Shown piece after piece: positions 1 through 64,000 of a stretch of 64,000 nt of DNA. Each line of letters starts with the position of its first letter. Positions within the stretch are counted from its first letter, which is position 1. The stretch is taken from assembly GCA_041665365.1 (NCBI GenBank), contig JBAYIY010000006.1, positions 19,602-83,601 on the forward strand. Reading direction: 5' to 3'. This stretch comes from Patescibacteria group bacterium (lineage in GTDB: Bacteria > Patescibacteriota > Patescibacteriia > UBA9570). Both the position numbers and the translations under genes were made by a program. The notes beneath the pieces were generated by a model. The model did not search any database, was not told the origin of the DNA, and saw only the letters and a program-made list of their open reading frames with translations.

Positions 1-465
1 TGCGGTATCGCCACCACCAATCACAATAATATCTTTCTTGCGATAGAAAAAACCATCACAAGTAGCACAAGTTGATACTCCTTTACCTATCAACTCAGTT
101 TCACCTGGAGCATTGGTCATACGTGACCTTGTACCAGTAGCGATAATAACAGTTTTACTTTGGTATGAAGCATCACTAGTGGTGATAGTAAAAGGCTGTT
201 TAGAAAAATCTACTCCAGTCACTACGGAAGATTTCATCTCAGCACCAAATCGAGCCGCTTGTTTTTCCATGTTCTGCATTAGTTCATTACCATCAATACC
301 ATCAGCATAACCAGGCCAATTTTCAATTATCGTAGTGGTGGTTAATTGGCCGCCTGGTTGTTGCCCCTTTAATACCAGTACAGATAAATTAGAGCGCGCT
401 GCATAAATAGCGGCGGTATATCCAGCTGGCCCAGACCCAACAATAATTGTGTCAAAAACCGCCAT
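1..465 (-). CDS. trxB: Thioredoxin-disulfide reductase, N-terminal part (gene runs off window start)
   Basis: Reverse-strand translation from ATG at 465: MAVFDTIIVGSGPAGYTAAIYAARSNL...GVSTCATCDGFF...IIVIGGGDTA. FAD GxGxxG motif and CATC redox-active disulfide are present. Confidence 0.85.
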   Translation of the reverse strand, partial: MAVFDTIIVGSGPAGYTAAIYAARSNLSVLVLKGQQPGGQLTTTTIIENWPGYADGIDGNELMQNMEKQAARFGAEMKSSVVTGVDFSKQPFTITTSDASYQSKTVIIATGTRSRMTNAPGETELIGKGVSTCATCDGFFYRKKDIIVIGGGDTA

Positions 466-466
466 G

Positions 467-1273
467 CTATTTCAAATGACTATCCAAGACAGCGGCCACT
501 GAATCATACGGTAAGGCACCTTCAAGTACATCAACAATCTTGCCGTCTTTATCTAAAATCAAACCATAAGGCGTTCCTTGTGCACCAAACTTCTGGGCTT
601 CAGCGGCATCAGCGTTGACACGATCTTTGGTGGCACCGTTATCAACACAGTCTTTAAACTTAGCACCATCGGCTCCAACATCACTAGCAATAGTATAAAT
701 TTGTTCATCTGGTAAACTATTGTTTGATTCAGTTCGTTCCATCATTAAATCAAGATATTCCCAGAATTTACCTTGGTCGGCCGCACACTCAGTACCCATC
801 GCCTCTTTTTGCGCCTTAGAATGTAAACTGGTCAATGGTAATTGTTTATAGGCCCAGGCTACTTTACCGTCATAACTCTTCATGACTTGTTGCAAGGTAC
901 TATGAAAACGTTTGCAGAATGGACATTCCGGATCAGAATATTCCAGAATCGTTAAATCACCAGTACCTCGTTTATTATGTAATGAGGCTGGATCAACTGT
1001 CCCTGATGGAATGGTCGGAGCTGCTGGATCAGCTGCAGCTGCAGCATTGGTATTCGCATTACTGTTGGCATTAGCACTTTTTTCTTTTTCGGTTGGCAAT
1101 TCAACCCCTTTATACATCAACACGAGCAACACGATAAACCCAACGGCAAAGATCAGCGCGGCACTCACTAGCACTCCAGCAAAAAAGGCTAACCGGGCTG
1201 GAATACCATCAATCATCTGCATGGTACTTTTTGGTTCATCGTCCATTTTTTTAACTTCATCATCCATGATCAT
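467..1273 (-). CDS. Membrane-anchored DsbA-like thiol:disulfide oxidoreductase (thioredoxin fold, CPFC active site)
   Basis: 268 aa ORF with an N-terminal TM helix, a low-complexity linker and a CPFC motif (EYSDPECPFCKRFH). True start may be the internal Met (MQMIDGIP...). Confidence 0.65.
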   Translation of the reverse strand: MIMDDEVKKMDDEPKSTMQMIDGIPARLAFFAGVLVSAALIFAVGFIVLLVLMYKGVELPTEKEKSANANSNANTNAAAAADPAAPTIPSGTVDPASLHNKRGTGDLTILEYSDPECPFCKRFHSTLQQVMKSYDGKVAWAYKQLPLTSLHSKAQKEAMGTECAADQGKFWEYLDLMMERTESNNSLPDEQIYTIASDVGADGAKFKDCVDNGATKDRVNADAAEAQKFGAQGTPYGLILDKDGKIVDVLEGALPYDSVAAVLDSHLK

Positions 1274-1349
1274 ACTTTAAATAAATTAATTGCTACTTAT
1301 ATATAATATTTACTACTACAGTCTATAGTAGGGAGATTATCCGGTCAAG

Positions 1350-2858
1350 TTATCCTAGACTTCTCCTTAATTTACCAGCTTGCAACACCACTTCGGTAAT
1401 ATCTTGCTGCTGACGTTGTAAATAGACAATATCCGATGTGGCATTGCGATGTAAAAATTCCGTTGGGCTAATCGGGCCTAAGGTGAATCCAAAATACTCT
1501 TCCAGATAATTTATATCACTTTGAATGGCGCGCCAACCGGCAGACCGCTTAGCGAAATATTGTAGATTCTCTTTATTAAGGTAGCGCCCAGCTAATCGTA
1601 AATCATGTTCTAAACAATGGTAAGCTTGATGAACCAGTTCTCCTTCTCCTTTAGAGAGCTCCCGTAACGTTCTACCTGTACCGATTAGTTCTGGTGGTAC
1701 ACCTAATGAATACATAGCGGCAGTGAAGGTGATGGCGCGAGGAAATTGCTGTTTGCCAATTGTTCGACCATAACCTAATAAGCCAATGTGTAATCTTCGT
1801 TCGCGCCGTTTTGGTATATAGGGTGTAATTTTAAATAAATCAGACGAAATCGCTGTCACGGCCGAACGATAGTGTTGTTCAGCTTGTTGGACAATATTAT
1901 TGAGAATTTTTTTATCACTAGCAGCAAATTTTTGTGGAACAGTTTTAGCTAGTTGTTGTTGTAATTGTTTAATAGCTCGTTTCACTTGAACTGGTGGGTA
2001 GTCATACCGAAAAGCTGATTGGATTGTGACGGTTCGTACGCCCCGATATTCTTCCAAAAACTGTTTGATATTATCTGGTGCGAGTGAGCCACGAAATGGC
2101 AAGGACCCGGTGCCAATAATTGGATAAACTGGAATGCCGGTATTATCACTCCACTGATACAACTCAGATAAGGCTACTTTATTTCCTAATACCGCCGGAA
2201 TTAAACCAGACACAAGAGCCGGATCACTCCGTGCTAAAAATGGCCGAATATATTTTGGATATTGCTGATAGTATTTTTTATGTTGTTGCACATACCGCTG
2301 CAACAAATTTTGGATCGAGAACATTTGCTGCACTTCTTCCACTAGAGGAATAATCTCAATATAGTTAAATGAACTAGTGTTATCAGTAAATAAGCGGTGT
2401 TTAACTTTGGCTAATTTAGTAAAGGTAGTTTGAATATGTAACATTTGTTGAGCAGATGATGTCATAGGCAGAATCACCTCAAATAATGGTTTTTCACCCA
2501 CTGCCATATCTTTGGCCATGTCGGCAGCCGTTAAAATGGCCATAAAGGCCCGCGCGAGTGAATAACCTTTTTCCTGCCAAATATTGGGAATGCGAAAAGT
2601 TAGGAATTGATCGCGTCCTAAATGATGCTTTTTGAAGTATTGATGATGTTCCGTTAACAAACGCTCGACGACAGCCTCATCCACATACTTACCTTCCCAA
2701 TCCCACATGTACTCATTAACTCCTAAATCAGCATAGGCCGAATAGGCTTCGGCTACCTCCTCTTGGGCCGAAACAAAGCCATCGCCATCTTGCTCCCAAT
2801 ATGGGGCCGAGGCATTGTCGGGGTGTTGCGTAGCCATTACGGCTGGTATGTGACGCAT
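1350..2858 (-). CDS. ppcA: Archaeal-type phosphoenolpyruvate carboxylase (PepcA family)
   Basis: 502 aa, N-terminus MATQHPDN is the hallmark motif of the roughly 500 aa archaeal-type PEPC. Confidence 0.75.
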   Translation of the reverse strand: MRHIPAVMATQHPDNASAPYWEQDGDGFVSAQEEVAEAYSAYADLGVNEYMWDWEGKYVDEAVVERLLTEHHQYFKKHHLGRDQFLTFRIPNIWQEKGYSLARAFMAILTAADMAKDMAVGEKPLFEVILPMTSSAQQMLHIQTTFTKLAKVKHRLFTDNTSSFNYIEIIPLVEEVQQMFSIQNLLQRYVQQHKKYYQQYPKYIRPFLARSDPALVSGLIPAVLGNKVALSELYQWSDNTGIPVYPIIGTGSLPFRGSLAPDNIKQFLEEYRGVRTVTIQSAFRYDYPPVQVKRAIKQLQQQLAKTVPQKFAASDKKILNNIVQQAEQHYRSAVTAISSDLFKITPYIPKRRERRLHIGLLGYGRTIGKQQFPRAITFTAAMYSLGVPPELIGTGRTLRELSKGEGELVHQAYHCLEHDLRLAGRYLNKENLQYFAKRSAGWRAIQSDINYLEEYFGFTLGPISPTEFLHRNATSDIVYLQRQQQDITEVVLQAGKLRRSLG

Positions 2859-2897
2859 GGCCGTATTGTATAAGGGATATTGACAAAAAGCCAGTTA

Positions 2898-3617
2898 TTA
2901 ATCGCGACGTTCCCATGGCGCTGGATTAGGTTTGCGAAAAATAAACGTGCGTATCCAATTCACAAACCAAGTCCACAAGACTTTGTTCCAACCTTCCACT
3001 CGAAAACGACGTGGTGAAATTTCTACATAAAACTTCCAGCTTAATCTGGTTTTACCTAAACGACTGAGCCGAAAAAATAAGTCGTGATCCTCATTACTGG
3101 TTAACTGTTCATTAAACCCATGAATTTGCATAAATGTCTCACGCCGTACAATTAAACACTCGCCGGAACCTTGCCCTAAACCAAGAATATTAGTCACCCA
3201 AATCAGCCAATTGCGCTGACCGAGCCAAAAATGATCAACTAATTTTCGTTCGCCAGCATAAACGTAGCTGTGGACTGTTAAACCAACTAATTCAGGATCG
3301 GCTGTAAATTGCTGCTGAACATAAGTTAACGCCGCTGGTAAGTTTGGAATACTGGAATCACAATCAAGAAACCACAACACATCTCCAGACGCTTGTTTTG
3401 CCCCACGATTACGACAAGTTCCAATGGTACTGTGCGGTTGGCTTAAGAGCACAATCTCATCAACCAGTGGTCGAGCATGGGTACAAGTTTTATCAGAACT
3501 GCCATCATCACTTAATATTATTTCGACATCTTTTCCACGCACACATTGCAAAGATCGTAGTGTTCGTAACACTAACTTTTCCTCATTGAGTGCTGGTATA
3601 ATAAATGAAATTTTCAT
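2898..3617 (-). CDS. Family 2 glycosyltransferase
   Basis: 239 aa; MKISFIIPALNEE... with DDGSSD motif, GT-A fold GT2 signature. Confidence 0.7.
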   Translation of the reverse strand: MKISFIIPALNEEKLVLRTLRSLQCVRGKDVEIILSDDGSSDKTCTHARPLVDEIVLLSQPHSTIGTCRNRGAKQASGDVLWFLDCDSSIPNLPAALTYVQQQFTADPELVGLTVHSYVYAGERKLVDHFWLGQRNWLIWVTNILGLGQGSGECLIVRRETFMQIHGFNEQLTSNEDHDLFFRLSRLGKTRLSWKFYVEISPRRFRVEGWNKVLWTWFVNWIRTFIFRKPNPAPWERRD

Positions 3618-3618
3618 A

Positions 3619-4341
3619 CTAACGTCGTGCCTCCCAATCAGTCTTAGCTATCTTACCAAATACAACTTGTGTAAACCAATTTTTAAACCACTGCCATAAC
3701 ACCTTCGGCCAACCATCGCGCCGATAACGCCGGGGTGACATAGCCACAGTATGGTACCAGAAAAAATTTACTTGGCCTAATTGACCAAGACGTTTATATA
3801 ATTCAAAATCTTCCGAACTACGTAATTCTGGCCTAAAACCAGATAGCTGAGTAAAGGCTGATCGCCGGATAATCATACAATCTCCCGCTGATGTACCAAC
3901 TTTTAACACGCGGTTTTGTAACCAAATAAAATAATTAAATAAGTACCACACTACTCGATCAAGCCAAATGCTCTCTGTTGGATAAATAATAATCCGCATG
4001 GTGGCTGCAACTGTTCCAGAATTTTTTTCAAAATAAGCGCTCACCTCTGATACAGTTTTCATGATATTGGTAATCCTCACATCGGCATCAATAAACCATA
4101 AGATATTACCCTGAGCCACGCGCGCCCCGCGGTTACGACACTCACCAATTGAGGTTCGTTCAGCACCGGGTCGTTCCACCACTTTAGCACCTAACTGGCT
4201 AGCCAGTGTTCTAGTTGTATCTGTACTGCCGTTATCTGAAACAATTATCTCATAATCTATCCCTGTTAACACCAAAAATTGTTGTAATGTTTCAGTGATG
4301 ACTTTTTCCTCATTATAGACGGGAATAATAAACGATATCAT
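3619..4341 (-). CDS. Family 2 glycosyltransferase (tandem paralog)
   Basis: Paralogous to the previous gene (MISFIIPVYNEE..., SDNGSTD). The ORF-track start at 4410 overlaps tRNA-Cys, so the internal Met at about 4341 is preferred. Confidence 0.65.
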   Translation of the reverse strand: MISFIIPVYNEEKVITETLQQFLVLTGIDYEIIVSDNGSTDTTRTLASQLGAKVVERPGAERTSIGECRNRGARVAQGNILWFIDADVRITNIMKTVSEVSAYFEKNSGTVAATMRIIIYPTESIWLDRVVWYLFNYFIWLQNRVLKVGTSAGDCMIIRRSAFTQLSGFRPELRSSEDFELYKRLGQLGQVNFFWYHTVAMSPRRYRRDGWPKVLWQWFKNWFTQVVFGKIAKTDWEARR

Positions 4342-4396
4342 CTGGACATGATAGGCGTTTTTTGGTACGGTAGCAAATGCTTTGCAACGTTTTGTT

Positions 4397-4468
4397 GGCG
4401 TGGTAGCCAAGTGGTAAGGCAGGAGTCTGCAAAACTCTTATGCGCCGGTTCGAATCCGGCCCACGCCT
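4397..4468 (+). tRNA. tRNA-Cys (GCA)
   Basis: Cloverleaf: acceptor ggcgtgg/ccacgcc, anticodon loop ctGCAaa, T-loop ggttcgaatcc. Confidence 0.8.
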
Positions 4469-4528
4469 CCGTTTATTGACAGCCAATCAAGTTTTACTTA
4501 TTATACTCTGACTACACCCCGCCCAGGA

Positions 4529-4600
4529 CTAGCGAGTTTACTCGCCGAAGTCCCGAGGCTTCTAAGGGAACCTAGGCGAGTTTACTCGCCGAAGTGAAAC
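4529..4600. repeat. Two copies of a short hairpin (gcgagtttactcgc) between tRNA-Cys and tRNA-Gly
   Basis: ctagcgagtttactcgccgaagt and cctaggcgagtttactcgccgaagt; each has an 8 bp stem and 4 nt loop. Confidence 0.5.
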
Positions 4601-4605
4601 GTAGG

Positions 4606-4679
4606 CGAGAGTAGCTCAGTTGGTAGAGCGTCTCCTTGCCAAGGAGAAGGTCGCGGGTTCGAGCCCCGTTTCTCGCTCA
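4606..4679 (+). tRNA. tRNA-Gly (GCC)
   Basis: gcgagagtagctcagttggtagagc...ccttGCCaagg...gggttcgagcccc...ctctcgc; anticodon GCC. Confidence 0.8.
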
Positions 4680-4948
4680 TATGTCATCTATTGCCATAGG
4701 CGCCAATTATATTCAGCAATGTCGCACTTTAGGGTTTAGCGATTCAGTTATTGCCCAAGCGCTCCAGAAATCTGGCTGGATGCCAGCCGATATCCAAACC
4801 GCCATGCAGCAAGCCAACATCCACTCTAAAAAAACTAAGAGTACAGCTTGGTTATGGATAGCGCTGACTATACTGATAGTGGTAGCGTGGCTTTCATTGA
4901 CTGCTTGAAAGTTTCGCTGTATAACAGTGAAGGTTCTTTATTATTTAA

Positions 4949-5035
4949 GCCGGGATGGTGGAACTGGTAGACACAACAGACTTAAAATCTGTCGGGAGTA
5001 ATCCCATGAGGGTTCGATTCCCTCTCTCGGCACCA
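4949..5035 (+). tRNA. tRNA-Leu (TAA), type II long variable arm, encoded CCA
   Basis: gccgggatggtggaactggtagacac...cttAAaatct, long variable arm, T-loop ggttcgattcc, acceptor tctcggc + acca. Confidence 0.8.
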
Positions 5036-5085
5036 CATTGTTGATTGATTAAATTTAAAAAAACTAATCTTACTTTAAGTGGTTC

Positions 5086-5664
5086 TTAAGTTTTCTTTGC
5101 ACGATACCTGGACCAATAGTGCGATAAAAAGAACACTTTATTGTTTGGCTTATTACGAATTTCCTCCAGTTGTTTAAAAAAAGCTTCAAGTCGTAATAGA
5201 CTATCGTCTGTTTCGGGTAGATTAATAATATCGTTCACTTGTTTACTCACAACATAATAGTTTTCTAAAAAAGTATTAAAGATGTCTGCAAACTCCTCTG
5301 CGGATATTCCAACAATTTCCATGATATGTGAATAATTTTCCTGGGCTTGCGAAACAGTGATGTGGTCTTGATCATGAGTAATGGCTCCCCCCGGACTATA
5401 CCAATTTCGTACCATGAACATCTCTTCGTATGTTTTGAGAATTTTATGACGTAATTTTATAAATGTAGTAGCTGATTCTGGAACTTCATGTCGTTTTTTC
5501 CAAGCCTGTAAAATCAATAAATCAGGATTACTTTCTTCATCCTCCCAAGACGTTATGGATAACAGCCCCATTCTCTCGGCTACTTCATACTCAGCTTTTT
5601 GAGCTCTCTCTATCTCTCTTCTACTCCGAGGTTCATGTCCATCTCTTCTGCTGTCCATAATCAA
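5086..5664 (-). CDS. Hypothetical protein
   Basis: 192 aa ORF, no recognisable motifs; gene-dense context on the same strand. Confidence 0.4.
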   Translation of the reverse strand: MIMDSRRDGHEPRSRREIERAQKAEYEVAERMGLLSITSWEDEESNPDLLILQAWKKRHEVPESATTFIKLRHKILKTYEEMFMVRNWYSPGGAITHDQDHITVSQAQENYSHIMEIVGISAEEFADIFNTFLENYYVVSKQVNDIINLPETDDSLLRLEAFFKQLEEIRNKPNNKVFFLSHYWSRYRAKKT

Positions 5665-6455
5665 ATCTTCTTCTGTTTGATTACTTTCAAAATTTGTTTG
5701 TGCACTTTGCCATTAGTGGCGACTAAACCATTCTTGGCGATACCATTTGGATTACCATCAAAATCTGTCACCATCCCACCGGCTTCACGCACCATTAACA
5801 TACCAGCCGCCACATCCCAAATGCGCACCGGTGGGGTGATAATCATACCGTCTACCCGACCAGCCGCCACAAAGGCTAATTCTAAAGACGATGAACCGAA
5901 ATGTCGCATCGAGCGGGCTTCAAATTCAAAGTGTTGGTAAGCCGCCACGGCGCGTTGTAAGGATTTCTTTTCATGGGAGTAAGCAAAACACAGAAATGAC
6001 GTTCTTAATTTATCCTCATTAGACACATGCATGCGCATTTCATTACGCCGCGCTCCCTTCCCCTTTTCCGCCACAAATAACTCTCGCGTATAAGGTGAGT
6101 AAATAATACCAATAATCGGATCGCCGTCTTTTAATAAAGCGATAGTGGTAGTAAAAAAAGTGTGCCGCATGATGAAATTAGTGGTGCCATCTAATGGATC
6201 GACTACCCATTGATACCCACTATTTTTCGCCGTCCCCTTTTTAAACCCTTCTTCCTCCGATAAAATATTATGGGTCGGATAAGCTTCACGGATTTTTTCC
6301 ACTAAAAAATGATTCACTTTAACATCATGATTAGTGACTAATTCCCGTTTGTCTTTAAACCGAATTTGTTCTGGGGACAAAGCGCGAAAATCCTTCATCA
6401 GCATATTCCCTGACCGCAGTGCCAATCCGATCGCAAACTCTTTCATCACATGCAT
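5661..6455 (-). CDS. Inositol monophosphatase family protein (SuhB/IMPase)
   Basis: WVVDPLDGTTNF and WDVAAG motifs. Confidence 0.75.
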   Translation of the reverse strand: MHVMKEFAIGLALRSGNMLMKDFRALSPEQIRFKDKRELVTNHDVKVNHFLVEKIREAYPTHNILSEEEGFKKGTAKNSGYQWVVDPLDGTTNFIMRHTFFTTTIALLKDGDPIIGIIYSPYTRELFVAEKGKGARRNEMRMHVSNEDKLRTSFLCFAYSHEKKSLQRAVAAYQHFEFEARSMRHFGSSSLELAFVAAGRVDGMIITPPVRIWDVAAGMLMVREAGGMVTDFDGNPNGIAKNGLVATNGKVHKQILKVIKQKKI

Positions 6456-6456
6456 A

Positions 6457-7173
6457 TTATAGATCTATAGTCATTAATTCTTTAGCAATAACCAGTGTAC
6501 CATTAAATGGCATGTTTGTCTTAGTTAAATCGTAACCATAGTGGGTTAACACTAATTGTTTAACCTTAGCTTGTGTAGCAATATCACTACACTGTTCTGG
6601 GTTCAAATGTTGTGCGGATATCTGACCAGGTTGATTGGAACATTCCAATAATAAAACATCGGTTTGCCGAGCTAATGATACTATATTTTCGTTCATACCG
6701 GTGTCACCAGAATAAACCACACTATGACCGGCTTGTTCAAAACGAAAGGCCGTAGCTGGAACATTGTGCTTCATCACTGCGGTAGTCACTGTAACATCAC
6801 CAATTTCTATAGCTGTCAGAGGTTGTTCATAAATAGTTATTTTGGTAGGGACTGGTTCTAATACCAAATCAACCATAGTTTTAAACCATTGTTGAATACC
6901 CACTGGACCAACAATAATCAAAGGTTTATCAGCACACGTATTGAAAAAGATCTGAAAAAATGTTAACAAGTCTGCAATGTGATCTGGGTGTAGATGACTA
7001 ATACAAATAGCATCAATATCACCAACTTGTTTGCCTAATTTGGTAAGAGAATATAAACAACCTCGCCCAAAATCCACTAAGATGTTAACACGCTCTGTTT
7101 CAATAAGGTTACCAGTTGAATTATAATTGGCTGTGATATTAAACCGACCACACCCTAATATAGTTAATCTCAT
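6457..7173 (-). CDS. MBL-fold metallo-hydrolase
   Basis: HLHPDH (HxHxDH) motif, 238 aa. Confidence 0.65.
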   Translation of the reverse strand: MRLTILGCGRFNITANYNSTGNLIETERVNILVDFGRGCLYSLTKLGKQVGDIDAICISHLHPDHIADLLTFFQIFFNTCADKPLIIVGPVGIQQWFKTMVDLVLEPVPTKITIYEQPLTAIEIGDVTVTTAVMKHNVPATAFRFEQAGHSVVYSGDTGMNENIVSLARQTDVLLLECSNQPGQISAQHLNPEQCSDIATQAKVKQLVLTHYGYDLTKTNMPFNGTLVIAKELMTIDL

Positions 7174-8015
7174 ATTTGTCTGAATTTTTTTAAAATAGCA
7201 ACATCATCGGCGCGACCAGCAGCGGGGGTTTCTAGAATAAAATCTTGGTCTTTTAATTTTGGATGATTAAGTAAATATTTAAAAGCTGCCTGACCAATTT
7301 TACCCAGGCCAATATGTTCGTGTCGGTCTTTCTTACTATTAAAATCAACTTTTGAATCATTCACCTGAATACAGATTAGTTTTTTTAAACCTAAATATTT
7401 ATCAAATTGTGAGATTGTCTCGTTTATTAATGCTTCACTTCTTAGATCATACCCAGAACCAAACGCATGTTGGGTGTCTAAACAAAAACCAACTTGGGCA
7501 TGTTTAGCTTTTTCTATACCGGAATATAATTGTTTCAATTCTGGAAAAGTGCACCCTAAAACACTGCCACTGCCCGCGGCATTTTCTAATAATAATAAAC
7601 ATGTTCCGGTATAACCAGCTAAAACTTGATTCAAACTTTTAATCGCTACGGCTACACCGGTGGCTCGATCTGGCTGGCTGGCGGCACTGCCGGTGTGAAA
7701 CATTACTCCCTTAACACCAAGTCGCGACCCTCTATCTAGTTCTTGTCTTAACATAGTAATTGAGGCGTGACGTAAACTAGGTTTAGCTGAGGCGAGATTT
7801 AATAAATAGGGCGCATGAACATAATAATTCGTGTAACCACATTGTTGCACAGTATCTTTAAATTTTGTCACAGCTTCCGCAGTAAGCTCAGGACACTTGA
7901 AAGATTGTGGTGGACGAGAAAACATTTGAAAGGTTTCTAAACCCTCGGCTTTGGCGTTAAGCGCGGCATTATATAAACCACCAGCAGCTGAAACATGGGC
8001 ACCAATTTGTGACAT
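7170..8015 (-). CDS. nfo: Deoxyribonuclease IV (endonuclease IV)
   Basis: MSQIGAHVSAAGGL...HAPYLLNLAS, TIM-barrel AP endonuclease 2 family. Confidence 0.8.
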   Translation of the reverse strand: MSQIGAHVSAAGGLYNAALNAKAEGLETFQMFSRPPQSFKCPELTAEAVTKFKDTVQQCGYTNYYVHAPYLLNLASAKPSLRHASITMLRQELDRGSRLGVKGVMFHTGSAASQPDRATGVAVAIKSLNQVLAGYTGTCLLLLENAAGSGSVLGCTFPELKQLYSGIEKAKHAQVGFCLDTQHAFGSGYDLRSEALINETISQFDKYLGLKKLICIQVNDSKVDFNSKKDRHEHIGLGKIGQAAFKYLLNHPKLKDQDFILETPAAGRADDVAILKKFRQI

Positions 8016-8080
8016 GTCGGTATTATATATGATTTATGGTATAATTGTAATAATTATATATTATTAATAATAAAATATTT

Positions 8081-9019
8081 ATGCCTGGAAAAGTAACAAT
8101 CATAGGGGCGGGTAATGTCGGCACCGCGACAGCCTTTGCCCTGGCTATAGACGGCTCAGCTAATAACATCGTTTTGCTAGACCGAAATTTAGAAAAAGCT
8201 AAAGGCGAGATTATGGATATTGAACATGGCAGCGCCTTTATGCCTCACACTGAATTCATGGGTTCAAAATCATATAAAGATATTAAAGATTCTGATATTG
8301 TTGTGATTACCGCCGGTGCGGCTCAAGCACCCGGTGAATCTAGATTACAGTTATTACAACGTAATGCCGGCATTCTCAAAGGCATTATGAAAGATATAAA
8401 AACTTACTCACCAGATAGTATTGTTATTGTCGTTACCAACCCAGTGGATGTACTGACCTACTTAGCTCTTAAATACTCACATTTTCCGCACAATCGTGTG
8501 TTTGGTACTGGCACGGTGTTAGATTCAGCTCGGTTTAGGTCTTACTTGGCAAAATATTTTTGCGTCAACGCTCATAATGTTCATGCGCACATTTTAGGTG
8601 AACATGGCGATAGTTCTTTCCCAGCTTTGAGTACAGCTAATATTGGTTCTATCCCACTCAGAAAAATGCCGCATTACAATGAAAAAGCGATGTGGGCGAT
8701 TCATCATACCGTTCGCACCGTAGTTTACGATATTATTAAAAAGAAAGGTTCTACTAACCTCGCTATTGCTACCTGTGTCACACAATTAGTGCATGCCATT
8801 CTCAATGACACGCATGAAATATTCCCGGTATCTTCGGTGTTACGCGGTGAATATGGCATCCATGATGTGGCTGTCAGCACACCATCAGTTTTAGGAAAAT
8901 GCGGCATTATTCAAGAATTAGAGATACCGCTTGACGCCAAAGAAAAAGCCGCCTTGAAAAAATCCGTCAAGATTTTAAAGAAGGCGATTCGATCGGTACA
9001 CCATCCTGTCTCTCGATGA
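8081..9019 (+). CDS. ldh: L-lactate dehydrogenase (LDH/MDH superfamily)
   Basis: VTIIGAGNVGTATAFALA Rossmann motif, ITAGAAQAPGESRL with Gln at the substrate-specificity position (LDH-like), GEHGDS motif. Confidence 0.75.
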   Translation: MPGKVTIIGAGNVGTATAFALAIDGSANNIVLLDRNLEKAKGEIMDIEHGSAFMPHTEFMGSKSYKDIKDSDIVVITAGAAQAPGESRLQLLQRNAGILKGIMKDIKTYSPDSIVIVVTNPVDVLTYLALKYSHFPHNRVFGTGTVLDSARFRSYLAKYFCVNAHNVHAHILGEHGDSSFPALSTANIGSIPLRKMPHYNEKAMWAIHHTVRTVVYDIIKKKGSTNLAIATCVTQLVHAILNDTHEIFPVSSVLRGEYGIHDVAVSTPSVLGKCGIIQELEIPLDAKEKAALKKSVKILKKAIRSVHHPVSR

Positions 9020-9116
9020 CTCGAGACATCCTTCCTATTGTAGGAAGAATAAGATAAAGAAATAGATTTTTTCTTACTCCCTCCTACAATAGGAGGGCTG
9101 GGGAGGTGTTTCCGGG
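9019..9116 (+). mobile_element. About 100 bp MITE-like repeat element, copy 1 (two internal hairpins ccttcctattgtaggaagg and ccctcctacaataggaggg)
   Basis: Near-identical to the reverse complement of 57472..57568. Lies between the convergent ldh and tig genes. Confidence 0.7.
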
Positions 9117-9121
9117 ATGGT

Positions 9122-10399
9122 TTATATCGCCAATTCCTTTAATTTATTTACCGCCTGCTCATTTCGTAATATCGTTCGAACATAACCACGATAATCTAAA
9201 CCGTCTAAATGTTTCAGCATATCCGGTTGGTTTTTATACTGTGTCTTACGACGCTCCACCTCAGCATTGATGGCATCTTCGGTAACAGTAATGTTTTCTT
9301 GCTCCGCTACTTGTTTAATAATCAAAGCACCTTGCACACGTTTTGTGGCTGGTTCTTTCCAGCTGGCTCGTAATTCTTCGGCAGTTTTTTTGATATGGGT
9401 AAAATAGTCGGCTAATTTTCCACCCTGATCTTCCACTTGTTCTTTCAGTTCTTCCATCATCCGATCGATTTCGTAATCCAACATCAATTGTGGAATTGGT
9501 TCAAAGTCGGCCTGTTTAATTATGGCTTCAATCACTTCTGATTCAAATTTCTGTTCGGCTTTTTGTTCTAATTCTTTCACTAGGTTCTGTCGAATTTGAT
9601 CTTTTAATTCCTGTAGTGAAGCAAAGTTAAGGCCCTTAGCAAAGTCATCATTCAATTCCGGCAATACTACTTTAGACACTGATTGCACAGTGGCAGTAAC
9701 ATCACATTGTTTACCGGCTAAATGCTTAGCTCCGTAATCATCCGGAAAAGTTACTTGATACTGTTTAGTCTCATGAGCTTTCATTCCCACTAAGGCATCT
9801 TCAAAACCGGGAATAAAATTTTTCTCACCCAGCACTACCGGAGTCGCTTTACCTTGACCACCTTCGATTGAAACACCGGCTAATTTTATATCGAAATCGA
9901 TCACAACTTGATCGCCTAATGCAGCGGCGCGCTCAACTGGTTCATGTTTGGTGCGCAACTTTTTTAAATCCAGCATGGTTTTTTCCAGACGTTTTTCATC
10001 AACCACTTCAACTACCTTCTTTACTGTCACCTTTTGGTAATTTTTCAAATCAACCTTGGGCATAATAGCAAACGTTGCAGTATACACTAATGGGTTGCCA
10101 GGAGCCAACGTATCTAGATTAACATTTGGTTTACCAACAAAATCAATGGTTTCTTGTTTCACGGCATCTGGCAAAGTTGCTGACAATACATCGTCTACTG
10201 CTTCTTGATAAATAGCCATTTCGCCAGCTTTATTTTTTACCATGTCATACGGTGCATGCCCTGGCCGAAAACCAGGAATCGTAATTGATTTCGAAATTCT
10301 TTTGGCGGCCTTTTCCAGGTGTGGTTTTAACTCTTCGACAGAGACCTCAACCTTGAGCAAAACCGTTGTTTTGTCTTGAACAGTTTTAGTAATTTGCAT
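9122..10399 (-). CDS. tig: Trigger factor
   Basis: 425 aa; ITIPGFRPGHAPYDMV ribosome-binding motif region, PPIase middle domain. Confidence 0.85.
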   Translation of the reverse strand: MQITKTVQDKTTVLLKVEVSVEELKPHLEKAAKRISKSITIPGFRPGHAPYDMVKNKAGEMAIYQEAVDDVLSATLPDAVKQETIDFVGKPNVNLDTLAPGNPLVYTATFAIMPKVDLKNYQKVTVKKVVEVVDEKRLEKTMLDLKKLRTKHEPVERAAALGDQVVIDFDIKLAGVSIEGGQGKATPVVLGEKNFIPGFEDALVGMKAHETKQYQVTFPDDYGAKHLAGKQCDVTATVQSVSKVVLPELNDDFAKGLNFASLQELKDQIRQNLVKELEQKAEQKFESEVIEAIIKQADFEPIPQLMLDYEIDRMMEELKEQVEDQGGKLADYFTHIKKTAEELRASWKEPATKRVQGALIIKQVAEQENITVTEDAINAEVERRKTQYKNQPDMLKHLDGLDYRGYVRTILRNEQAVNKLKELAI

Positions 10400-10402
10400 A
10401 TG

Positions 10403-12409
10403 TTAGGCTAGTAAAACAACCAATAAAAGCGCCACTATATTTAGGACTTTAATCATTGGGTTAATGGCTGGGCCGGCGGTGTCTTTATAAGGATCACCTA
10501 CGGTATCACCAGTCACAGCGGCGGCATGAGCGGTTGAACCTTTACCGCCGTAATGACCTTTCTCAATATACTTTTTAGCATTGTCCCACGCACCACCACC
10601 AGTGGTCATAGAAATAGCTACAAACATACCGAGCACAATTGAACCCATCAAGACTCCCCCCACCGCGACTGGGCCAAGTAACGCCCAGACGATCACTGGC
10701 GTGAAAACAACTAACACTACTGGCAAGATCATTTGCCGTAAGGCAGCTTTGGTTACTAGATCAACACACGCCGCATAATCTGGTTGCGCGGTTCCTTCCA
10801 TAATGCCGGGAATACTTTTAAATTGACGGCGCACTTCTTTGACCACACTACCGGCCGCTTTACCGACGGCTTCCATACACAGAGCGGTAAAGTAATACGT
10901 AATCATGCCACCAATAAATAAACCAACAATTACTTTCGGATCTTCCAAACTAAATTTTAAAGTCTCACCTGACCGGGCTAAATAATCTTGTGTAAATGCC
11001 GCGAACAATACCAAGGCTGCCAAACCGGCTGAACCAATGGCGTACCCTTTAGTGACGGCTTTAGTGGTGTTACCAACCGCATCAAGCGCATCAGTAATTT
11101 CACGCACCTCATCTGGTAATTTAGCCATTTCCGCAATGCCACCGGCATTATCTGTAATTGGTCCAAAAGCATCTATTGTCACAATAATGCCAGCCAAAGA
11201 TAACATTGCCATGGCCGCTACAGCGATACCGTATAAACCGGCTAAACTGTAGGCAAATAATATAGCGATAACAATCACAAATACTGGGGCTAAGGTTGAT
11301 TTCAAAGAAATAGCTAAACCTTGAATCACGTTAGTACCATGGCCAGATTGTGACGCAAAGGCGATTGAGCGCACTGGTCGATAACTAGTTGAAGTGTAGT
11401 ATTCAGTAATCAAAACTAACAAGGCCGTCACGACTAAACCAACTAAAGCCGAACCATATAATTGACCGATTGAATATAATCCATTGTCGAGCATTAACCA
11501 TTTTGTTACCGGATAAAACACAATCGCCGACAGAACACCAGACACAATCAACCCCTTATACAACGCTCCCATAATTTTATTGGATCCCCCTAATCGAATA
11601 AACCAGGTACCAATAATTGAACAAATAATCGCGGCACCACCTAAGACTAACGGGTAAAGTAAAGCTAAATCTTTCGCTTCACCTTTGAAAATAAGTGAAC
11701 CAAGCAACATCGCTGCCACCGTTGTTACCGCATAAGTTTCAAATAAATCAGCGGCCATACCGGCATCATCACCGACATTATCGCCAACATTATCCGCAAT
11801 CACAGCTGGATTACGCGGATCATCTTCCGGAATACCGGCTTCAACTTTACCAACCAGGTCAGCCCCGACATCGGCGGCTTTGGTAAAGATACCACCACCG
11901 ACACGAGCAAACACAGAAATCAAACTACCACCAAAACCTAAACCAATTAAGGCATCAACATTATTTCCAGTGGCCCAAGCAAAACCGGCCACACCTAATA
12001 AAGCTAAACCAACCACCAACATACCAGTCACCGTGCCACCTTGCACACCAACTTTCATGGCTGCACCTAAACCTTGACGCGCCGCTTCAGCCGTTCTGAC
12101 ATTGGCGCGCACGGCTACATTCATACCAATATAACTAGCAATCGAAGATAGCACGGCTCCCACTAAAAAGCCGGTCGCCATTAAAATTCCCAATAACCAC
12201 CACAGTAATAAAAATAAACCAATGGCAATTACAGCAATAGTGCGGTATTGTCGATTAAGATAAGCCGAAGCACCAGTTTGAATCGCTTTGGCAATGCGCT
12301 GCATGTCTTCATTACCGGCTGGTTTCTTATTTATTTGAACGATTAAAACTACGCCATAGATAATAGCCACTACAGCGGTGCTTAATGAAAATATTATTCC
12401 TGGATGCAT
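10403..12409 (-). CDS. hppA: Membrane-bound proton/sodium-translocating pyrophosphatase
   Basis: 668 aa polytopic protein with [10 protein letters not shown] and DxxGDxxKG motifs typical of H+-PPase. Confidence 0.9.
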
Positions 12410-12412
12410 ATA

Positions 12413-13630
12413 TTATTCAGTTTTAGTTGATTCAATTTTTTCTACTTCTTTCTCTTCTTTTTTTTCAGCGTCTTCAGCTCGAATGATATCAATCGACCAA
12501 CCGGTTAAGCGGGAAGCTAACCGGACATTCTGACCACCCTTACCAATCGCTAAGGAGAATTGATCTTCTGGAACTTCAGCGGTGGCAATTTTTTTACCGT
12601 CTACTTCTTTCAATGAAACACTAGTAATTTTAGCTGGAGATAATGCATTGATAATAAACTTAACAGCATCGTCATCATAATGAATGATATCAATTTTTTC
12701 ACCACCAAGTTCTGTAATCACAGTTTGTACGCGGGTACCACGTTGACCAACACATGAACCAATTGGATCAATACTTGGGTCGGTTGCGGCCACGGCAATT
12801 TTGGTACGCGAACCGGCTTCACGGGCAATCGCTTTAACCACCACACTGCCGGAACCAATTTCCGGCACTTCAGCAGCAAACAAAGCCGATACTAAATTAG
12901 CATTGGAGCGTGAGGCAATAATTTCAGGCCCACGGTGCGTTTTTTCGATTGATAGTAATAATACTTTTATGCGTTGACCGGGTTTATATACTTCACTGCG
13001 CACCTGTTCGGCTGGAGGCATAACCGCCACGGCTTGACCCAGATCAACAAAAACCACTTTACCTTCCACCCGTTGAATCATAACGTTGATCACTTCGCCC
13101 ACACGATCTTGATACAACTTGAAGAGTGTTTCCCGTTCGGCTTCACGCAATTTTTGAATAATCACTTGTTTGGCTGTTTGTGCGGCCATTCGACCAAATT
13201 CAGCCGGCACTTCTACTTCATCACGAATTTCATCACCTAATTCAATATCAGCAATTTCCTCTTTCGCTTGGGTATAAGGAATATCTGTTTTAGGATTAAA
13301 GCGTTTTACCGGTTCACCTTTGTCATCTAACGCTGGAGCACTTTCTACTAAACCAGTCGTAGCGTCTTTATCTTTTTGATATTGCTCATATAAAGCATCT
13401 TCCACTACAGTGGTCACTTCAAATATACGCATCGAGCCATCATTAGGGTTAAATTCCACGCGAATGTCTTTTCCCTTCTGGCCCATCTCTTTACGGTAAG
13501 CTACCGCTAAAGCGGTTTCAATTGTTTCTACCACGGCTTCAAACGGAATGCCTTTTTCTTCGCAAATCTGTTTGATGGCCGCACCGACTTCTTTTGGATC
13601 TGGCATAAATATAGAATTGGTTAGAGACAT
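12413..13630 (-). CDS. nusA: Transcription termination/antitermination factor NusA
   Basis: 405 aa; N-terminal domain, S1 and two KH domains. Start codon lies inside a family-A palindrome. Confidence 0.9.
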   Translation of the reverse strand: MSLTNSIFMPDPKEVGAAIKQICEEKGIPFEAVVETIETALAVAYRKEMGQKGKDIRVEFNPNDGSMRIFEVTTVVEDALYEQYQKDKDATTGLVESAPALDDKGEPVKRFNPKTDIPYTQAKEEIADIELGDEIRDEVEVPAEFGRMAAQTAKQVIIQKLREAERETLFKLYQDRVGEVINVMIQRVEGKVVFVDLGQAVAVMPPAEQVRSEVYKPGQRIKVLLLSIEKTHRGPEIIASRSNANLVSALFAAEVPEIGSGSVVVKAIAREAGSRTKIAVAATDPSIDPIGSCVGQRGTRVQTVITELGGEKIDIIHYDDDAVKFIINALSPAKITSVSLKEVDGKKIATAEVPEDQFSLAIGKGGQNVRLASRLTGWSIDIIRAEDAEKKEEKEVEKIESTKTE

Positions 13631-13644
13631 GCCATGGCATGTCT
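13625..13644. repeat. Family-A palindrome, partial copy (agacatgccatggcatgtct) overlapping the nusA start codon
   Basis: 20 bp perfect palindrome identical to the core of copies at 19469, 20783, 53613 and 54114. Confidence 0.7.
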
Positions 13645-13711
13645 TATAAATAAAAAAAGTAGTATTTTTAATACTACTTCACATTAGTCTGTAAAGAGTA
13701 TGGCGGATGGG

Positions 13712-14077
13712 TTAGTTCTTGTCAATACTAGGAAGAAACATAATGTTTTGCCCGATGATACCGATGGCACCAATCGCTAAACCAGTATAGGTTAGGTGAT
13801 GATCTGTCACGTAGGTTAAGCCTAGTCGCCGCAGCATACAGCGTTTACGTCGACCAATCGCATGAAATGGGTGCCCATAGCGCCAACCCGATCTAGTTTT
13901 GACTTCAAAAAAATATATCACCGTATCTTTTTTAGCGATAATATCAATCTCTCCACTGCGCCTGCTCCAGTTTCGTTCCAAAATGGTATAACCTAGTTTT
14001 AGTAGGTATTCGGTCGCTTGGTTTTCACCGGTTTTCCCAGTTTCATGTCTAGCATACATAAAAAACGCTTCCCACAC
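13712..14077 (-). CDS. yraN: YraN family (UPF0102) endonuclease-like protein
   Basis: GE..A..YL...GY.IL.RNW....GEIDIIA...FFEVKTR pattern. Confidence 0.6.
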   Translation of the reverse strand: MWEAFFMYARHETGKTGENQATEYLLKLGYTILERNWSRRSGEIDIIAKKDTVIYFFEVKTRSGWRYGHPFHAIGRRKRCMLRRLGLTYVTDHHLTYTGLAIGAIGIIGQNIMFLPSIDKN

Positions 14078-14113
14078 ACAATAGGCAGCGCTTGTCCGAG
14101 CATGGTAGCACGC

Positions 14114-14662
14114 TTACTTCACGAACACAAGTCCCCAGTGGTATGGTCCGGCGTTAAATTCAGCGGTTAATTGCATGTGTAGATCTTCGGCTATTTTTTT
14201 CACCTCCTCTGGATGTACGCGCATGTCATTAACTGGCCCCAGTGGCGCTGTGACATCTGGTTTCCAATCAACCACAATCAGTTTTCCACCTGGTCGAACC
14301 ATGCGATGACATTCTTGAACCATTTTCGCGCGTTGTTTAGATTGAAACAGAACTGTTACCATAAAACCGACCATCAAGCTGTTATCCCGAATCGCTTTAG
14401 TAGCACCATAGATTTCTAAATCACTCCACACCGTTTGCACATTATTCAAACCATGCATTTTGGCTTTATTTTGTACGGCCGGCAAAATAGTTTTAACCAC
14501 ATCAACTGCATAAACGATACCATTTTTGCCCACTTGCGCCGCCGCTGGCAAAGCGAGCTTGGCCTCACGCCCAGTACCAAAATCGGCCACATAATCACCC
14601 AATTTTAATTGGGCATGATACAAAATTGTTTTTACATCAATCATCGGACTATTCATTTGCAT
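14114..14662 (-). CDS. Class I SAM-dependent methyltransferase
   Basis: VADFGTGRE (motif I) and RMVRPGGKLIVVDW (motif post-II) pattern. Confidence 0.5.
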   Translation of the reverse strand: MQMNSPMIDVKTILYHAQLKLGDYVADFGTGREAKLALPAAAQVGKNGIVYAVDVVKTILPAVQNKAKMHGLNNVQTVWSDLEIYGATKAIRDNSLMVGFMVTVLFQSKQRAKMVQECHRMVRPGGKLIVVDWKPDVTAPLGPVNDMRVHPEEVKKIAEDLHMQLTAEFNAGPYHWGLVFVK

Positions 14663-14665
14663 GGC

Positions 14666-15238
14666 TTAAGTATAAAGCAGCTTGTGAATCGGAGCAAATG
14701 ATTTTCTATGATAGGGGCTAATTCCATATTTTTTTAATTGTTGTTGGTGTAAAGCTGTACCGTACCCTTTATGTTGGCCAAACATGTATTTACCATCAAC
14801 TGTATCAAGATAGTGCATTAAAGTATCTCGCACCACTTTGGCCACAATCGAGGCGGCACCAATTGTATAATTAGTTGCATCACCATGAATAATTTTCTTG
14901 ATTGGTAAATAATGATGCAAGACAAAACCGTCTACTAAAATAAGCTCTGGCGCTGGATCAAGGTGGGTAATGCAGTAAGATAGAGCAAACATATTGGCTT
15001 GATGCACACCCAACTGATCAATATCCGTTTGCGGCACAGACACAACCACACAGCTAATGGCCGTCGAGACTATTTTTGGAAATAATTTGATTCTTTGTTG
15101 GTGTGATAACTGCTTAGAATCAGCCACACCGGTAATTCGTTTTCCTTGTGGCATAATAATGGCACAAGCCACTAATGGCCCAGCCCAGGCACCTCGCCCG
15201 ACTTCATCAACCCCGGCAATTAGATGATAACTTTCCTT
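14666..15238 (-). CDS. rnhB: Ribonuclease HII
   Basis: GVDEVGRGAWAGPLVACAII motif. The ORF-track 5' extension to 15355 is probably spurious. Confidence 0.85.
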   Translation of the reverse strand, partial: KESYHLIAGVDEVGRGAWAGPLVACAIIMPQGKRITGVADSKQLSHQQRIKLFPKIVSTAISCVVVSVPQTDIDQLGVHQANMFALSYCITHLDPAPELILVDGFVLHHYLPIKKIIHGDATNYTIGAASIVAKVVRDTLMHYLDTVDGKYMFGQHKGYGTALHQQQLKKYGISPYHRKSFAPIHKLLYT

Positions 15239-15298
15239 CATCTTTTTAGTATACACCCATGCCCTGTTACTTGACCTGAAAAAATAGTATGATAACAT

Positions 15299-16135
15299 GT
15301 GACACCTATGGCGAAACGAATTGGTAAGGATCGACTCACTATCACCATGCGACAAGATGTCTTAGCTGCGCTTGATAGCTTCATTAATGGTGATACCATT
15401 CGTAATCGTTCTCAAGCCATCGAACATATCGTTGCCCGTCATCTTGGCACTGGCATTGATACTTGTGTGATTTTAGCCAGTGGCCGTGAAGATCAATCGA
15501 TCAAATGTTTAAAACGCGTGCAAAATCGGCCTGTGATTGCCTATACCATTGAGATGTTGCGTCTGGCTAACATTCACAACATCATTATGGTAATAAATAA
15601 GAAATGTCCGGATATAAAACAATATTTGGGTAACGGTTTACAATACAGAGTTAATATTCAATATATTGAAGAAGACAATCCGACTGGCACGGCACAATCG
15701 TTGCAGAAGGTAAAAGGTCTGATCGATAAAACATTTTTATTGTTATATGGTGATGTACTGGCCGATATAGATATTCAGGAATTGGTTAGATTTCATCATG
15801 ACATGGATCATATTATAATGACCCTAGCCGTGACCGCCGCCACTAATCCATCTTTGTATGGTGTGGCCGAACTACAAGGTAAACGAATTTATCGCTTAAT
15901 CGAAAAACCAACTCAACTAAAAAAGAGTAATCTCGTCGTCGCTGGTGTGGCTGTGTGTGAACCTGAACTGTTTAAAGAAATACCAGAGCATTGTGAAAAT
16001 AAATATTTAGCCCGAGACATCCTCCCAGATTTAGCCCACCGTGGACAAATTGGCGGTTATCCTTTTTCCAACAAATGGTTTGATGTGTCCCATGAGGATG
16101 AATACACCCGCGCGCAAGCGGAGTGGGTGGAATAA
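15299..16135 (+). CDS. Ribbon-helix-helix (CopG-like) domain fused to a sugar-phosphate nucleotidyltransferase domain
   Basis: N-terminus RLTITMRQDVLAALDSFI... resembles an RHH domain. The rest (ILASGREDQ..., NPTGTAQSL, LLLYGDVLADIDIQ) resembles the NTP_transferase fold. Confidence 0.55.
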   Translation: MTPMAKRIGKDRLTITMRQDVLAALDSFINGDTIRNRSQAIEHIVARHLGTGIDTCVILASGREDQSIKCLKRVQNRPVIAYTIEMLRLANIHNIIMVINKKCPDIKQYLGNGLQYRVNIQYIEEDNPTGTAQSLQKVKGLIDKTFLLLYGDVLADIDIQELVRFHHDMDHIIMTLAVTAATNPSLYGVAELQGKRIYRLIEKPTQLKKSNLVVAGVAVCEPELFKEIPEHCENKYLARDILPDLAHRGQIGGYPFSNKWFDVSHEDEYTRAQAEWVE

Positions 16136-16683
16136 AACATTTTTTTTGGATTGTTATAAATATATTGCCGGGTATAATCCAATTGCCGTGGTGTGCGAAT
16201 AATTTCATCGTAATACCGGGGTTGCCAATGGAAATATTGATCCGGTTGTTTTTTTCGAATATAAAACGTGGTGACACCTTTATACCATCGAATTATATGC
16301 GGTAACGATGTGGGATGTAACATTGGATTATTTTGTTTTGTCACCCCACCGGTTTGATGAAACCCTCTGGTAGAGACGCGATTAATCGCGTCTCTACCAG
16401 AGGGTTTCATGTACACAATCCCATGCATGTGATCCGGCATGATCACAAACGCATCCAATTGCATATGTGGAAAATGTTCCGGAATGTTTAACCAATATTG
16501 ATGGGCTGTTTCACCAATATCCGATAAACACATATAACCGTTTTTAATAAAACCAAATGGGTTTTTGTATCGCTGTTTTACGCAAATCGTAATAAAATAC
16601 CACCCCGGTGTGGCATAATTCCAACCGGTTAATCGAATTGATGGTGTAAAATACCGTTGCCTATATAACATAAAACGCCCCAT
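16057..16683 (-). CDS. IS200/IS605-like HuH-Y1 transposase (REP-associated tyrosine transposase, RAYT-like), copy 1, with in-frame palindrome insert
   Basis: YFITICV...FVIMPDHMHGIV (HuH motif) and RQYIYNNP (catalytic Tyr region). A 52 bp perfect palindrome at 16358..16409 is translated in-frame as GRDAINRVSTRGF. The C-terminal tail probably reads into the convergent gene. Confidence 0.65.
   Translation of the reverse strand: MGRFMLYRQRYFTPSIRLTGWNYATPGWYFITICVKQRYKNPFGFIKNGYMCLSDIGETAHQYWLNIPEHFPHMQLDAFVIMPDHMHGIVYMKPSGRDAINRVSTRGFHQTGGVTKQNNPMLHPTSLPHIIRWYKGVTTFYIRKKQPDQYFHWQPRYYDEIIRTPRQLDYTRQYIYNNPKKMFYSTHSACARVYSSSWDTSNHLLEKG
16358..16409. repeat. Family-A palindrome variant (TGAAACCCTCTGGTAGAGACGCGATT|AATCGCGTCTCTACCAGAGGGTTTCA), 52 bp perfect
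   Basis: Read directly; inside RAYT copy 1. Confidence 0.9.
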
Positions 16684-16773
16684 AAGGCGGCGCTTTTCAT
16701 GAACAGGTTATCACAAATAATTGGTTTACACAATGTTTGATATATAACGTAAACAATCAACCTGGTATATGAC

Positions 16774-16831
16774 GTCGACAATCATCCGGTAGAGACGCGA
16801 TTAATCGCGTCTCTACCGGATGATTGTCGAC
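16774..16831. repeat. Family-A palindrome variant, 58 bp perfect (GTCGACAATCATCCGGTAGAGACGCGATTAATCGCGTCTCTACCGGATGATTGTCGAC)
   Basis: Read directly. Followed by direct repeat ccggatgattgt. Lies at the left edge of the GC-rich island. Confidence 0.9.
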
Positions 16832-17105
16832 CGGATGATTGTTCATTTTAACGGGTGATTTTACGATTCCCCCATTCAGGTGTGACAATCCACCTGGACA
16901 ACCAAAACCAATCCCTGTACAAATGGTGGGTCTTGTTCTTTTTATCGTGGTACACCCGCATTTTTATTGATCACAATTACTGATGTGAGGTGAGTTTGGT
17001 GATGAGTGAAAGTGAGGGTGTACCCAAAAAGTTCCCCCTGCACGGTCCAGTGGGATCGTGTTTTCGTGTACAAAGAAAATCAACCTGAACAAGAAGGAAT
17101 GACAA

Positions 17106-18560
17106 GTGGCCCCCAACAACCTCCCCGTGTACGACAACGGGGATATCTTGAAGTTGACCGTCGCGGTCGACCCGAACATCGTTCGGGCTGACATGCCGGC
17201 GGTGAATCGCACGTCTGCGGAACTCAAGAACCTGGGCACGATCGTCCAGGACGCCCTGATCGAAGAGGGCAAGGAACTGGTGCAGGCCGGAATCGGCGAT
17301 GCCAACACGGAGTACACGCTCCGTGATTTGGCTGAGGCCATCAACTCGGCGGCACACCGGGATGTGCTGCCAATCTCTGGCCTCGTCACGCCGGACGCAC
17401 CGGCGTTCCACCTCGAGTACGGCGATGTTCGGGGTATCCACGCCCTGATCACTGTGCTCAAAAACTTCCTCGGCGTCCTCCTCGGCATCGAGGTTCGCGA
17501 CTACGTGACGATCACCCACGGTGGGCGCTCGGCGGTCTTTATGGCCGTCCGTTCATTCACGCAGTTCATGGTCGCTACCCTGAAGTCGATGGGCGTCGAG
17601 GGACCGCCAATGGTGGCGGTTCCAGTGGAAACCTGGGGAACCTACCCCAACATCGTCGCCCAGGCGCTGGGCGACGGGGTATTCCACCCGATCCCCTGCA
17701 GAGACGGCCTGCTCGACGCCGAAGCACTCGACGAAGCGTGCACGCGCAACCCGCGCATTCGCATGCTCATCTTCTGCAATCCGGTGAATCCGAGCGGCCG
17801 GACGTATGGATCCGATCGCATGGCGCGGATCGCCAGGATCGTGGCCAAACACAAGTTGTGCGTCCACGCCGATGACATGTACGCGATGTTTGCGTGGGTT
17901 CACCCCCATCGCAGCATCCTGCGCGCTGCCGCGGCGCTGGCGCACTCGGGTGAAAAGGAGGTTGGAGAGTGGGTCGCATCCCACACCACCCTCCTCACGG
18001 GTGTCATGAAGGCCGGGGGCTCGGGTTCCCGTGTGAACTTCATGGTCATCCCGAACGACAATCTGCGGGCTCGCTTCGTCGCGAACCAGGGCGACCTGTA
18101 CGGTCCGCCGAACATGATGGGGCAGCTGTTGCAGCTCGCCTTCATCAAGCACGGTGGGCCGGAGCGCGTCTGGCTCGAGATGAAGGAGCGGCGTGATGCC
18201 CTCCAGGCCAAGCTGACCGAGGTCGCCGGACGTATCACCGGCTGCCCGATCACCCTGACCTGGAGTGCTATGGAAGGCGGTTTCTACACCGCCATGCACC
18301 TCAACGGCATCGGTGGAATGAAGTACACCGATCGCAGCGGTACCTCCCGGGTCATCATGACGGGCGAGGATATGGCTCGGTTCCTCGTCCAGCGGGCTGG
18401 CATCGTCGCCACGCCCGATGTCGCGGCGTGCGTCGGTGACGTCACCTTCGCGCGCATCGCGTATGGCATGATGCGTCCGGAGACCGTCGAGGTTTTCGGC
18501 AACCAGTTGGCAGACGCCGTGATCGGGCTGTGCGCCGAAAACGGCCACAACCCGAAGTAG
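17106..18560 (+). CDS. PLP-dependent aminotransferase (class I/II fold) on a GC-rich, foreign-looking island
   Basis: 484 aa, GTG start with AGGA 8 nt upstream. NPSG, ADDMY and a VMKAGGSGSRVNF (SxSK..G.R.G-like) lysine motif. Codons are strongly GC3-biased, unlike the rest of the window. Confidence 0.6.
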   Translation: MAPNNLPVYDNGDILKLTVAVDPNIVRADMPAVNRTSAELKNLGTIVQDALIEEGKELVQAGIGDANTEYTLRDLAEAINSAAHRDVLPISGLVTPDAPAFHLEYGDVRGIHALITVLKNFLGVLLGIEVRDYVTITHGGRSAVFMAVRSFTQFMVATLKSMGVEGPPMVAVPVETWGTYPNIVAQALGDGVFHPIPCRDGLLDAEALDEACTRNPRIRMLIFCNPVNPSGRTYGSDRMARIARIVAKHKLCVHADDMYAMFAWVHPHRSILRAAAALAHSGEKEVGEWVASHTTLLTGVMKAGGSGSRVNFMVIPNDNLRARFVANQGDLYGPPNMMGQLLQLAFIKHGGPERVWLEMKERRDALQAKLTEVAGRITGCPITLTWSAMEGGFYTAMHLNGIGGMKYTDRSGTSRVIMTGEDMARFLVQRAGIVATPDVAACVGDVTFARIAYGMMRPETVEVFGNQLADAVIGLCAENGHNPK

Positions 18561-18792
18561 CTTCCCTAGGTTCGCCGTTGAGGTAAAAGGTGGGAAGTAC
18601 GCTCTCCCCCTGGTCACGCGCACTTGACCGCGCGAAAGTGACCACCCCAACGGCGGCCTTTGGGGAAGAACAAGACAACGAGGAGAACAAGTGTGTGTGC
18701 TATATCCAGCGGGACGTAGCACACCGAATGTTCTCCTCCCTTCAGCAATCTGTATCAATTTATTGGTACAGATTGATTAGGGAAAAAATATA

Positions 18793-18837
18793 AAAACCCG
18801 GTAGAGACGTTGTATGCAACGTCTCTACCGGGTTTTT
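18793..18837. repeat. Family-A palindrome variant (AAAAACCCGGTAGAGACGTTG-tatg-CAACGTCTCTACCGGGTTTTT)
   Basis: Read directly: 20 bp arms with a 4 nt loop. Confidence 0.85.
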
Positions 18838-18855
18838 GTGATTATTATGTGTATG

Positions 18856-18903
18856 GTCGGGGGTGAGCGCATGATGTGTGGCGCTCAAACCCCCGAACCT
18901 GTG
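18856..18903. repeat. GC-rich roughly 48 bp hairpin-forming direct repeat, copy 1
   Basis: ggtcgggggtgagcgcatgatgtgtggcgctcaaacccccgaacctgt; second copy at 19174. Confidence 0.6.
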
Positions 18904-19173
18904 TGTGATCAATATCGCTGTGATTTCGGGATCCCGTGATCTAGAACCTCGTATGACCCCCTCTCTGCAGGGGCCACTTCCTGTTGTTCCGGCAATCTCC
19001 GATAAGCGAATCCAAGAAACTCCCCATCCCAATCCCAGGGGTCAGACTCTTGATCTGAGCCGTTTTTTTCACTTTCGTTTTCAGGTTTCTTTTCAGGCAC
19101 ACAGCCTCCTTTGGCTGAGCCATATTAGTTTATAATCATAAAAAAAACAAACACCTTTGTAGGTGTTGTGATG

Positions 19174-19222
19174 TCGGCCAGGGGTGAGCGCATGCTATCT
19201 GCGCTCGAACCCCCGGCCTGTT
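19174..19222. repeat. GC-rich roughly 48 bp hairpin-forming direct repeat, copy 2
   Basis: gtcggccaggggtgagcgcatgctatctgcgctcgaacccccggcctgt. Confidence 0.6.
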
Positions 19223-19468
19223 GCTCAGCAGTAGCACGGTTCGTCGGACGTAGTCCAACGAGGTTTCACGATTTTTTCCCCGTTTTCGGCGGGAGTTTTT
19301 GCCAGCTGAATCGCCGGCTCAGTCTCCAGCCTCAGTGGGGTTTTCTCGATCTTTTTGTCGTTTTCTTTCGCCACATGTCCTCCTATGAGCTGGGGTATCG
19401 TAATAAAAAATATCATCATGTCAAACCAAAAAAGTATGATGAATGCCAAAATAATAACAATGTGTACA

Positions 19469-19514
19469 TTAAAAACAGTAGAGACATGCCATGGCATGTC
19501 TCTACTGTTTTTAA
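19469..19514. repeat. Family-A palindrome, 46 bp perfect (TTAAAAACAGTAGAGACATGCC|ATGGCATGTCTCTACTGTTTTTAA)
   Basis: Read directly. At the right edge of the GC-rich island. Confidence 0.9.
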
Positions 19515-19529
19515 TTGGGGAAGGTATGT

Positions 19530-20774
19530 CTACCCGTTGGCAATCCCCTTGGCTAACATCGCTTGTTCGATGCGTTTGGCGGCATGAATGTAGGCCGCAG
19601 TACGCATTTCACAGTTATATTTTTCTTTAATCGCCCAAATGGCATTGAACGAATCAACCATAATTGGTTCCAATTTGGCTAACACTTCTTTTTCTGACCA
19701 ATAATAATTGTAGGCATTTTGTACCTGTTCAAAGTAAGATACTGTGACACCACCGGCATTAGACAAAATATCGGGTACTAAAATGATGCCTTTCTTGGCT
19801 AAAATTTCATCGGCTTCAGGAGTGGTTGGACCATTGGCTAATTCCACAATGGCTTTACATTTCAATTGGCCAGCATTTTCTGCCAAGATTTGATTCTCCA
19901 AAGCGGCTGGTACCAAAATATCACAGGCCGTAGTTAACACTTGGGCATTGGTGACATTTTTGGCACCGGGGAAATTTTGCACACCGCCAGTTTTGGCTTT
20001 GTGTTTTTCTACAGCCACTGGGTCTAATCCTTTTTCGTTAACAATACCACCGCGGGAATCTGACAAACCAACAATCTTATAACCTTGTTTGGTTAAAATC
20101 TTCGCCATGTAAGAACCGGCATTGCCGAAACCCTGAATCACCACTGTGGAGCCTTTCTTAAATTTCATTTTTTTGGCTAGCTCTAACATGACATACACAC
20201 CCCCTTGCGCGGTAGAATAACCACGACCTGCAGAACCACCAACAGCAATTGGTTTACCAGTAATCACACCGGGCATTTGGTGACCATGTAGAGTATTAAA
20301 TTCATCAAGCATCCAAGCCATAATCTGTGGTGTGGTATACACATCTGGCGCTGGCACATCAATATCTGGACCAAGATCACCACGTAAGCCACGAATAAAG
20401 CCACGGGATAATCTTTCTAATTCACGCACCGATAATTCTTTTGGATTAACCGTCACACCACCCTTACCACCACCTAATGGAATACCGACCGTCGCACACT
20501 TAAAAGTCATCCAGAAAGCTAAGGCTTTTACTTCATTGATATCGGTATCTTGATGAAAGCGAATGCCACCTTTGTTAGGACCACGGGAATTATCATACTG
20601 TACGCGATAGCCTTCATAAACCTTAATATCGCCATTGTCCATCCGAATTGGAATAGAAAAATGAATTTCGCGCTTGGGTTGTTTCAAACGAGCATGCACA
20701 CTGGCATCCAACCCCATTAGTGTAGCGGCTTTATCGAGTTGTTTCTGCGCCGATTGAAACGGATTAACTTTCAT
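19530..20774 (-). CDS. gdhA: Glutamate dehydrogenase (NAD(P)+)
   Basis: 414 aa; KGGIRFH and GGGKGG motifs, C-terminal Rossmann GFGNAG. Confidence 0.9.
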   Translation of the reverse strand: MKVNPFQSAQKQLDKAATLMGLDASVHARLKQPKREIHFSIPIRMDNGDIKVYEGYRVQYDNSRGPNKGGIRFHQDTDINEVKALAFWMTFKCATVGIPLGGGKGGVTVNPKELSVRELERLSRGFIRGLRGDLGPDIDVPAPDVYTTPQIMAWMLDEFNTLHGHQMPGVITGKPIAVGGSAGRGYSTAQGGVYVMLELAKKMKFKKGSTVVIQGFGNAGSYMAKILTKQGYKIVGLSDSRGGIVNEKGLDPVAVEKHKAKTGGVQNFPGAKNVTNAQVLTTACDILVPAALENQILAENAGQLKCKAIVELANGPTTPEADEILAKKGIILVPDILSNAGGVTVSYFEQVQNAYNYYWSEKEVLAKLEPIMVDSFNAIWAIKEKYNCEMRTAAYIHAAKRIEQAMLAKGIANG

Positions 20775-20782
20775 AGATATTT

Positions 20783-20811
20783 GTTACAGACATGCCATGG
20801 CATGTCTTTAC
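20783..20811. repeat. Family-A palindrome, one-mismatch copy (GTTACAGACATGCCATGGCATGTCTTTAC)
   Basis: Between the aminotransferase stop and the gdh start; likely terminator hairpin. Confidence 0.8.
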
Positions 20812-20837
20812 TAATTAAAGACGCGCCTATTATATGC

Positions 20838-22031
20838 CTAGCTATTATATTCTGCAAGGGCTAATTTTATTAGTTCTAATGATCTCTTTAAAGCAGTAGT
20901 GTTTAACATGAAAGCTAACCGCACTTCTTTTTTACCTTTACCCGGAGTAGCGTAAAAACCAGCGGCTGGTGCTAATAGAACAGTTTCATTATGATCCTGG
21001 AATTCATTAATCATCCAAGCGGCAAAGTTATCGGCATCATCAATCGGTAAACCAATAATGATATAAAAAGCTCCTTCTGGTTTGGAAAAAGTGATGTTAG
21101 GAATCTTTTTTAAACCTTGGTACACCACCTCACGTCGCTTTCTAAATTCTTTAGTCATGATGCTGGTGTATTTTTTTGGATTCTGTAATAACGGTATTAA
21201 AGCCAGTTGTTCAATCGAGGCGACTGATAATCTAGCCATGCCCATTTTTAACACAGCGGCAATTACCGCTTTGTTTTTTGAAGCGACTGTCCCGACCCGC
21301 GCCCCGCACACATTAAATCGTTTTGACGCACTATCTAACACCACGGCTTGTTGCTGAATCTCTTTAAACTCCATGATCGAATAACATTTAGATTCAAAGG
21401 CAAACTCACGATAAACTTCATCCGATAAAATAAATAAACCATGCTGCTTAGCTAACTTAACTAAGCGACCTAATTCTTGTTTTGAAAAAATTGTTCCAGT
21501 CGGATTAGATGGATTACAAATCAAAATGGCTTTAGTTTTTTTAGTAATGACTTTTTTTATCTCTGCATCGGTTGGTAAGTGAAAGCCGTTTTTGATATCC
21601 AAAGTAACTGGTTTTAATGTCACATTAGCCAGCGCGGCAAAACTATTATAGTTAGTATAAAATGGTTCAAATACTATTACTTCATCACCCGGATCACAGA
21701 CTGCTTCTAAGGCAAAAATGATACCTTCTGATCCACCGGATGTAATAATAATATCTTCCGGTTCAAATGGGATATGATTCTTTTTATAATACACACTCCA
21801 GGCTTCTAAGGCTGGTTGTAAACCATTCGATGGCGCATAAGACAAAGTCGGCTCAGAGTATTGTTTGATCGCTTTAAACACATCCGGATGAGTGGGTAAA
21901 TCCGGTTGACCAATATTTAAGTGATAAACTTTGATTCCTTTTTTCTTGCGCGCCTCAGCGGCGGCGGCTAGTTTACGTAAAGGTGACGCTTGTAAGTTTG
22001 TACCACGTGTCGAAATATTTGGAATACTCAT
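20838..22031 (-). CDS. Class I/II PLP-dependent aminotransferase (aspartate/aromatic aminotransferase-like)
   Basis: 397 aa; SASKRFNVCGARVG (SxSK..G.R.G) motif. AT-rich codon usage, so native. Confidence 0.8.
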   Translation of the reverse strand: MSIPNISTRGTNLQASPLRKLAAAAEARKKKGIKVYHLNIGQPDLPTHPDVFKAIKQYSEPTLSYAPSNGLQPALEAWSVYYKKNHIPFEPEDIIITSGGSEGIIFALEAVCDPGDEVIVFEPFYTNYNSFAALANVTLKPVTLDIKNGFHLPTDAEIKKVITKKTKAILICNPSNPTGTIFSKQELGRLVKLAKQHGLFILSDEVYREFAFESKCYSIMEFKEIQQQAVVLDSASKRFNVCGARVGTVASKNKAVIAAVLKMGMARLSVASIEQLALIPLLQNPKKYTSIMTKEFRKRREVVYQGLKKIPNITFSKPEGAFYIIIGLPIDDADNFAAWMINEFQDHNETVLLAPAAGFYATPGKGKKEVRLAFMLNTTALKRSLELIKLALAEYNS

Positions 22032-22037
22032 ATTTTT

Positions 22038-23027
22038 TTATGATCTTATAAAATGTTCATTTGATGATACTTTCCAATCTTGATTAACTGACACATTCTT
22101 CCCATCTTTTGTACCTAAATATGTGTAACACGCCAAGGCGGCTTTACATCCTTCACCGGCGGATACTACTACTTGTTTACAATTACTCGTCGTCACATCT
22201 CCAGCCGCAAAAATTCCAGTTTTTGAAGTTCGACAATCTGCCGTCACAATCACTTCATGTTTTTCACTCATATCTACCAACCCATCCAAAAAATTAGTCT
22301 TAGACATAAACCCAGCGTTAATACACACTGCATCTACCACAATAGTCCGCTCAGCTTTCCCTTCTTGTTGTACAACTATGCCGGTAACATTATTTTCACC
22401 AGCAATTTGTTTTAATTGGGCATTCAATACTTGGGTGACATTTTTACATTGCGCCATGGTTTCTAACAAAACAGCTTCAGCGCGAAATTTATCCCGACGA
22501 TGAACCAAATACACTTGCTTAGCTACAGCGGCTAATACATTCACTGATTCAATGGCAGAGTTACCACCGCCAATCACCGCGACAGTTTTTCCACGTAATG
22601 TATCGACTACAGCGGCAGCACTATAAGTTACACCTTTACCAACTAGTTCCGCCTCACCCGGTACATTCAAACTACGCGGTGTTAAACCAAAGGCTAAAAT
22701 AATACTGCGTGTTTCTATTTGTTCAGTATTGTAATCTACAATAAATTTATCCTCAGCTTGTTGTGTAATTTTGTGTACTTCCCCTAACTTAAATTCTGCA
22801 CCAGATGAAACTGCTTGATCACGAAACTTTTTCATTAACTCAAAGCCATCAATGGCACCAACCCCAGGATAATTTTCTATCACCGATGTGGTGGCGGCTT
22901 GCCCACCTAGATCTTTGGAAATTATGACAGTACTTAAATTACGCCGCGCGGTATACAAAGCGGCGGTGAGCCCTGCTGGACCACCGCCGATTATTACTAC
23001 ATCATACTGTTTATCAGATGAGGCCAT
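22038..23027 (-). CDS. Thioredoxin-reductase-like FAD/NAD(P)-binding oxidoreductase lacking the CxxC redox disulfide (ferredoxin-NADP reductase type 2 / YumC-like)
   Basis: DVVIIGGGPAGLTAALY and GKTVAVIGGGNSAIE motifs. The position of CATC is replaced by AAAV (GVTYSAAAVVD). Confidence 0.65.
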   Translation of the reverse strand: MASSDKQYDVVIIGGGPAGLTAALYTARRNLSTVIISKDLGGQAATTSVIENYPGVGAIDGFELMKKFRDQAVSSGAEFKLGEVHKITQQAEDKFIVDYNTEQIETRSIILAFGLTPRSLNVPGEAELVGKGVTYSAAAVVDTLRGKTVAVIGGGNSAIESVNVLAAVAKQVYLVHRRDKFRAEAVLLETMAQCKNVTQVLNAQLKQIAGENNVTGIVVQQEGKAERTIVVDAVCINAGFMSKTNFLDGLVDMSEKHEVIVTADCRTSKTGIFAAGDVTTSNCKQVVVSAGEGCKAALACYTYLGTKDGKNVSVNQDWKVSSNEHFIRS

Positions 23028-23949
23028 CTAAAGCAGCTTTAAGATCTGCTTTTGTCTGCATCCCAATCATCTGTTGCACTGGTTTACCATTCTGGAAAAA
23101 AATTAGTGTTGGAACAGACATCACTTGATACTGCGCAGGTGTGCTTTCATTTTCATCCACTTCCATTTTACCAATCTTCACAGCCTTGCCTTTATACTCT
23201 TCGGCTAATTCCTCAATTAAAGGACCAAGCAATTTACATGGACCACACCAACTCGCCCAAAAATCAACTAGTACCGGAACGTCAGATTGCAGAACCTCCT
23301 GTTTAAAATTTGCGTCTGTAAAAGCTTGTGCCATAGAAGCAGTATATAATGCCCGTCCTAATCTTACAATAGTTGCCCCCTCGGCCACTGCTATCGACCA
23401 ATCGTCTGACATACCCATTGATAATTCAGGTAGCTTATACTGTATTTGAAGCTGCTTCATGGTTTTAAAATCCTGTCTGGTTTGTTCAGGTGACTGTTTA
23501 GCGGTAATTGTCATAAGACCGGATAGTTGGAGATGTTGGAATTGCTCGAATTGCGGGATAATGTGGGGAAGTTGTTCGAGGAGAAAACCATATTTATTAG
23601 AATCACGACTTATATTGACCTGAAGAAATACGGGCATGATTCTTTTAAGCTCACTGGCTGCCTGGTTAATAGCTTGAGCCAAGTTTAAAGTATCAACTGT
23701 TTCAATAACATCAAAAGCCTCAACGACTGGTTTAGCTTTATTAGTCTGTAAGTGTCCTATGAAGTGTTTTTCAATATTAGTAGGCAGAAATGGCAGTTTA
23801 CCTTTGGCCTCCTGCCAACGATTTTCTCCAATTAATGTTATGTCATAGTGCTTGAGGATCGATAAAATACGTTCTACAGAAATGTTTTTGGTTACGGCCA
23901 TGATTCTGTATTTATTGTGAGACTCTTTAATATGTGTAATGTTAGGCAT
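23014..23949 (-). CDS. Fusion protein: YggS-family PLP-binding domain with C-terminal thioredoxin domain
   Basis: N-terminal part (LIGENRWQE, IGHLQTNK, SMGMSDDW) matches YggS/alanine-racemase-N-terminal fold. C-terminal part (VLVDFWASWCGPCK...VPTLIFF) is a canonical thioredoxin with WCGPC. Confidence 0.65.
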   Translation of the reverse strand: MPNITHIKESHNKYRIMAVTKNISVERILSILKHYDITLIGENRWQEAKGKLPFLPTNIEKHFIGHLQTNKAKPVVEAFDVIETVDTLNLAQAINQAASELKRIMPVFLQVNISRDSNKYGFLLEQLPHIIPQFEQFQHLQLSGLMTITAKQSPEQTRQDFKTMKQLQIQYKLPELSMGMSDDWSIAVAEGATIVRLGRALYTASMAQAFTDANFKQEVLQSDVPVLVDFWASWCGPCKLLGPLIEELAEEYKGKAVKIGKMEVDENESTPAQYQVMSVPTLIFFQNGKPVQQMIGMQTKADLKAALDGLI

Positions 23950-23985
23950 TTATTTGTAATAGATATATTGAATCAATCATCGTGT

Positions 23986-24040
23986 CCATGTGTTCCATGC
24001 AGTGGACGAATAATATTCGTCCACTGCATGGAACACATGG
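23986..24040. repeat. Family-B palindrome, 55 bp perfect (CCATGTGTTCCATGCAGTGGACGAATA-A-TATTCGTCCACTGCATGGAACACATGG)
   Basis: Read directly. Immediately upstream of RAYT copy 2. Confidence 0.9.
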
Positions 24041-24115
24041 TTACACACATGCATCCACACAATTTTATCAAACATACGTTACCATATCCCCCATTATTGT
24101 TCCACGTGGAACAAT

Positions 24116-24750
24116 TTGACAGCACCGTGTTTCTACGATACATTCACCAAAGAAAAGCGCCCGCCTATTTGGGGCGTTTTTATGTATCAACCAAAAATCA
24201 GAAAACAATTACGCCTTAATGGTTATGATTATTCATCATCTGGTTGTTATTTTATTACGATTTGCACTCGTTTTATGCAACATTGGTTTGGTGAAATTAA
24301 TAATCGTAAGATGAATCTCAATACATATGGAAAAATTGCACACAACTATTGGCTCGAAATTCCAAAACATTATACAAATGTTTCAATTGATGAATTTGTC
24401 ATCATGCCGAATCACATACATGGAATCATTGTCATTAAACCGTCGGTTAACGAACGAATTGGAGGAGTGGACGAATAATATTCGTCCACTCCTCCAATTC
24501 GTTCGTCCATCAATGTTGCCCGCACATGTACATCCACAACATATAATTCCGCATCCCCGAATTACGGATTAATATCCAAAATTGTAAAATCATACAAACA
24601 TGTTGTCACACGAACAATGAAATTAACGAACTCATGTGCGCAATTTTCCTGGCAACGCTCATATTACGATGATATTATCAGAAATGACCACCATTTTAAT
24701 AATGTTCGTAAATACATCCATAACAACCCAATTAAATGGAAACATTAATT
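24116..24750 (+). pseudogene. IS200/RAYT-like HuH-Y1 transposase, copy 2, disrupted by a palindrome-borne stop and a frameshift
   Basis: N-terminal part YFITICT...FVIMPNHIHGII ends at a TAA inside the family-B palindrome 24450..24506. Homology to copy 1 continues in another frame (SMLPAHVHPQHII) and then a third frame (SKIVKSYKHVVTR...RSYYDDIIRNDHHFNNVRKYIHNNP). Confidence 0.6.
24450..24506. repeat. Family-B palindrome, 57 bp perfect (ACGAACGAATTGGAGGAGTGGACGAATA-A-TATTCGTCCACTCCTCCAATTCGTTCGT)
   Basis: Read directly. Lies at the same relative position (after the KPS motif) as the palindrome inside RAYT copy 1. Confidence 0.9.
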
Positions 24751-24806
24751 CTTTGTGGATTTATTCACCGAAGCTCACTGACGCCGAAGGCTAAGGTGAA
24801 CGAAGG

Positions 24807-24879
24807 TGGACCTGAGCGGACTCGAACCGCTTACCTCAGCAATGCGAATGCTGCGCTCTACCAGATGAGCTACAGGCCC
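24807..24879 (-). tRNA. tRNA-Ala (CGC)
   Basis: Reverse complement gggcctgtagctcatctggtagagcgcagcattCGCattgctg...ggttcgagtcc...caggtcca; G3:U70 pair present. Confidence 0.75.
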
Positions 24880-24885
24880 AAATAA

Positions 24886-24959
24886 GTGGACCGACGGGGA
24901 TTCGAACCCCGGACCTTTCCCATGCCATGGGAACGCTCTACCAACTGAGCTATCGGCCC
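24886..24959 (-). tRNA. tRNA-Ala (GGC)
   Basis: Reverse complement gggccgatagctcagttggtagagcgttcccatGGCatgggaa...ggttcgaatcc...tcggtcca; G3:U70. Confidence 0.7.
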
Positions 24960-24960
24960 T

Positions 24961-25030
24961 TAAGCGAAACAATCTACCAACTGCCTGTCCGCCAAAGCTC
25001 GAGTCTTCGAGAGCGTCGGCGGAAGCTATC
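24961..25030 (-). pseudogene. tRNA-derived fragments (scrambled partial tRNA-Ala-like segments)
   Basis: Contains ggggccgatagct and cagttggtag pieces matching the adjacent tRNA-Ala. No complete cloverleaf. Confidence 0.35.
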
Positions 25031-25109
25031 GGCCCCTACAAAAAGGATCATTTATCTAAACCTTGAGGACTATATACCAACTTACTAAAAAGATCAAATG
25101 TACTGCCTG

Positions 25110-25181
25110 TGCCCCAGAAGAGAATCGAACTCCCATCTCTCCCTTAGGACGGGATTGCTCTATCCATTGAGCTACTGAGGC
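25110..25181 (-). tRNA. tRNA-Arg (CCT)
   Basis: Reverse complement gcctcagtagctcaatggatagagc...tccc gtCCTaa ggga...gggagttcgattctc...ctggggca. Confidence 0.65.
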
Positions 25182-25417
25182 TAATATTAGAATATTAATT
25201 GCGTCGCAAAACTATTCTAGGAAATTAACCTATGAAATAAGTCTTTTGAAAACTGCCCTAATACATTTGTCTTACTGTCATACACGTATAACCCAACGAC
25301 ACTGCTTAAGACAATCGTCAAAATTATTGTGTAGACCACTAGATCTTTTTTCATTGCCCTATTCTAGCAATGTTATGCACAGTAGACAACGTCTCTAGAT
25401 TAAGATATACAGAACAC

Positions 25418-25789
25418 ATGTCTAAATTTTTTAATAATAATGAAGTTGATATGGATGCACAACCTAGTACCGTCATCGGTGATGGCGTCAAAGTCGAAGG
25501 AAAATTTACTGGTAACGGCCCCATCACAGTTCTGGGTGAGGTTGTTGGCACCTTAAGTACAAAAGATGATTTGTTAGTTGAAGACAGCGCCAGAATAGAG
25601 GCCGATGTTGAAGCCAACAATATCACTTTAGCGGGTGAAATTAAAGGTAATGTTTTATGCCATGGAAAATTGCATATTATGGCGTCTGGAAAAGTTTTTG
25701 GCGATGTCACAACCAATATTTTATCCGTAGAAACTGGAGCTATTTTGAAAGGTCAATGTACTACTGGTGCAGATAGCCAAACTGCTTAG
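25418..25789 (+). CDS. Bactofilin family cytoskeletal protein
   Basis: Beta-helical repeat pattern VIGDGVKVEGKFTGNGPITVLGEVVGTL...ITLAGEIKGNV...GKVFGDVTT typical of the bactofilin (DUF583) domain. Confidence 0.65.
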   Translation: MSKFFNNNEVDMDAQPSTVIGDGVKVEGKFTGNGPITVLGEVVGTLSTKDDLLVEDSARIEADVEANNITLAGEIKGNVLCHGKLHIMASGKVFGDVTTNILSVETGAILKGQCTTGADSQTA

Positions 25790-25794
25790 GAATT

Positions 25795-26517
25795 ATGTTC
25801 TTTTATCTGTACGATAATTTCGTACTTGATAAAAAATATACCGGGATCTTGGATCACATGGAAGCTAGGGTGATTGAGCTTGGTATTAACGGCCGGGTTG
25901 AGAAGCTGTTGCCTTTGCGCAACATGAAGGAGTTGATTGAACACGGTATCAAACAAGGTGCTCATACTGTTGTAGTAGTTGGTAATGACCACACTTTTTT
26001 ACGCGCCTTACAAGTGGTGGCCCAGTATGATTGCAGTATGGGATTTTTACCCTTTGGTGAAACTAAGCTCGGTGCCTGGTTCGGGGTAACTGATGCACTT
26101 GATGGTTGTGATACATTATCGCGCCGCATTACTAAACAACTCCCACTCGGCAAAGCTAATCAAATATATTTCTTAATCACTGCTACAGCAATATTGCCAA
26201 TAAACACCCAGCTAATGTGCAATAATAAATGGACAATCAGTACTCAAACTGAGGCAGTTGCTTGCTCAATTACAATATTTGATCAAACGCATATTAAGTT
26301 GTTTATTAAACCGATCGGCCAAACTGGGGGATTGTTCCGAAAAGCCAAGACCTATCATCCCACCGAGCTGGTGGTTGAACGCCTAGCCTTGGAGCACCCT
26401 GGACAATCTCTGCCCGTTACATTAGATGGTGTCACCGTTGTCAAAACTCCAGTAATAATAACAGCTAAACCTAAGGCTATAAAAGTTATCGTTGGCAAGC
26501 ACCGTCAATTGACATAA
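25795..26517 (+). CDS. Hypothetical protein with degenerate diacylglycerol-kinase/NAD-kinase-like catalytic domain
   Basis: HTVVVVGNDHTF at the position of the GGDGT motif. Confidence 0.35.
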   Translation: MFFYLYDNFVLDKKYTGILDHMEARVIELGINGRVEKLLPLRNMKELIEHGIKQGAHTVVVVGNDHTFLRALQVVAQYDCSMGFLPFGETKLGAWFGVTDALDGCDTLSRRITKQLPLGKANQIYFLITATAILPINTQLMCNNKWTISTQTEAVACSITIFDQTHIKLFIKPIGQTGGLFRKAKTYHPTELVVERLALEHPGQSLPVTLDGVTVVKTPVIITAKPKAIKVIVGKHRQLT

Positions 26518-26546
26518 GCGCCTAAAATCGCTAGAGTAAGCCGACT

Positions 26547-28538
26547 ATGAATGTATCAGAAATCATTCGGGAGTTGAAGATGAATAAAGATGAATTTTTT
26601 CCGCTGGCGGTACAGCTTGGTTTTGATATTGGTGAACGTGCCATCAAGGTAGACGATCAAGTGGCTATTAAGCTTATTACCGCTATTAAAGGCCACCGCA
26701 AACAACAACAACGTAAAAGTTTATTTGCGCACGAAGAAAAGACAGAGGTTAAGACAGATTTAGCCACAGACACTGCCCGTGTCTTAGAGGTACCTGACCC
26801 CATTACAACCAAACAATTTGCTGATCTATTACACAAACCAGTCACCGATGTTATCAGTGTATTATTGCGTAATGGCATCATGGCAACAATTAATGAAAAT
26901 TTGGATTTTGTCACAGCTACAATTATTGCGGAAGATTTTGGCTACACCACACAAAAAGTTGCTTCCACCACGAATGCTCTTGAATTAGGCCGTGAAGAAC
27001 GCCTAAAAACTGCTCTAGCAGCCGATATTCAATCTAATTTACAATCCCGCCCACCAGTCATTGTTGTCATGGGTCATGTTGATCATGGTAAAACCACCTT
27101 GCTCGATGCCATTCGAAAAACCAACATTGCTGGCCATGAAGCTGGGGGAATCACTCAAACAATTGGCGCTTATCAAATTGATTACAAAGACCGTAGTATT
27201 ACTTTCATAGATACCCCGGGTCATGAGGCTTTTACCGCCATGCGCTCGCGTGGTGCCAATGTGGCCGATGTCGCTATTCTAGTGGTCGCAGCCGATGATG
27301 GTATGAAACCACAAACTATCGAAGCCATTGCTATATTAGAAAAAGCCAACCTGCCTTTTGTGGTGGCCATCAATAAAATGGATAAATCAGGGGCTGATAT
27401 TGAACGCGTAAAAAAGGAATTGTCGGAAGTTAATTTAGTACCGGAAGATTGGGGTGGAAAAACTATTTGTGTCCCAATTTCTGCAAAAACCAACCAACAT
27501 ATTGATGAATTGCTCGACATGGTGTTGCTCGTGGCCGACATGAATCAAACTAAACTACAAGCCAACCCAAATCGCAGTGCCGTCGGAACGATTATTGAAT
27601 CACGGGTTGATAAAGATTCTGGGGCTGTAGCTACTGTTCTGATTCAAACCGGCACTTTACATATTGGCGATATTGTTGAAGTTGGTGAGGTGGTTGGTAA
27701 AATCAAAGCCCTTTCTTCCTGGCGTGGTACCCCTTTGAAAACAGCCGTCCCATCTACGCCGGTAAGATTTTTGGGTTTAAAAAATGCTCCTGTAGTTGGT
27801 GATATATTAACCATTTGTACCGATCCTAAAGCTCTTAAACGGAAACAAAAAAAATCATACCAGAGTTTTGCCTACTCCCATCATAAAGCTGAAATTAATC
27901 AAACCGATAAACCCCGCTTATCCATTATCGTGAAGGCTGATACCCACGGTTCACTGGAAGCTCTGATTGGTGCTATTGATAAACTGTGTTTCAAAGATGT
28001 CACAGTTGATATTGTAAAACGCGGTTTAGGCGACGTTACAGAAAAAGATATCGATCAGGCAGTGGCTAGCAAAGCACGACTGATTGGTTTTAATGTTTCC
28101 ACCACAGCAGCGGCCGCTGCTTATGCGCTCGGCACACAAACAACCATTCAACATTTTACAGTTATTTATAAATTGCTCGAGTACATTGAACAAGAACTAC
28201 AAAATTTATTACCACCGGATATTTCGTATAATAAACTGGGTGAAGTGAAATTGTTAGCTATTTTCCGCGTCACCGGTAAGCATGCCATTGTTGGCGGCAA
28301 GGTTCAATCTGGTAGTATTCAACAAAGAGCCATTTGCAAAATTGTCCGGGCTAGTGCCACAGTGGGAGAGGCGACTATTACTCAATTACAAAGTAATAAA
28401 AAAGATGTCGCTGCCGTAGACAACGGTACTGAGTGTGGTCTAAAACTTGATACCACCATTACGCCTCTGGTTGGAGACATCGTTGAGGCCTACACCACTA
28501 GTGAAAAACCACGCGCTTTAGAAAAAATCATTGCTTAG
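26547..28538 (+). CDS. infB: Translation initiation factor IF-2
   Basis: 663 aa; G-domain VVMGHVDHGKTTLLD, DTPGHEAF, NKMD. Confidence 0.95.
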   Translation: MNVSEIIRELKMNKDEFFPLAVQLGFDIGERAIKVDDQVAIKLITAIKGHRKQQQRKSLFAHEEKTEVKTDLATDTARVLEVPDPITTKQFADLLHKPVTDVISVLLRNGIMATINENLDFVTATIIAEDFGYTTQKVASTTNALELGREERLKTALAADIQSNLQSRPPVIVVMGHVDHGKTTLLDAIRKTNIAGHEAGGITQTIGAYQIDYKDRSITFIDTPGHEAFTAMRSRGANVADVAILVVAADDGMKPQTIEAIAILEKANLPFVVAINKMDKSGADIERVKKELSEVNLVPEDWGGKTICVPISAKTNQHIDELLDMVLLVADMNQTKLQANPNRSAVGTIIESRVDKDSGAVATVLIQTGTLHIGDIVEVGEVVGKIKALSSWRGTPLKTAVPSTPVRFLGLKNAPVVGDILTICTDPKALKRKQKKSYQSFAYSHHKAEINQTDKPRLSIIVKADTHGSLEALIGAIDKLCFKDVTVDIVKRGLGDVTEKDIDQAVASKARLIGFNVSTTAAAAAYALGTQTTIQHFTVIYKLLEYIEQELQNLLPPDISYNKLGEVKLLAIFRVTGKHAIVGGKVQSGSIQQRAICKIVRASATVGEATITQLQSNKKDVAAVDNGTECGLKLDTTITPLVGDIVEAYTTSEKPRALEKIIA

Positions 28539-28541
28539 TTT

Positions 28542-28886
28542 ATGCCAAAACAACGCATGCGCCAAATCAATACCCAGCTGCGTGATTATTTCGCCACGGC
28601 TATTATGCGCTTAATTGAATTCCCTCAGGGTGTCGTAGTTAGCGTTACTAAAGTCCACACCACCGCTGATTTACATTACTGCACCGTGTATGTTTCGGTT
28701 GTTCCGGATAGTCAATCAGGTTCAACTTTACAACTGATTAAACGTCACTTGGTTGACCTAGTTGATGATGTGGCAGCTCGAATTACTTTTCGATCAGTGC
28801 CGCATTTTCGCTTTGTCCTAGATGACACAGAGAGGAAAGCCGTTCCCATTGAACAATTACTTGACAGCCTGCTTGAAACCCAGTAA
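28542..28886 (+). CDS. rbfA: Ribosome-binding factor A
   Basis: 114 aa, KH-like RbfA pattern; directly downstream of infB. Confidence 0.8.
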   Translation: MPKQRMRQINTQLRDYFATAIMRLIEFPQGVVVSVTKVHTTADLHYCTVYVSVVPDSQSGSTLQLIKRHLVDLVDDVAARITFRSVPHFRFVLDDTERKAVPIEQLLDSLLETQ

Positions 28887-28897
28887 GGTAGCGCGTT

Positions 28898-29875
28898 ATG
28901 TTTAACGCCATCCACACTGAAATTATTACAGCACTACAACAAGCCAACCATGTGTTGATTATCTCGCATCGCAAACCGGATGGAGATACGATTGGGGCCG
29001 GTCTGGCTATTCGTCATTACTGTCACTCCCTAAATAAACCGGTCCAAAACTATTGTCTTGATCCAGCGGCTGATTATTTTCATTTTTTGCCCGAAGCCAA
29101 TACTTTAGGCCCACAAAATAATGTCTGGCTAGATAAATCTATTGATGTAATTGTAGTAGTTGATGCTGGTGATTTAGGTTACGCTGGTGTCGCCGAACAG
29201 ATTGCCGGACTACCTCAGAAATATACTTTAATAAATATTGATCACCATGTTACCAATACTAACTTTGGTCAAATAAATTTAGTTGCTAGTACGGCTTCCT
29301 CAGCTTGTGAGGTGGTTTATCATCTTTTAGAAAGTGTCCGTGCGATTGACCATACCATTGCCACTTGTTTGCTAACTGGATTAATTACTGACACAGGAAA
29401 TTTAACCAATCTTGCTACAACTGCTAGTGCGGTACAAGTCGCTTCGAGGCTTGTTTCTAAAGGAGCTAATCTAGCACACATTACAAAACAGGCTTTGAAC
29501 CATCGTACCTATACCACCCTAAAATTATGGGGCAGGGCTCTCCAACGTCTACATGAAGATGCAAAAACAGGCATGGTTGTAACAACGTTGACTTTAGAAG
29601 ATTTACTTGACTGCCAAGCTGATGATGAAGACATCTCGGGCATCTCCAATTTTTTAAATGGCCTGGATCAATCTGCTGATAAGGCCATATTGGTACTTGT
29701 CCAAACGGCGCCTGATGTGATTAAAGGTAGTTTGCGCACCACTAATCCTTTACTCGACGTGACTGAGTTTGCTAAGCTCTATGGTGGTGGCGGCCATAAA
29801 AAAGCGGCCGGCTTCACCACTAGCGGAACGTTAACATTAACTCCAACTGGTTATGCCATCACCCCAAGCAATTAA
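28898..29875 (+). CDS. nrnA: DHH-family phosphoesterase (NrnA-like oligoribonuclease / pAp phosphatase)
   Basis: [14 protein letters not shown] (DHH motif I), NIDHH (motif III), GGGH C-terminal DHHA1 motif. Confidence 0.8.
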
Positions 29876-30446
29876 CCTAATACCGTCAGTTATTGAAAAA
29901 TCCTTTGACGGTGAACGCGTCTATGATATTTATTCACGCCTACTAAAAGATCGCATTATATTTCTCGGTACCACCATTGACGATATGGTGGCCAATAGCA
30001 TTATTGCTCAATTATTATTCTTAGAATCACAAGATGCCAAGCAAGACGTTACCTTATATATCCACTCACCCGGTGGTTATGTCACAGCTGGTTTGGCTAT
30101 CTACGATACCATGCAGTACATAAAATGCGATGTCTCTACTGTGGTGATTGGTACGGCCGCTTCCATGGCCGCTTTACTCTTAGCTGGTGGTGCGACAGGT
30201 AAACGTTATTCCTTACCAAATGCCGAAATAATGATTCATCAACCATTGGGTGGGGCTGAAGGGCAGGCCTCCGACATAAAGATTCGCGCTGAACATATTT
30301 TGCGCACGCGCGATCGTCTAAACAAGATTTTAGCTAAACACACACAGCAAGAATTGAAACGAATCGAGGTTGATACTGATCGGGATAAGTTCATGAGCGC
30401 CGAAGAAGCCAAGAAATACGGCATTATTGACAAAGTGATTACTTAG
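29853..30446 (+). CDS. clpP: ATP-dependent Clp protease proteolytic subunit
   Basis: [25 protein letters not shown] (catalytic Ser), MIHQP (His). Confidence 0.9.
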
Positions 30447-30525
30447 CTGATAAGGTAGATTTGTCGGGCGTGTCTGGTTCCGCGACGACATTGCTTAATT
30501 CGAACCCAACCTTAGGAAAAAATTT

Positions 30526-32070
30526 ATGTCCCTATCCATACTGGGCCCAATTATTCTGGGTCTAATAGTGTTCGTGGTGGCCGTTGTTGTTGGCGGCCTA
30601 ATCGGTTACTGGTACCGTAAACAAGTAGCCGCTAAAACAACTAGCTCGGCCGAGGCCAAGGCTGAAACTATCATGCAAGACGCTAAACAAAAGGCGCAGT
30701 CTTTTTTGTTAGAGGCTAAAGATAAAGGCTTGAAAATTTTAGATGATTCCAAGCGCGAAGAAAATGAGCGCCGTCAAGAAGTGACCGCTGCCCAACGCCG
30801 CCTGGAGAAACGTGAAAGCATGTTTGATGAAAAACTGTTGGATTTAGAAAATAAACACACCAAATTACAAGATAAAGCCAAAGAATTGGAAAAACTCAAA
30901 GAAGATATCAATACTGTTAAAACCGAACAAGTGGCCCGCTTAGAAAAAGTGGCCGGAATGAATCGGGCTCAGGCGGTACAACTACTGGAAAAACGCGTGG
31001 AAGAGCAATCTAAAGAAGCCTTATTATCGCGTTTACGTAAAATGGAAGAACAGGGTAGTGAGGAACTGGAGCGTAAAGCCAATGAACTAATGTCGGTGAT
31101 TATCCAACGCTGTTCTACCAGTCATGCCACCGACACAACGACTACCTCAGTTCATCTTACTAGTGACGATATGAAGGGACGCATCATTGGTAAAGAAGGG
31201 CGCAATATTAAACGCATCGAGGAATTAACCGGCGTAGAGATATTAATCGATGATACCCCGCAAACTATTGTTGTCTCTGGCTTTTCCCCAATTCGTCGCC
31301 ATCTAGCCAAGCGCGCTTTGGAAATGCTGATGGAAGACGGTCGTATTCATCCGGCTAGAATTGAAGACTGCGTCGAACGAGCCAAACGAGATTTAGCTAT
31401 CGATATTAAAAAGGCTGGTGAAGATGCTTTATATGAAGTCGGTGTAACTGGCTTCGATCCAAAATTGGTATCTATTTTAGGCCGTTTAAAATATCGCACA
31501 TCTTTTGGACAAAATGTGTTACGCCATTCAATTGAAGTGTCTTTTTTAGCTGCGATGTTAGCCGAACATCTTGGCGCTGATGTCAATGTGGCACGTAAAG
31601 GTGGTTTGTTGCATGATATTGGTAAATCAGTTGATCATGAAGTGCAGGGAACCCATCCTGAAATCGGTCGTGATATTGCCAAAAAATTTGGTCTCACTGA
31701 TGCGGTTATTGCACCAATTCTCTATCACCACGATGATTATCCACCCACTCTTGAGGCTGTGATTGTGAAAGCCGCTGATGCTATTTCTGGTTCGCGCCCC
31801 GGTGCCCGTAAAGATACTTATGAAAATTATATCCAACGTTTGGAAGAACTAGAAAATGTCGCTTTAACTTTCCCTGGTATTGATAAAGTGTATGCTATTC
31901 AAGCTGGTCGAGAAGTGCGCGTGTTTGTACGCCCAGATCAAGTGGATGATTACACCGCCAATAAATTAGCCCGTGATATTGCTCTAAAAATTGAGCAAGA
32001 ACTCAAATACCCCGGTGAAATCCGTGTGACAGTAATTCGTGAAACCAGAGTGGTTGAATACGCTCGTTAA
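30526..32070 (+). CDS. rny: Ribonuclease Y
   Basis: N-terminal TM, coiled coil, KH domain (GRIIGKEGRNIKRIE), HD domain (LLHDIGK). Confidence 0.9.
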   Translation: MSLSILGPIILGLIVFVVAVVVGGLIGYWYRKQVAAKTTSSAEAKAETIMQDAKQKAQSFLLEAKDKGLKILDDSKREENERRQEVTAAQRRLEKRESMFDEKLLDLENKHTKLQDKAKELEKLKEDINTVKTEQVARLEKVAGMNRAQAVQLLEKRVEEQSKEALLSRLRKMEEQGSEELERKANELMSVIIQRCSTSHATDTTTTSVHLTSDDMKGRIIGKEGRNIKRIEELTGVEILIDDTPQTIVVSGFSPIRRHLAKRALEMLMEDGRIHPARIEDCVERAKRDLAIDIKKAGEDALYEVGVTGFDPKLVSILGRLKYRTSFGQNVLRHSIEVSFLAAMLAEHLGADVNVARKGGLLHDIGKSVDHEVQGTHPEIGRDIAKKFGLTDAVIAPILYHHDDYPPTLEAVIVKAADAISGSRPGARKDTYENYIQRLEELENVALTFPGIDKVYAIQAGREVRVFVRPDQVDDYTANKLARDIALKIEQELKYPGEIRVTVIRETRVVEYAR

Positions 32071-32073
32071 ATC

Positions 32074-32877
32074 ATGGAGCCATTACGTTTACTCTATATC
32101 GGTGATGTCGTTGGCAAGGCCGGTCGTCGCGCCGTTCAGACATTAGTGCCGAGCTTACGTCATGAACTCAAACTTGATGCTGTATTCATGAATGCCGAAA
32201 ATATGGCGCACGGTAATGGTGTGTCACATACCACAGTTGAAGACATGTTGACCGCTGGCGTAACTTTTTTTACGTCTGGTAATCATGTGTTTGATAATAA
32301 AGATGGGGTAGAATATTTGAAACGATCCGATAGTAAAGTGTTACGCCCGGCCAATTATCCAGCAGTGGCTCCAGGACGAGGACATACTGTCATTGAAATA
32401 GGCACTAAAAAAGTTTTGTTAATTAACCTGGCCGGACAAGTGTTTATGCCCCAACAAGTTGATAGCCCGTTTTATTGTCTGGATAATATTCTCAAACAAT
32501 ATAAATTAGATGATCTAGCCGCCGTGATTGTTGATGTTCATGCTGAAGCCACCAGTGAAAAACAAGCTCTGGCCTGGTATGCCGATGGTCGCGCCTCACT
32601 GGTAGTTGGTACTCATACTCACGTACCAACGGCCGATCTCCGTATTTTAACGCACGGCACTGGTCTGGTGTGTGATCTTGGTTCAGTCGCCGCAGCTGAT
32701 TCAGTGATTGGAGCCGATAAACATAAAGTGCTACAAAGATTCTTAACCCAAACACCCATTGCTCTTAGTCCAGCTGAAACCGGCGAGGTTATTTTTAATT
32801 CGGTCTATATTGAAATCGATCCTACCACAAAACACACTGTACAATTACAACGGGTTGATCGTATACTACCGGCATGA
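32074..32877 (+). CDS. ymdB: YmdB-like metallophosphoesterase (TIGR00282 family)
   Basis: MEPLRLLYIGDVVGKAGR...GNHVFD pattern; conserved rny-ymdB adjacency. Confidence 0.8.
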   Translation: MEPLRLLYIGDVVGKAGRRAVQTLVPSLRHELKLDAVFMNAENMAHGNGVSHTTVEDMLTAGVTFFTSGNHVFDNKDGVEYLKRSDSKVLRPANYPAVAPGRGHTVIEIGTKKVLLINLAGQVFMPQQVDSPFYCLDNILKQYKLDDLAAVIVDVHAEATSEKQALAWYADGRASLVVGTHTHVPTADLRILTHGTGLVCDLGSVAAADSVIGADKHKVLQRFLTQTPIALSPAETGEVIFNSVYIEIDPTTKHTVQLQRVDRILPA

Positions 32878-33152
32878 AAAAACTTGCCTTGATTACATTG
32901 GTAGCCGAAAAAGCCCGAGTTAATAGAAAAACCGCCGAGGAGGTGGTCGATGCGTTACTGGCTACCATCACAGAACAAATCAAACAAGGTGAAGAAGTCG
33001 CTCTCACCGGTTTTGGTCATTTCTCATCTCGTCTCCGCTCCGCTCGCTTAGGTGTTGATCCGTTACATCCTACTCAAAAAATCCACATGCCAGCCGTACT
33101 GGTGGTTAAATTCAAAGCCGGCAAGGCTTTAAAAGACGCGCTGAAAAAGTAG
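32874..33152 (+). CDS. hup: HU family DNA-binding protein
   Basis: 92 aa; KTAEEVVDALLATITEQIKQGEEVALTGFGHF...VKFKAGKALKDAL. Confidence 0.8.
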   Translation: MKKLALITLVAEKARVNRKTAEEVVDALLATITEQIKQGEEVALTGFGHFSSRLRSARLGVDPLHPTQKIHMPAVLVVKFKAGKALKDALKK

Positions 33153-33174
33153 TTTTTGTAATACCGTCTATAAA

Positions 33175-33441
33175 TTAACGTGTCCGAACTTGTTCTTTGG
33201 TTTTTTCAAACAACATGTGTTTCATCAATGATTGATAGGGCACATCTTCTTTATGAGCCAATAATTTGATTTCTTCCAGTAAAAAGACTGGTAACCGCAA
33301 AGCAATTGTTTCTGTGGATGGTTTTAGGTTTGGAAACCGAACCGATTTAGCCTGATCGATTTTGAAATAATCAGTGGCATCGTGGTCACTCCAAAAATCA
33401 CGTTCTTGATCTTCAGTTTTAAAATTAGGTATTTTTTTCAT
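33175..33441 (-). CDS. brnA: BrnA-like antitoxin (type II TA system)
   Basis: 88 aa; DFWSDHDATDYF...ALRLPVFLLEEIKLLA pattern, 4 bp overlap with upstream brnT. Confidence 0.6.
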   Translation of the reverse strand: MKKIPNFKTEDQERDFWSDHDATDYFKIDQAKSVRFPNLKPSTETIALRLPVFLLEEIKLLAHKEDVPYQSLMKHMLFEKTKEQVRTR

Positions 33442-33718
33442 AGGCGTTTCGTTCTTTTTTAGACATTGATCGAGCTGAGATAATGCGAATATATTGCTTT
33501 CTAATAGTAAAAATAATGGTTAAAAATTCTTTGGTATTTGTTTGGCCGAGAGCGACCCATCGTTGTTCTTGTGTACTGGAATGAATTTGATCTTCTGCTA
33601 TCACTAGCGGTTTGTTAAAAAGCACTTGTTCGGCTTCAGCGTTGGTAATATGGTGTTTTAACCAGTTTTTCTCAAGGTTACCATCATCCCATTGAAACCC
33701 GATAATATCAGTAAACAT
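33425..33718 (-). CDS. brnT: BrnT-family (DUF497) ribonuclease toxin
   Basis: FQWDDGNLEKNWLKHHIT matches the FEWD..K...N..KHGV signature of DUF497. Confidence 0.7.
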   Translation of the reverse strand: MFTDIIGFQWDDGNLEKNWLKHHITNAEAEQVLFNKPLVIAEDQIHSSTQEQRWVALGQTNTKEFLTIIFTIRKQYIRIISARSMSKKERNAYEKNT

Positions 33719-33863
33719 ACGTTTGTTTCATGTATATCTCTATTATATACATTAAGTTGGGTGGTGTCAAATCCATTTTTTTGGTATTTTCAACGTATAG
33801 CCAGCCCCAAGACAGGTTACCCAACGGAATACTTCACCGGAGGGAAACAAATAGATATTGTAT

Positions 33864-34625
33864 TTATTGCCCAGCTAGGTTGTTTAAATGTTCCAGATTG
33901 CCGCCTTTATTAACATATACTTCATTTAGTAGCAGTAAATATTGTTTGGGGTCGCCGAGGTTTTTCCGAAAAAAATCTTTCAAACTAATATGCATCTCTA
34001 TCAAATTAGATTCATATAATATTTCTTTAGAATACCGAGGAGCTTTATTGTCTAAAACCCTGAGTGAATCCATGTCTCCTAACACAAAATCTAACCGCTC
34101 TTGTTTTTCACGATCTATAAAAAAGAATGGCATATCGCACATAATGTTTATATGTGCTCTAGTTGCTAGCTCGGCTTGATCAAGGACGCCGTCAATAAAT
34201 CTAGTTGTACCCTCATCTGGTTTGATCATTAATTCTCGCCCAGTTACGTTTTTGACAATGTCTGATCCTTTATTGCTTCCAATACAAATCCACTCATCGG
34301 TGTCGCCTAGGGTCATTAGTATTTTGTTTTCCGCATCATTCAAACGGTAGGTCGGAAACACGCGTAATCCGGCCGCTTTGGCAATAGCATAATTTTCCAT
34401 CGCTCGCTTAGCATGTTTATATTCTAGTCCGGGATTTTTTTCTCTAGTATGAAAATCCTTTACGGCCATTGTTTTGTGGCGCGTTCTTCCATCGGCTGCA
34501 CTTACCTCAACGTCAGCTAAAAAAACTCGACCGTACCAACCGCTTCCTAAAACGCGCTGTCGTGTAATATTAACTTCGTGTGGTTTTAATCCAGTGGCAC
34601 GCTCTGGAACAAAATGTTCTGACAT
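33864..34625 (-). CDS. Hypothetical protein with protein-kinase-like N-terminal motifs
   Basis: Glycine-rich loop VLGSGWYGRVFLADVEV followed by MAVKDF (beta3 Lys-like). Downstream catalytic-loop and DFG-equivalents are not canonical. Confidence 0.35.
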   Translation of the reverse strand: MSEHFVPERATGLKPHEVNITRQRVLGSGWYGRVFLADVEVSAADGRTRHKTMAVKDFHTREKNPGLEYKHAKRAMENYAIAKAAGLRVFPTYRLNDAENKILMTLGDTDEWICIGSNKGSDIVKNVTGRELMIKPDEGTTRFIDGVLDQAELATRAHINIMCDMPFFFIDREKQERLDFVLGDMDSLRVLDNKAPRYSKEILYESNLIEMHISLKDFFRKNLGDPKQYLLLLNEVYVNKGGNLEHLNNLAGQ

Positions 34626-34645
34626 ATAGTTATTTATAACATTGT

Positions 34646-34717
34646 GCCCCCGACTGGATTTGAACCAGTGACCGTTCGCTTAAGAGGCGACTGCTCTACC
34701 GACTGAGCTACGGAGAC
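34646..34717 (-). tRNA. tRNA-Lys (CTT)
   Basis: Reverse complement gtctccgtagctcagtcggtagagc...ctCTTaa...ggttcaaatcc...cgggggca. Confidence 0.7.
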
Positions 34718-34727
34718 TTGTTTTTTG

Positions 34728-34799
34728 TGCCCTCGGCAGGAATCGAACCCACGTCCCTGGTTCCGAAGACCAGTGCTCTATCCGTTGAGCTACGGGGGC
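34728..34799 (-). tRNA. tRNA-Arg (TCG)
   Basis: Reverse complement gcccccgtagctcaacggatagagcactggtctTCGgaaccag...gggttcgattcc...cgagggca; one C-A mismatch in the acceptor stem. Confidence 0.6.
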
Positions 34800-34844
34800 A
34801 GCGGGCAGTCTGACAAAAAGCTCGGTTACTGTAACGAATTCGCT

Positions 34845-35906
34845 CTAGTTAGGCAAGAGCTCCGGATTCATCATGTATGATCGAGCCACTACTTCAGTGA
34901 TCACCTTGTCATTATAAAGCCGTTTCAAATCTTGATCGATGGTGAACATATGTTCTTGCGCTGAGGTCTGCATGACGGTTTTTAATTGCGCGATTTTGTT
35001 TTCTCTAATCAAGTTTGATACAGCCGGTGTGTTCATCAGTATCTCACGAGCGGCCACGCGCCCACCATCAACATTGGGAATTAAAATTTGAGAAATAACC
35101 GCTCGTAATTCACTTGATAATTGATAACGTATTTGGTGTTGTTGGTGTGGTGGAAAAACATCAATAATCCGATCAATGGTTTCCGCTGCACCATTGGTAT
35201 GCAATGTCGCTAACACTAAGTGACCGGTTTCCGCTACCGTTAGTGCCGCTGCAATGGTTTCCAAATCACGCATTTCACCTACCATTATTACATTAGGATC
35301 TTGCCGCACAATGTGTTTTAAGGCTTCAGCAAAGGATAAGAAATCACGGTGTAATTCTCTTTGTCTAATAATGCTTTTATTTGATGTAAATAAAAACTCA
35401 ATTGGATCTTCTAGTGTAATTATGTGTGTTGAACGTGTTTGATTGATTTGTTCAATCATGGCGGCCAAAGAAGTCGACTTGCCACACCCAGTTGGACCGG
35501 TGACCAAAACTAATCCTTGATGTAAATTAGTTAACTGTGAAACAGTTTCATTCAAACCAAGTGCCTGCAAGGTTGGGGGATTAACATTAATCGCTCGAGC
35601 CACTAACCCCATATAGCCACGTTCCCAATGAGCATTAACACGAAAGCGAGCAATTTGTTTTACAGCATAGGCAAAATCTAACTCACGTTCTTTGGATAAT
35701 TGTTGTTGCTGTTCATCGTTCAACAGTGATAAAACAATATTTTGTGTATCTTCTGGAGTTAAGATCGGTTCCCCTGGGGCATCCAACAGTTGTCCGCTGA
35801 TGCGAAACAATGGGGGGTGACCAGCAATAATATGAACATCAGAAGCTCCATGTGAGACAGCGGCCACTAATAGTGTTTCGATACGATCTGGACGAATTTG
35901 AGCCAT
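34845..35906 (-). CDS. pilT: Type IV pilus retraction ATPase PilT
   Basis: 353 aa; Walker A LVLVTGPTGCGKSTS, Asp box, Walker B, His box; PilT length. Confidence 0.8.
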   Translation of the reverse strand: MAQIRPDRIETLLVAAVSHGASDVHIIAGHPPLFRISGQLLDAPGEPILTPEDTQNIVLSLLNDEQQQQLSKERELDFAYAVKQIARFRVNAHWERGYMGLVARAINVNPPTLQALGLNETVSQLTNLHQGLVLVTGPTGCGKSTSLAAMIEQINQTRSTHIITLEDPIEFLFTSNKSIIRQRELHRDFLSFAEALKHIVRQDPNVIMVGEMRDLETIAAALTVAETGHLVLATLHTNGAAETIDRIIDVFPPHQQHQIRYQLSSELRAVISQILIPNVDGGRVAAREILMNTPAVSNLIRENKIAQLKTVMQTSAQEHMFTIDQDLKRLYNDKVITEVVARSYMMNPELLPN

Positions 35907-35925
35907 ATGTTTATACTAATATATC

Positions 35926-36384
35926 ATGAAAAAAGTCGTTTGTCAATCATCTAGCGCTGGTGTTACTCACGCTTTTGCAGAAAAATTAGTGGCTAACCTC
36001 GCACACGGAGGTTTAGTTTTGCTCAGTGGGGAGCTAGGTGCCGGTAAAACCACCTTCGTACAAGGCATTGCCCAGGCTTTACACATCGATCGCTCCATAA
36101 CGAGCCCAACCTTTACACTAATGAATGTATATGAGACTTCTCATCTAATCATTCGCCAGCTTGTTCATATTGATCTTTATCGTTTGTCAGACAATGCAGA
36201 ACTAACCACGCTTGATATTCCAACTTGGCTAAGCAATCCGGCCGCTTTAGTTATTATAGAATGGCCAGAACGAGCCCCAGACTTATGGTCAAATGCTCTG
36301 GGTACAATTCAGTTTGGTTTGGGAGACACAGTCAATCAACGAACTCTAACTATGACTGGGTCACTGGCGGCTTATTTTGCCTGA
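35926..36384 (+). CDS. tsaE: tRNA threonylcarbamoyladenosine biosynthesis protein TsaE
   Basis: LLSGELGAGKTTFVQGIAQAL P-loop and SPTFTL motif. Confidence 0.8.
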   Translation: MKKVVCQSSSAGVTHAFAEKLVANLAHGGLVLLSGELGAGKTTFVQGIAQALHIDRSITSPTFTLMNVYETSHLIIRQLVHIDLYRLSDNAELTTLDIPTWLSNPAALVIIEWPERAPDLWSNALGTIQFGLGDTVNQRTLTMTGSLAAYFA

Positions 36385-37150
36385 AAAAATACAGTTGTTG
36401 TACGATGCTAAATAACGTTGAAGTCAACCAATACAGTGCCAAGCCAGCCGGAAACTGATAGCCAAAAATGGTCGTCATAATTGGCATCATATACATCATT
36501 TGTTTGTTTATACTAGCGGCCATATCTTCATCTTTACTGCCTTCGGTTTTAATAACCGGCCGCTTCGCTTGCATCATACGAATTTGCACAAAAGTGGCTA
36601 ACCCGGTTAACCCGGCAAATATGACATTTTTTGATTGCGCTAAATCTACTATACCGAAAAAGGACATGTTTATAGAGGTTGTGGTGTAAATATCACGTAG
36701 AAAGCCATACAGATGATTAACTTGCTCCACATTGAGCAGGTGAGTGGTCGGATCGATTTGTAAACCGTGCAAAAAGGCTTGGTATAAAGCAATTAAGATA
36801 GGTAATTGTATGATTAATGGTAAACAAGACGAAAACGGATTAACTTTATTATCTTTGTAGAACTGCATGAGTTGCTTGCCCAACTCTTCTTTATTATCTT
36901 TGTATTTCTCGCGAATGGCATTTATTTTTGGTTGTGTTTCTTGCAACTTCTTTTGTGATTTTAAAGCAGAAAAAGCTGGCCAAAATAATAATGATTTAAT
37001 GACTAATGTTAATACAATAATGGCCACACCCATATCGTGACCGGGCAAAAAATAATACAGCCACATCAAGGCATTAAAAATTGGTTCGTATAATATTGTG
37101 TTGTAGAGTTGTCCAAGCATATAATATTTATGGTACTGGGTCGTAACCAC
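36350..37150 (-). CDS. yidC: Membrane protein insertase YidC (short form)
   Basis: 266 aa polytopic protein in the rpmH-rnpA-yidD-yidC context. Confidence 0.8.
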
Positions 37151-37382
37151 CCGAAGTGAATGGGGTACAACGCAATATTCGTTTACTGCCTAAATAGGTG
37201 CCCTTGATTATGCCATAGCGCTCTACGGCTGTATAGGCATACTCCGAACAGCTTGGTTTAAAACGACACCCCATCAAAGTTAGCCCTCTAAGCAAGCCAT
37301 GATCTGGAGAAATGGTCTTTTGATATAGTCTAATTACCCACAATAATGCATGTCTAGGCCATAATCTAACTAATTCAATCAT
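37128..37382 (-). CDS. yidD: Membrane protein insertion efficiency factor YidD
   Basis: 84 aa; GC.F.PSCS.YA motif. Confidence 0.8.
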
Positions 37383-37678
37383 AATAGCTGCAATTTATGA
37401 AATACTTGATTTATGGCTATGGAAAATTCTTTCGCGGCCACACCAACGGCTTTCTGTTTTACTACCACCACTACATCGTATGGTTTTTTGTGAAGTTTCC
37501 GAATAATGGCTCTTAGTTGTCTCTTTATACGATTACGCACTACAGCATGTTTATGGACTTGTTTTGATACTACCACAGTAAATTGAGGCTCGGTTGAAGC
37601 TAGAGCGTGTAAACGAAAAAAGGGGTGGTGAGCCACGACGCCTTTTTTATACACGGCTTGGATATCCCGATTTTTCAC
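37379..37678 (-). CDS. rnpA: Ribonuclease P protein component
   Basis: 99 aa basic protein, [10 protein letters not shown] motif. Confidence 0.85.
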
Positions 37679-37685
37679 GGTAAAA

Positions 37686-37826
37686 TTATTGCGCTAGACG
37701 CTTCCGACCTTTGCGGCGGCGGCTGACCAAAATCTTTCGTCCACTGGGAGTGCCTGATCTTTTTCGGAAACCATGTTCCTTAGTACGAGTCCGTTTTTTG
37801 GGTTGATAGGTTCGTTTAGTTGACAT
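37686..37826 (-). CDS. rpmH: 50S ribosomal protein L34
   Basis: Not in the ORF track (46 aa). Reverse translation [23 protein letters not shown]...GRKRLAQ. Confidence 0.9.
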
Positions 37827-37883
37827 AGCGGCACTATACACAGTTTCTCCACATGCTGTCAACAGTGTCTTGGTTTACATAGT

Positions 37884-39284
37884 GTGGTAGGATATCGGCC
37901 TATGAATTCCACACAACTCTGGGAAGCCTGCATGGCAGAACTTGAACTCACTCTAACCAAGGCCAATTTTACGACCTGGTTCAAACATACTTTTATTGTT
38001 GAATATAACGATCAATCTGTCACGGTGGGAGTACCTAGTGGTTTTATTAAAACCTGGATTGAAAATAAATACCATCACAGTATTTTAAAGTCATTGCAAA
38101 AAATTACTGATGGGAAGATAAAGCAGATTCTCTACAAAGTAGCGCCATTTAGTAAGCGCGAAGTGGTTAGCTTGCCTGAGGCTGCTCCACAAACACCGGT
38201 GGTACCTCCGGTAGTTCAACCATCCAAACCTGTTATTGCGCCTACTGCTACACCTCCAAAACAGGCCGAAATAAATGCGCGCTATACTTTTGATACCTTT
38301 GTGGTTGGCAAGAAAACCGAGTTAGCCTATGCGGCTTGTCGCGCAGTTAGTGAGAGCCCGGCCACGATTTATAACCCGTTGTTTATATATGGTGGAGTTG
38401 GTCTAGGAAAAACTCATTTAATGCAAGCTGTCGGCAATGCTATTCTACAGAAATTCTCCAATAAACGTGTGCTATATACTCCTTGTGAAACCTTCACTAA
38501 TGAATTTATTAAATCAGTTAAAGCGGGTCAACCGGATACATTTACGAACAAATACCGATCAGTTGATGTTTTACTGGTTGATGATATTCAGTTCTTGGCC
38601 GGTAAAGAGGGTACACAAGAAGCTTTTTTCCATACCTTCAATTTCTTACACCAAAACAATAAACAGATTGTGATTAGCTCTGATCGCCCTCCTAAAGCCA
38701 TTCCAACCTTGGAAGATCGTTTGGTGTCACGCTTTGAGTGGGGAATGATCGTTGATGTTGGTGCACCGGATTTAGAAACTCGGATTGCTATTTTGCAAAC
38801 CAAGTGCCAGGAAAAAAACATTCAGTTAGCCGACGATATCGTCCAATACATTGCCAGTGTGATTCAAAACAACATTAGAGAGCTTGAAGGCGCTTTAAAT
38901 CGTGTTATGGCTGCCACTCAGTTGACTAATACCAAACCAACGGTTGATAGTGTAAAGGGTCTACTGTCCTCCTTAGTACAAGCCCCCAAACATGGTGCTA
39001 TTACCACAAAACAAGTCCTCCTGGCAGTAGCTGAGTATTACACAGTAGCAGTTTCTTTACTTACTAGTAGCTCACGCAAAAAAGAATTGGTTTTCCCCAG
39101 ACAAATAGCCATGTTTATTATGCGCGAAGAAATGAATGCATCATATCCTGCTATTGGTGAAGAATTAGGAGGGCGCGATCACACCACAGCGATGCATGCT
39201 TATAACAAAATAAAACAAGATATGGAATTAAATGAGAAATTAGTACAAGACATTACTTTAATTAGACAAAAACTTTATTTATAA
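37884..39284 (+). CDS. dnaA: Chromosomal replication initiator protein DnaA
   Basis: AAA+ Walker A GGVGLGKTHLMQA, DDIQFLAGKE, C-terminal DnaA-box-binding domain. True start may be an internal Met. Confidence 0.95.
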   Translation: MVGYRPMNSTQLWEACMAELELTLTKANFTTWFKHTFIVEYNDQSVTVGVPSGFIKTWIENKYHHSILKSLQKITDGKIKQILYKVAPFSKREVVSLPEAAPQTPVVPPVVQPSKPVIAPTATPPKQAEINARYTFDTFVVGKKTELAYAACRAVSESPATIYNPLFIYGGVGLGKTHLMQAVGNAILQKFSNKRVLYTPCETFTNEFIKSVKAGQPDTFTNKYRSVDVLLVDDIQFLAGKEGTQEAFFHTFNFLHQNNKQIVISSDRPPKAIPTLEDRLVSRFEWGMIVDVGAPDLETRIAILQTKCQEKNIQLADDIVQYIASVIQNNIRELEGALNRVMAATQLTNTKPTVDSVKGLLSSLVQAPKHGAITTKQVLLAVAEYYTVAVSLLTSSSRKKELVFPRQIAMFIMREEMNASYPAIGEELGGRDHTTAMHAYNKIKQDMELNEKLVQDITLIRQKLYL

Positions 39285-39505
39285 CCTGCGGATAAGTTGT
39301 GCAGTGAGTGTGTGTGAAAAGTGTAATAAATTAAGCGGTAAAATTCATCCACTGGACATGCACAACTCTACACACAGTCTATTCCATCAACCAAGCAACA
39401 TATAATTCAACTATGTTAACACTAACTACCATTATCCACTTATTAACACCCCTTATTATTGTTATTATCTATTTATTTATATAATTTAATTAAGATACAG
39501 ATGTT
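39285..39505. promoter_or_regulatory. Candidate oriC (DnaA-box-like motifs plus AT-rich unwinding element) between dnaA and dnaN
   Basis: TTATCCACT, TCATCCACT and TTATCCGCA (as tgcggataa) box-like 9-mers, and the AT-rich stretch tattattgttattatctatttatttatataatttaatt. Confidence 0.5.
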
Positions 39506-40609
39506 ATGAAATTTTCCTGCACCCAAGAAAATTTAAAGCACGGCCTACTCATCGTCAGTCGAGTAGCTAATAAAAATGCGAACTTACCTATCCTGCAAAA
39601 TGTTTTAATTAAAGCCCAGGACAATAAAATAGTTTTAGCCGCTACTAATTTAGAAATTGGTGTCCAAGCAACATTGCGTGCCAAGGTGGACACTGATGGA
39701 TCATTTACATTACCAGCGCAACTATTTAGTAATTATGTAGCTTTATTAACAACTGAGAAGATTGATTGTGAATTACAGCAAAACGAATTAAGGGTCACAG
39801 CTAATGGCCAGGCTACAGTATTAAAAGGAGAGGGTGCGGGCGACTTTCCAATTCTACCAACCGTGGAAGGTGGGCAACATTATTCTCTAGTACGAGGTGA
39901 TTTAGAGGTGGCTTTGCAACAGACCATTTTAGCAGCCGCCATTGATGAAACCCGCCCAGAGATCGCCGGGATTTGTTTAATGTTCAGCGATAAAAATTTA
40001 AAGCTAGCAGCAACCGATAGCTATCGTCTCGCGGAAAGAACGGCGCCTTTAACACAGGTGGGGGAGAGTATGAAAATAATTCTACCACAACGCTCGGCGC
40101 ATGAATTATTACGCTTAATACAATTCATTCAAATAGAAACAGTTGATTTATTTGTCACTGAAACACAAATTGCTTGTCGGTTGGGTGAAGTTGAGTTTAT
40201 CTCTAGATTAATCGAAGGAAAGTTTCCTGATTACGAACAGATTATTCCTAAAGCCGGACAAACTACGGTGAGTTTAGATAAGAATGATCTAATGAAAGCA
40301 GTTAAAGGAGCAGCCTTGTTTAGTAAAACTGGAGTAAATGATATCAATTTGACCTTTAATGCCACCGATCAAACATTGCAAATAAAGGCAGTTAATACCC
40401 AACTCGGGCAAAACGTTACTACCTTACCAGCTCAGGTGGCAGGCGATGATGTGACTATAGTGTTTAATTACCGCTTCTTACTGGATGGGCTGCAATGTTT
40501 AATTGGTAATGAGGTGATTTGTTTATTAAATGGTCAACTTAGCCCGGCGTTAATAAAAGGTGGAAGTGACGATCTGTTTAATTATATTATCATGCCAATT
40601 AAGCAGTGA
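39506..40609 (+). CDS. dnaN: DNA polymerase III subunit beta
   Basis: 367 aa, three-domain sliding-clamp pattern; follows dnaA. Confidence 0.9.
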   Translation: MKFSCTQENLKHGLLIVSRVANKNANLPILQNVLIKAQDNKIVLAATNLEIGVQATLRAKVDTDGSFTLPAQLFSNYVALLTTEKIDCELQQNELRVTANGQATVLKGEGAGDFPILPTVEGGQHYSLVRGDLEVALQQTILAAAIDETRPEIAGICLMFSDKNLKLAATDSYRLAERTAPLTQVGESMKIILPQRSAHELLRLIQFIQIETVDLFVTETQIACRLGEVEFISRLIEGKFPDYEQIIPKAGQTTVSLDKNDLMKAVKGAALFSKTGVNDINLTFNATDQTLQIKAVNTQLGQNVTTLPAQVAGDDVTIVFNYRFLLDGLQCLIGNEVICLLNGQLSPALIKGGSDDLFNYIIMPIKQ

Positions 40610-40902
40610 TGCAGGCCATTTCAAAACAAGACATTCTCAAGCGTCTTAACCAGGCTGGAGTGGCTAACACGGTGCAAGCTGCCATGGTGGTTGAAGCCTT
40701 TCAGCTATATTTGGCCAGTGAATTTCCAGATATTAATGCTAATGATTGCACGCCGTTATTTGTTCAAGGTGGTGTGCTAGTAGTGCGCTCAACTCATCCA
40801 GAATTAATGCACTGTTTACGCGATCGTCAGACCGATATCTGTGAATATGTTTTAAAAACCACTGGAAAAATTATTACGCGCCTACAATTTCGCACGAGTT
40901 AA
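40606..40902 (+). CDS. DUF721-like small protein (possible DciA-type helicase loader)
   Basis: 98 aa, translationally coupled to dnaN. Size and position match the DUF721/DciA genes common next to dnaA-dnaN. Confidence 0.4.
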   Translation: MMQAISKQDILKRLNQAGVANTVQAAMVVEAFQLYLASEFPDINANDCTPLFVQGGVLVVRSTHPELMHCLRDRQTDICEYVLKTTGKIITRLQFRTS

Positions 40903-43559
40903 TTGCCAGCATTTTTATTGCCGTTCGTGTTTTTATTTGTATTGCTGTTCTTATTGCTAGGTGAGTTGGTATTATTGGAGTTTGAATTTTTGTTACTGTT
41001 TGTATTACTATTATTTGTGTTAGTGTTGGTGCTACCAACACTGTAAGAAAACGACACGGTACTGGAAGTAACATTATCACGGTCGTTTGTTACGCGAACT
41101 GTTAATGAATGATTACCAGTGGTCAGAGAGGTTGGTACATAAGTGCTGGTAAAAGGTTGACTGGTTTTAGTATCAACTGGAATATTATCAATAATATATT
41201 CAACTTTTTTTATACTGCGATTTGTGCCCGGATTAATTCTAGCCGCCAATAAAAATGTTTTGCTAGTCAGTTTATCTCCACTAGCCGGAGAAATTATAGT
41301 AACAGTAGGGCTTTGATCAGCCGAGCGGAGATTACAATCTTCATATTCGGTTTTTTCTGTAATATAATCTGACTGTCCTTCCGCCCAGGCTTGAATAGCC
41401 TTTTCCCAAGATGAATACATTGGATCACTCTCTGGTTTGTCTGGTGCGGAACCAAGTGGGTCTTCTTTGCGCAGATACTGTAAGATGGTGTGTACTTCTT
41501 TAAACTCTTTCTTGACTTTAAACTCGGCTGGATATGTGTTCACACAACTATCTGGAATAATATGTTGTGTACCCTTATCAACATATTTTTCAACTGTCTC
41601 ACCAATTGCGCCGCTTAAAACTGGCTTGTTAGCCTTAACCGCATCTGGGGCGGTAAAAGATTCATTCGGTAAACCCTCAAGAATCCGACTCATGTAGTCA
41701 TTGGCAATTGGGGCGGCAATGATAACACCATCAGCCATATAATCCATCGCGTCATTATTGTTATTACCCGTCCAAATACCCGTGGCAAACGACGGTGTAT
41801 ACATTAATGTCCAAGCATCATGAAAATCTTGACTGGTGCCGGTTTTACCAGCAATCGTTTTTCCAGATATATTTAAAGCCGAAAAACCAGAGCGCGCGCC
41901 TTGGTCGGTTAAAACACTATTCAATTGTTTAACGGCATTTTTATCAACCACTTGAGAAGCAGAGTCGGTCCATTCATATAACACCTTACCAGTGCGATCT
42001 TCTACTTTTAAAATACTGGCTGTGGGATGGCGCTCACCTTCTCGAGCAAAGGTGGCAAAAGCCGAGGTGTGTTCTAATAATTTTACTTCACCACTCCCTA
42101 GCGCTAAAGCCAAACCATAAGTATCGCGATTTCCCAATGTGGTATAACCAAGACTATCGGCGGTATCGAGCACTTTATCTTTGCCAACCAAGTAGAGAGT
42201 TTTAACGGCAGGGATATTGAGAGATTGCCCCAAAGCGCGACGCATAGTAGTAGGACCAGAAGTACCCATACTGAAATTATGTGGGTGATAATTACCGCTT
42301 TCAGTTGGAAAATCAGTTTCTACATCAAACAAAGCAGTATTAGGATTGTAACCATTGGCAAAGGCGGTGGTATAGACAATAGGCTTAAAGGAAGAACCAG
42401 GTTGGCGCAGGCTGGTAGCGACATTAACTTGTCCATCATAATCAGCAGCATAATAATCTTTTGAACCAACCATGGCTAATATTTGACCCGTCTTGGCATC
42501 AAGAGAAACTAACGCGGCGTTGCTACCACCATATTTTTCAACCTTGACCATACCATCGGTAATAACCTGTTCAGCAATGGCCTGTTTATCATAATCCAGG
42601 GTGGTGGTTACTTTGAGACCTTGATTGATAAAGTTACTGCCAAAATCATCTTCTAGTTGGGTGATAACATAATCAACAAAATGTGGGGCATCTTTTTTGG
42701 CGGCGGTTTGCTTAATATCAACTGGTTCAAGCTTAGCGGCATCAGCCTGTTCTAGGGTGATGTATCCTTCCTCGGCCATACGCTCTAAAGTGAAATCTTT
42801 CCGTTCCAACAAAGCCTCCATTCCAGAATCAATTCGGCTGGGTTTTTGTGGTATGGCTGCCAAAAAAGCCGCTTGAGCCAAAGTCAGGTCAGCCGGACTC
42901 TTTTCAAAATAACTTTGGGCGCCAGCGGCCACGCCTAAATTTATACCACCATAAGACGCTTCGTTTAAATAAAATTCCAAAATCTGATCTTTACTGTATT
43001 TACGTTCTACCTCGATAGCCAAAATAAGCTCTTTTATTTTTCGCGACAGGCTTGATTCGTTACCAACAATAGCTAATTTAACAAATTGTTGAGTGATAGT
43101 TGATCCACCAACGCGACGTTCTGAAGATAAGGTAATGCCGGCGGAGCGGAGCAAAGCCAATGGGTCAAAACCGTGATGATTGTAAAAATTCTTATCCTCC
43201 AAGGCCACCGTCGCCTGTTTGAGATAAGGTGAAATAGCATCAATTTTTGTATAGGTGCGCCGGACGTCACGACCGGTTTCATAGAGCATGTGTTCACCAC
43301 TGCGATCGTAGATTTTTGTACTCTCAGCAATCACGCGATTTTGTAATTCTTCAGTACTGGGTAGATCTTTGGCAAAATAGGCAAATACAGCGATGCCGGC
43401 TATCACCACCAAGGCTGTACCAATTAGTCCAATTAATACTAAACGTTTTAACCATTTTTTCCAGTTTTTCTTCACGTGTCCCTTAAATCCCTCTCGGCGT
43501 TTACTGGGGTGTGTTTTATCCATAGATAAAACACACTGTAGCAGAAAATGAGCGATCAT
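40899..43559 (-). CDS. Class A penicillin-binding protein (PBP1A; transglycosylase + transpeptidase) with C-terminal Ig-like region and N/S/T-rich low-complexity tail
   Basis: GT51 motif EDKNFYNHHGFD, transpeptidase SSFKP / SLN / KTGTS, C-terminal TNTNTNNSNTNSNKNSNSNNTNS. Confidence 0.85.
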   Translation of the reverse strand: MIAHFLLQCVLSMDKTHPSKRREGFKGHVKKNWKKWLKRLVLIGLIGTALVVIAGIAVFAYFAKDLPSTEELQNRVIAESTKIYDRSGEHMLYETGRDVRRTYTKIDAISPYLKQATVALEDKNFYNHHGFDPLALLRSAGITLSSERRVGGSTITQQFVKLAIVGNESSLSRKIKELILAIEVERKYSKDQILEFYLNEASYGGINLGVAAGAQSYFEKSPADLTLAQAAFLAAIPQKPSRIDSGMEALLERKDFTLERMAEEGYITLEQADAAKLEPVDIKQTAAKKDAPHFVDYVITQLEDDFGSNFINQGLKVTTTLDYDKQAIAEQVITDGMVKVEKYGGSNAALVSLDAKTGQILAMVGSKDYYAADYDGQVNVATSLRQPGSSFKPIVYTTAFANGYNPNTALFDVETDFPTESGNYHPHNFSMGTSGPTTMRRALGQSLNIPAVKTLYLVGKDKVLDTADSLGYTTLGNRDTYGLALALGSGEVKLLEHTSAFATFAREGERHPTASILKVEDRTGKVLYEWTDSASQVVDKNAVKQLNSVLTDQGARSGFSALNISGKTIAGKTGTSQDFHDAWTLMYTPSFATGIWTGNNNNDAMDYMADGVIIAAPIANDYMSRILEGLPNESFTAPDAVKANKPVLSGAIGETVEKYVDKGTQHIIPDSCVNTYPAEFKVKKEFKEVHTILQYLRKEDPLGSAPDKPESDPMYSSWEKAIQAWAEGQSDYITEKTEYEDCNLRSADQSPTVTIISPASGDKLTSKTFLLAARINPGTNRSIKKVEYIIDNIPVDTKTSQPFTSTYVPTSLTTGNHSLTVRVTNDRDNVTSSTVSFSYSVGSTNTNTNNSNTNSNKNSNSNNTNSPSNKNSNTNKNTNGNKNAGN

Positions 43560-43573
43560 GCTAGTGTAATATT

Positions 43574-44740
43574 ATGGACATATTATTAGAAAGAGGCGTT
43601 GATACAATTTACCCATCACTAAAAAAACTCAAAGAAAAACTGGCCACTGGCGATAAACTTACCCTATATTTAGGAGTGGATCCAACCGGGGCATTATTAC
43701 ACATCGGTCATACAATACCTTTACGAAAACTAGCTCAATTTCAACAGGCGGGGCACAAAGTGATTTTATTAATGGGCGACTTTACGGCCGTTATTGGGGA
43801 TCCGACTGGGAAAGATAAAACCCGTGTTCCTCTAACATCAGGGCAGATTTTAAAAAATGCCGAAACCTATAAAGAGCAAGCCAGTAAAATTTTAGATTTT
43901 AATCACCCAATCAATCCAGTTGAAATTCGTTATAACAGTACCTGGTTGGCCAAACTTACTTTCACTGAGGTTATAAAACTGGCCGCACATTTTACCGTGC
44001 AACAAATGTTAGAACGAGACATGTTTGAACGGCGCATTAAACATGGGCAGCCCATTTCACTGCATGAGTTTTTGTATCCTTTGATGCAGGGTTATGATTC
44101 TGTGGCGATGGATGTTGATTTAGAAGTTGGTGGGACAGATCAAACGTTTAATATGTTGGCCGGAAGAACTTTACAACGCGAAATCAATCAACGGGAAAAA
44201 TTTGTTATCACCGTGCCGTTATTGGCTGATGCCAATGGAGTAAAAATCGGCAAGTCAGAAGGTAATGTGATTGCCATTACGGCTAAACCGGCCGATTTAT
44301 ATGGCAAAATTATGGCTTTAGGTGACGATGTAGTAGAACAGTGTTTTGAATTATGCACCGATCTACCCATGACTGAAATTAAACAAATTGTTCAAGGCAA
44401 TCCGAAACAAGCCAAGATGAGATTAGCTCGTGAAATTGTTACTATTTATCATTCAGCTGAAGCCGCGGCGCAAGCTGAACAGGAATTTAACACAGTGTTT
44501 TCCAAACACGGTAAACCGAGTGACATACCAAACAAATTAATTCCAAACACTACTGAGCCACCGGCGATACTTGTGGAACTAGCTCTGGCCGAAAATAAAT
44601 CTGCGGCGAAACGATTATTTGAACAAGGGGGAGTAAAAATAAATGATCAAAAAATAACCGATTGGAAAAAACCGTTAGTGTTAAAATCCGGCGATGTGAT
44701 TCAAGTTGGAAAAAGAAATTTTATCGCAGTGTACGAATAA
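43574..44740 (+). CDS. tyrS: Tyrosine--tRNA ligase
   Basis: HIGH (LHIGHTIPL) and KMSKS-like (KIGKSEG) motifs, C-terminal S4 domain. Last five codons and the stop lie in a family-B palindrome. Confidence 0.9.
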   Translation: MDILLERGVDTIYPSLKKLKEKLATGDKLTLYLGVDPTGALLHIGHTIPLRKLAQFQQAGHKVILLMGDFTAVIGDPTGKDKTRVPLTSGQILKNAETYKEQASKILDFNHPINPVEIRYNSTWLAKLTFTEVIKLAAHFTVQQMLERDMFERRIKHGQPISLHEFLYPLMQGYDSVAMDVDLEVGGTDQTFNMLAGRTLQREINQREKFVITVPLLADANGVKIGKSEGNVIAITAKPADLYGKIMALGDDVVEQCFELCTDLPMTEIKQIVQGNPKQAKMRLAREIVTIYHSAEAAAQAEQEFNTVFSKHGKPSDIPNKLIPNTTEPPAILVELALAENKSAAKRLFEQGGVKINDQKITDWKKPLVLKSGDVIQVGKRNFIAVYE

Positions 44741-44757
44741 TATTCGTACACTGCGAT
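44723..44757. repeat. Family-B palindrome, short copy (ATCGCAGTGTACGAATA-A-TATTCGTACACTGCGAT)
   Basis: Between convergent tyrS and galT; supplies the tyrS stop codon. Confidence 0.85.
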
Positions 44758-45723
44758 TTACAAATGTACTCTATAAAAGTTCGCAGCTTCTTCCGGTGGG
44801 ATCGGATTTATAATTAAACCAGACCCGATTTCAACGCCAGCCCACGCCGAACCACGTGGGATTATCTTCATGTAGAGATGTTGATCGGGGTCGGCGACTA
44901 ATTGATGAAAATAATAATTGTACGGTAAATGCAATTCATGATTAATGGTGCGCAATAATTTCTTCATAATATTTGCCCATGAATAACGCTCGGAATGCGT
45001 TAGTAGGGTGATATTGTCACGGTGCTGCTTAGGCAATATCCAAACCTCGTAATTATGCATGGAAGCATATGGGCAAAAGGCGATCACATTTTTATCAGCC
45101 CAAACAAAACGAGCACTGACAGCCTCTTTCTTAATAACGTCACAATAAATACAATCTCCAAACATGGAGCGATGAATTTGCACACGATTGGATTTATCTA
45201 AGATATGGGGTGGTACAAACTCTGTCGCGAAAATTTGTGAGTGGGAGTGACAGAGTGATGCTCCGGCTCGACCACCGGCATTCTTAAAAATCAACACATA
45301 ACGCAAACGCTTATTTTTAGCTAAACTTTTGGTGCGGCGCGCATAACACTCCAGAATTTCAGCCACTTGTTTGGTGGGTAAATCTTCCAGATGAGTGTTT
45401 GGATCAGGTGTTTCAATTACCAGTTCCTGTTCTCCATAAGCCTGATCATTATCCGGGGAAACTGCCGGGAAGCCATTTTTAATAACACACACGCGCCAAT
45501 GTTTTTTTCCGCCAACCACCAGCAGCATGGTTTCATGAACAATATTGTGTGGTGAAAAGCGACTATCTTCCGGACGCACTAACGGGCACTCATCGCCAGA
45601 CGAATCATTGAATTGATTAGGACGCAAAATTCGACCCGGCGCAATTAAGACATATTTTTCTTGGATGTAATCTTTACGAATTTGCGCCCTAAGCTTCTTC
45701 ATAATCACTCTTGGTTGGATCAA
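44758..45723 (-). CDS. galT: Galactose-1-phosphate uridylyltransferase-like (HIT-superfamily, GalT type)
   Basis: 321 aa; CHSHSQIF (HxHxQ) active-site motif and zinc-ligand Cys/His pattern. Confidence 0.65.
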   Translation of the reverse strand: MIQPRVIMKKLRAQIRKDYIQEKYVLIAPGRILRPNQFNDSSGDECPLVRPEDSRFSPHNIVHETMLLVVGGKKHWRVCVIKNGFPAVSPDNDQAYGEQELVIETPDPNTHLEDLPTKQVAEILECYARRTKSLAKNKRLRYVLIFKNAGGRAGASLCHSHSQIFATEFVPPHILDKSNRVQIHRSMFGDCIYCDVIKKEAVSARFVWADKNVIAFCPYASMHNYEVWILPKQHRDNITLLTHSERYSWANIMKKLLRTINHELHLPYNYYFHQLVADPDQHLYMKIIPRGSAWAGVEIGSGLIINPIPPEEAANFYRVHL

Positions 45724-46168
45724 TTAAAAAACCGGCCAAATCTTTTTTGCCCACCAACACAGGATAAATTAGTATTTTTCGATCAACTAAACTAGCAATT
45801 GTATCGATATGGCGATTACGTAAATGGAGGTGCAATTTAACATACGGCCGAACACTGATTCCATTAGTGGCCGGGATAACACGAATATCATACAAGCCCG
45901 GGATTTGTTTACGCAGTTTTGGCGTAATGGTGGTACGAATGGTTTCGCGAACTTTTTGAAAATTATGTTTTGTCAGTTCTAATTTAGGAAACAATTTTTT
46001 GAATTGAGTATAAACAGTATATAAACCCAATTTTTTTGCAACAGAAATATCTATGGCCGTGGTGCGAGCGCCAGTATCAATTTTGGCTTTACGGCGAATA
46101 AATTTTTTGGTACCAGGTAAAAAAATTTTTACTTCTTCGGCTAGACCAATAATAGTTTTTTTTGGCAT
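45689..46168 (-). CDS. RimK-associated retropepsin-like (putative ATP-dependent zinc protease, DUF785-like) protein
   Basis: 159 aa; IDTGARTTAI (D-T-G-A) and C-terminal VGKKDLAGFLIDP. Paralogous to the C-terminal domain of the next gene. Confidence 0.55.
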   Translation of the reverse strand: MPKKTIIGLAEEVKIFLPGTKKFIRRKAKIDTGARTTAIDISVAKKLGLYTVYTQFKKLFPKLELTKHNFQKVRETIRTTITPKLRKQIPGLYDIRVIPATNGISVRPYVKLHLHLRNRHIDTIASLVDRKILIYPVLVGKKDLAGFLIDPTKSDYEEA

Positions 46169-46172
46169 AAAA

Positions 46173-47552
46173 TTATTTCTTATTACGGTTAGGGTTAATC
46201 AAAAAACCGGCTAGATCTCTGCGGCCAATCACCATGGGATGAGATAATTTATTATCCAAAGCGACCGCGACGGTACTAGTTAAACGGCGACCACCTAAAT
46301 CGAAAGCGAGCGGCAGTTTAGGGCGAATAAGATATTGACCCTCAGACCGAACCGCCGCCACATCTACCCAATCGGACTGGAGGGCTAATATTTTAGTGCG
46401 AAAATTATCTTCGGCGGCTTGAGCTCGATCAACGGCCACGCTAGCGGGTAGCTGCAGGGTTTGTATAGCTGCCAGTGCCTCCGTAAAACCTAATTTAATA
46501 GCGGTATCTTTTGTGATGGTGGTTGATGTTAAACCGGTATCAATGAGGGCACGTACCGGCATGGCTATAGCATTTTTACCCTGTACTGTAACCGGTTCAT
46601 AAATTCCCAAGACCGGATTCAACAGATCGCTTTCACCATCTTGTTTGGCGAATAACTGTTTGCAAACACTCAAGCCTTTAGTAGCACTGGTAATAGTTAA
46701 GCCAGCCACGCGGTCAAGCCGATCACGCAAGGTAATCCGATTGGCATTTTGAATCTCTAAACCAGGATGAGCATTAACTTCTAAAATCATCGGCCCATAC
46801 TGTTTATCTAAAACAATATCAACACCCGCATAACCTAAACCAACTGCCTTAGCTGCTTCAATGCTGATACGCAGAATATTATCCCAATCTGGAATTTTAA
46901 TATTACTCAGTGGTGTATTAAAATCTGGATGCAGACTGATTTGCCCCAATTGTTTAGCTGTCGCAAAGGTGGTCGTGCCATTAACTAAATCAACTCCAAC
47001 GCCAATGCCACCTAAATGCAAATTAGCTTTTCCGTCAGATTGCTTGGTCGGTAGCCGCAGCATGGCCATAACTGGAACTGAGTTAAACACTAATATTCGA
47101 ATATCCGGTACCCCTTGATATGAGACATTTTTAAATACCTCAGCTAACCGTAACCGCTCTTCACAGTAGGCGATATCAGGAATATTCGATAAAGAAAAGT
47201 TACCATCTAAAATATTACTGGTATGCCGCTGTAAATCGGCAATATCATAAACGTTTTCGCCGGTACTAATCCAGTGGCCTTGTTTATCTTTGCCATAGAG
47301 AATCACAATACCACCACCACCCAAACCGAAGTTTGGTTTCAAAACAAAGCTGCTCGGTAAACTTGACCAATCAAAATTAAATAATTCTTTACGATTTTTA
47401 ATAACGCCGAATAACTTAGCCGAAGGCAAACCGGCGGCAAATAATTTTTCTTTTGTGGCCAATTTGTTATTAGCCGTTTTGACGGCCTGACCACTGTTGT
47501 ATGGGTGGATGAATACCAAGTTTCTGGCATTCATACCGAGAACCTTGCCCAT
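46173..47552 (-). CDS. RimK-family ATP-grasp ligase (alpha-L-glutamate-ligase-like) fused to a C-terminal retropepsin-like domain
   Basis: N-terminal ATP-grasp pattern (LKPNFGLGGGGIVI..., EVNAHPGLE). C-terminus LIDTGLTSTTI...VIGRRDLAGFLINP matches the preceding gene. Confidence 0.65.
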   Translation of the reverse strand: MGKVLGMNARNLVFIHPYNSGQAVKTANNKLATKEKLFAAGLPSAKLFGVIKNRKELFNFDWSSLPSSFVLKPNFGLGGGGIVILYGKDKQGHWISTGENVYDIADLQRHTSNILDGNFSLSNIPDIAYCEERLRLAEVFKNVSYQGVPDIRILVFNSVPVMAMLRLPTKQSDGKANLHLGGIGVGVDLVNGTTTFATAKQLGQISLHPDFNTPLSNIKIPDWDNILRISIEAAKAVGLGYAGVDIVLDKQYGPMILEVNAHPGLEIQNANRITLRDRLDRVAGLTITSATKGLSVCKQLFAKQDGESDLLNPVLGIYEPVTVQGKNAIAMPVRALIDTGLTSTTITKDTAIKLGFTEALAAIQTLQLPASVAVDRAQAAEDNFRTKILALQSDWVDVAAVRSEGQYLIRPKLPLAFDLGGRRLTSTVAVALDNKLSHPMVIGRRDLAGFLINPNRNKK

Positions 47553-49117
47553 TAGGGTTGTTGTTTACCAATAAAAAGTTTGCGGAAGCGGAAGTATTCG
47601 ATGACGCGTAAACCGGAGAAGCGACCCAACACGATATTAATCACTAAAGTTAATAGAATCAATTCCGGATAACCCATTAACAAAGTCGAGAACTCATCCC
47701 AAGTGATAATCAAATAACTAATGATGGCCAGAGCTAAGGTTTCGGCCGTTAGAAAAATAGCTTGGCGATTACCTTGTTCAATTTGCACTTCAACAAACTT
47801 TTCTGTTAGCGTCATCATCACCAAGATCGGGAAAATAGAAATAGCTAAAATGTCAGTCTCACCATACAGGGCAGATAATATTAAGGCACCGAACAAAGTT
47901 ACACTGACAATGGTTAGAACAATGGCCATACGGGGTAAATACAAAATGCGTAACCGCCGCGCAGCGATCCGCGCTAGCGTAGCGGCCCCCAAGAGCAGCA
48001 AAAATGCCAAAACACCATATCTTAATCCGGTGATTGTAAAAGATAGCGTCATAACGGTGGGCACATATATACCAAAAGCCTTCACTCCCACCACTTGCCG
48101 ACCAAAGGAAATCAATGTCGCTACCACTGGTAAAGCCAGTAATAAAAATATTGTGTCCGAACCGACACCATTGTTGATCAAATAATTTACACCGTAGGAA
48201 ATAAAGTTAAACGGTGTAATCTGCTCCAAAGCGCGTTGGCTATGACGGCCGATCAATTGATAATCAATATTTTCTTGTTGTAGCCCTCCAACCAACTGGT
48301 CAACGGTCGGGTTAGCCAGAATAGATTCTAAAGCCGGCGGGGTAGTTAACATTATGTACTGTGGTACCAGCGCATTGTAAGTCGTTTGGGCGATACGGCC
48401 CAAAGCGCCACTACTAGGACGATCACTAATTTGGATGATGGCTTTTTGGGCAAAACTAATCATGCCTGACGTATCAGCTGAGCCACTACTGTTTAATATT
48501 CGACCCAACTCGGCGAGAGAATCTAATCCAATATTCTGCGCCGTCCAGACAATTACCACCTTGGCTTGAGAAATATCAGTTTCAGAAGATACTAACTGTT
48601 CAGCAATATTACGGGTTAGAACGTAATCTAAGTTTGAATCATTGCGCGGCCGAACTATTACTAACAAAGTACCATTACGTTGGGCATATTGGCGGTAGTA
48701 TCTAGCCTGATCACGACTGACGCTATCATCGGTAATAAGTAAAACGACATCTTTGGCGACAGAAACAAGTAAATCATCTCGTACCGTTTGATCGCCAGAG
48801 GTAATAGTTAAGTTGGCTTTATATGTACCGGATTGAGCATAAATATGAGACGCATCGATACCTTGAAAGCTTTGGCCATCACCAAAATCCCATTTATAGG
48901 TTAACGTGCTATCACTCGGGCCGCTGGAAGCGGATGCATCAAATAATACGTTTCGACCCACGGCCACGTTTTTATCCGGGCCAGCATTGGCAATTAATGG
49001 TGCTGGCGTAATTATTTCCTCTACTACACTGTCTGTTTGTGCTGACGTGAGTATCGGTACATACAAAAGTGCCGATAAAATAATGTATCTAGACATGTTT
49101 TTAGGCCAATGAAACAT
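47552..49117 (-). CDS. Secreted PKD-domain plus 7TM membrane protein (7TM/inactive-transglutaminase-like family associated with RimK operons)
   Basis: Signal peptide, PKD-like region (TYKWDFGDGQSF...GTYKANLTI), a roughly 170 aa extracytoplasmic domain, then seven predicted TM helices. Stop/start junction with the ATP-grasp gene. Confidence 0.45.
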   Translation of the reverse strand: MFHWPKNMSRYIILSALLYVPILTSAQTDSVVEEIITPAPLIANAGPDKNVAVGRNVLFDASASSGPSDSTLTYKWDFGDGQSFQGIDASHIYAQSGTYKANLTITSGDQTVRDDLLVSVAKDVVLLITDDSVSRDQARYYRQYAQRNGTLLVIVRPRNDSNLDYVLTRNIAEQLVSSETDISQAKVVIVWTAQNIGLDSLAELGRILNSSGSADTSGMISFAQKAIIQISDRPSSGALGRIAQTTYNALVPQYIMLTTPPALESILANPTVDQLVGGLQQENIDYQLIGRHSQRALEQITPFNFISYGVNYLINNGVGSDTIFLLLALPVVATLISFGRQVVGVKAFGIYVPTVMTLSFTITGLRYGVLAFLLLLGAATLARIAARRLRILYLPRMAIVLTIVSVTLFGALILSALYGETDILAISIFPILVMMTLTEKFVEVQIEQGNRQAIFLTAETLALAIISYLIITWDEFSTLLMGYPELILLTLVINIVLGRFSGLRVIEYFRFRKLFIGKQQP

Positions 49118-49604
49118 ACTGTTGTGTGGTTAAGGCGATAGCTAAGGCATCCGCGGCATCATCGGGTTTGGGTAGTTCACTCAAACCAAAGGTTGCCTGC
49201 ACCATATATTGTATCTGTTGTTTGTCGGCTTTGCCATAGCCAGTCATACAGTGTTTAACTTGCAGGGGGGTGACTTCCAATAACGGAATGTTATGCAAAG
49301 CGATATTTAAAAGTATTATGCCTCGAGCCTGACCAACATCGAAAGCAGTGGTAACGTTACGCGCAAAGAATAGTTTTTCGCAACCAGCTCGACTGATGGT
49401 GTAGCGCGAGAGTAGATTTTGTAACTGTTCATTGAGTAGAACTAAACGTTCACTAAGGGAATGTTTGGCCGGGGTGCGCAAGACACCATATTCCAAAACT
49501 GTTTTATCTTGAATAATGCCATAGCCGGTAATAGCCAAGCCAGGATCAAACCCAATCACAATATCACTTTTGGGCATTGTGTGAGATGTCGACGACGTCT
49601 TCAT
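49101..49604 (-). CDS. ruvC: Crossover junction endodeoxyribonuclease RuvC
   Basis: IVIGFDPGLAITGYGII and catalytic Asp/Glu pattern. Confidence 0.85.
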   Translation of the reverse strand: MKTSSTSHTMPKSDIVIGFDPGLAITGYGIIQDKTVLEYGVLRTPAKHSLSERLVLLNEQLQNLLSRYTISRAGCEKLFFARNVTTAFDVGQARGIILLNIALHNIPLLEVTPLQVKHCMTGYGKADKQQIQYMVQATFGLSELPKPDDAADALAIALTTQQYVSLA

Positions 49605-50094
49605 TATCTGTTAATTCTTCGAGTAAGTCGGCAAATTTTTGTAACACAACTGGATCAGTTAAGGGAACAGTGTAAGTTGGTTGATCTTTAGTTTGAAATA
49701 AGTAGCTAACCGAACCTGGACCGCCGAGTTTTCCACCGTACGAATGTAAGGTAGTTTTGATAAATCCGGCGGTACGATTGGTGTTATCTGTGGCACATTG
49801 TACCAGCAAGGCCACTCCACCCGGACCATAGCATTCATAGACGATTTCTTCGATTTGTTGACCGGGCAGCTCACCAGCGCCCCGTAAAATGGCGCGTTCA
49901 ATTACATCCTTAGGCATGTTGCTTTCGCGAGCCGTATCAATGGCTAATCGTAGGCTAGAATTCATGGCGGGGTCTTTGCCTTTCTTCGCAGCAATGCTAA
50001 TATTTTTCGAGAGCTTGGTAAACAAAGCCCCGCGCTTATTATCAGCTGCGCCCTTTGATCGCTTAATAGTTGCCCATTTAGAGTGTCCAGACAT
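49564..50094 (-). CDS. yebC: YebC/PmpR-family transcriptional regulator
   Basis: MSGHSKWATIKRSKGAADNKRG start. Shorter than typical YebC, so the C-terminus may be reduced. Confidence 0.75.
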   Translation of the reverse strand: MSGHSKWATIKRSKGAADNKRGALFTKLSKNISIAAKKGKDPAMNSSLRLAIDTARESNMPKDVIERAILRGAGELPGQQIEEIVYECYGPGGVALLVQCATDNTNRTAGFIKTTLHSYGGKLGGPGSVSYLFQTKDQPTYTVPLTDPVVLQKFADLLEELTDNEDVVDISHNAQK

Positions 50095-50141
50095 AAAAAT
50101 TAACCCCAGTATACTCAGTTTATTACTAAAGATCAATATCT

Positions 50142-51137
50142 ATGCTCGATAGCCAAAACATGTTGTCATCAATTGATATGTTAGCCCAGCAAGTTAGTCA
50201 TGCCTGGAAGGATACAGCCAACTTACAATTATCGATTCCAACTAAATCGATTCAACAAGTAGTCTTGTTTGGTATGGGTGGTTCTGCTTTAGGTATGGAT
50301 GTAGTGCAACATTTATATACTGAACAGACTAAAGTACCTTTACTGATAGTTAATGACTATAAAGTACCTGGTTATATTAATGAACACACTTTAGCGATCT
50401 TTTCCAGCTATTCCGGCACAACCGAAGAAACGCTCATGGCCGCGAAAATTGTCCAACAACGCACCAAACATGTCGCCGTCATCACGACCGGTGGATCACT
50501 GGCGCAATTACCTGGGTATATTATCAACCCAACCTATAATCCCTGTGGGCAACCACGGATTGCCGTTGGTTATGCCGTCACTGGTTTGTTACGGATTTTA
50601 CAGCGTGCTGGAATTATTCAGATAACTGATCAGGACATAGACAATGCCATCCATTTTATTGATGGTAATCGGGAGCTATTAAATGATGCGGCCAAGGAAA
50701 CAGCGGAACGGTGTAAAAATAAATTATTACTTTTCATTGGGAGCGAACACTTACTGGGCAATGTTCATATTGTGACCAACCAAACCAATGAAAATGGCAA
50801 ACACTTTGCTGGATATTTTGCCATCCCAGAACTCAACCATCATTTATTAGAGGGTTTAAGCAATCCGGCTGCCACTAAACAATTACATCTGGTCTTGATT
50901 GAATCAAATTTATATCACGAGCGCGTACAAAAACGCTATGACATTACCAAGCAGGTCTTAGATAAACAGGGGATTAGTCATGAACAATTTATTACTACGG
51001 CCACCACCCCATTACAACAATCATTTGAAGTCTTACAATGGGGCAGTTATTTGAGCTTTTACATCGCGGCTGCGCACAACATTGATCCGTCGCCGATTCC
51101 ATGGGTAGATTATTTTAAACATGCGTTGGCTAAATAA
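50142..51137 (+). CDS. Bifunctional phosphoglucose/phosphomannose isomerase (SIS domain, archaeal type)
   Basis: 331 aa; two SIS-domain pattern (VLFGMGGSALG, SYSGTTEE). Confidence 0.6.
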   Translation: MLDSQNMLSSIDMLAQQVSHAWKDTANLQLSIPTKSIQQVVLFGMGGSALGMDVVQHLYTEQTKVPLLIVNDYKVPGYINEHTLAIFSSYSGTTEETLMAAKIVQQRTKHVAVITTGGSLAQLPGYIINPTYNPCGQPRIAVGYAVTGLLRILQRAGIIQITDQDIDNAIHFIDGNRELLNDAAKETAERCKNKLLLFIGSEHLLGNVHIVTNQTNENGKHFAGYFAIPELNHHLLEGLSNPAATKQLHLVLIESNLYHERVQKRYDITKQVLDKQGISHEQFITTATTPLQQSFEVLQWGSYLSFYIAAAHNIDPSPIPWVDYFKHALAK

Positions 51138-52650
51138 GCTTGGTCCAAGCGCAGTCTTAGGGTTAACCATTGGGCTGTTTATTTGGTATCAATCGATTCA
51201 GACTTTTCCTGACCCCGATGCGTATTATCATGCCAGACTTGCGGCTATCATGCTGCAATCTGGTCTGCCCACCACATTTCCCTGGCTGCCATTAACAACC
51301 TTATATCAACATTTTGCTGATCACCATTTACTGTATCATGTAGCCTTAATGCCCGCTGTGGCATTATTTGGTCCAATTATTGGGGTTAAATTAATGCAAG
51401 TTATATTTGCTAGTTTAGTGATAATTATTTGTTATTTTATTTTGCGCCGGTGGCATATTCCATACCAAGCCCCAGCTCTTTTGCTGTTACTTAGTAGTTA
51501 TCCCTTTCTAGTAAGGATTAATTTAGTAAAAGCTTCCGCCGTGGCGATTTGTTTATTTTTATTGATTCTATATTTTTTATTGCAAAAACGGTATGGGTTA
51601 GTAGGCATTCTAACACTAATTTACACGCTAACTCACGGTGGATTTATTTTAGCAGTGGTTTTAGCGACTGCCGTTTGGTCGGCCGACAGTATCGCCCAAA
51701 TATTTAAAGCAAAACAATATAAACCTATCTTACCAACGGGAATATTTGTTGTGTGGGCAGCCATCATTATTGGAATATTAATCAACCCATCGTTTCCAAA
51801 TAATCTGGCTTTTTTGTGGGCGCAAGTATTTCAGATTGGGGTGGTTAATTATCAGTCGGTGATCTCAGTTGGGGCGGAATGGTACCCATTTCCACTAACC
51901 GAATTAGTCGAAGCGATTAGTGTATTATTAATCGGTGTAGTGGCCACCATTCCAGTGTGGCTGAGGCAGTGGCGTAAAGTGTTAAGTGATGAAAAAGCGG
52001 TGTCTTTATTATTACTCACCCCAGTTTTTTTTATTTTAACTTTACGCTCACGCCGGTTTGTTGAATATTTTATCCCATTACTGTGGTTGTTGATTTGTTT
52101 ATTAGTGCTACCGGCTTGGCAGGCGGGCATTATTCAACCGGTTTGGCAAAGCATCACGCGCCGGCTTGGGCACTGGGCGAAGCTATTAAATATGTACATC
52201 GTAGTCACAACTATTGGTACAATCGTGATTGGTGTAATCGGGATCGGACGCAGTTTTTATCAAGCAAAACCAATTGATCGGTTTGCCCAAGCCGGTGCTT
52301 ATTTACAAAGTGTAGCCGAACCAAATGAAATAGTATTTCATGGGCGGTGGGATGACTTTCCGGCGCTATTTTATTATGCACCGAAAGCGTCATACATGGC
52401 TGGGCTTGATCCAACTTTCCTGTATTTAGCTGATAAAAATTTATATCAACACTGGAATGATATTGCCACGGGCAGGGCTAAACAACAAACGGCTAGTAAC
52501 ATCCGTGATTATTTTCAAGTGCGCTATGTTGTGGTAGATGAATCTGATTCACATACGCAATTAATGTTAGCTTATTTGTTGCGTGATAAAACCGCCAAGC
52601 TAGTTTTTCATCAGAAACCAATGGCAATTTTTAAATTAGTTGAATTATGA
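51121..52650 (+). CDS. Polytopic membrane protein, GT-C-fold glycosyltransferase-like (paralog 1)
   Basis: About 12 TM helices with a C-terminal soluble domain. First extracytoplasmic loop FPDPDAYYH (DxD-like). Shares blocks (RINLVKA, THGGFIL, FPNNL, AEWYPF, DDFPAL, GLDPTFLYLA) with the next gene. Confidence 0.4.
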   Translation: MRWLNKLGPSAVLGLTIGLFIWYQSIQTFPDPDAYYHARLAAIMLQSGLPTTFPWLPLTTLYQHFADHHLLYHVALMPAVALFGPIIGVKLMQVIFASLVIIICYFILRRWHIPYQAPALLLLLSSYPFLVRINLVKASAVAICLFLLILYFLLQKRYGLVGILTLIYTLTHGGFILAVVLATAVWSADSIAQIFKAKQYKPILPTGIFVVWAAIIIGILINPSFPNNLAFLWAQVFQIGVVNYQSVISVGAEWYPFPLTELVEAISVLLIGVVATIPVWLRQWRKVLSDEKAVSLLLLTPVFFILTLRSRRFVEYFIPLLWLLICLLVLPAWQAGIIQPVWQSITRRLGHWAKLLNMYIVVTTIGTIVIGVIGIGRSFYQAKPIDRFAQAGAYLQSVAEPNEIVFHGRWDDFPALFYYAPKASYMAGLDPTFLYLADKNLYQHWNDIATGRAKQQTASNIRDYFQVRYVVVDESDSHTQLMLAYLLRDKTAKLVFHQKPMAIFKLVEL

Positions 52651-54077
52651 AATGGTATGTGTGGCTGAGCATTGTGCTGCTGGCACTTGGTTTGTGCAGC
52701 TTACAAGGCACAGTTGTTTTTCCTGATCCAGATGCGTTTTACCATGTTGGCGTGGCCCAACATTTATGGGAGTTTGGCTTTGCTAAAACATTTTCCGGAT
52801 TGCAACCCACTACTTTAGGGCAACACTTTGTCGATCAGCATTTCTTATTACATTTTACCCTAGCACCATTTGTGTGGATGATGAGCCCTGGAGTTGGCAC
52901 CAAAGTATATATGGTAGTTGTAGTATTAGTCTGTTTAAGTGTCATGTCTTACATGCTATATTGGATCAAAGCACAGACTTGGTGGGTTGGAGTTATGCTT
53001 TTGGTAGCAACTAACGCCTGGTTATTTCGTATAAATTTAGTAAAGGCCACGCCGTTGGCTTTGATTTTGTTATTTTTATCACTGCTAGCTTTACAAACAA
53101 AAAAATATAAATGGTTACTGCTAATAGGTGGTCTCTATGTCTGGACACACGGTGGGTTTATTTTATTGCCCATTCTAGTTGGAGTTTGGAGCCTGTTAGC
53201 CAAACAATGGAAACCGGTCGCGTATGTATTATGTGGAATCAGTGTGGCTATTTTAGTCCACCCAGCCTTTCCAAATAATCTATTATTTTATTGGGAACAA
53301 CTTGTTCAAATCGGCGCAGTTAATTATCAAACTGTGATTGGGGTAGGAGGAGAGTGGTATCCCTATGAACCCGGTTCATTAGTATTTGGTCATACTATAA
53401 TTTTTTCCATTCTAATAATTAGTCTTGTCCTGCATGTCTTACAAAGACGTCCGTTTACTGTGGCGCAAATATGTTTTTCTATTTACACCGTAATATTTTT
53501 CATTCTCACATTAAAATCCAAAAGATACGTGGAATATTTTTCACCCATGTTAGCCTGCACAGCGGCATTGTATGTGCCAACGGTGATAAAATCAAAAGTA
53601 GAGACACACAATAAAGTAGAGACACGCCATGGCATGTCTCTACTTTTGATTCCCACGGCAATTATGATTGTTGTCCTGGTACCGGTTGTAATTCAAGAAA
53701 TTATTACCGCAAAAACTGATTTGCAATCTGGCCAAGCGTTAACCTATTTACATGGAGCCGGAGAATTTTTAGATACTTTACCACCAGGGCAAGTCGTTGC
53801 CCCCAGTGATTGGGATGATTTTCCAGCTCTGTGGCGAGCCGCACCACACCAACAATTTTTAATTGGATTAGATCCGACTTTTCTATATCTGGCTAATCCT
53901 ACTCGTTATGAAGCTTGGCGCGCCCTCACCTTAGGTGAAGACAATGATGTTGATACAGTAGGGGCAGATTATTATGTGGTAGCCAAAGACCATAAATCTA
54001 TGCATAAACATTTGGTAAAAATTGATGCCGTGACGGTTTATGAAGACGATGAGGCTTGGGTGTTAACAACCCCATAA
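52647..54077 (+). CDS. Polytopic membrane protein, GT-C-fold glycosyltransferase-like (paralog 2), with in-frame palindrome-encoded insert
   Basis: Same conserved blocks as paralog 1. Residues KSKVETHNKVETRHGMSLLLIP are encoded by a family-A palindrome at 53594..53648. Confidence 0.4.
   Translation: MKWYVWLSIVLLALGLCSLQGTVVFPDPDAFYHVGVAQHLWEFGFAKTFSGLQPTTLGQHFVDQHFLLHFTLAPFVWMMSPGVGTKVYMVVVVLVCLSVMSYMLYWIKAQTWWVGVMLLVATNAWLFRINLVKATPLALILLFLSLLALQTKKYKWLLLIGGLYVWTHGGFILLPILVGVWSLLAKQWKPVAYVLCGISVAILVHPAFPNNLLFYWEQLVQIGAVNYQTVIGVGGEWYPYEPGSLVFGHTIIFSILIISLVLHVLQRRPFTVAQICFSIYTVIFFILTLKSKRYVEYFSPMLACTAALYVPTVIKSKVETHNKVETRHGMSLLLIPTAIMIVVLVPVVIQEIITAKTDLQSGQALTYLHGAGEFLDTLPPGQVVAPSDWDDFPALWRAAPHQQFLIGLDPTFLYLANPTRYEAWRALTLGEDNDVDTVGADYYVVAKDHKSMHKHLVKIDAVTVYEDDEAWVLTTP
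53594..53648. repeat. Family-A palindrome (one mismatch) with partial tandem duplication, inserted in-frame in a CDS
   Basis: aaagtagagacaca + aaagtagagacacgccatggcatgtctctacttt. Confidence 0.85.
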
Positions 54078-54080
54078 AAA

Positions 54081-54111
54081 ATAACACCCGGTTTCATACT
54101 GGGTGTTATTT
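54081..54111 (+). terminator. Hairpin (aataacaccc-loop-gggtgttatt) after the membrane-protein pair
   Basis: 10 bp perfect stem directly after the stop codon, followed by T-rich sequence. Confidence 0.5.
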
Positions 54112-54113
54112 TG

Positions 54114-54141
54114 TAGAGACATGCCATGGCATGTCTCTACT
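54114..54141. repeat. Family-A palindrome, 28 bp perfect core (GTAGAGACATGCCATGGCATGTCTCTAC)
   Basis: Read directly; between convergent genes. Confidence 0.9.
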
Positions 54142-54148
54142 GTTTTTA

Positions 54149-54559
54149 TCAACCAGTACTGACTGAACTGGCACCGGTGAAGTTTAACAAATTGTTAATC
54201 ACATACACAGATACGCCCCAACCAGCCAAAATGATAACTAAACCAATCAAAGCAGCGTAGAGAGTTTTCTTCGCTCCTTCGACTTTTTCTTCATTACCAC
54301 CGGCTGTCATCCAACGGAAACCACCGACTAAAATTAAAACAACTGCGATTAAGGCAAGAATACCCAAAACCCAGTTAATAACACTAATCACCAAAGCTTC
54401 TGGGCTAGCATTGCCTAGAATCATGGCATCAGTGATGCCGGTATTGTCTAACTGATCGACTGTTAACGAGCTAGCGTTGGTGGCCGCAGCAGTTAACATA
54501 CCCACGGCACCTATTCCAAGATAGGCGAAACGGGTGACTGTACTTTTGAACTTATTCAT
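54149..54559 (-). CDS. Secreted pilin-like protein with C-terminal two-TM hairpin module (family member 1)
   Basis: Signal peptide, then INWVLGILALIAVVLILVGGFRWMTAGGNEEKVEGAKKTLYAALIGLVIILAGWGV. Confidence 0.55.
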   Translation of the reverse strand: MNKFKSTVTRFAYLGIGAVGMLTAAATNASSLTVDQLDNTGITDAMILGNASPEALVISVINWVLGILALIAVVLILVGGFRWMTAGGNEEKVEGAKKTLYAALIGLVIILAGWGVSVYVINNLLNFTGASSVSTG

Positions 54560-54667
54560 AGTGTTCTTTAAGTATTAAATTAATTATTAATGGAACTATA
54601 CATAGATTAAACGATTTTGTAAAGACTAGGTTGACTTCTCGGGAATTGTAATGGTAAAGTACACACC

Positions 54668-54982
54668 ATGAAACGCTTGGCTTTTAGTTTGGAGTTCGAT
54701 TCAGATAAAACGCTGCAAACCTATACGAAGCTTGGAAATACCGATCCGGTATCCATTGTGTTCACAATTGTAAATACAGCCTTAGTATTTTTAGGTGTAG
54801 TAACATTAGTACTTATTATAGTGGCTGGCTTCTTATGGCTAACGGCCGGTGGTAATGAAGAACAAATTAAAAAATCCAAAGACATTATGAAAGGTGCTGT
54901 GATTGGTTTGGTGATAGTGTTAGGTTCCTACGGTATTGCTCAATATCTCTTTACCGCCATTCAATTAGCCACTACTAGTTAA
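54668..54982 (+). CDS. Pilin-like two-TM hairpin module protein (member 2, no obvious leader)
   Basis: VNTALVFLGVVTLVLIIVAGFLWLTAGGNEEQIKKSKDIMKGAVIGLVIVLGSYGIAQYLF. Confidence 0.5.
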   Translation: MKRLAFSLEFDSDKTLQTYTKLGNTDPVSIVFTIVNTALVFLGVVTLVLIIVAGFLWLTAGGNEEQIKKSKDIMKGAVIGLVIVLGSYGIAQYLFTAIQLATTS

Positions 54983-54985
54983 TTT

Positions 54986-55387
54986 ATGCACATACGTTTA
55001 CCTCTATTATTATCGTCACTGACCATCATGGTTGGTGTAACATTAAGCTCTATATCAGTAGATGCCGCGAGTATTTCAATCGACCCATTAGGAGGTACTG
55101 AGTTTTACGGCAGTCTAAGTGATACTGGTTTAGGTACAGCCGATCCGGTCACGGTAGCGTCACAGATTGTGAATGTGTTCTTACGTTTGTTAGGAGCCAT
55201 TACCGTTATGTTAATGATTTACGGTGGTTGGACATGGATTTGGGCGCGTGGTAATCAAGAAGAGGTTACCAAAGCCAAAGAAATTATTACCGGTGCTGTA
55301 ATTGGCCTAGTGATTGTACTGGCATCATTTGGTATTATGCAATATCTGTTTTATTATTTGACCAAAATTACCAATGCGGTTAAGTAG
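54986..55387 (+). CDS. Secreted pilin-like two-TM hairpin module protein (member 3)
   Basis: Signal peptide, then IVNVFLRLLGAITVMLMIYGGWTWIWARGNQEEVTKAKEIITGAVIGLVIVLASFGIMQYLF. Confidence 0.55.
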   Translation: MHIRLPLLLSSLTIMVGVTLSSISVDAASISIDPLGGTEFYGSLSDTGLGTADPVTVASQIVNVFLRLLGAITVMLMIYGGWTWIWARGNQEEVTKAKEIITGAVIGLVIVLASFGIMQYLFYYLTKITNAVK

Positions 55388-56228
55388 ATGGATTTTTTTG
55401 GTTTGTTTGCTAGTAGCGCCAGTTTGGGTTAGAGCCGCCGATGCACCCTCTGACACTGAAATTGAAATGAGCGCCGGTTCTACTTCTGCCACAGCTGGTG
55501 TACAATTTGATCCGTCAAAAAATATTATTGGTAATCCGGATAATGATCAAAAATTATCAGTTGGATCAGTTTTGAGATTAACTTATTTATCCGGTGCATC
55601 AGATCCGTTATCTATTACCATCAATGTAATAAATGTGGCTTTAAGTTTTTTAGGATTAACATCATTAATAATGATGTTATATGCAGGATTAAAGTGGTTT
55701 TTTGCTCGGGAAAATGAGGAAGAAGCCACCAAGGCCAAAGAGATTATTATTGGTGCCGTGATCGGCTTGGTCATTACACTGGGGTCGTACGGTATTGTAC
55801 AACTATTATTTAGTCAATTTACAATTGCTACAGCATTTATCAAATCGATCATTCCGATAGCTTATGCTGATAGCGGAGTGACAATAGAACCAGCGACATT
55901 GCCATTTGATCCAAGTAAGGCCTCTGGTGGCTATGTGGCCGTAACTAGGGCAAGCTTAGTGCCAATTACAGGCATTAATTTAGGAAAAACTGATCCTTTA
56001 TCTGTAACCATTAATGTGGTTAATATTTTACTATCATTATTAGCCACTGCCTTTTTGGGTTTGATGTTGTATACTGGTGGTGTGTGGGTTTGGGCACGAG
56101 GTAACGAAGAAATAATCTTGCGGGCGCGGGATACATTGTTTCGGGCTGTGCTCGGGTTAGTTATTGTGCTCGGAGCATACGGCATTGCTGAATTAGTGTT
56201 TACTTTAATTAGTCAGCAAACAACCTAA
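55374..56228 (+). CDS. Secreted protein with two tandem pilin-like hairpin modules (member 4)
   Basis: Module a: NVALSFLGLTSLIMMLYAGLKWFFARENEEEATKAKEIIIGAVIGLVITLGSYGIVQLLF. Module b: VNILLSLLATAFLGLMLYTGGVWVWARGNEEIILRARDTLFRAVLGLVIVLGAYGIAELVF. Confidence 0.55.
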   Translation: MRLSRWIFLVCLLVAPVWVRAADAPSDTEIEMSAGSTSATAGVQFDPSKNIIGNPDNDQKLSVGSVLRLTYLSGASDPLSITINVINVALSFLGLTSLIMMLYAGLKWFFARENEEEATKAKEIIIGAVIGLVITLGSYGIVQLLFSQFTIATAFIKSIIPIAYADSGVTIEPATLPFDPSKASGGYVAVTRASLVPITGINLGKTDPLSVTINVVNILLSLLATAFLGLMLYTGGVWVWARGNEEIILRARDTLFRAVLGLVIVLGAYGIAELVFTLISQQTT

Positions 56229-56234
56229 TTTATT

Positions 56235-56639
56235 ATGATGCGAAGAATAATATTAAGTGGTTTTATCCTATTAGTTAGTGCCCAACAGACACTGGCAGTT
56301 GGTTTTCTGCCAACCAATGATGATACTGGGTTGCTAAACACAACAGCTTCAAACTCATTAGCCTTAGGGAAAGCTCAACCAACCACAGTGGCGTTAAATC
56401 TAATAAATGCCGGACTGTCATTGTTGGCGGCGGTGTGCGTGGGGTTATTAATTTATGCTGGGTTCTTATGGGTGTGGGCCAGGGGAAATACAGAAGAAGT
56501 AAAAAAAGCCAAAGATATTCTCACTGGTACAGTACTTGGTTTAATTGTAATATTGGCGTCATTGGGAATAACTCGATTTGTGTTTACGACAGTAGGAAAC
56601 ATTACCGGCGCAACCATCGTTAATAACGCATCTGAATAA
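56235..56639 (+). CDS. Secreted pilin-like two-TM hairpin module protein (member 5)
   Basis: LINAGLSLLAAVCVGLLIYAGFLWVWARGNTEEVKKAKDILTGTVLGLIVILASLGITRFVF. Confidence 0.55.
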   Translation: MMRRIILSGFILLVSAQQTLAVGFLPTNDDTGLLNTTASNSLALGKAQPTTVALNLINAGLSLLAAVCVGLLIYAGFLWVWARGNTEEVKKAKDILTGTVLGLIVILASLGITRFVFTTVGNITGATIVNNASE

Positions 56640-56648
56640 GATACATAT

Positions 56649-57026
56649 ATGATAAAAAAAATATCCTCAATCTTAATAACTAGTTCATTAATCGCATTGC
56701 CGTTGTTATCACTGGCTGAATATACTCCACAAGCCGTGGTGTTCGATCCAAACTCAAATGTGGAAAGAAACACTGGTTTAGGAAACGCTACACCAGGTGG
56801 TATTGCCGCCGGCGTAATTAATTGGGTATTGGGTATACTAGCCTTACTAGCGATTTGTTTAGTAATTTACGGTGGAATTTTATGGATGACATCGGCCGGC
56901 AATGAGGAACAAGTGAAAAAAGCCAAAGATATACTTTTTGGTGCGTTAATTGGCGTGGTAATTATTTTAGCATCCTATGGTGCTACCCAATATGTCTTTA
57001 CGAACCTGGTCGATATTACTACTTAA
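56649..57026 (+). CDS. Secreted pilin-like two-TM hairpin module protein (member 6)
   Basis: VINWVLGILALLAICLVIYGGILWMTSAGNEEQVKKAKDILFGALIGVVIILASYGATQYVF. Confidence 0.55.
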   Translation: MIKKISSILITSSLIALPLLSLAEYTPQAVVFDPNSNVERNTGLGNATPGGIAAGVINWVLGILALLAICLVIYGGILWMTSAGNEEQVKKAKDILFGALIGVVIILASYGATQYVFTNLVDITT

Positions 57027-57390
57027 CTTTTTATTAGTTGGTGTTTTACCAATTATTCCGGCGTTGGCTTATGAACAGCGGCCGTTGGATTATTATCAAA
57101 ATGATATTCAGGTCAATACCGGCTTAGGTGGCTATGATAATGTTGGTAGTGAAGGGCCAGTGGAGACAGCCTCGCGGGCAATCAATATATTACTTGGTTT
57201 ACTAGGTACATTAACTTTGTGTTTAGTTATTTACGCCGGCTTTTTGTGGATGACAGCACAAGGTAATGAGGAACAAGCCAAAAAAGCCAAAGATATTTTA
57301 TCTGGTGCTGTGATTGGAATAGTCATCATTCTCGCCTCCTACGGAATAACCAATTACGTTTTTAGGAGTTTAGTGAATATCACAAACTAA
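56977..57390 (+). CDS. Secreted pilin-like two-TM hairpin module protein (member 7)
   Basis: AINILLGLLGTLTLCLVIYAGFLWMTAQGNEEQAKKAKDILSGAVIGIVIILASYGITNYVF. The start probably lies at an internal Met (MSLRTW...), given the overlap with member 6. Confidence 0.5.
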   Translation: MVLPNMSLRTWSILLLNFLLVGVLPIIPALAYEQRPLDYYQNDIQVNTGLGGYDNVGSEGPVETASRAINILLGLLGTLTLCLVIYAGFLWMTAQGNEEQAKKAKDILSGAVIGIVIILASYGITNYVFRSLVNITN

Positions 57391-57408
57391 CACTACAAAT
57401 AATAAGCC

Positions 57409-57437
57409 AAATATCTGTAGTAGTACTACAGATATTT
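57409..57437 (+). terminator. Perfect palindromic hairpin (AAATATCTGTAGTA|GTACTACAGATATTT) after the pilin-like gene run
   Basis: Read directly, 17 nt after the stop codon. Confidence 0.4.
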
Positions 57438-57471
57438 TGATAAAATTCTGTAGTTTCACTAAATTAATCTT

Positions 57472-57568
57472 CCCGGAATACACCTCCCCAACCCTCCTAT
57501 TCTAGGAGGGAGCAAGAAATAATCTAATTCTTTATCTTACCCTTCCTACAATAGGAAGGGTGCTCGAG
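57472..57568 (-). mobile_element. About 100 bp MITE-like repeat element, copy 2 (inverted relative to copy 1 at 9019)
   Basis: Reverse complement aligns along nearly its whole length with 9019..9116, including both internal hairpins and the aagataaagaa spacer. Confidence 0.7.
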
Positions 57569-57678
57569 TCCGCGAGGGCGGGATGGTGTTCTGAGATTCA
57601 AGACTTCAAGTTGACAGTACTGATTTTTATTGATAACCTTTATCAATAAAGAGCGCCACCTAAGATTGGGGCGCTTTT

Positions 57679-58050
57679 ATGTATATACGATCGTCGAATC
57701 GAAATATTCTTCAATATGATCAGAAGCTTAGATGGATTGCAAAATCATTGAGAAAAAATGCTACAGAAGCTGAACGGTTACTCTGGCAAGAATTACGATC
57801 CAGAAAACTTGGTTACAAGTTTAGACGTCAACATGCACTCCATGGTTACATTGTTGATTTTTATTGTTACGCAAAAATGTTAGTAATTGAAGTTGATGGA
57901 TCTATTCATGATGCTAAAATAGATCATGATCGCTCAAAAGATGACATTTTAAAATTAAACGGTTTCAAAGTGATTCGGTTCACAAATGAAGCAGTTATAT
58001 ACCATCTCACAGAAGTCACAAATACCATACAGCATTATCTAGCTCAATAA
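57679..58050 (+). CDS. DUF559 (Vsr-like / restriction-endonuclease-fold) domain protein
   Basis: LWQELRSRKLGYKFRRQHALHGYIVDFYCYAKMLVIEVDGSIHD...KDDILKLNGFKVIRFTNEAV, the typical DUF559 pattern. Bracketed by copies of the ccttcctacaataggaagg hairpin. Confidence 0.7.
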   Translation: MYIRSSNRNILQYDQKLRWIAKSLRKNATEAERLLWQELRSRKLGYKFRRQHALHGYIVDFYCYAKMLVIEVDGSIHDAKIDHDRSKDDILKLNGFKVIRFTNEAVIYHLTEVTNTIQHYLAQ

Positions 58051-58098
58051 ATGCTCCTGCTCCCTTCCTACAATAGGAAGGGCTGGGGATGGTGTACT
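58050..58098. repeat. Partial copy of the MITE-like element (ctcccttcctacaataggaagggctggggatggtgtactc)
   Basis: Shares the hairpin and the ggctgggga(t)ggtgt tail with copy 1. Confidence 0.65.
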
Positions 58099-58725
58099 CT
58101 AAGCCCCCGTCGCTGTTTGGAATATACTAAACGTGAAACTGAGTAAGGCGTAGCTAGCTAGCACTACGGCTAATCCAATTACTGCCCAAATTAGTATTTT
58201 TTTGCCTTTAGTGACCATTTCTTCATTTCCATGGGAAAAGATTAAATTCATTCCGCCCCACACAAACATCAACAAAGCTAGTGAACCAACAATACCCAAT
58301 AATATTTGAATAAGAATCGCAATTATTACGGTGATAGAGGCTTGTGATGTTGAACCAAACGGTGGTTTCAAGAAAGTAGGTTTTGTAACGGAAGTGGGTG
58401 TAGTTGGCGTTGTAGTAGTGGTAGTAGTCGTTGGACTAATTGTACAAGAACTACACGTGGTATCGCATGCAGAAGTATCATTAAGTGGATCACACTTATC
58501 AGTATAACATGCAGTTAGATCGAATGTTGGATCGAAACTGGGATCGGTCGGGTCAAGATCTAAAGCGTCGCAGGTAGCTTCACAGGACGCTACTTCTGCC
58601 GCTGCTTTATCTTCACATTTATTCAGACAATCTTTGCATTCGTCAGCCTGTACGGGTGCTTTTGGTACGCCAAGCAACACAACTACTAGGCTTAATAAAA
58701 GTGGAAACAAGAATTTGTATGGCAT
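58099..58725 (-). CDS. Secreted Cys-rich / poly-Thr protein with C-terminal pilin-like hairpin module (member 8, subfamily 2)
   Basis: Signal peptide, Cys-rich region (ECKDCLNKCEDK...CDTTCSSC), TTTTTTTPTTPTS linker, then QILLGIVGSLALLMFVWGGMNLIFSHGNEEMVTKGKKILIWAVIGLAVVLASYALLSF. Confidence 0.5.
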   Translation of the reverse strand: MPYKFLFPLLLSLVVVLLGVPKAPVQADECKDCLNKCEDKAAAEVASCEATCDALDLDPTDPSFDPTFDLTACYTDKCDPLNDTSACDTTCSSCTISPTTTTTTTTPTTPTSVTKPTFLKPPFGSTSQASITVIIAILIQILLGIVGSLALLMFVWGGMNLIFSHGNEEMVTKGKKILIWAVIGLAVVLASYALLSFTFSIFQTATGA

Positions 58726-58735
58726 GGTCTTACAA

Positions 58736-59086
58736 TTAAGCGCCGGAGGCGGTTTTTAATATTCCAAAAACGAAGCTGGTTAGGGCATAGGCACTTAAAA
58801 CAATCACTAAACCAATGGTTGCCCAGATGAGAGTACTTTTCCCTTTTTTGAGATTTTCTTCATTACCACCGGAAAACACCATGTGTAATCCACCCCAAAT
58901 AAACATTAACAAAGCCCCAGAACCAACTATGCCGAGTAATACTTGAATAATAATGGCTATAACGGTTGTAATGGTGACACTGGCAGCATCACCAACTGGC
59001 GAGAAACCGGTGTCGGTAGCCAAGGTGATCAGTGGAACCAAGAAACCAATAGATGTAATTAATATGGGTGGTAGTTTGGATTTCAT
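58736..59086 (-). CDS. Secreted pilin-like two-TM hairpin module protein (member 9, subfamily 2)
   Basis: IQVLLGIVGSGALLMFIWGGLHMVFSGGNEENLKKGKSTLIWATIGLVIVLSAYALTSFVF. Confidence 0.55.
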   Translation of the reverse strand: MKSKLPPILITSIGFLVPLITLATDTGFSPVGDAASVTITTVIAIIIQVLLGIVGSGALLMFIWGGLHMVFSGGNEENLKKGKSTLIWATIGLVIVLSAYALTSFVFGILKTASGA

Positions 59087-59889
59087 TTTAGTTTGGCACA
59101 GATTGTATCAGGTTTCGCACACGTTACCGTAGTATTAAAATCGTACTTAGTATTACTTTTTACTGTAGTTGCATCAACACAGTCATATCCTGTATGACCT
59201 TCAAGGACAAATTGTTGACAACCATCTATACAAGCACATTGATTCTTCGTATTTTTAGTGGAATCTTTAATCAGACTCATATCGGTTGTATCTTCACCGC
59301 TACATTTTACATCGGCTGTTGTATTAGCACGCCAACAATAACAAGTTGGATCTTTTATATTTTTACATGTGCCTATGCTGCACTTATCACTAATATTATG
59401 AGTCATACACTGTGCCGGTGCTGGTGGATTGCAGGCGCCAAGATCCCACCAGTTGTTACTGAATACTTTGGTGGTGGAAGTCCCGCCGGATAGGGCGGCA
59501 GCGCGGACAATAATATTAACTGCCAACCAGGCAATAAACACAATGGCTAAACCGGTCACCGTACCAATTAATATTTTTTTGCCGGTTTCAACGCGGGTTT
59601 CAACACCGGCTGAAAAAATCAACATGAGTCCACCGGCCACAAACATCAATAAGGCCAAACCTCCCAAGATACTGGCAATCAAGTTAGCGGCATTTACGAA
59701 GACACGAGTGATATCACAAATATCGCAACCACCGGCATCTTGGCATTCTTTTGGAACAATATTTATCCAACTGCTAGGGCTACTGGTGGTAGCGGTAGTC
59801 GGCACTTGAGCTAGAGCTGTCTGAGATAATCCAAAAACAAAAAAAACTGAGCCAGTAACAAGTAAACAGAATCTGGAAAACTTATTCAT
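59083..59889 (-). CDS. Secreted protein with N-terminal pilin-like hairpin module and C-terminal Cys-rich domain (member 10, subfamily 2)
   Basis: ANLIASILGGLALLMFVAGGLMLIFSAGVETRVETGKKILIGTVTGLAIVFIAWLAV, followed by a roughly 130 aa domain with many Cys (CMTHNISDKCSIGTCKNIKDPTCYCW...). Confidence 0.5.
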   Translation of the reverse strand: MNKFSRFCLLVTGSVFFVFGLSQTALAQVPTTATTSSPSSWINIVPKECQDAGGCDICDITRVFVNAANLIASILGGLALLMFVAGGLMLIFSAGVETRVETGKKILIGTVTGLAIVFIAWLAVNIIVRAAALSGGTSTTKVFSNNWWDLGACNPPAPAQCMTHNISDKCSIGTCKNIKDPTCYCWRANTTADVKCSGEDTTDMSLIKDSTKNTKNQCACIDGCQQFVLEGHTGYDCVDATTVKSNTKYDFNTTVTCAKPDTICAKLK

Positions 59890-61252
59890 AGGTTAATTCT
59901 ACCTTACTGGCGGTATTTTCAACAGCGGTGAGAATATCTAATCGGCCAGCGTTAACAATATCAATCATATCGGCAAAAGCCTGCTCGGTTTCGGCTGGTT
60001 TTTTGCCCGCATACCAGCTTTGGGCAGTTAAAGTTTCGTTAGCAAAGACAGCTAGATCAAAATTGTCTTTTTGGCTCTCCAATAAACTGCGTAGAGCGGT
60101 TGGTTTTGGATTTTTATCAAGCATGGCTTTTACATTCGTCTCAGAAGTAGTTAGAGCCTGAATAAAAGCCCAAGATTCATTGGGGTGAGCTGAGTTTACC
60201 GACACAGACTCTAACCAGTAGTTGGCGTAATTAATAGCGGTCAGCGGGTCAGCCGTTACTTGTGGAACCGGAGCGATGCCGATATCAAGTTGATCACCAC
60301 TATTTTTCATGGAGTCTTTATTGTAGTAATAACCAAAGTAATAGACTAATTTACCGGCTAAAAATTGTTCTAAAGCATCGGGCTGATCTTTATTCCAGCT
60401 GTACCAATCAACGGCTGGGTTAGCAAAACTGGTATAAAAATCTACGGCTTGAACACCGGGGGTGACTTCATCATTGCGGTTCTCACCTTGAGCAAATGTC
60501 ACATTAGTTCCCGAACTCATAGTGGCGCCATTTTGCATCATCAAAAGCGAAACAATATCAAACATTCTTGGAACGTTTTCGCTGGTACCCAAAGCTGCGC
60601 CAGCTTGAATAATATTGTCATTGACGTCAGTTAGGGTAAGTTGGGGTACCTGTTTAACGAAATCATCCCAAGTAGTGGCTGGTTGTGGAATATTCGCCGC
60701 ATCTAGTAGTGTTTTGTTGTAGTACAATACCAATGTATCCATACTTAACGGTAAACCATACACTTGACTAGTACCAGTGGCACTAGATTTAACCACATCA
60801 TCGTATACTACTTGTGGGAATAATACGTTTACATCTTGAGCAGTAGTTCCTTTCAATGCTTCACTCGCTACGACGGTATTTTTTTGGCCAAGTGATTGTG
60901 TCACAGTGACGGACGTTAATTTTAATGAGCTAGGCATTGGCGAAATCAGGTTTTGAAATGAGCCAATATGACTATTGGGTACAGAAAACATATCTGGTCC
61001 TTTACCCTGCGCCCACGCCTCGATAAGCTTACCTTCATATTCATCTTGCCGGAAGGTTTTTATTTCAACAGAGATATAAGGATATTTAACAGCAAAAGCA
61101 TCGATGACTGGTTGAATATCTTCACTCGATGTGTAAACTGTCCAGTACTCTAAAGTAAACGGAGCCGGTTGTGTACCAGAACCGCGGCAAACGGCGCCAC
61201 TTGAGATTAACCAAACGCACATTAAACTTAAACCAATCAGCGAGCGTTTCAT
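59882..61252 (-). CDS. ABC transporter extracellular solute-binding protein (family 1, sugar-type), lipoprotein
   Basis: Lipobox-like N-terminus (LISSGAVC), 456 aa, periplasmic binding protein pattern. Confidence 0.65.
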   Translation of the reverse strand: MKRSLIGLSLMCVWLISSGAVCRGSGTQPAPFTLEYWTVYTSSEDIQPVIDAFAVKYPYISVEIKTFRQDEYEGKLIEAWAQGKGPDMFSVPNSHIGSFQNLISPMPSSLKLTSVTVTQSLGQKNTVVASEALKGTTAQDVNVLFPQVVYDDVVKSSATGTSQVYGLPLSMDTLVLYYNKTLLDAANIPQPATTWDDFVKQVPQLTLTDVNDNIIQAGAALGTSENVPRMFDIVSLLMMQNGATMSSGTNVTFAQGENRNDEVTPGVQAVDFYTSFANPAVDWYSWNKDQPDALEQFLAGKLVYYFGYYYNKDSMKNSGDQLDIGIAPVPQVTADPLTAINYANYWLESVSVNSAHPNESWAFIQALTTSETNVKAMLDKNPKPTALRSLLESQKDNFDLAVFANETLTAQSWYAGKKPAETEQAFADMIDIVNAGRLDILTAVENTASKVELTYE

Positions 61253-61254
61253 GG

Positions 61255-62379
61255 TTAATACTGTAGCAAATTTAGCAATTTTTTAAAAGCCGGATGTTGT
61301 TTAGCGGCGTCTAAATCTGCTAAACGTTTAATTGGCCAAAACCGTTGTAACCGGTTAACCAACACATATTGCGATGGCAGATCAACATCACAGGCAAAAC
61401 GTTCGAGTTGAATCACGTTACCCTCAGTGATAGTTTTTTCAGCCAGCACCCAAGGCAGGTCGTTATCAAATTTTAGTAAATCAGATAATGTAAACCAAAA
61501 AGTATTTGTGTTTAGCCAAGGAAGGGCGGCATAATCAAAATCTGGCGGAAATTTCATTTGTTCAACAATGGTCATTTTACCATCTACTAAGCACGGCACA
61601 CCACCTTGATCAGCAGCTGATTTGTCTACTATCTCAACGGTTCGCCCGAGCTGACTTTTAATATGTTGTCCTAGTAGAACAACATCTAATGTAGCAGCAA
61701 TATTATCAATGTTAGAAAAAAATAAATATTTTACATTTGGAATTTGTTCATGTGCTAAATAATCACGCAACAGGTAAACGAAATCACCGTGGCCACAAGG
61801 CGCCCAGGATAATTTTCCTTGTTGGTCAACAAACACATCAATGTCTTCACGCACAGCGGTGTTGGTAAAGCGCGGGATATGTTCTTGCTGCACAACAAAA
61901 TGAATGCGCGTTGGATCAAGCGCAGAATATTTTTTATACAACATGTCTAAATGTTCACGGGTTGGTTGATCAGTTACAAAACTGTTCATGATTACAACCG
62001 GTGGATGACTTGCTAGGTGATGAGTTTTAGTTACTCTTAATAAATCAAGTATCTTTAACTCTAAATAACTAATGTCATCAATTACTGGGCTAACACCCTT
62101 AGCTAGATTTGAACCATATCTGGTAGCGGCGCCGCCGTTTAACCAGAATAATAATAACTCATCATGTTTTAGAGCGGTTATACCAATGTTACTAGAACCA
62201 GCATCATATTGGACAATATTTTTTGGCTCCGGAACCAGTAATTGAGTAGGCGATAACACAAAACTCGTCTGATCTAGTTCACCGGACTGTAGTTTAATAT
62301 GTAAGGCTTTAATGTGAGCCGGATCAACCCCTTTAGTCAGTAATTGTTGTTTAATTTCAGCCTGATCTATATGCAACAT
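61255..62379 (-). CDS. UDPGP-family UTP--sugar-1-phosphate uridylyltransferase-like protein
   Basis: WLNGGAATRYG resembles the LNGGLGT.MG nucleotide-binding loop of eukaryotic-type UDP-sugar pyrophosphorylases. Confidence 0.55.
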   Translation of the reverse strand: MLHIDQAEIKQQLLTKGVDPAHIKALHIKLQSGELDQTSFVLSPTQLLVPEPKNIVQYDAGSSNIGITALKHDELLLFWLNGGAATRYGSNLAKGVSPVIDDISYLELKILDLLRVTKTHHLASHPPVVIMNSFVTDQPTREHLDMLYKKYSALDPTRIHFVVQQEHIPRFTNTAVREDIDVFVDQQGKLSWAPCGHGDFVYLLRDYLAHEQIPNVKYLFFSNIDNIAATLDVVLLGQHIKSQLGRTVEIVDKSAADQGGVPCLVDGKMTIVEQMKFPPDFDYAALPWLNTNTFWFTLSDLLKFDNDLPWVLAEKTITEGNVIQLERFACDVDLPSQYVLVNRLQRFWPIKRLADLDAAKQHPAFKKLLNLLQY

Positions 62380-62425
62380 GCCGCCAATTATACCAAAAGT
62401 AAAATATATAGTATACTATCAGGGT

Positions 62426-62641
62426 ATGCGTAAGATTAGTGCCACTGATAAGGCACAAAAAACAAAAACACTACAACTGGTGCAAGATAATTTTGGAACG
62501 GCCACGGCCAAGTTGTATCGCTCAACTTTTACCGGCTTGCCGATTGATTATTTTGAAAAAGCAGTGGATAAGTTATTAGTAGATCAGCTTGGCTATCAAG
62601 CGGCGTATCATTTAATTCATCAAACTAATAAAAAGCCGTGA
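62426..62641 (+). CDS. Hypothetical small protein
   Basis: ORF in the native AT-rich codon context. Start chosen at the internal Met (MRKISATDK). Confidence 0.3.
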   Translation: MRKISATDKAQKTKTLQLVQDNFGTATAKLYRSTFTGLPIDYFEKAVDKLLVDQLGYQAAYHLIHQTNKKP

Positions 62642-63378
62642 CTTTGCTAAACCGTTTTTTGTCGATTGCTCTCGTTGCCACAGTCGTTGGAACGATTTGG
62701 TCGTATTGGTTATTGTCTTCAGAAACATACTTTACTAATGGGTGGCAAATATTTGTTGGGTTAGCTGCACCAGCCTTAGCCGTGTGTGCTGGCATTTTGG
62801 TTATATCGGTAGTCGGGTTAGATTCCATCCAGGGACGAATCTTAGGTCTAATCGTTGGGGGAACAATGCTGTGGGCTGTTGGAGAATTATTTGGTGGATT
62901 CAACCTGTTTTCATTGTTAGCTTACCCATTAGTTTTAATGGGTTTTTGTCAACAAATACGTTATTTAAAAAATGTTCGTTCTACCGCGACGGGTTTTTTC
63001 ATAACTACTGTGGTGTTAACCGCGATCATTGGCTGGGCAGTAATATATTTAATATTTGTCCCGAATGTAATATTTTGGGGTGGTGTCACCAGCACGGTAA
63101 TAATAATTTTAGAATTAATGTGTGTGACGATTATTTGTGCAGTACGCGGCGGTAAATTATTTTATCCTTGGTTAGCACTCGGTCTGGGTTTTGGACTCAT
63201 TTTTTCAGCCGGTATAGAATCGATTTGTTTAAATGGTGCAGTTTTAGTTGGAGTAAAAGTTTTAGGGTATCTGTTGATTGGTTATGGGTTTAACCAATTC
63301 GTGGTACTAATCTATGCAGCACAAAACTCAGTAAAACTAGCCGGTAAATATAAAGCTAAATTAAAGTCTTTAAAATAG
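62638..63378 (+). CDS. Hypothetical polytopic membrane protein
   Basis: 246 aa with 7 to 8 hydrophobic helices. Confidence 0.4.
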   Translation: MTLLNRFLSIALVATVVGTIWSYWLLSSETYFTNGWQIFVGLAAPALAVCAGILVISVVGLDSIQGRILGLIVGGTMLWAVGELFGGFNLFSLLAYPLVLMGFCQQIRYLKNVRSTATGFFITTVVLTAIIGWAVIYLIFVPNVIFWGGVTSTVIIILELMCVTIICAVRGGKLFYPWLALGLGFGLIFSAGIESICLNGAVLVGVKVLGYLLIGYGFNQFVVLIYAAQNSVKLAGKYKAKLKSLK

Positions 63379-63451
63379 AATGGACTTGATAACTCCATAA
63401 TATAGGGGATTCGGGATGCTTCGGGGAACAGCGCAGTAATCGTACTGCTGC

Positions 63452-63922
63452 TCACCCAGGCGCACCCCATGCTTGCAACCCCTTCAACCGCCGATGCTGA
63501 ATCTTCTCCGTCTTCGTGTTGAAGACAAGAAGCTCTCCATTTTGGAATAAGAAGAACCACTTGCCCTTGAAGAAGTATGCCTCAGCAAGGGTGGTGTTGT
63601 GGAGGACATGTGGTTCACTCCACATGAACCTACCCGGAACCATTTCCACGTACTGGATATAGTTCGTGGGATAGGTGTCGAGCTCGTCCCCATTGAGGGG
63701 GATCCAGTGCCCCACATAGACACAGATCTTCTCGTGATCCATGTAGGGCTCGACGATCATGACCCTAGTTGTATGAACCTTATACAGGAACTTGAGGGTG
63801 TTCAACTCGAACAACCACTCATGATCACAGAGACCCCCCTGCTTGGGCGGGTCGGCGGCCAACACGAAGTTAGGGCAGAAGAACACGAACAGGAACACCA
63901 TGACCGTCATGACGTGACGCAT
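63452..63922 (-). CDS. Hypothetical secreted protein on a compositionally distinct, GC-richer segment
   Basis: 156 aa with signal peptide (MVFLFVFFCPNFVLAA). Codon usage (ttc, aag, gag, ctc) is unlike the rest of the window. Confidence 0.35.
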   Translation of the reverse strand: MRHVMTVMVFLFVFFCPNFVLAADPPKQGGLCDHEWLFELNTLKFLYKVHTTRVMIVEPYMDHEKICVYVGHWIPLNGDELDTYPTNYIQYVEMVPGRFMWSEPHVLHNTTLAEAYFFKGKWFFLFQNGELLVFNTKTEKIQHRRLKGLQAWGAPG

Positions 63923-64000
63923 GTGAATTCTCCGGGTCGTGCGGGTTGAGTAGTGTGCACGACTGACAAGTTTTTAGATGAAAAATGGGTTTTTGTCAAG

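Follow-up and report, generated by a model that had tools for sequence, protein, structure and literature searches.

The locus lies within a 64,000-nt window, the whole stretch of DNA that we analysed, on contig JBAYIY010000006.1 of an ultra-small bacterium of the Patescibacteria. An earlier note had described two paralogous polytopic proteins beside an array of pilin-like genes, with a sugar-binding lipoprotein and a UDPGP-family nucleotidyltransferase on its other side. We find predicted genes at all the positions it gave, and the paralogy and arrangement stand; the unit also includes a PGI/PMI gene (50142-51137) that the note had omitted. The features, with the two polytopic proteins named MP1 and MP2, are:

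50142 to 51137, + strand: bifunctional phosphoglucose/phosphomannose isomerase-like gene (PGI/PMI-like; PF10432, E 2.6e-26)
51121 to 52650, + strand: MP1, 509 aa, predicted GT-C fold (AF2 model and Foldseek)
52647 to 54077, + strand: MP2, 476 aa, paralogue of MP1 (34% identity; AF2 and Foldseek)
54113 to 54140, no strand: 28-bp perfect palindrome, then a T-run, between MP2 and the first pilin gene
54149 to 54559, - strand: VirB2-like pilin 1, 136 aa (PF18895, E 9.4e-11)
54668 to 57390, + strand: six tandem VirB2-like pilin genes (54668-54982, 54986-55387, 55374-56228, 56235-56639, 56649-57026 and 56977-57390; PF18895, E 2e-10 to 3e-7; window-derived pilin HMM)
57679 to 58050, + strand: DUF559 endonuclease-like gene within the pilin array (PF04480, E 3e-33)
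58099 to 59889, - strand: three VirB2-like pilin genes that follow the SBP gene (PF18895, E 1.3e-11, 6.8e-12 and 2.7e-6), namely 58099-58725 (Cys-rich N-domain and poly-Thr tract), 58736-59086, and 59083-59889 (Ser/Thr-rich N-terminus and Cys-rich C-terminal domain)
59882 to 61252, - strand: sugar-type solute-binding lipoprotein (SBP; partial GanS match, SBPs in the PDB, orthologue in the related locus L001)
61255 to 62379, - strand: UDP-glucose pyrophosphorylase of the eukaryote-type UDPGP family (UDPGP; PF01704, E 1.4e-37)

PGI, MP1 and MP2 form one operon in that order, the end of the PGI/PMI gene overlapping the start of MP1 by 17 nt. UDPGP, as first gene, SBP and pilins form a second, convergent operon, in which the SBP gene ends 8 nt inside the pilin gene that follows it. 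The palindrome is likely a bidirectional terminator. The DUF559 gene, missing from the otherwise collinear locus L001, is probably an insertion foreign to the array. The same window holds dnaA, at 37884.

The genes flanking the membrane proteins and pilins can be assigned to sugar-related families. Against the NCBIfam PGI/PMI models, the PGI/PMI gene reaches E 2.8e-63, below their curated cut-offs. By its matches, the SBP is a divergent sugar-type solute-binding protein (GanS, partial, E 9e-10; maltose/sugar SBPs in the PDB at about E 1e-7), its orthologue in L001 carries PF01547, and a lipobox-like Cys is kept among the orthologues; we found no permease or ATPase near it. The best solved relatives of UDPGP are UDP-glucose pyrophosphorylases (PDB, E 1e-20), and in other lineages its slot is filled by a GalU that passes the TIGR01099 cut-off, a non-orthologous replacement. 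Both identities proposed in the earlier note are thus confirmed.

Predicted fold and family of MP1 and MP2

MP1 and MP2 share 34% identity over 467 residues (E 4e-67), and carry FPDPDAYYH and FPDPDAFYH, respectively, immediately after the first transmembrane helix, as expected of the two paralogues with a DxD-like first loop that had been noted. Both proteins span the membrane with about 11 helices and end in an alpha/beta domain of about 125 residues. Searches of both proteins against Pfam, NCBIfam and PDB sequence models returned no recognising match, the Pfam HMM for STT3 (PF02516) matches no member of their family, and those for PMT/PMT_2 and YfhO (PF09586) gave no match. As no sequence profile detects the MPs, their assignment to the GT-C enzymes rests on predicted structure.

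The AlphaFold (AF2) models have pLDDT values of 95.4 for MP1 and 93.1 for MP2, with a dip at residues 311-340 of MP2; an in-frame palindromic-element insert occupies a cytoplasmic loop of MP2 at about aa 322-335. All significant Foldseek matches of both models are GT-C enzymes, and for both the top rank is held by the oligosaccharyltransferase (OST) catalytic subunits AglB, STT3 and PglB (best matches at E 5e-9 to 1e-7, TM 0.6-0.69). For MP1 these three (E 7.5e-9 to 5e-7) are followed by DPY19, ArnT, AftD and ALG9; the best matches of MP2 are yeast and human STT3 (E 5e-9, TM 0.64-0.69). PMT structures match weakly (E 0.007-0.1), as does the PIG-U subunit of GPI transamidase. The predicted topology places the D-x-D motif and the C-terminal domain outside the membrane, and ten invariant residues (D33, Y36, H37, H73, R132, P223, E253, R312, E315 and D430 in MP1 numbering), every one of them retained in MP2, on the same side, in loops or in this domain. 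We are therefore highly confident, on the strength of the models, that MP1 and MP2 are GT-C-fold glycosyltransferases. The architecture proposed in the earlier note, including an external DxD loop, is borne out in this way although GT-C family profiles gave no match, and no match to a non-glycosyltransferase family emerged.

Like the OSTs AglB, STT3 and PglB (PF02516), the MPs are N-in/C-out polytopic proteins with an external C-terminal domain and an acidic-x-Asp motif after the first helix. The likeness extends to single residues, with the proviso that these pairings come from weak profile alignments with hhalign probabilities of 8% or less. Against the PglB profile (P 0.004), E253 in an external loop pairs with E319, the boundary residue R312 with R375 within a common RFxxYxxP, and W410-D411 with W464-D465 of the peptide-binding WWD motif; these pairs recur in a global alignment. 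For D31-x-D33 the counterpart is E47-x-D49 of STT3A (P 0.06-0.16). By analogy with the roles of these OST residues (PMC7226087), the active site would bring together D31-x-D33 from the first external loop, E253 from another external loop further along, W410-D411 from the C-terminal domain outside the membrane, and R312, which would bind the lipid phosphate at the membrane boundary.

Conserved neighbours and the probable sugar donor

We compared gene order across 50 species-level loci, with some genes counted over 66 or 54 related loci. A recurring order is PGI, GT-C gene and a variable set of Dol-P-Man-synthase-like GT2, GT87 and DUF2079, then, convergently, GalU or UDPGP, lipoprotein SBP and pilins. 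PGI is found upstream of the MP gene at 50 of 66 loci, and the two are usually <=10 bp apart; spacing is likewise tight between GalU/UDPGP and SBP and between SBP and pilin (<=13 bp in 20 of 31 loci). Pilins occur <=10 kb downstream of the MP gene in 31/50 loci and upstream in 1/54; 24 of the 50 have both pilins and SBP, 12 of these with GalU or UDPGP too. Even in a rearranged locus (L014), the two blocks remain within 5 kb of each other. The arrangement described in the earlier note thus recurs in related and fairly distant genomes. RuvC and YebC, which are unrelated housekeeping genes, adjoin the locus about as often as pilins (49/66), so synteny alone does not show that pilins are the acceptors; given this and the position of dnaA, the gene order could be frozen synteny near the origin. 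Some relatives (L002, L006 and L007) have no pilins nearby.

In 45 of the 50 loci the MP gene has an additional glycosylation gene beside it (GT2, GT87, DUF2079 or a second MP), and in 35 a GT2 follows it. Among solved structures this GT2 is closest to Dol-P-Man synthase (E 1.9e-22), with ArnC and GtrB next, and it weakly matches PgfS, AglJ and PpgS. In the 64-kb window we identified no Dol-P-Man-synthase-like GT2 and no flippase; its two GT2 genes (2898-4410) look generic. The neighbours in relatives point to a polyprenyl-P-monosaccharide as the probable donor of MP1 and MP2.

In monoderm bacteria, the streptococcal GtrB+PgtC2 and PgfS+PgfM1/M2 systems and CsbB/GtlA+YfhO, which acts on LTA, also pair a GT2 that makes the polyprenyl-P-sugar with a GT-C enzyme that uses it outside the cytoplasm. 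The related-locus GT2 resembles PgfS and GtrB-type enzymes, if weakly, and PgfM1 and PgfM2 are tandem GT-C paralogues, as are MP1 and MP2; YfhO-type enzymes differ in that the MPs lack a PF09586 match and have a fold nearer STT3. Actinobacterial protein O-mannosylation (Ppm1 with Pmt, GT39, and GT87-type elongation) likewise uses a polyprenyl-P-hexose donor, as we propose here, and GT87 genes co-occur with some MP relatives; the MPs differ in giving no PMT or PMT_2 HMM match and in having no MIR domain.

Pilins and SBP as candidate acceptors

The array comprises 10 genes with 11 domains on both strands (54149 to 59889), one gene (55374-56228) having two pilin domains. Since all match Pfam PF18895, T4SS_pilin (about E 1e-6 to 1e-12), they are VirB2/TrbC-like pilins of type IV secretion systems and not type IV pilins. 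The Ser/Thr-rich segments that the earlier note saw in several members are clear in two (58099-58725 and 59083-59889), fewer than implied, and are not conserved across such arrays (4/202 pilins, in 3/40 loci). The pilin tail has a conserved Thr. Neither the pilins nor the SBP show a conserved N-x-S/T sequon.

The precedent of pilin O-glycosylation invoked in the note is a loose analogy. PglL/PilO/TfpO and the GT-C arabinosyltransferase TfpW also adjoin pilin genes and act outside the membrane, but their substrates are type IV pilins and they belong to other enzyme families, the former to Wzy_C, to which MP1 and MP2 do not belong. We know of no glycosylation precedent for VirB2/TrbC-like (PF18895) pilins. 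Lipoproteins and SBPs are classic acceptors of actinobacterial O-mannosylation. Surface proteins are the targets of streptococcal GtrB+PgtC2 and PgfS+PgfM1, and adhesins, the presumed substrates, are encoded within the pgf cluster itself (PMC12041528); the acceptors there are Ser/Thr-rich disordered tails, whereas such tracts are rare in the candidates here.

A proposed glycosylation route and its rivals

Building on the observed fold, conservation, topology, gene order and neighbour families, we propose, as the most likely function, a multi-component transmembrane route dependent on a polyprenyl-phosphate hexose. Hexose phosphates would pass through PGI/PMI, and UDPGP, or GalU in relatives, would then turn them into an activated UDP-hexose, most probably UDP-glucose. 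The Dol-P-Man-synthase-like GT2, whose gene adjoins that of the GT-C enzyme in most relatives, would place the sugar on polyprenyl phosphate, the lipid-linked sugar would be flipped over the membrane, and MP1 and MP2 would pass it to an acceptor at the outer face. The likeliest acceptors would be the VirB2-like pilins, the SBP lipoprotein or both, as exported products of the adjoining operon. We put even chances on this proposal taken whole, with pilins or SBP as plausible acceptors; that the acceptor is a protein at all is likewise an evenly balanced matter, and its identity as the pilins or SBP specifically is tentative. Of the dedicated pilin-glycosylation system envisaged in the earlier note, the glycosyltransferases and the conserved locus stand; pilins as acceptors are unproven, RuvC and YebC being equally syntenic.

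It is possible, though we doubt it, that MP1 and MP2 instead glycosylate or elongate a non-protein surface glycopolymer (a lipoglycan, teichoic-acid-like polymer or cell-wall polysaccharide), with the pilin/SBP operon a mere conserved neighbour near the replication origin, as the synteny of RuvC and YebC would allow. In relatives the MP gene is often accompanied by GT87 and DUF2079, both GT-C families as well, and by a GT2, a set resembling a multi-enzyme extracytoplasmic glycan assembly; L007 sits in a sugar-modification cluster without pilins, and MP2 weakly matches a 'cell surface glycopolymer formation' family (E 0.003); teichoic acids are glycosylated by YfhO-type GT-C enzymes, in work cited in PMC12041528. 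Yet in structure the MPs come closer to OSTs, which modify proteins, than to ArnT, Emb or Aft, and the WD motif aligns with the peptide-binding WWD. A pilin-independent polymer would also leave unexplained the tight coupling of UDP-glucose pyrophosphorylase to SBP and pilin genes, and no polymer-export or polymerase genes are conserved, Wzy_C occurring at only 3 related loci, separately, beside the SBP.

If the MPs were true OSTs, which like PglB, AglB and STT3 take a pre-assembled glycan from polyprenyl diphosphate and attach it whole to the Asn of N-x-S/T, their best structural matches would be accounted for, as would the suggested equivalents of D56, E319, R375 and WWD and a weak N-x-S/T excess in pilin C-terminal tails (42 observed vs 27.8 expected, z 3.2). 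We consider this unlikely. The STT3 model's failure to match the family and the lack of a conserved sequon in pilins or SBP argue against it. OSTs have 13 helices rather than about 11 and a C-terminal domain of roughly 280 aa or more; in the MPs this domain is less than half as large as PglB's. The family has no conserved acidic residue in place of the second DXD/E motif, R132 and K137 being conserved there instead; the position aligned to Tyr468, the N-acetyl-binding residue of PglB, varies, and we found no DK/MXXI motif in the MPs. OSTs are partnered by an LLO pathway, whereas the conserved neighbour here is a monosaccharide-phosphate-lipid synthase and no phosphoglycosyltransferase, flippase or further LLO-assembly gene is conserved nearby. 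Finally, some GT-C-like proteins are non-catalytic, PIG-U being among the weak matches, but it is very improbable that the MPs are, for example, scaffolds or transporters for pilin biogenesis, as canonical GT-C active-site positions are precisely where their invariant acidic, basic and aromatic residues fall, and their operon also encodes PGI and, in relatives, a polyprenyl-P-sugar synthase.

At E<=1e-30, the family to which MP1 and MP2 belong comprises about 2,300 clusters; its named members are all Patescibacteria. It is a large, unnamed and unannotated glycosyltransferase family of this group. Because they combine an OST-like fold with a conserved block that includes pilin-like proteins, MP1 and MP2 may sugar-coat the surface proteins of the cell.

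Gene content of the locus

MP1 and MP2 are paralogous polytopic membrane proteins (34% identity across 467 residues, E 4e-67) encoded in tandem by reading frames that share a 4 nt overlap. They lie between a PGI/PMI-like gene and an array of pilin genes, beyond which come a solute-binding protein (SBP) and a nucleotidyltransferase of the UDPGP family. Every gene that the earlier note had listed here was borne out by our ORF map.

Features of the locus (coordinates within the window)
37884-40609: dnaA and dnaN
50142-51137, plus strand: PGI/PMI-like gene, upstream of MP1 and overlapping its start by 17 nt
51121-52650, plus strand: MP1, 509 aa, with FPDPDAYYH directly past the first hydrophobic helix
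52647-54077, plus strand: MP2, 476 aa, with FPDPDAFYH directly past the first hydrophobic helix
57679-58050: DUF559 endonuclease-like (very-short-patch-repair-like) gene, a mid-array insertion within the pilin array
59882-61252, minus strand: SBP, probably a divergent sugar-type binding protein
61255-62379, minus strand: UDPGP, matching PF01704 (E 1.4e-37, 129.9 bits against a cut-off of 22)

The array comprises ten pilin genes, eleven domains in all, and each gene passes the Pfam gathering score for T4SS_pilin (PF18895; 27.8-45.7 bits, cut-off 26.6). An alignment of 206 such domains shows two hydrophobic helices joined by a conserved G-G-N-E-E-x-x-K-A-K cytoplasmic loop. Judged by sequence, the array consists of VirB2/TrbC-like and not of type IV pilins, so that the type IV precedents cited in the earlier note carry little weight for it. 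The DUF559 gene is missing from L001, a related locus otherwise collinear with the window. The pilin genes closest to the SBP are enlarged fusions (58099-58725 and 59083-59889, and 17776-19014 in the related locus L004): one SBP-proximal pilin combines a Cys-rich N-domain with eight consecutive Thr, another ends in a Cys-rich domain of ~140 aa, and the product of the equivalent L004 gene, 412 aa long, weakly matches PG_binding_1. Such fusions may be the adhesive or tip-like pilins of the array.

UDPGP, the SBP and three pilin genes follow one another in that order on the minus strand. Since UDPGP and SBP lie 2 nt apart, and the SBP gene shares 8 nt with the pilin gene after it, we take these genes to form an operon. 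The closest PDB relatives of UDPGP are UGPases (E 1e-20), with UDP-GlcNAc enzymes at E 1e-5 or weaker; it is thus classed as a UDPGP-family enzyme with putative UDP-glucose specificity, as suggested by its best relatives. The SBP of the window has no Pfam match, a partial match to GanS and matches to sugar-binding proteins in the PDB at about E 1e-7, and its orthologues carry PF01547 plus a conserved lipobox Cys. No partner permease or ATPase was found within ~10 kb of the SBP in the window or in the annotated loci L001, L004 and L005.

Judged by the position of dnaA and dnaN, the probable replication origin is 10-25 kb away from the locus. T4SS genes of CPR bacteria are reported to tend to lie close to dnaA (bioRxiv 10.1101/2025.01.22.634366), which this arrangement echoes; no virB4 was seen in the window.

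Several other features of the window were recorded. A 28-bp perfect palindrome, GTAGAGACATGCCATGGCATGTCTCTAC, is present in four copies where 0 are expected (19478-19505, 20784-20811, 53616-53643 and 54113-54140). The last copy forms a terminator-like hairpin past MP2, while the copy at 53616-53643 is in frame in MP2 (~aa 322-335), where AlphaFold2 confidence falls, and resembles a REP/MITE-like element taken up by a cytoplasmic loop. A GC island at 17200-18700 (62-64% GC against ~41% for the genome) carries a class I/II aminotransferase ORF (17106-18560) and adjoins an IS200-like Y1 transposase fragment (16057-16683); horizontal acquisition of a gene or a chimeric assembly is the probable explanation. 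Rfam found only tRNAs in the window, with no rRNA and no riboswitch, so the island is not rRNA. A promoter scan was uninformative, as it returned fewer sites than shuffled controls. Just upstream of RuvC/YebC, a three-gene set at 45689-49117 encodes an ATPgrasp_ST ligase with an aspartyl-protease-like tail, a PKD+7TM_transglut membrane protein and a RimB-like Zn_protease, and is kept in the closest relatives (L001 and L008-L013).

Fold of MP1 and MP2 and their relation to oligosaccharyltransferases

The database copy identical to the 509-aa MP1 is a hypothetical protein from a Patescibacteria group bacterium MAG. A word-indexed search yielded 65 relatives, each either without a name or hypothetical by annotation; those with a named source come without exception from the Patescibacteria. 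An exhaustive profile search recovered 5,238 representatives (50% identity clusters) at E<=1e-3, 2,304 of them at E<=1e-30. The earlier note had proposed a GT-C identity for the pair, and on this point profile searches were of no help, as no Pfam GT-C family detects MP1, MP2 or their relatives. Neither protein has any Pfam match, and the sole match in an NCBIfam scan was that of MP2 to a surface-glycopolymer family, far under the cut-off (E 0.003). Across 55 family members, none matched the Pfam GT-C models STT3, PMT, PMT_2 or YfhO at E<=1. Specifically, we found no match to the YfhO model (PF09586; YfhO/PgtC2/PgfM enzymes) in any of the 55, to PMT, PMT_2 (protein O-mannosyltransferases, GT39/GT83) or ArnT-type models in MP1, MP2 or the 55, or to the Wzy_C domain of PglL/PilO enzymes in MP1, MP2 or other family members. 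A profile of the family returned nothing from PDB sequences at E<=10.

At the level of structure the GT-C proposal held up well. AlphaFold2 produced very confident models of both MP1 (pLDDT 95.4, pTM 0.94) and MP2 (pLDDT 93.1, pTM 0.92), and Foldseek searches of the PDB at E<=1e-3 gave 28 and 27 matches, respectively, all to GT-C enzymes (probability 1.00, TM <=0.69). The top matches of MP1 were AglB (E 7.5e-9), human and yeast STT3 (TM up to 0.69) and PglB (E 2.6e-7), all catalytic subunits of oligosaccharyltransferases (OSTs), followed by DPY19, ArnT, AftD, ALG9, AftA/B, Emb and PMT. Those of MP2 were yeast and human STT3 (E 5e-9, TM 0.64-0.69). For the two proteins, the structural match to ArnT was secondary (E 2e-6 to 5e-6) and that to PMT weak. 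Because the significant matches are to GT-C enzymes only, the models give good support to the view that MP1 and MP2 are GT-C-fold proteins, structurally nearest, among solved enzymes, to STT3, AglB and PglB. They belong to none of the YfhO, PMT or Wzy_C families.

Helix positions and Lys/Arg clusters point to a topology of about 11 transmembrane helices and an inside N-terminus. As the N-terminus and alternate loops carry the Lys/Arg clusters, loop 1 with D31-x-D33 is placed outside, and in the MP1 model the external loops bear the conserved polar residues, with the alpha/beta domain at the C-terminus (382-509) also outside. The D-x-D-like loop noticed earlier is thus on the expected face of the membrane. 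In an alignment of 55 sequences, D33, Y36, H37, H73, R132, P223, E253, R312, E315 and D430 are invariant, and the near-invariant residues include D31, D67, H69, W410, D411, F413 and P414; all are present in MP2. Both D33 and D31 (the latter at least 90% conserved) follow TM1 (residues 2-25).

For comparison with OSTs, we took the C. lari PglB sequence from a PDB alignment and built an alignment of PglB, whose profile is shallow because its homologues were only from Campylobacter, at 54% identity or more. As homologous STT3 sequences were exon-sized fragments, that comparison was limited to loop 1; human STT3A residues 43-106 were checked against the PDB and aligned, together with homologous fragments, to the MP family. 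OST residue and motif roles, including that of R375 as the donor-phosphate-binding Arg, are taken from the literature (PMC7226087). With hhalign, the family and PglB gave one collinear local alignment, a weak one (P 0.004, probability 8%), that pairs E253 with the loop-5 Glu E319, R312 with R375 inside a common RFxxYxxP, and W410-D411 with W464-D465 of the WWD motif. The same pairings appeared again in a global alignment. In the MP family the first Trp of WWD(YG) is replaced and DF stands in place of YG. D31-x-D33 pairs weakly with STT3A E47-x-D49 (hhalign P 0.16 and 0.06); the PglB counterpart of D49 is D56. The D33/D49 and E253/E319 pairings are collinear and compatible with the topology, but weak.

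Other hallmarks of OSTs are missing. The family alignment has no conserved acidic residue in the TM3-TM4 external turn that could correspond to the second D-x-D/E metal motif (PglB D154/D156); the turn conserves the invariant R132 and K137 instead, and the only other conserved potential metal ligands are D67, H69 and H73 in loop 1. At the position of the N-acetyl-reading Tyr of PglB (Y468), the family has a conserved Pro, P414. No DK/MXXI motif was seen in the family, whose C-terminal domain of ~125 aa is less than half the size of that of PglB and too short for the DK/MI region. Since several defining features are absent, we refer to an OST-like GT-C family and do not file it as OST. The 55 members gave no match to the STT3 model (PF02516) at E<=1.

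Gene order in related genomes

We assembled gene contexts from contig look-ups and a scan of species-representative genomes with a 16-sequence family alignment as query, giving 80 loci, which were annotated with HMMs built for this analysis. Kerfeld-, Falkow-, Buchanan-, Magasanik-, Kuenen- and Uhrbacteria are among the lineages covered. One gene order recurs, given here with arrowheads for direction: RuvC< YebC< PGI> MP> [GT2> GT87> DUF2079<] pilin<...pilin< SBP< GalU<. Downstream counts were made on the 50 loci with at least 8 kb 3' of the MP gene. Pilins are downstream in 31 of these (upstream in 1/54) and pilins with an SBP in 24, half of which (12) also have a nucleotidyltransferase, so that the arrangement suggested by the earlier note is conserved in related genomes. 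At least one glycosylation gene (GT2, GT87, DUF2079 or a second MP) occurs in 45/50 loci: GT2 in 35/50, typically directly after MP, DUF2079 in 20/50 and GT87 in 4/50.

Among solved structures, the related-locus GT2 is closest to the Pyrococcus Dol-P-Man synthase (E 1.9e-22), with ArnC and GtrB next, and it has weak NCBIfam matches to PgfS, AglJ and PpgS; by homology it is a predicted polyprenyl-phosphate monosaccharide synthase. At the head of the SBP-pilin operon, the Kerfeldbacteria-like clade has a eukaryote-type UDPGP and the other lineages an NTP_transferase of GalU type (17073-17954 in L005 and 20388-21269 in L004), which scores above the TIGR01099 cut-off for GalU. This amounts to non-orthologous replacement within the same product class. 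By their identities, the partner genes fit a glycosylation pathway.

Tandem MP paralogues are almost confined to the Kerfeldbacteria-like clade, where no adjacent GT2 was seen. We found no DPM1-like GT2 (polyprenyl-P-sugar synthase) in the window. Its further sugar-metabolism genes are a nucleotidyltransferase of the NTP_transferase family (15299-16135) and a tandem pair of generic GT2 genes (2898-4410), closer to chondroitin-synthase-type GT2 than to DPM1.

Does this gene order reflect a shared function? Junctions are tight: SBP-pilin spacing is <=13 bp in 20/31 loci, GalU/UDPGP-SBP spacing <=5 bp in 10/16 and PGI-MP spacing <=10 bp in ~35/62. In L014, which is rearranged, the pilin-SBP-UDPGP block still lies <5 kb from PGI-MP-MP. 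Three loci (L002, L006 and L007) have no pilins nearby. RuvC and YebC flank the locus in 49/66 loci, about as often as pilins do, which makes frozen synteny a real alternative to a functional association of MP with the array.

Two features of the locus set concern the assemblies themselves. On the contig of L084, an SBP and five pilin genes of L062 are duplicated in perfect mirror image (2275-6066 and 7379-11170); this may be a true inverted repeat or an assembly artefact. Contigs of L009, L012, L015, L016, L020 and others are clearly Patescibacteria by gene content and best matches, but their public records bear the title 'uncultured Gammaproteobacteria bacterium', probably through mislabelling at submission.

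Candidate acceptors and a possible pathway

We found no conserved N-x-S/T sequon in the alignment of 206 pilin domains or in SBP orthologues, and no enrichment of N-x-S/T in the N-terminal ectodomains of pilins (z 0.05). In the pilins of the window and of loci L004-L087, N-x-S/T is mildly over-represented in the C-terminal tails (42 observed against 27.8 expected, z 3.2). In 66% of 161 such tails, which are short and external, Thr (or Ser) is conserved at position 7, ~7 residues past the second helix. The conserved residue and the N-x-S/T excess could mark a modification site or merely be a structural feature. The earlier note had pointed to Ser/Thr-rich segments in the array; these proved a poor guide, as such tracts occur in 4/202 pilins, two of which are in the window, and in 3/40 loci. 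Set against 16/1,328 background ORFs, they are ruled out as a conserved signal of the array. It is therefore the operon context that points to an acceptor, and pilin O-glycosylation by this locus is plausible but unproven.

The analysis shows the fold, residue conservation, topology, gene order and identities of the neighbours, whereas donor, acceptor and residue roles are inferred. In the proposed pathway, PGI/PMI would first handle hexose phosphate, which UDPGP or GalU would convert to UDP-hexose (the closest relatives make UDP-glucose). A DPM1-like GT2, whose place beside MP in 35/50 related loci lends indirect support to a polyprenyl-phosphate-linked donor, would load the hexose to give polyprenyl-P-hexose, and the polyprenyl-linked sugar would be flipped to the other face of the membrane. 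There, at the outer face, MP1 and MP2 would transfer it through a site formed by D31-x-D33, E253, R312 and W410-D411, most plausibly to one or more products of the adjoining UDPGP-SBP-pilin operon. The two paralogues may have different acceptors or may act sequentially, like PgfM1/PgfM2. The scheme follows the same multi-component transmembrane glycosylation logic as GtrB with PgtC2 and PgfS with PgfM1 in streptococci. The streptococcal pgf cluster also encodes adhesins, its presumed substrates (PMC12041528).

A more specific version, in which the MP family is a miniaturised OST homologue of divergent sequence, widespread in Patescibacteria, that moves single hexoses from polyprenyl-monophosphate, loaded by a DPM1/AglJ-like GT2, directly to VirB2-like pilins and/or the co-operonic SBP, strikes us as unlikely. 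If it is true, T4SS-type pilins would for the first time be known to be glycosylated, and OSTs would gain a hitherto unrecognised bacterial branch with a different metal/donor site of R132/K137 and D67/H69/H73 instead of a second DXD.

Glycosylation in Patescibacteria is essentially uncharted, and our literature search combining Patescibacteria or CPR with OST or GT-C returned nothing relevant. A 2024 study of Saccharibacteria pili calls glycosylation in these bacteria "unexplored" (PMC11623550). VirB2-like pilin arrays are common in Patescibacteria; CPR pilin arrays have been documented without a link to glycosylation, and one VirB2-like array is reported to be essential for epibiotic growth of Southlakia (bioRxiv 10.1101/2025.01.22.634366). 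The MP family, with at least 2,300 clusters (50% identity, E<=1e-30), goes undetected by Pfam and NCBIfam. As a compact bacterial addition to the structural lineage of OSTs, it bears on the evolution of these enzymes and on glyco-engineering. If its association with pilin arrays is functional, it would open a concrete, testable route to understanding how ultra-small episymbionts decorate those structures of their surface that contact their hosts.

Follow-up and report, generated by a model that had tools for sequence, protein, structure and literature searches.

A major part of bacterial diversity belongs to the Patescibacteria, which live attached to other cells. The subunits of conjugative pili, to which some of their surface proteins are compared below, polymerise to an extracellular filament with stoichiometric lipid. 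Arrays of genes for VirB2-like pilins have been described in this group: 441 arrays of 2-11 genes are known from 383 Patescibacteria assemblies, with a mean identity between paralogues of 25% and a maximum of 54% (PMC12102498). Such an array is defined there as at least two PF18895 or PF04956 genes of a Patescibacteria genome that are arranged in tandem or with one non-pilin gene between them. The 'Sec-secreted array' of Ca. Nanosynbacter lyticus TM7x has been grouped with the VirB2-like pilin arrays (Quinonero-Coronel et al. 2025, PMC12102498), and in Ca. Southlakia epibionticum ML1 a six-gene pilin array inside the T4SS cluster is essential (Wang et al. 2023, PMC10633639; PMC12857230). The available parts of the latter two sources contain no demonstration of a pilus or an assembled structure of a PF18895 protein. 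The family is large: clustering at 50% identity leaves more than 90,000 representatives, and PF18895 has been reported as the domain that dominates protein clusters specific to freshwater.

The window analysed here, a stretch of 64,000 nucleotides, contains an array of this published class (PMC12102498, PMC10633639, PMC12857230). The nearest named relatives of the source protein are Kerfeldbacteria, and the host is a Kerfeldbacteria-like member of the Patescibacteria. Like the published arrays, the locus is composed of tandem PF18895 genes with low paralogue identity (22-64% over the module), is interrupted by a non-pilin gene, as they are at times, lies on the chromosome close to dnaA (at a distance of approximately 15 kb) without a relaxase, and comprises ten genes, within the range of 2-11. 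It differs from them in that neither this array nor those of 80 related loci are situated beside virB4 or other T4SS genes, and in that it stands at the start or end of an operon that also encodes a UDP-sugar pyrophosphorylase and an orphan solute-binding protein (SBP). Two further systems are comparable. The virB2 clusters of Bartonella and Anaplasma phagocytophilum also consist of tandem, divergent copies in host-associated bacteria with reduced genomes, but they belong to PF04956, occur in diderms and are presumed to act in antigenic variation, whereas the paralogues described here are positionally conserved between genera. The Mbov_0395/MMCAP2_0565 proteins (NF045849) share a wall-reduced or monoderm host; they are single-copy in a mobile element (ICE) with VirB4 and T4CP, while the array lies in a chromosomal housekeeping context.

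Composition of the array

The ORF listing of the 64 kb window revealed ten ORFs with 11 hairpin modules at positions 54149-59889, one ORF holding two modules. This agrees with the initial annotation and with a module HMM, which detected no module beyond the 11 in the six-frame translation of the 64 kb (next best E 0.6). Seven genes had been assigned to the plus strand and three to the minus strand; the actual numbers are six and four.

p1, 54149..54559, minus strand: 136-aa PF18895 pilin-like protein with signal peptide, variable region and hairpin (PF18895, 42.1 bits)
p2, 54668..54982, plus strand: 104-aa pilin-like protein without signal peptide, opening the plus strand operon p2-p7 (PF18895, 30.9 bits)
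p3, 54986..55387, plus strand: 133-aa pilin-like protein (PF18895, 35.2 bits)
p4, 55374..56228, plus strand: 284 aa, two hairpin modules (4 TM) with an external linker of ~60 aa between them (two PF18895 stretches)
p5, 56235..56639, plus strand: 134-aa pilin-like protein (PF18895, module HMM, orthologues)
p6, 56649..57026, plus strand: 125-aa pilin-like protein (PF18895, module HMM, orthologues)
p7, 56977..57390, plus strand: 137-aa pilin-like protein (PF18895; 100% identical to NCBI WCV88_03825)
DUF559 gene, 57679-58050, plus strand: Vsr-like endonuclease fold (PF04480, E 3e-33)
array insertion with the DUF559 gene, 57540..58082, plus strand: flanked on each side by a perfect 21-nt palindromic repeat
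p8, 58099..58725, minus strand: 208-aa pilin-like protein with external N-terminal Cys-rich and poly-Thr regions (PF18895, 44.9 bits)
p9, 58736..59086, minus strand: 116-aa pilin-like protein (PF18895, 45.7 bits)
p10, 59083..59889, minus strand: 268 aa, signal peptide, hairpin and an external C-terminal Cys-rich domain of ~140 aa (PF18895, 27.8 bits)

The gene p1 is monocistronic and divergent from p2, while the plus strand genes form one tight operon and are probably co-expressed. In public gene calls, p7 starts at position 56992 (132 aa). Within the minus strand operon, which also comprises the SBP and pyrophosphorylase genes described below, the intergenic gaps are -8, -4, 2 and 10 nt. The ORFs had been regarded as adjacent, but the DUF559 gene interrupts the array. 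The palindromic repeats enclosing it, CCCTTCCTACAATAGGAAGGG (repeat family D7), are located at 57540-57560 and 58062-58082, and the insertion is absent from the syntenic array L006.

The 11 modules (76 aa) can be aligned without gaps; p4 is recognized by the module HMM as two domains (E 3e-33 and 3e-31), and p10 scores E 7e-25. Kyte-Doolittle scans detected two hydrophobic segments per module (in p1 at residues 60-78 and 103-121). In the AlphaFold2 model of p7, a leader helix is followed by a disordered region (24-60) and by the two helices of the hairpin (61-92 and 98-136, pLDDT >90). Both approaches bear out the two-helix topology suggested before. A hydrophobic N-terminal leader is present in nine of the ten proteins and absent from p2, which to that extent corrects the earlier statement on signal peptides. 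The protein p2 has lost its signal peptide; its orthologues in L006, L007 and L009 keep a leader of approximately 25-30 aa. A divergent subfamily with a GGNEE-type loop and fused Cys-rich or poly-Thr domains had also been proposed. The fusions were found in p8 and p10, but p9 has no extra domain, and the loop of p10 reads AGVETRVETGKK and is devoid of GNEE.

Family assignment and search for a secretion system

All ten proteins reached the gathering threshold of PF18895 (T4SS_pilin; 26.6 bits, whole-protein) with scores of 27.8-45.7 bits, p10 being marginal (27.8) and p4 matching twice. The architecture typical of this family (leader, two hydrophobic helices, short loop) was evident from hydropathy and the AlphaFold2 model, except for the leader of p2. 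With ten genes and a single intervening DUF559 gene, the locus corresponds to the published definition of a Patescibacterial VirB2 array, and the genes are VirB2-like 'T4SS pilin' genes. The link to classical VirB2 is statistically weak. Two proteins gave sub-threshold matches to PF04956 (TrbC/VirB2; 15.0-15.1 bits, E ~0.03, threshold 27.9 bits), the Pfam search gave none for the remaining eight, and six homologues carry precomputed PF04956 co-hits. The best NCBIfam match for nine proteins was NF045849 (E 3e-9 to 3e-4), covering nearly the whole 80-position model with 20.6-36.3 bits, below the cut-off of 40 bits; p10 did not match. By hhalign, a weak alignment with an Agrobacterium-type VirB2 profile was obtained (P 8.3e-4, probability 24%), which spans 66 columns and the whole hairpin in register. 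A profile search against PDB sequences yielded two matches only, one of them, with a non-significant E of 4.6, being A. tumefaciens VirB2 (8cue) in the same register. A type IVa/IVb pilin signature was not found in the ten proteins, which do not match the N-methylation motif PF07963 and have AXA-type leaders instead of a class-III leader (G|F/M-T-L-x-E). The PF18895 membership, the sub-threshold NF045849 and PF04956 matches and the leaders support in part the view that the proteins are VirB2/TrbC-like rather than type IVa pilins.

The proteins might also belong to an unrelated family of small membrane proteins with which they have only the hairpin shape in common; holins, immunity proteins of bacteriocins and c-ring-like subunits are examples. 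Fold searches were non-discriminating in this respect, as thousands of generic hairpins match, among them ATP synthase subunit c and designed hairpins. However, the check for such families proposed in the initial annotation revealed no significant match in Pfam, NCBIfam or PHROGs; pilin and conjugal-transfer families were the sole consistent matches, and neither signal peptides nor large Cys-rich external domains are in keeping with holins or immunity proteins. An unrelated family is very improbable.

With VirB2, TrbC and TraA (PF04956; 8cue; RP4 and F pili) the products share the order of leader, hydrophobic helix, short loop and second helix, a 'DP' motif in front of helix 1 and an aromatic W-M/F before the loop. 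By contrast, their loop is approximately 8 residues longer and of mixed acidic/basic character (GNEE..KKAK) instead of short and basic, there is no sign of cyclisation or of a TraF-type peptidase, and the host is a monoderm. To our knowledge, classical pilins neither occur as sets of many paralogues nor form fused multi-module chains or bear large appended domains.

Profile searches detected no VirB4, VirB6 or T4CP/VirD4 in approximately 77 kb of the contig (the window plus 10 kb to the left and 3.4 kb to the right), confirming for the window what had been noted earlier. A working mating-pair-formation module needs the VirB4 ATPase together with VirB6 and VirB3 in one genome. A scan of cluster representatives of at least 450 aa, in which all proteins with a Walker A motif were included, likewise revealed no T4SS ATPase within ±10 kb of the arrays in 80 related loci. 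Hence, the pilin genes are not clustered with virB4 in the window or in these loci. Such clustering is not obligatory: the pilin gene is near virB4 in 1,135 of 1,948 assemblies and away from it in 813 (~40%) (PMC12102498).

Orthologous arrays and subunit composition

The genes p1 to p7 correspond one-to-one and in the same order to genes 1-7 of L006, while gene 8 is the counterpart of both p8 and p9, and gene 9 that of p10. Orthologues are 43-70% identical, compared to 46-53% for the best paralogue of p1-p7. The p1 orthologue is gene 1 in the arrays L006, L007, L008 and L009 (59-75% identity), the p2 orthologue is gene 2, and that of p3 is gene 3 in L006 and L007. The two-module gene p4 has a single two-module counterpart in L006 and L009 but is represented by two separate genes in L007. 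The proteins p8 and p9 are 61-65% identical and share a single counterpart in L006 and in L007; p8 is a recent duplicate of p9, and in this lineage-specific duplication one copy has gained a new external region. DNA tracts longer than ~76 nt at 72% identity were not found between the paralogues, nor were tracts of recombination or gene conversion. Positional orthologues across genera and the lack of shared DNA tracts argue that the diversity of the paralogues is old and fixed and not an ongoing variation. They do not support the earlier suggestion that a large, diversified array indicates a variable surface structure.

In PMC12102498 the VirB2 paralogues of Bartonella and Anaplasma served as a model for the proposal that such paralogues are interchangeable, i.e. 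alternative major subunits of a homopolymeric pilus whose varying surface would affect host range or help to escape recognition by host or phage. This proposal agrees with the faster divergence of the external parts compared to the hairpin (31-67% versus 60-90% identity in most pairs of orthologues) and with the duplication that gave p8 or p9 a new external region. On the other hand, copy number, order and identity of the paralogues are conserved across genera without traces of recombination, the plus strand genes share one operon and are probably expressed together, and fusions of neighbouring genes, as seen in some lineages, make no sense for mutually exclusive variants. We regard interchangeable variants as improbable. 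Elsewhere, proteins in which 2-17 modules follow one another in tandem are common, and relatives carry giant proteins of 650-3,500 aa with one module. Positional orthologues, the split or fused state of p4 and the fusion of up to 17 modules favour the view that the paralogues are distinct subunits of a fixed heteromeric assembly. In the available parts of the array accounts in PMC12102498 and PMC10633639, positional orthology and gene fusion are not mentioned. The classical mechanism of pilin extraction is hard to reconcile with polypeptides in which as many as 17 hairpins are fused.

Sugar-related neighbours and possible function

On both sides the array is bordered by genes that point to sugar metabolism or transfer.

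polytopic membrane proteins, 51121..54077, plus strand: two paralogues (509 and 476 aa) beside the array, no Pfam family
SBP gene, 59882..61252, minus strand: orphan sugar-type solute-binding protein (SBP_bac_1 family, divergent), 8-nt overlap with the p10 start
UTP-glucose-1-phosphate uridylyltransferase-family gene (UDPGP), 61255..62379, minus strand: 2 nt upstream of the SBP gene (PF01704, E 1.4e-37)

The UDPGP gene is probably the first of the minus strand operon. The SBP matches maltose/oligosaccharide SBPs in the PDB (E 1e-7 to 1e-5), and a homologue (L065:3903-5270) matches PF01547 with E 1.5e-28. An SBP gene occurs in 33 of 52 array loci, always on the same strand as the nearest pilin gene and in 27 of 34 copies less than 100 nt away from it; an ABC permease was not found near it. 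The pilin gene directly following, p10 in the window, usually encodes a large protein (median 223 aa versus 155 aa overall). In 18 other loci, a PF00483 sugar-1-phosphate nucleotidyltransferase takes the position of UDPGP. Together with three loci (including the window) in which the non-homologous UDPGP comes first, the order nucleotidyltransferase-SBP-pilins is found in at least 21 loci.

The polytopic proteins are co-operonic with PGI (50142-51137). An AlphaFold2 model (pLDDT 93.4, pTM 0.92) matched STT3, AglB, PglB and ArnT (E 5e-8 to 2.5e-4, TMq 0.57-0.67), and the motifs DPD, EWYP and WD.FP are invariant or nearly so. The pair is predicted to represent GT-C glycosyltransferases of the OST/ArnT type. 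It adjoins arrays in nine loci, and GT28, GT2, GT-C and Wzy_C genes are linked to arrays in this clade. The external parts of the pilin-like proteins contain 12 N-X-S/T sequons compared to 7.3 ± 2.3, a marginal enrichment (P 0.04). In their available parts, PMC12102498 and PMC10633639 do not describe the GT-C neighbours or the order of SBP and nucleotidyltransferase. That arrays in this clade are tied to SBP and sugar-metabolism genes speaks against a VirB2-like function.

Taken as a whole, the locus is best explained, with slightly more speaking for this explanation than against it, as a VirB2-like pilin array whose products form a fixed, T4SS-assembled heteromer in a sugar-linked context. 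Sec/YidC would insert each product, and signal peptidase I would remove the AXA-type leader. The mature protein would then be a two-helix hairpin in the cytoplasmic membrane, with the variable N-terminal region and the C-terminus facing outward and the charged G-N-E-E-x-V-K-K-A-K loop on the cytoplasmic side. The Lys-rich loop agrees with the positive-inside rule, and the extra Cys- and Thr-rich domains all fall on the side predicted to face outward. The analogy to VirB2/TraA and the genetics of Southlakia suggest uptake of this membrane pool by a monoderm-type T4SS (VirB4, VirB6, VirB3), which would be encoded elsewhere in the genome. The subunits would then be built into a structure resembling a pilus or conduit where the cell touches its host bacterium. 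The ten paralogues may be subunits of one heteromeric assembly, in which the products of the small genes would form the body, while the large p8 and p10 would display external Cys-rich or Thr-rich domains. The locus would be expressed together with the orphan sugar-binding protein and the UDP-sugar-forming enzyme. Glycosylation of the subunits or of a packing lipid, or a role of the structure in capturing sugars, is conceivable though speculative.

A possible, if doubtful, alternative is that the PF18895 hairpin acts independently of a T4SS, as a membrane anchor or oligomerisation unit that forms a membrane-embedded ring or platform for external domains, which exceed 3,000 aa in relatives. With the SBP and the glycosylation enzymes it might constitute a surface glycoprotein layer or a device for sugar capture or uptake that does not involve extraction by VirB4. 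The position of the arrays away from T4SS ATPases, their linkage to SBP, nucleotidyltransferase and glycosyltransferase genes, the giant single-module proteins and the long fused chains all speak for this idea. Against it stand the Saccharibacteria array, which is part of the T4SS cluster and essential like the cluster itself (PMC10633639), the frequent proximity of pilin genes and virB4 in Patescibacteria, family members on Mycoplasma ICEs that are conjugal-transfer proteins (NF045849), and an SBP that has no permease-like partner. Because of the positional orthologues, the fusions of 2-17 hairpins and the giant single-module proteins, it has also to be considered, as an unlikely case, that the arrays of this large branch of the group (Kerfeld-, Magasanik-, Falkow- and Uhrbacteria-like) build no variable T4SS pili but a fixed multi-subunit envelope structure uncoupled from VirB4. 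It would be coupled instead to the orphan oligosaccharide-binding protein, the UDP-sugar pyrophosphorylase and enzymes of the OST/ArnT-like, GT28 and Wzy_C kinds. Such a glycosylated or protein-glycolipid fibre or conduit for the capture or import of host sugars would be a new use of the VirB2 fold.

That such arrays exist was known before; testable constraints come from the comparison with related loci. In the single species tested, the T4SS-like genes, those of a pilin array among them, are essential. In the clade to which the window belongs, the products may be distinct subunits that assemble together, and their genes would be co-transcribed with sugar-binding and sugar-activating or sugar-transferring enzymes and not with a secretion ATPase. 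This directs experiments toward the composition of the heteromer, its glycosylation and sugar binding.

The hairpin module and its family

The ten array proteins p1 to p10 are encoded by ORFs within 54149-59889, six of which lie on the + strand and four on the - strand, not seven and three as stated in the initial annotation. Segments of 76 aa cut around the charged loop as anchor yielded 11 modules, which could be aligned without gaps at pairwise identities of 22-64%. When the whole window was translated in six frames, a module HMM recovered the same 11 modules (domain E 1e-34 to 7e-25) and no further one, the next match having an E value of 0.6. Hydropathy analysis detected two strong hydrophobic segments in every module; nine of the ten proteins also have a hydrophobic leader at the N-terminus. 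For p7, an AlphaFold2 model calculated from 102 aligned sequences comprises a leader helix (residues 8-23), a disordered stretch (24-60) and the anticipated helical hairpin (helices 61-92 and 98-136), the latter with pLDDT >90. From the ORFs, module HMM, hydropathy and model it can be concluded that the array had been described correctly, apart from four small errors. p9 carries no extra domain, the loop of p10 is not of the GNEE type ascribed to it, and p2 (54668-54982) is leaderless, unlike its orthologues at L006, L007 and L009, three loci of related genomes. Compared with these orthologues, p2 has lost its leader, so that it must insert without one or be decaying. Its start coincides almost exactly with their expected signal-peptide cleavage site.

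Since each of the ten proteins scores above the curated cut-off of PF18895 ('Type IV secretion system pilin'; 27.8-45.7 bits vs 26.6), their membership of this family is established by profile score, which supports the initial reading as T4SS pilins at the family level. Nine of them also match NCBIfam NF045849 across almost the whole model; the likeness to this family, the Mbov_0395 pilin-like conjugal-transfer protein of Mycoplasma ICEs, is sub-threshold. TrbC/VirB2 (PF04956) gave weak matches for two of the ten, and six database homologues bear precomputed annotations with PF18895 and PF04956 together. A VirB2 profile built from 35 Agrobacterium/Rhizobium-type sequences was compared with the CPR profile by hhalign. 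The alignment covers 66 columns and spans the whole hairpin, from a 'DP' immediately preceding helix 1 through the last part of helix 2, with P 8.3e-4, yet a probability of just 24%; the loop of the CPR profile exceeds that of these VirB2 proteins by about 8 residues. Among all PDB sequences, the family profile met A. tumefaciens VirB2 (8cue) in the same register at a non-significant E of 4.6, while fold searches were uninformative because the shape of the hairpin is so simple. Thus, on sequence comparison, descent from VirB2/TrbC is plausible, not proven here. The holin or immunity family that would have spoken against pilins was not encountered, nor was a phage family, in Pfam and PHROGs. 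A holin or phage origin was rejected, as PHROGs gave one weak match, of unknown function.

Conservation and fusion of the paralogues

The array is another case of a known kind. In a search of 3,035 Patescibacteria genomes for PF18895 and PF04956, Quinonero-Coronel et al. (2025; PMC12102498) found 441 arrays of 2-11 pilin genes each in 383 assemblies. The genes stood in tandem or with a single non-pilin gene in between, and their products had a mean identity of 25%. Wang et al. (2023; PMC10633639) found a pilin series within the T4SS cluster of Southlakia to be essential, and in a 2025 review (PMC12857230) the presence of a pilus in such monoderms is termed an 'intriguing possibility'. PF18895 has also been reported as the dominant domain among freshwater-specific structure clusters. 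Our exhaustive profile search (E ≤ 1e-3) retrieved 90,413 representative clusters at 50% identity.

For the comparison with relatives, one genome per species was scanned and 80 loci were kept with flanks of ±10 kb; they exclude the window's own genome, the best match among them being 51% identical. Arrays of 3-14 module-bearing genes are present at 52 loci. Another 27 encode one or two mostly giant proteins (~650-3,500 aa) with a single module each. Synteny with the window was observed at four loci (L006-L009). The best matches of p1-p7 at L006 are array positions 1-7 in the same order, followed by position 8 for both p8 and p9 and position 9 for p10. Orthologues are 43-70% identical, the best within-array paralogues of p1-p7 46-53%, and in orthologue pairs conservation is usually higher in the hairpin (60-90%) than in the external parts (31-67%). 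At the DNA level, the paralogues share just short tracts of ~70% identity in conserved coding parts. Recent gene conversion among them was rejected on account of the absence of long DNA repeats.

Fusion of neighbours was observed as well. At L007, two neighbouring but separate genes take the place of the two-module p4, and the profile search revealed many single polypeptides with 2-17 tandem modules. Three multi-module sequences that were inspected are regular hairpin chains with GGNEE/KK loops. Such chains reach 34 TM helices and resemble fused arrays.

Examples of multi-hairpin database homologues
P0396, 1775 aa: 17 tandem pilin hairpins
P0423, 1147 aa: 11 tandem pilin hairpins
P0356, 820 aa: 8 tandem pilin hairpins
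P0355, 552 aa: 6 tandem pilin hairpins

Chains of up to 17 hairpins are hard to reconcile with classical pilin extraction, in which one subunit is removed per step. As judged from these comparisons, the paralogues are old and individually conserved, with neighbours repeatedly fused, a pattern expected of co-assembling subunits and not of alternative variants. The variable surface structure initially envisaged is therefore not supported. In PMC12102498, it was suggested that the paralogues help adaptation to different hosts; this idea of variant subunits agrees less well with the data and is in our view quite improbable.

A second architecture in the relatives consists of adjacent giant pairs (~650-1,000 aa plus 1,500-3,500 aa) with one PF18895 module each (L010:6109-17960, L012, L013, L025, L033, L039, L042, L045, L047, L050, L062, L073, L074, L076 and others). 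At L010, the module is near the N-terminus of the larger protein. Directly after the pair, at least six of these loci encode a large protein (887-1,366 aa) from a 10-member cluster, whose representative (L074:15443-19543, 1,366 aa) contains a Walker A motif and lacks a Pfam match. RelA/SpoT, HisRS, signal peptidase S26, RuvB and QueA occur in conserved synteny on the flanks. Dozens of plainly patescibacterial contigs are titled 'uncultured Gammaproteobacteria bacterium' and a few Acutalibacteraceae or Vicinamibacterales; such names reflect placeholders or errors of binning, not taxonomy.

Chromosomal setting and T4SS genes

The window is ordinary chromosome. It contains dnaA (37884-39284), dnaN, yidC and genes for a PilT-like ATPase, PBP1, TyrRS, RuvC, YebC, IF-2, NusA, trigger factor, H+-PPase and eight tRNAs. 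p7 is identical to WCV88_03825 of a 'Patescibacteria group bacterium' MAG, and the closest named relatives of the pilins and neighbouring genes belong to Candidatus Kerfeldbacteria.

Features of the window outside the array
16057-16683, - strand: IS200-like Y1 transposase fragment
16770-16833, 18788-18842 and 19469-19512: long palindromes
17106-18560, + strand: class I/II aminotransferase
34845-35906, - strand: PilT-like T2SSE ATPase, adjoining yidC and dnaA/dnaN
37884-40609, + strand: dnaA/dnaN region
45689-49117, - strand: PKD-domain protein with 7TM_transglut, PF14397 'sugar-transfer associated' ATP-grasp and Zn-dependent protease-like protein; cluster conserved at L006

The region 16000-19600 has 51% G+C, compared with ~41% elsewhere, and its ORFs overlap on the two strands; it is probably an island obtained by horizontal transfer. 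An rRNA origin of the high GC content at 16-20 kb was rejected, as Rfam gave no rRNA match in gathering-score or E-value mode. Within the array, two perfect 21-nt palindromic repeats (CCCTTCCTACAATAGGAAGGG; 57540-58082) enclose a DUF559 endonuclease-like gene that is missing from the syntenic array of L006; by sequence, this unit looks like a small mobile insertion between two pilin operons.

The array lies ~15 kb from dnaA, in agreement with the published tendency of T4SS genes to occur near dnaA (PMC12102498). As initially noted, genes for VirB4, VirB6 or a coupling protein are absent from the window, and also from the adjoining 10 kb leftward and 3.4 kb rightward of the 87.6-kb ENA contig. 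The pilin gene was apart from virB4 in 813 of 1,948 assemblies (~40%) in PMC12102498. We surveyed cluster representatives of non-pilin ORFs with a length of ≥450 aa at the 80 loci (±10 kb), including all with a Walker A motif, and found no T4SS ATPase. Every representative was something else (RuvB, Mfd, FtsH, EngA, PNPase, RelA, HisRS, amidase, recombinase, P-type ATPase) or Pfam-less, like the 1,366-aa protein positioned after the giant pilin-module pairs. Thus, the arrays of this clade are not clustered with a secretion ATPase.

Sugar-related genes and the putative pilus

Both sides of the array are occupied by genes related to sugars.

Genes bordering the array
50142-51137: PGI
51121-52650, + strand: GT-C-like polytopic membrane protein 1, 509 aa, no Pfam family
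52647-54077, + strand: GT-C-like polytopic membrane protein 2, 476 aa, paralogue of the former, no Pfam family
59882-61252, - strand: solute-binding protein (SBP), 456 aa, overlapping the p10 start
61255-62379, - strand: UDP-glucose pyrophosphorylase (PF01704)

The SBP, which has no Pfam match of its own, resembles maltose/oligosaccharide-binding proteins in the PDB (E 1e-7 to 1e-5), and its L065 homologue matches SBP_bac_1 (E 1.5e-28). Homologues accompany the array at 33 of the 52 loci with arrays and are absent from all 27 with giant or single proteins. They are always on the strand of the nearest pilin gene, in 27 of 34 copies at a distance of ≤100 nt, and the first pilin gene thereafter is usually larger than average. 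No ABC permease was found near the SBP at any of the 33 loci. A PF00483 sugar-1-phosphate nucleotidyltransferase directly precedes the SBP at 18 loci; in the window, L006 and L008 the same position is filled by the non-homologous PF01704 enzyme. The conserved order is hence nucleotidyltransferase, orphan SBP, pilin array (window 59882-62379, -; L014, L040, L044, L054, L056, L057, L059, L063, L065, L077, L079 and others), and the accessible part of PMC12102498 holds no mention of it. An enzyme of this kind is thus provided by two unrelated families, which speaks for a functional link with the array and not just for a gene order kept by inheritance.

On the opposite side, PGI is followed by the two GT-C-like paralogues. 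The second, modelled with AF2 from database homologues (pLDDT 93.4, pTM 0.92), matches STT3, AglB, PglB and ArnT (E 5e-8 to 2.5e-4, TMq 0.57-0.67). Both proteins are thus predicted to have a GT-C fold, nearest to the oligosaccharyltransferases STT3/AglB/PglB and to ArnT. The family is CPR-wide and unannotated (>145 database clusters), with a DPD in the first external loop and EWYP and WD.FP motifs that are invariant or nearly so. Its members flank arrays in nine loci. Other sugar genes that recur near arrays are those for GT28/MGDG-synthase-like, GT2, Wzy_C and flippase proteins. N-glycosylation sequons in the external parts of the pilins (12 vs 7.3 ± 2.3, P 0.04) are marginally enriched and were not counted as evidence.

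With these genes beside the arrays, and secretion ATPases away from them, the main rival explanation has to be weighed: the hairpin would be an anchoring or oligomerising module that acts independently of a T4SS, in an envelope structure linked to the handling of sugars. We regard this explanation as unlikely, though worth keeping in mind. In the preferred reading as pilins, the proteins would be inserted by Sec/YidC, their leader being cut by signal-peptidase I, and would form an N-out/C-out hairpin with the Lys-rich loop inside. A T4SS encoded elsewhere may recruit them into a pilus-like or channel structure at host contact. The paralogues would be distinct subunits of that structure, p8 and p10 displaying external Cys- or Thr-rich domains. 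It might be speculated that the subunits or an accompanying lipid are glycosylated by the neighbouring enzymes, and that the SBP contributes to sugar capture. Beyond the array as such, the interest of this locus lies in two points that we did not find in the accessible literature, the evidence for a fixed heteromer and the operon uniting the pilins with an SBP and a sugar enzyme.
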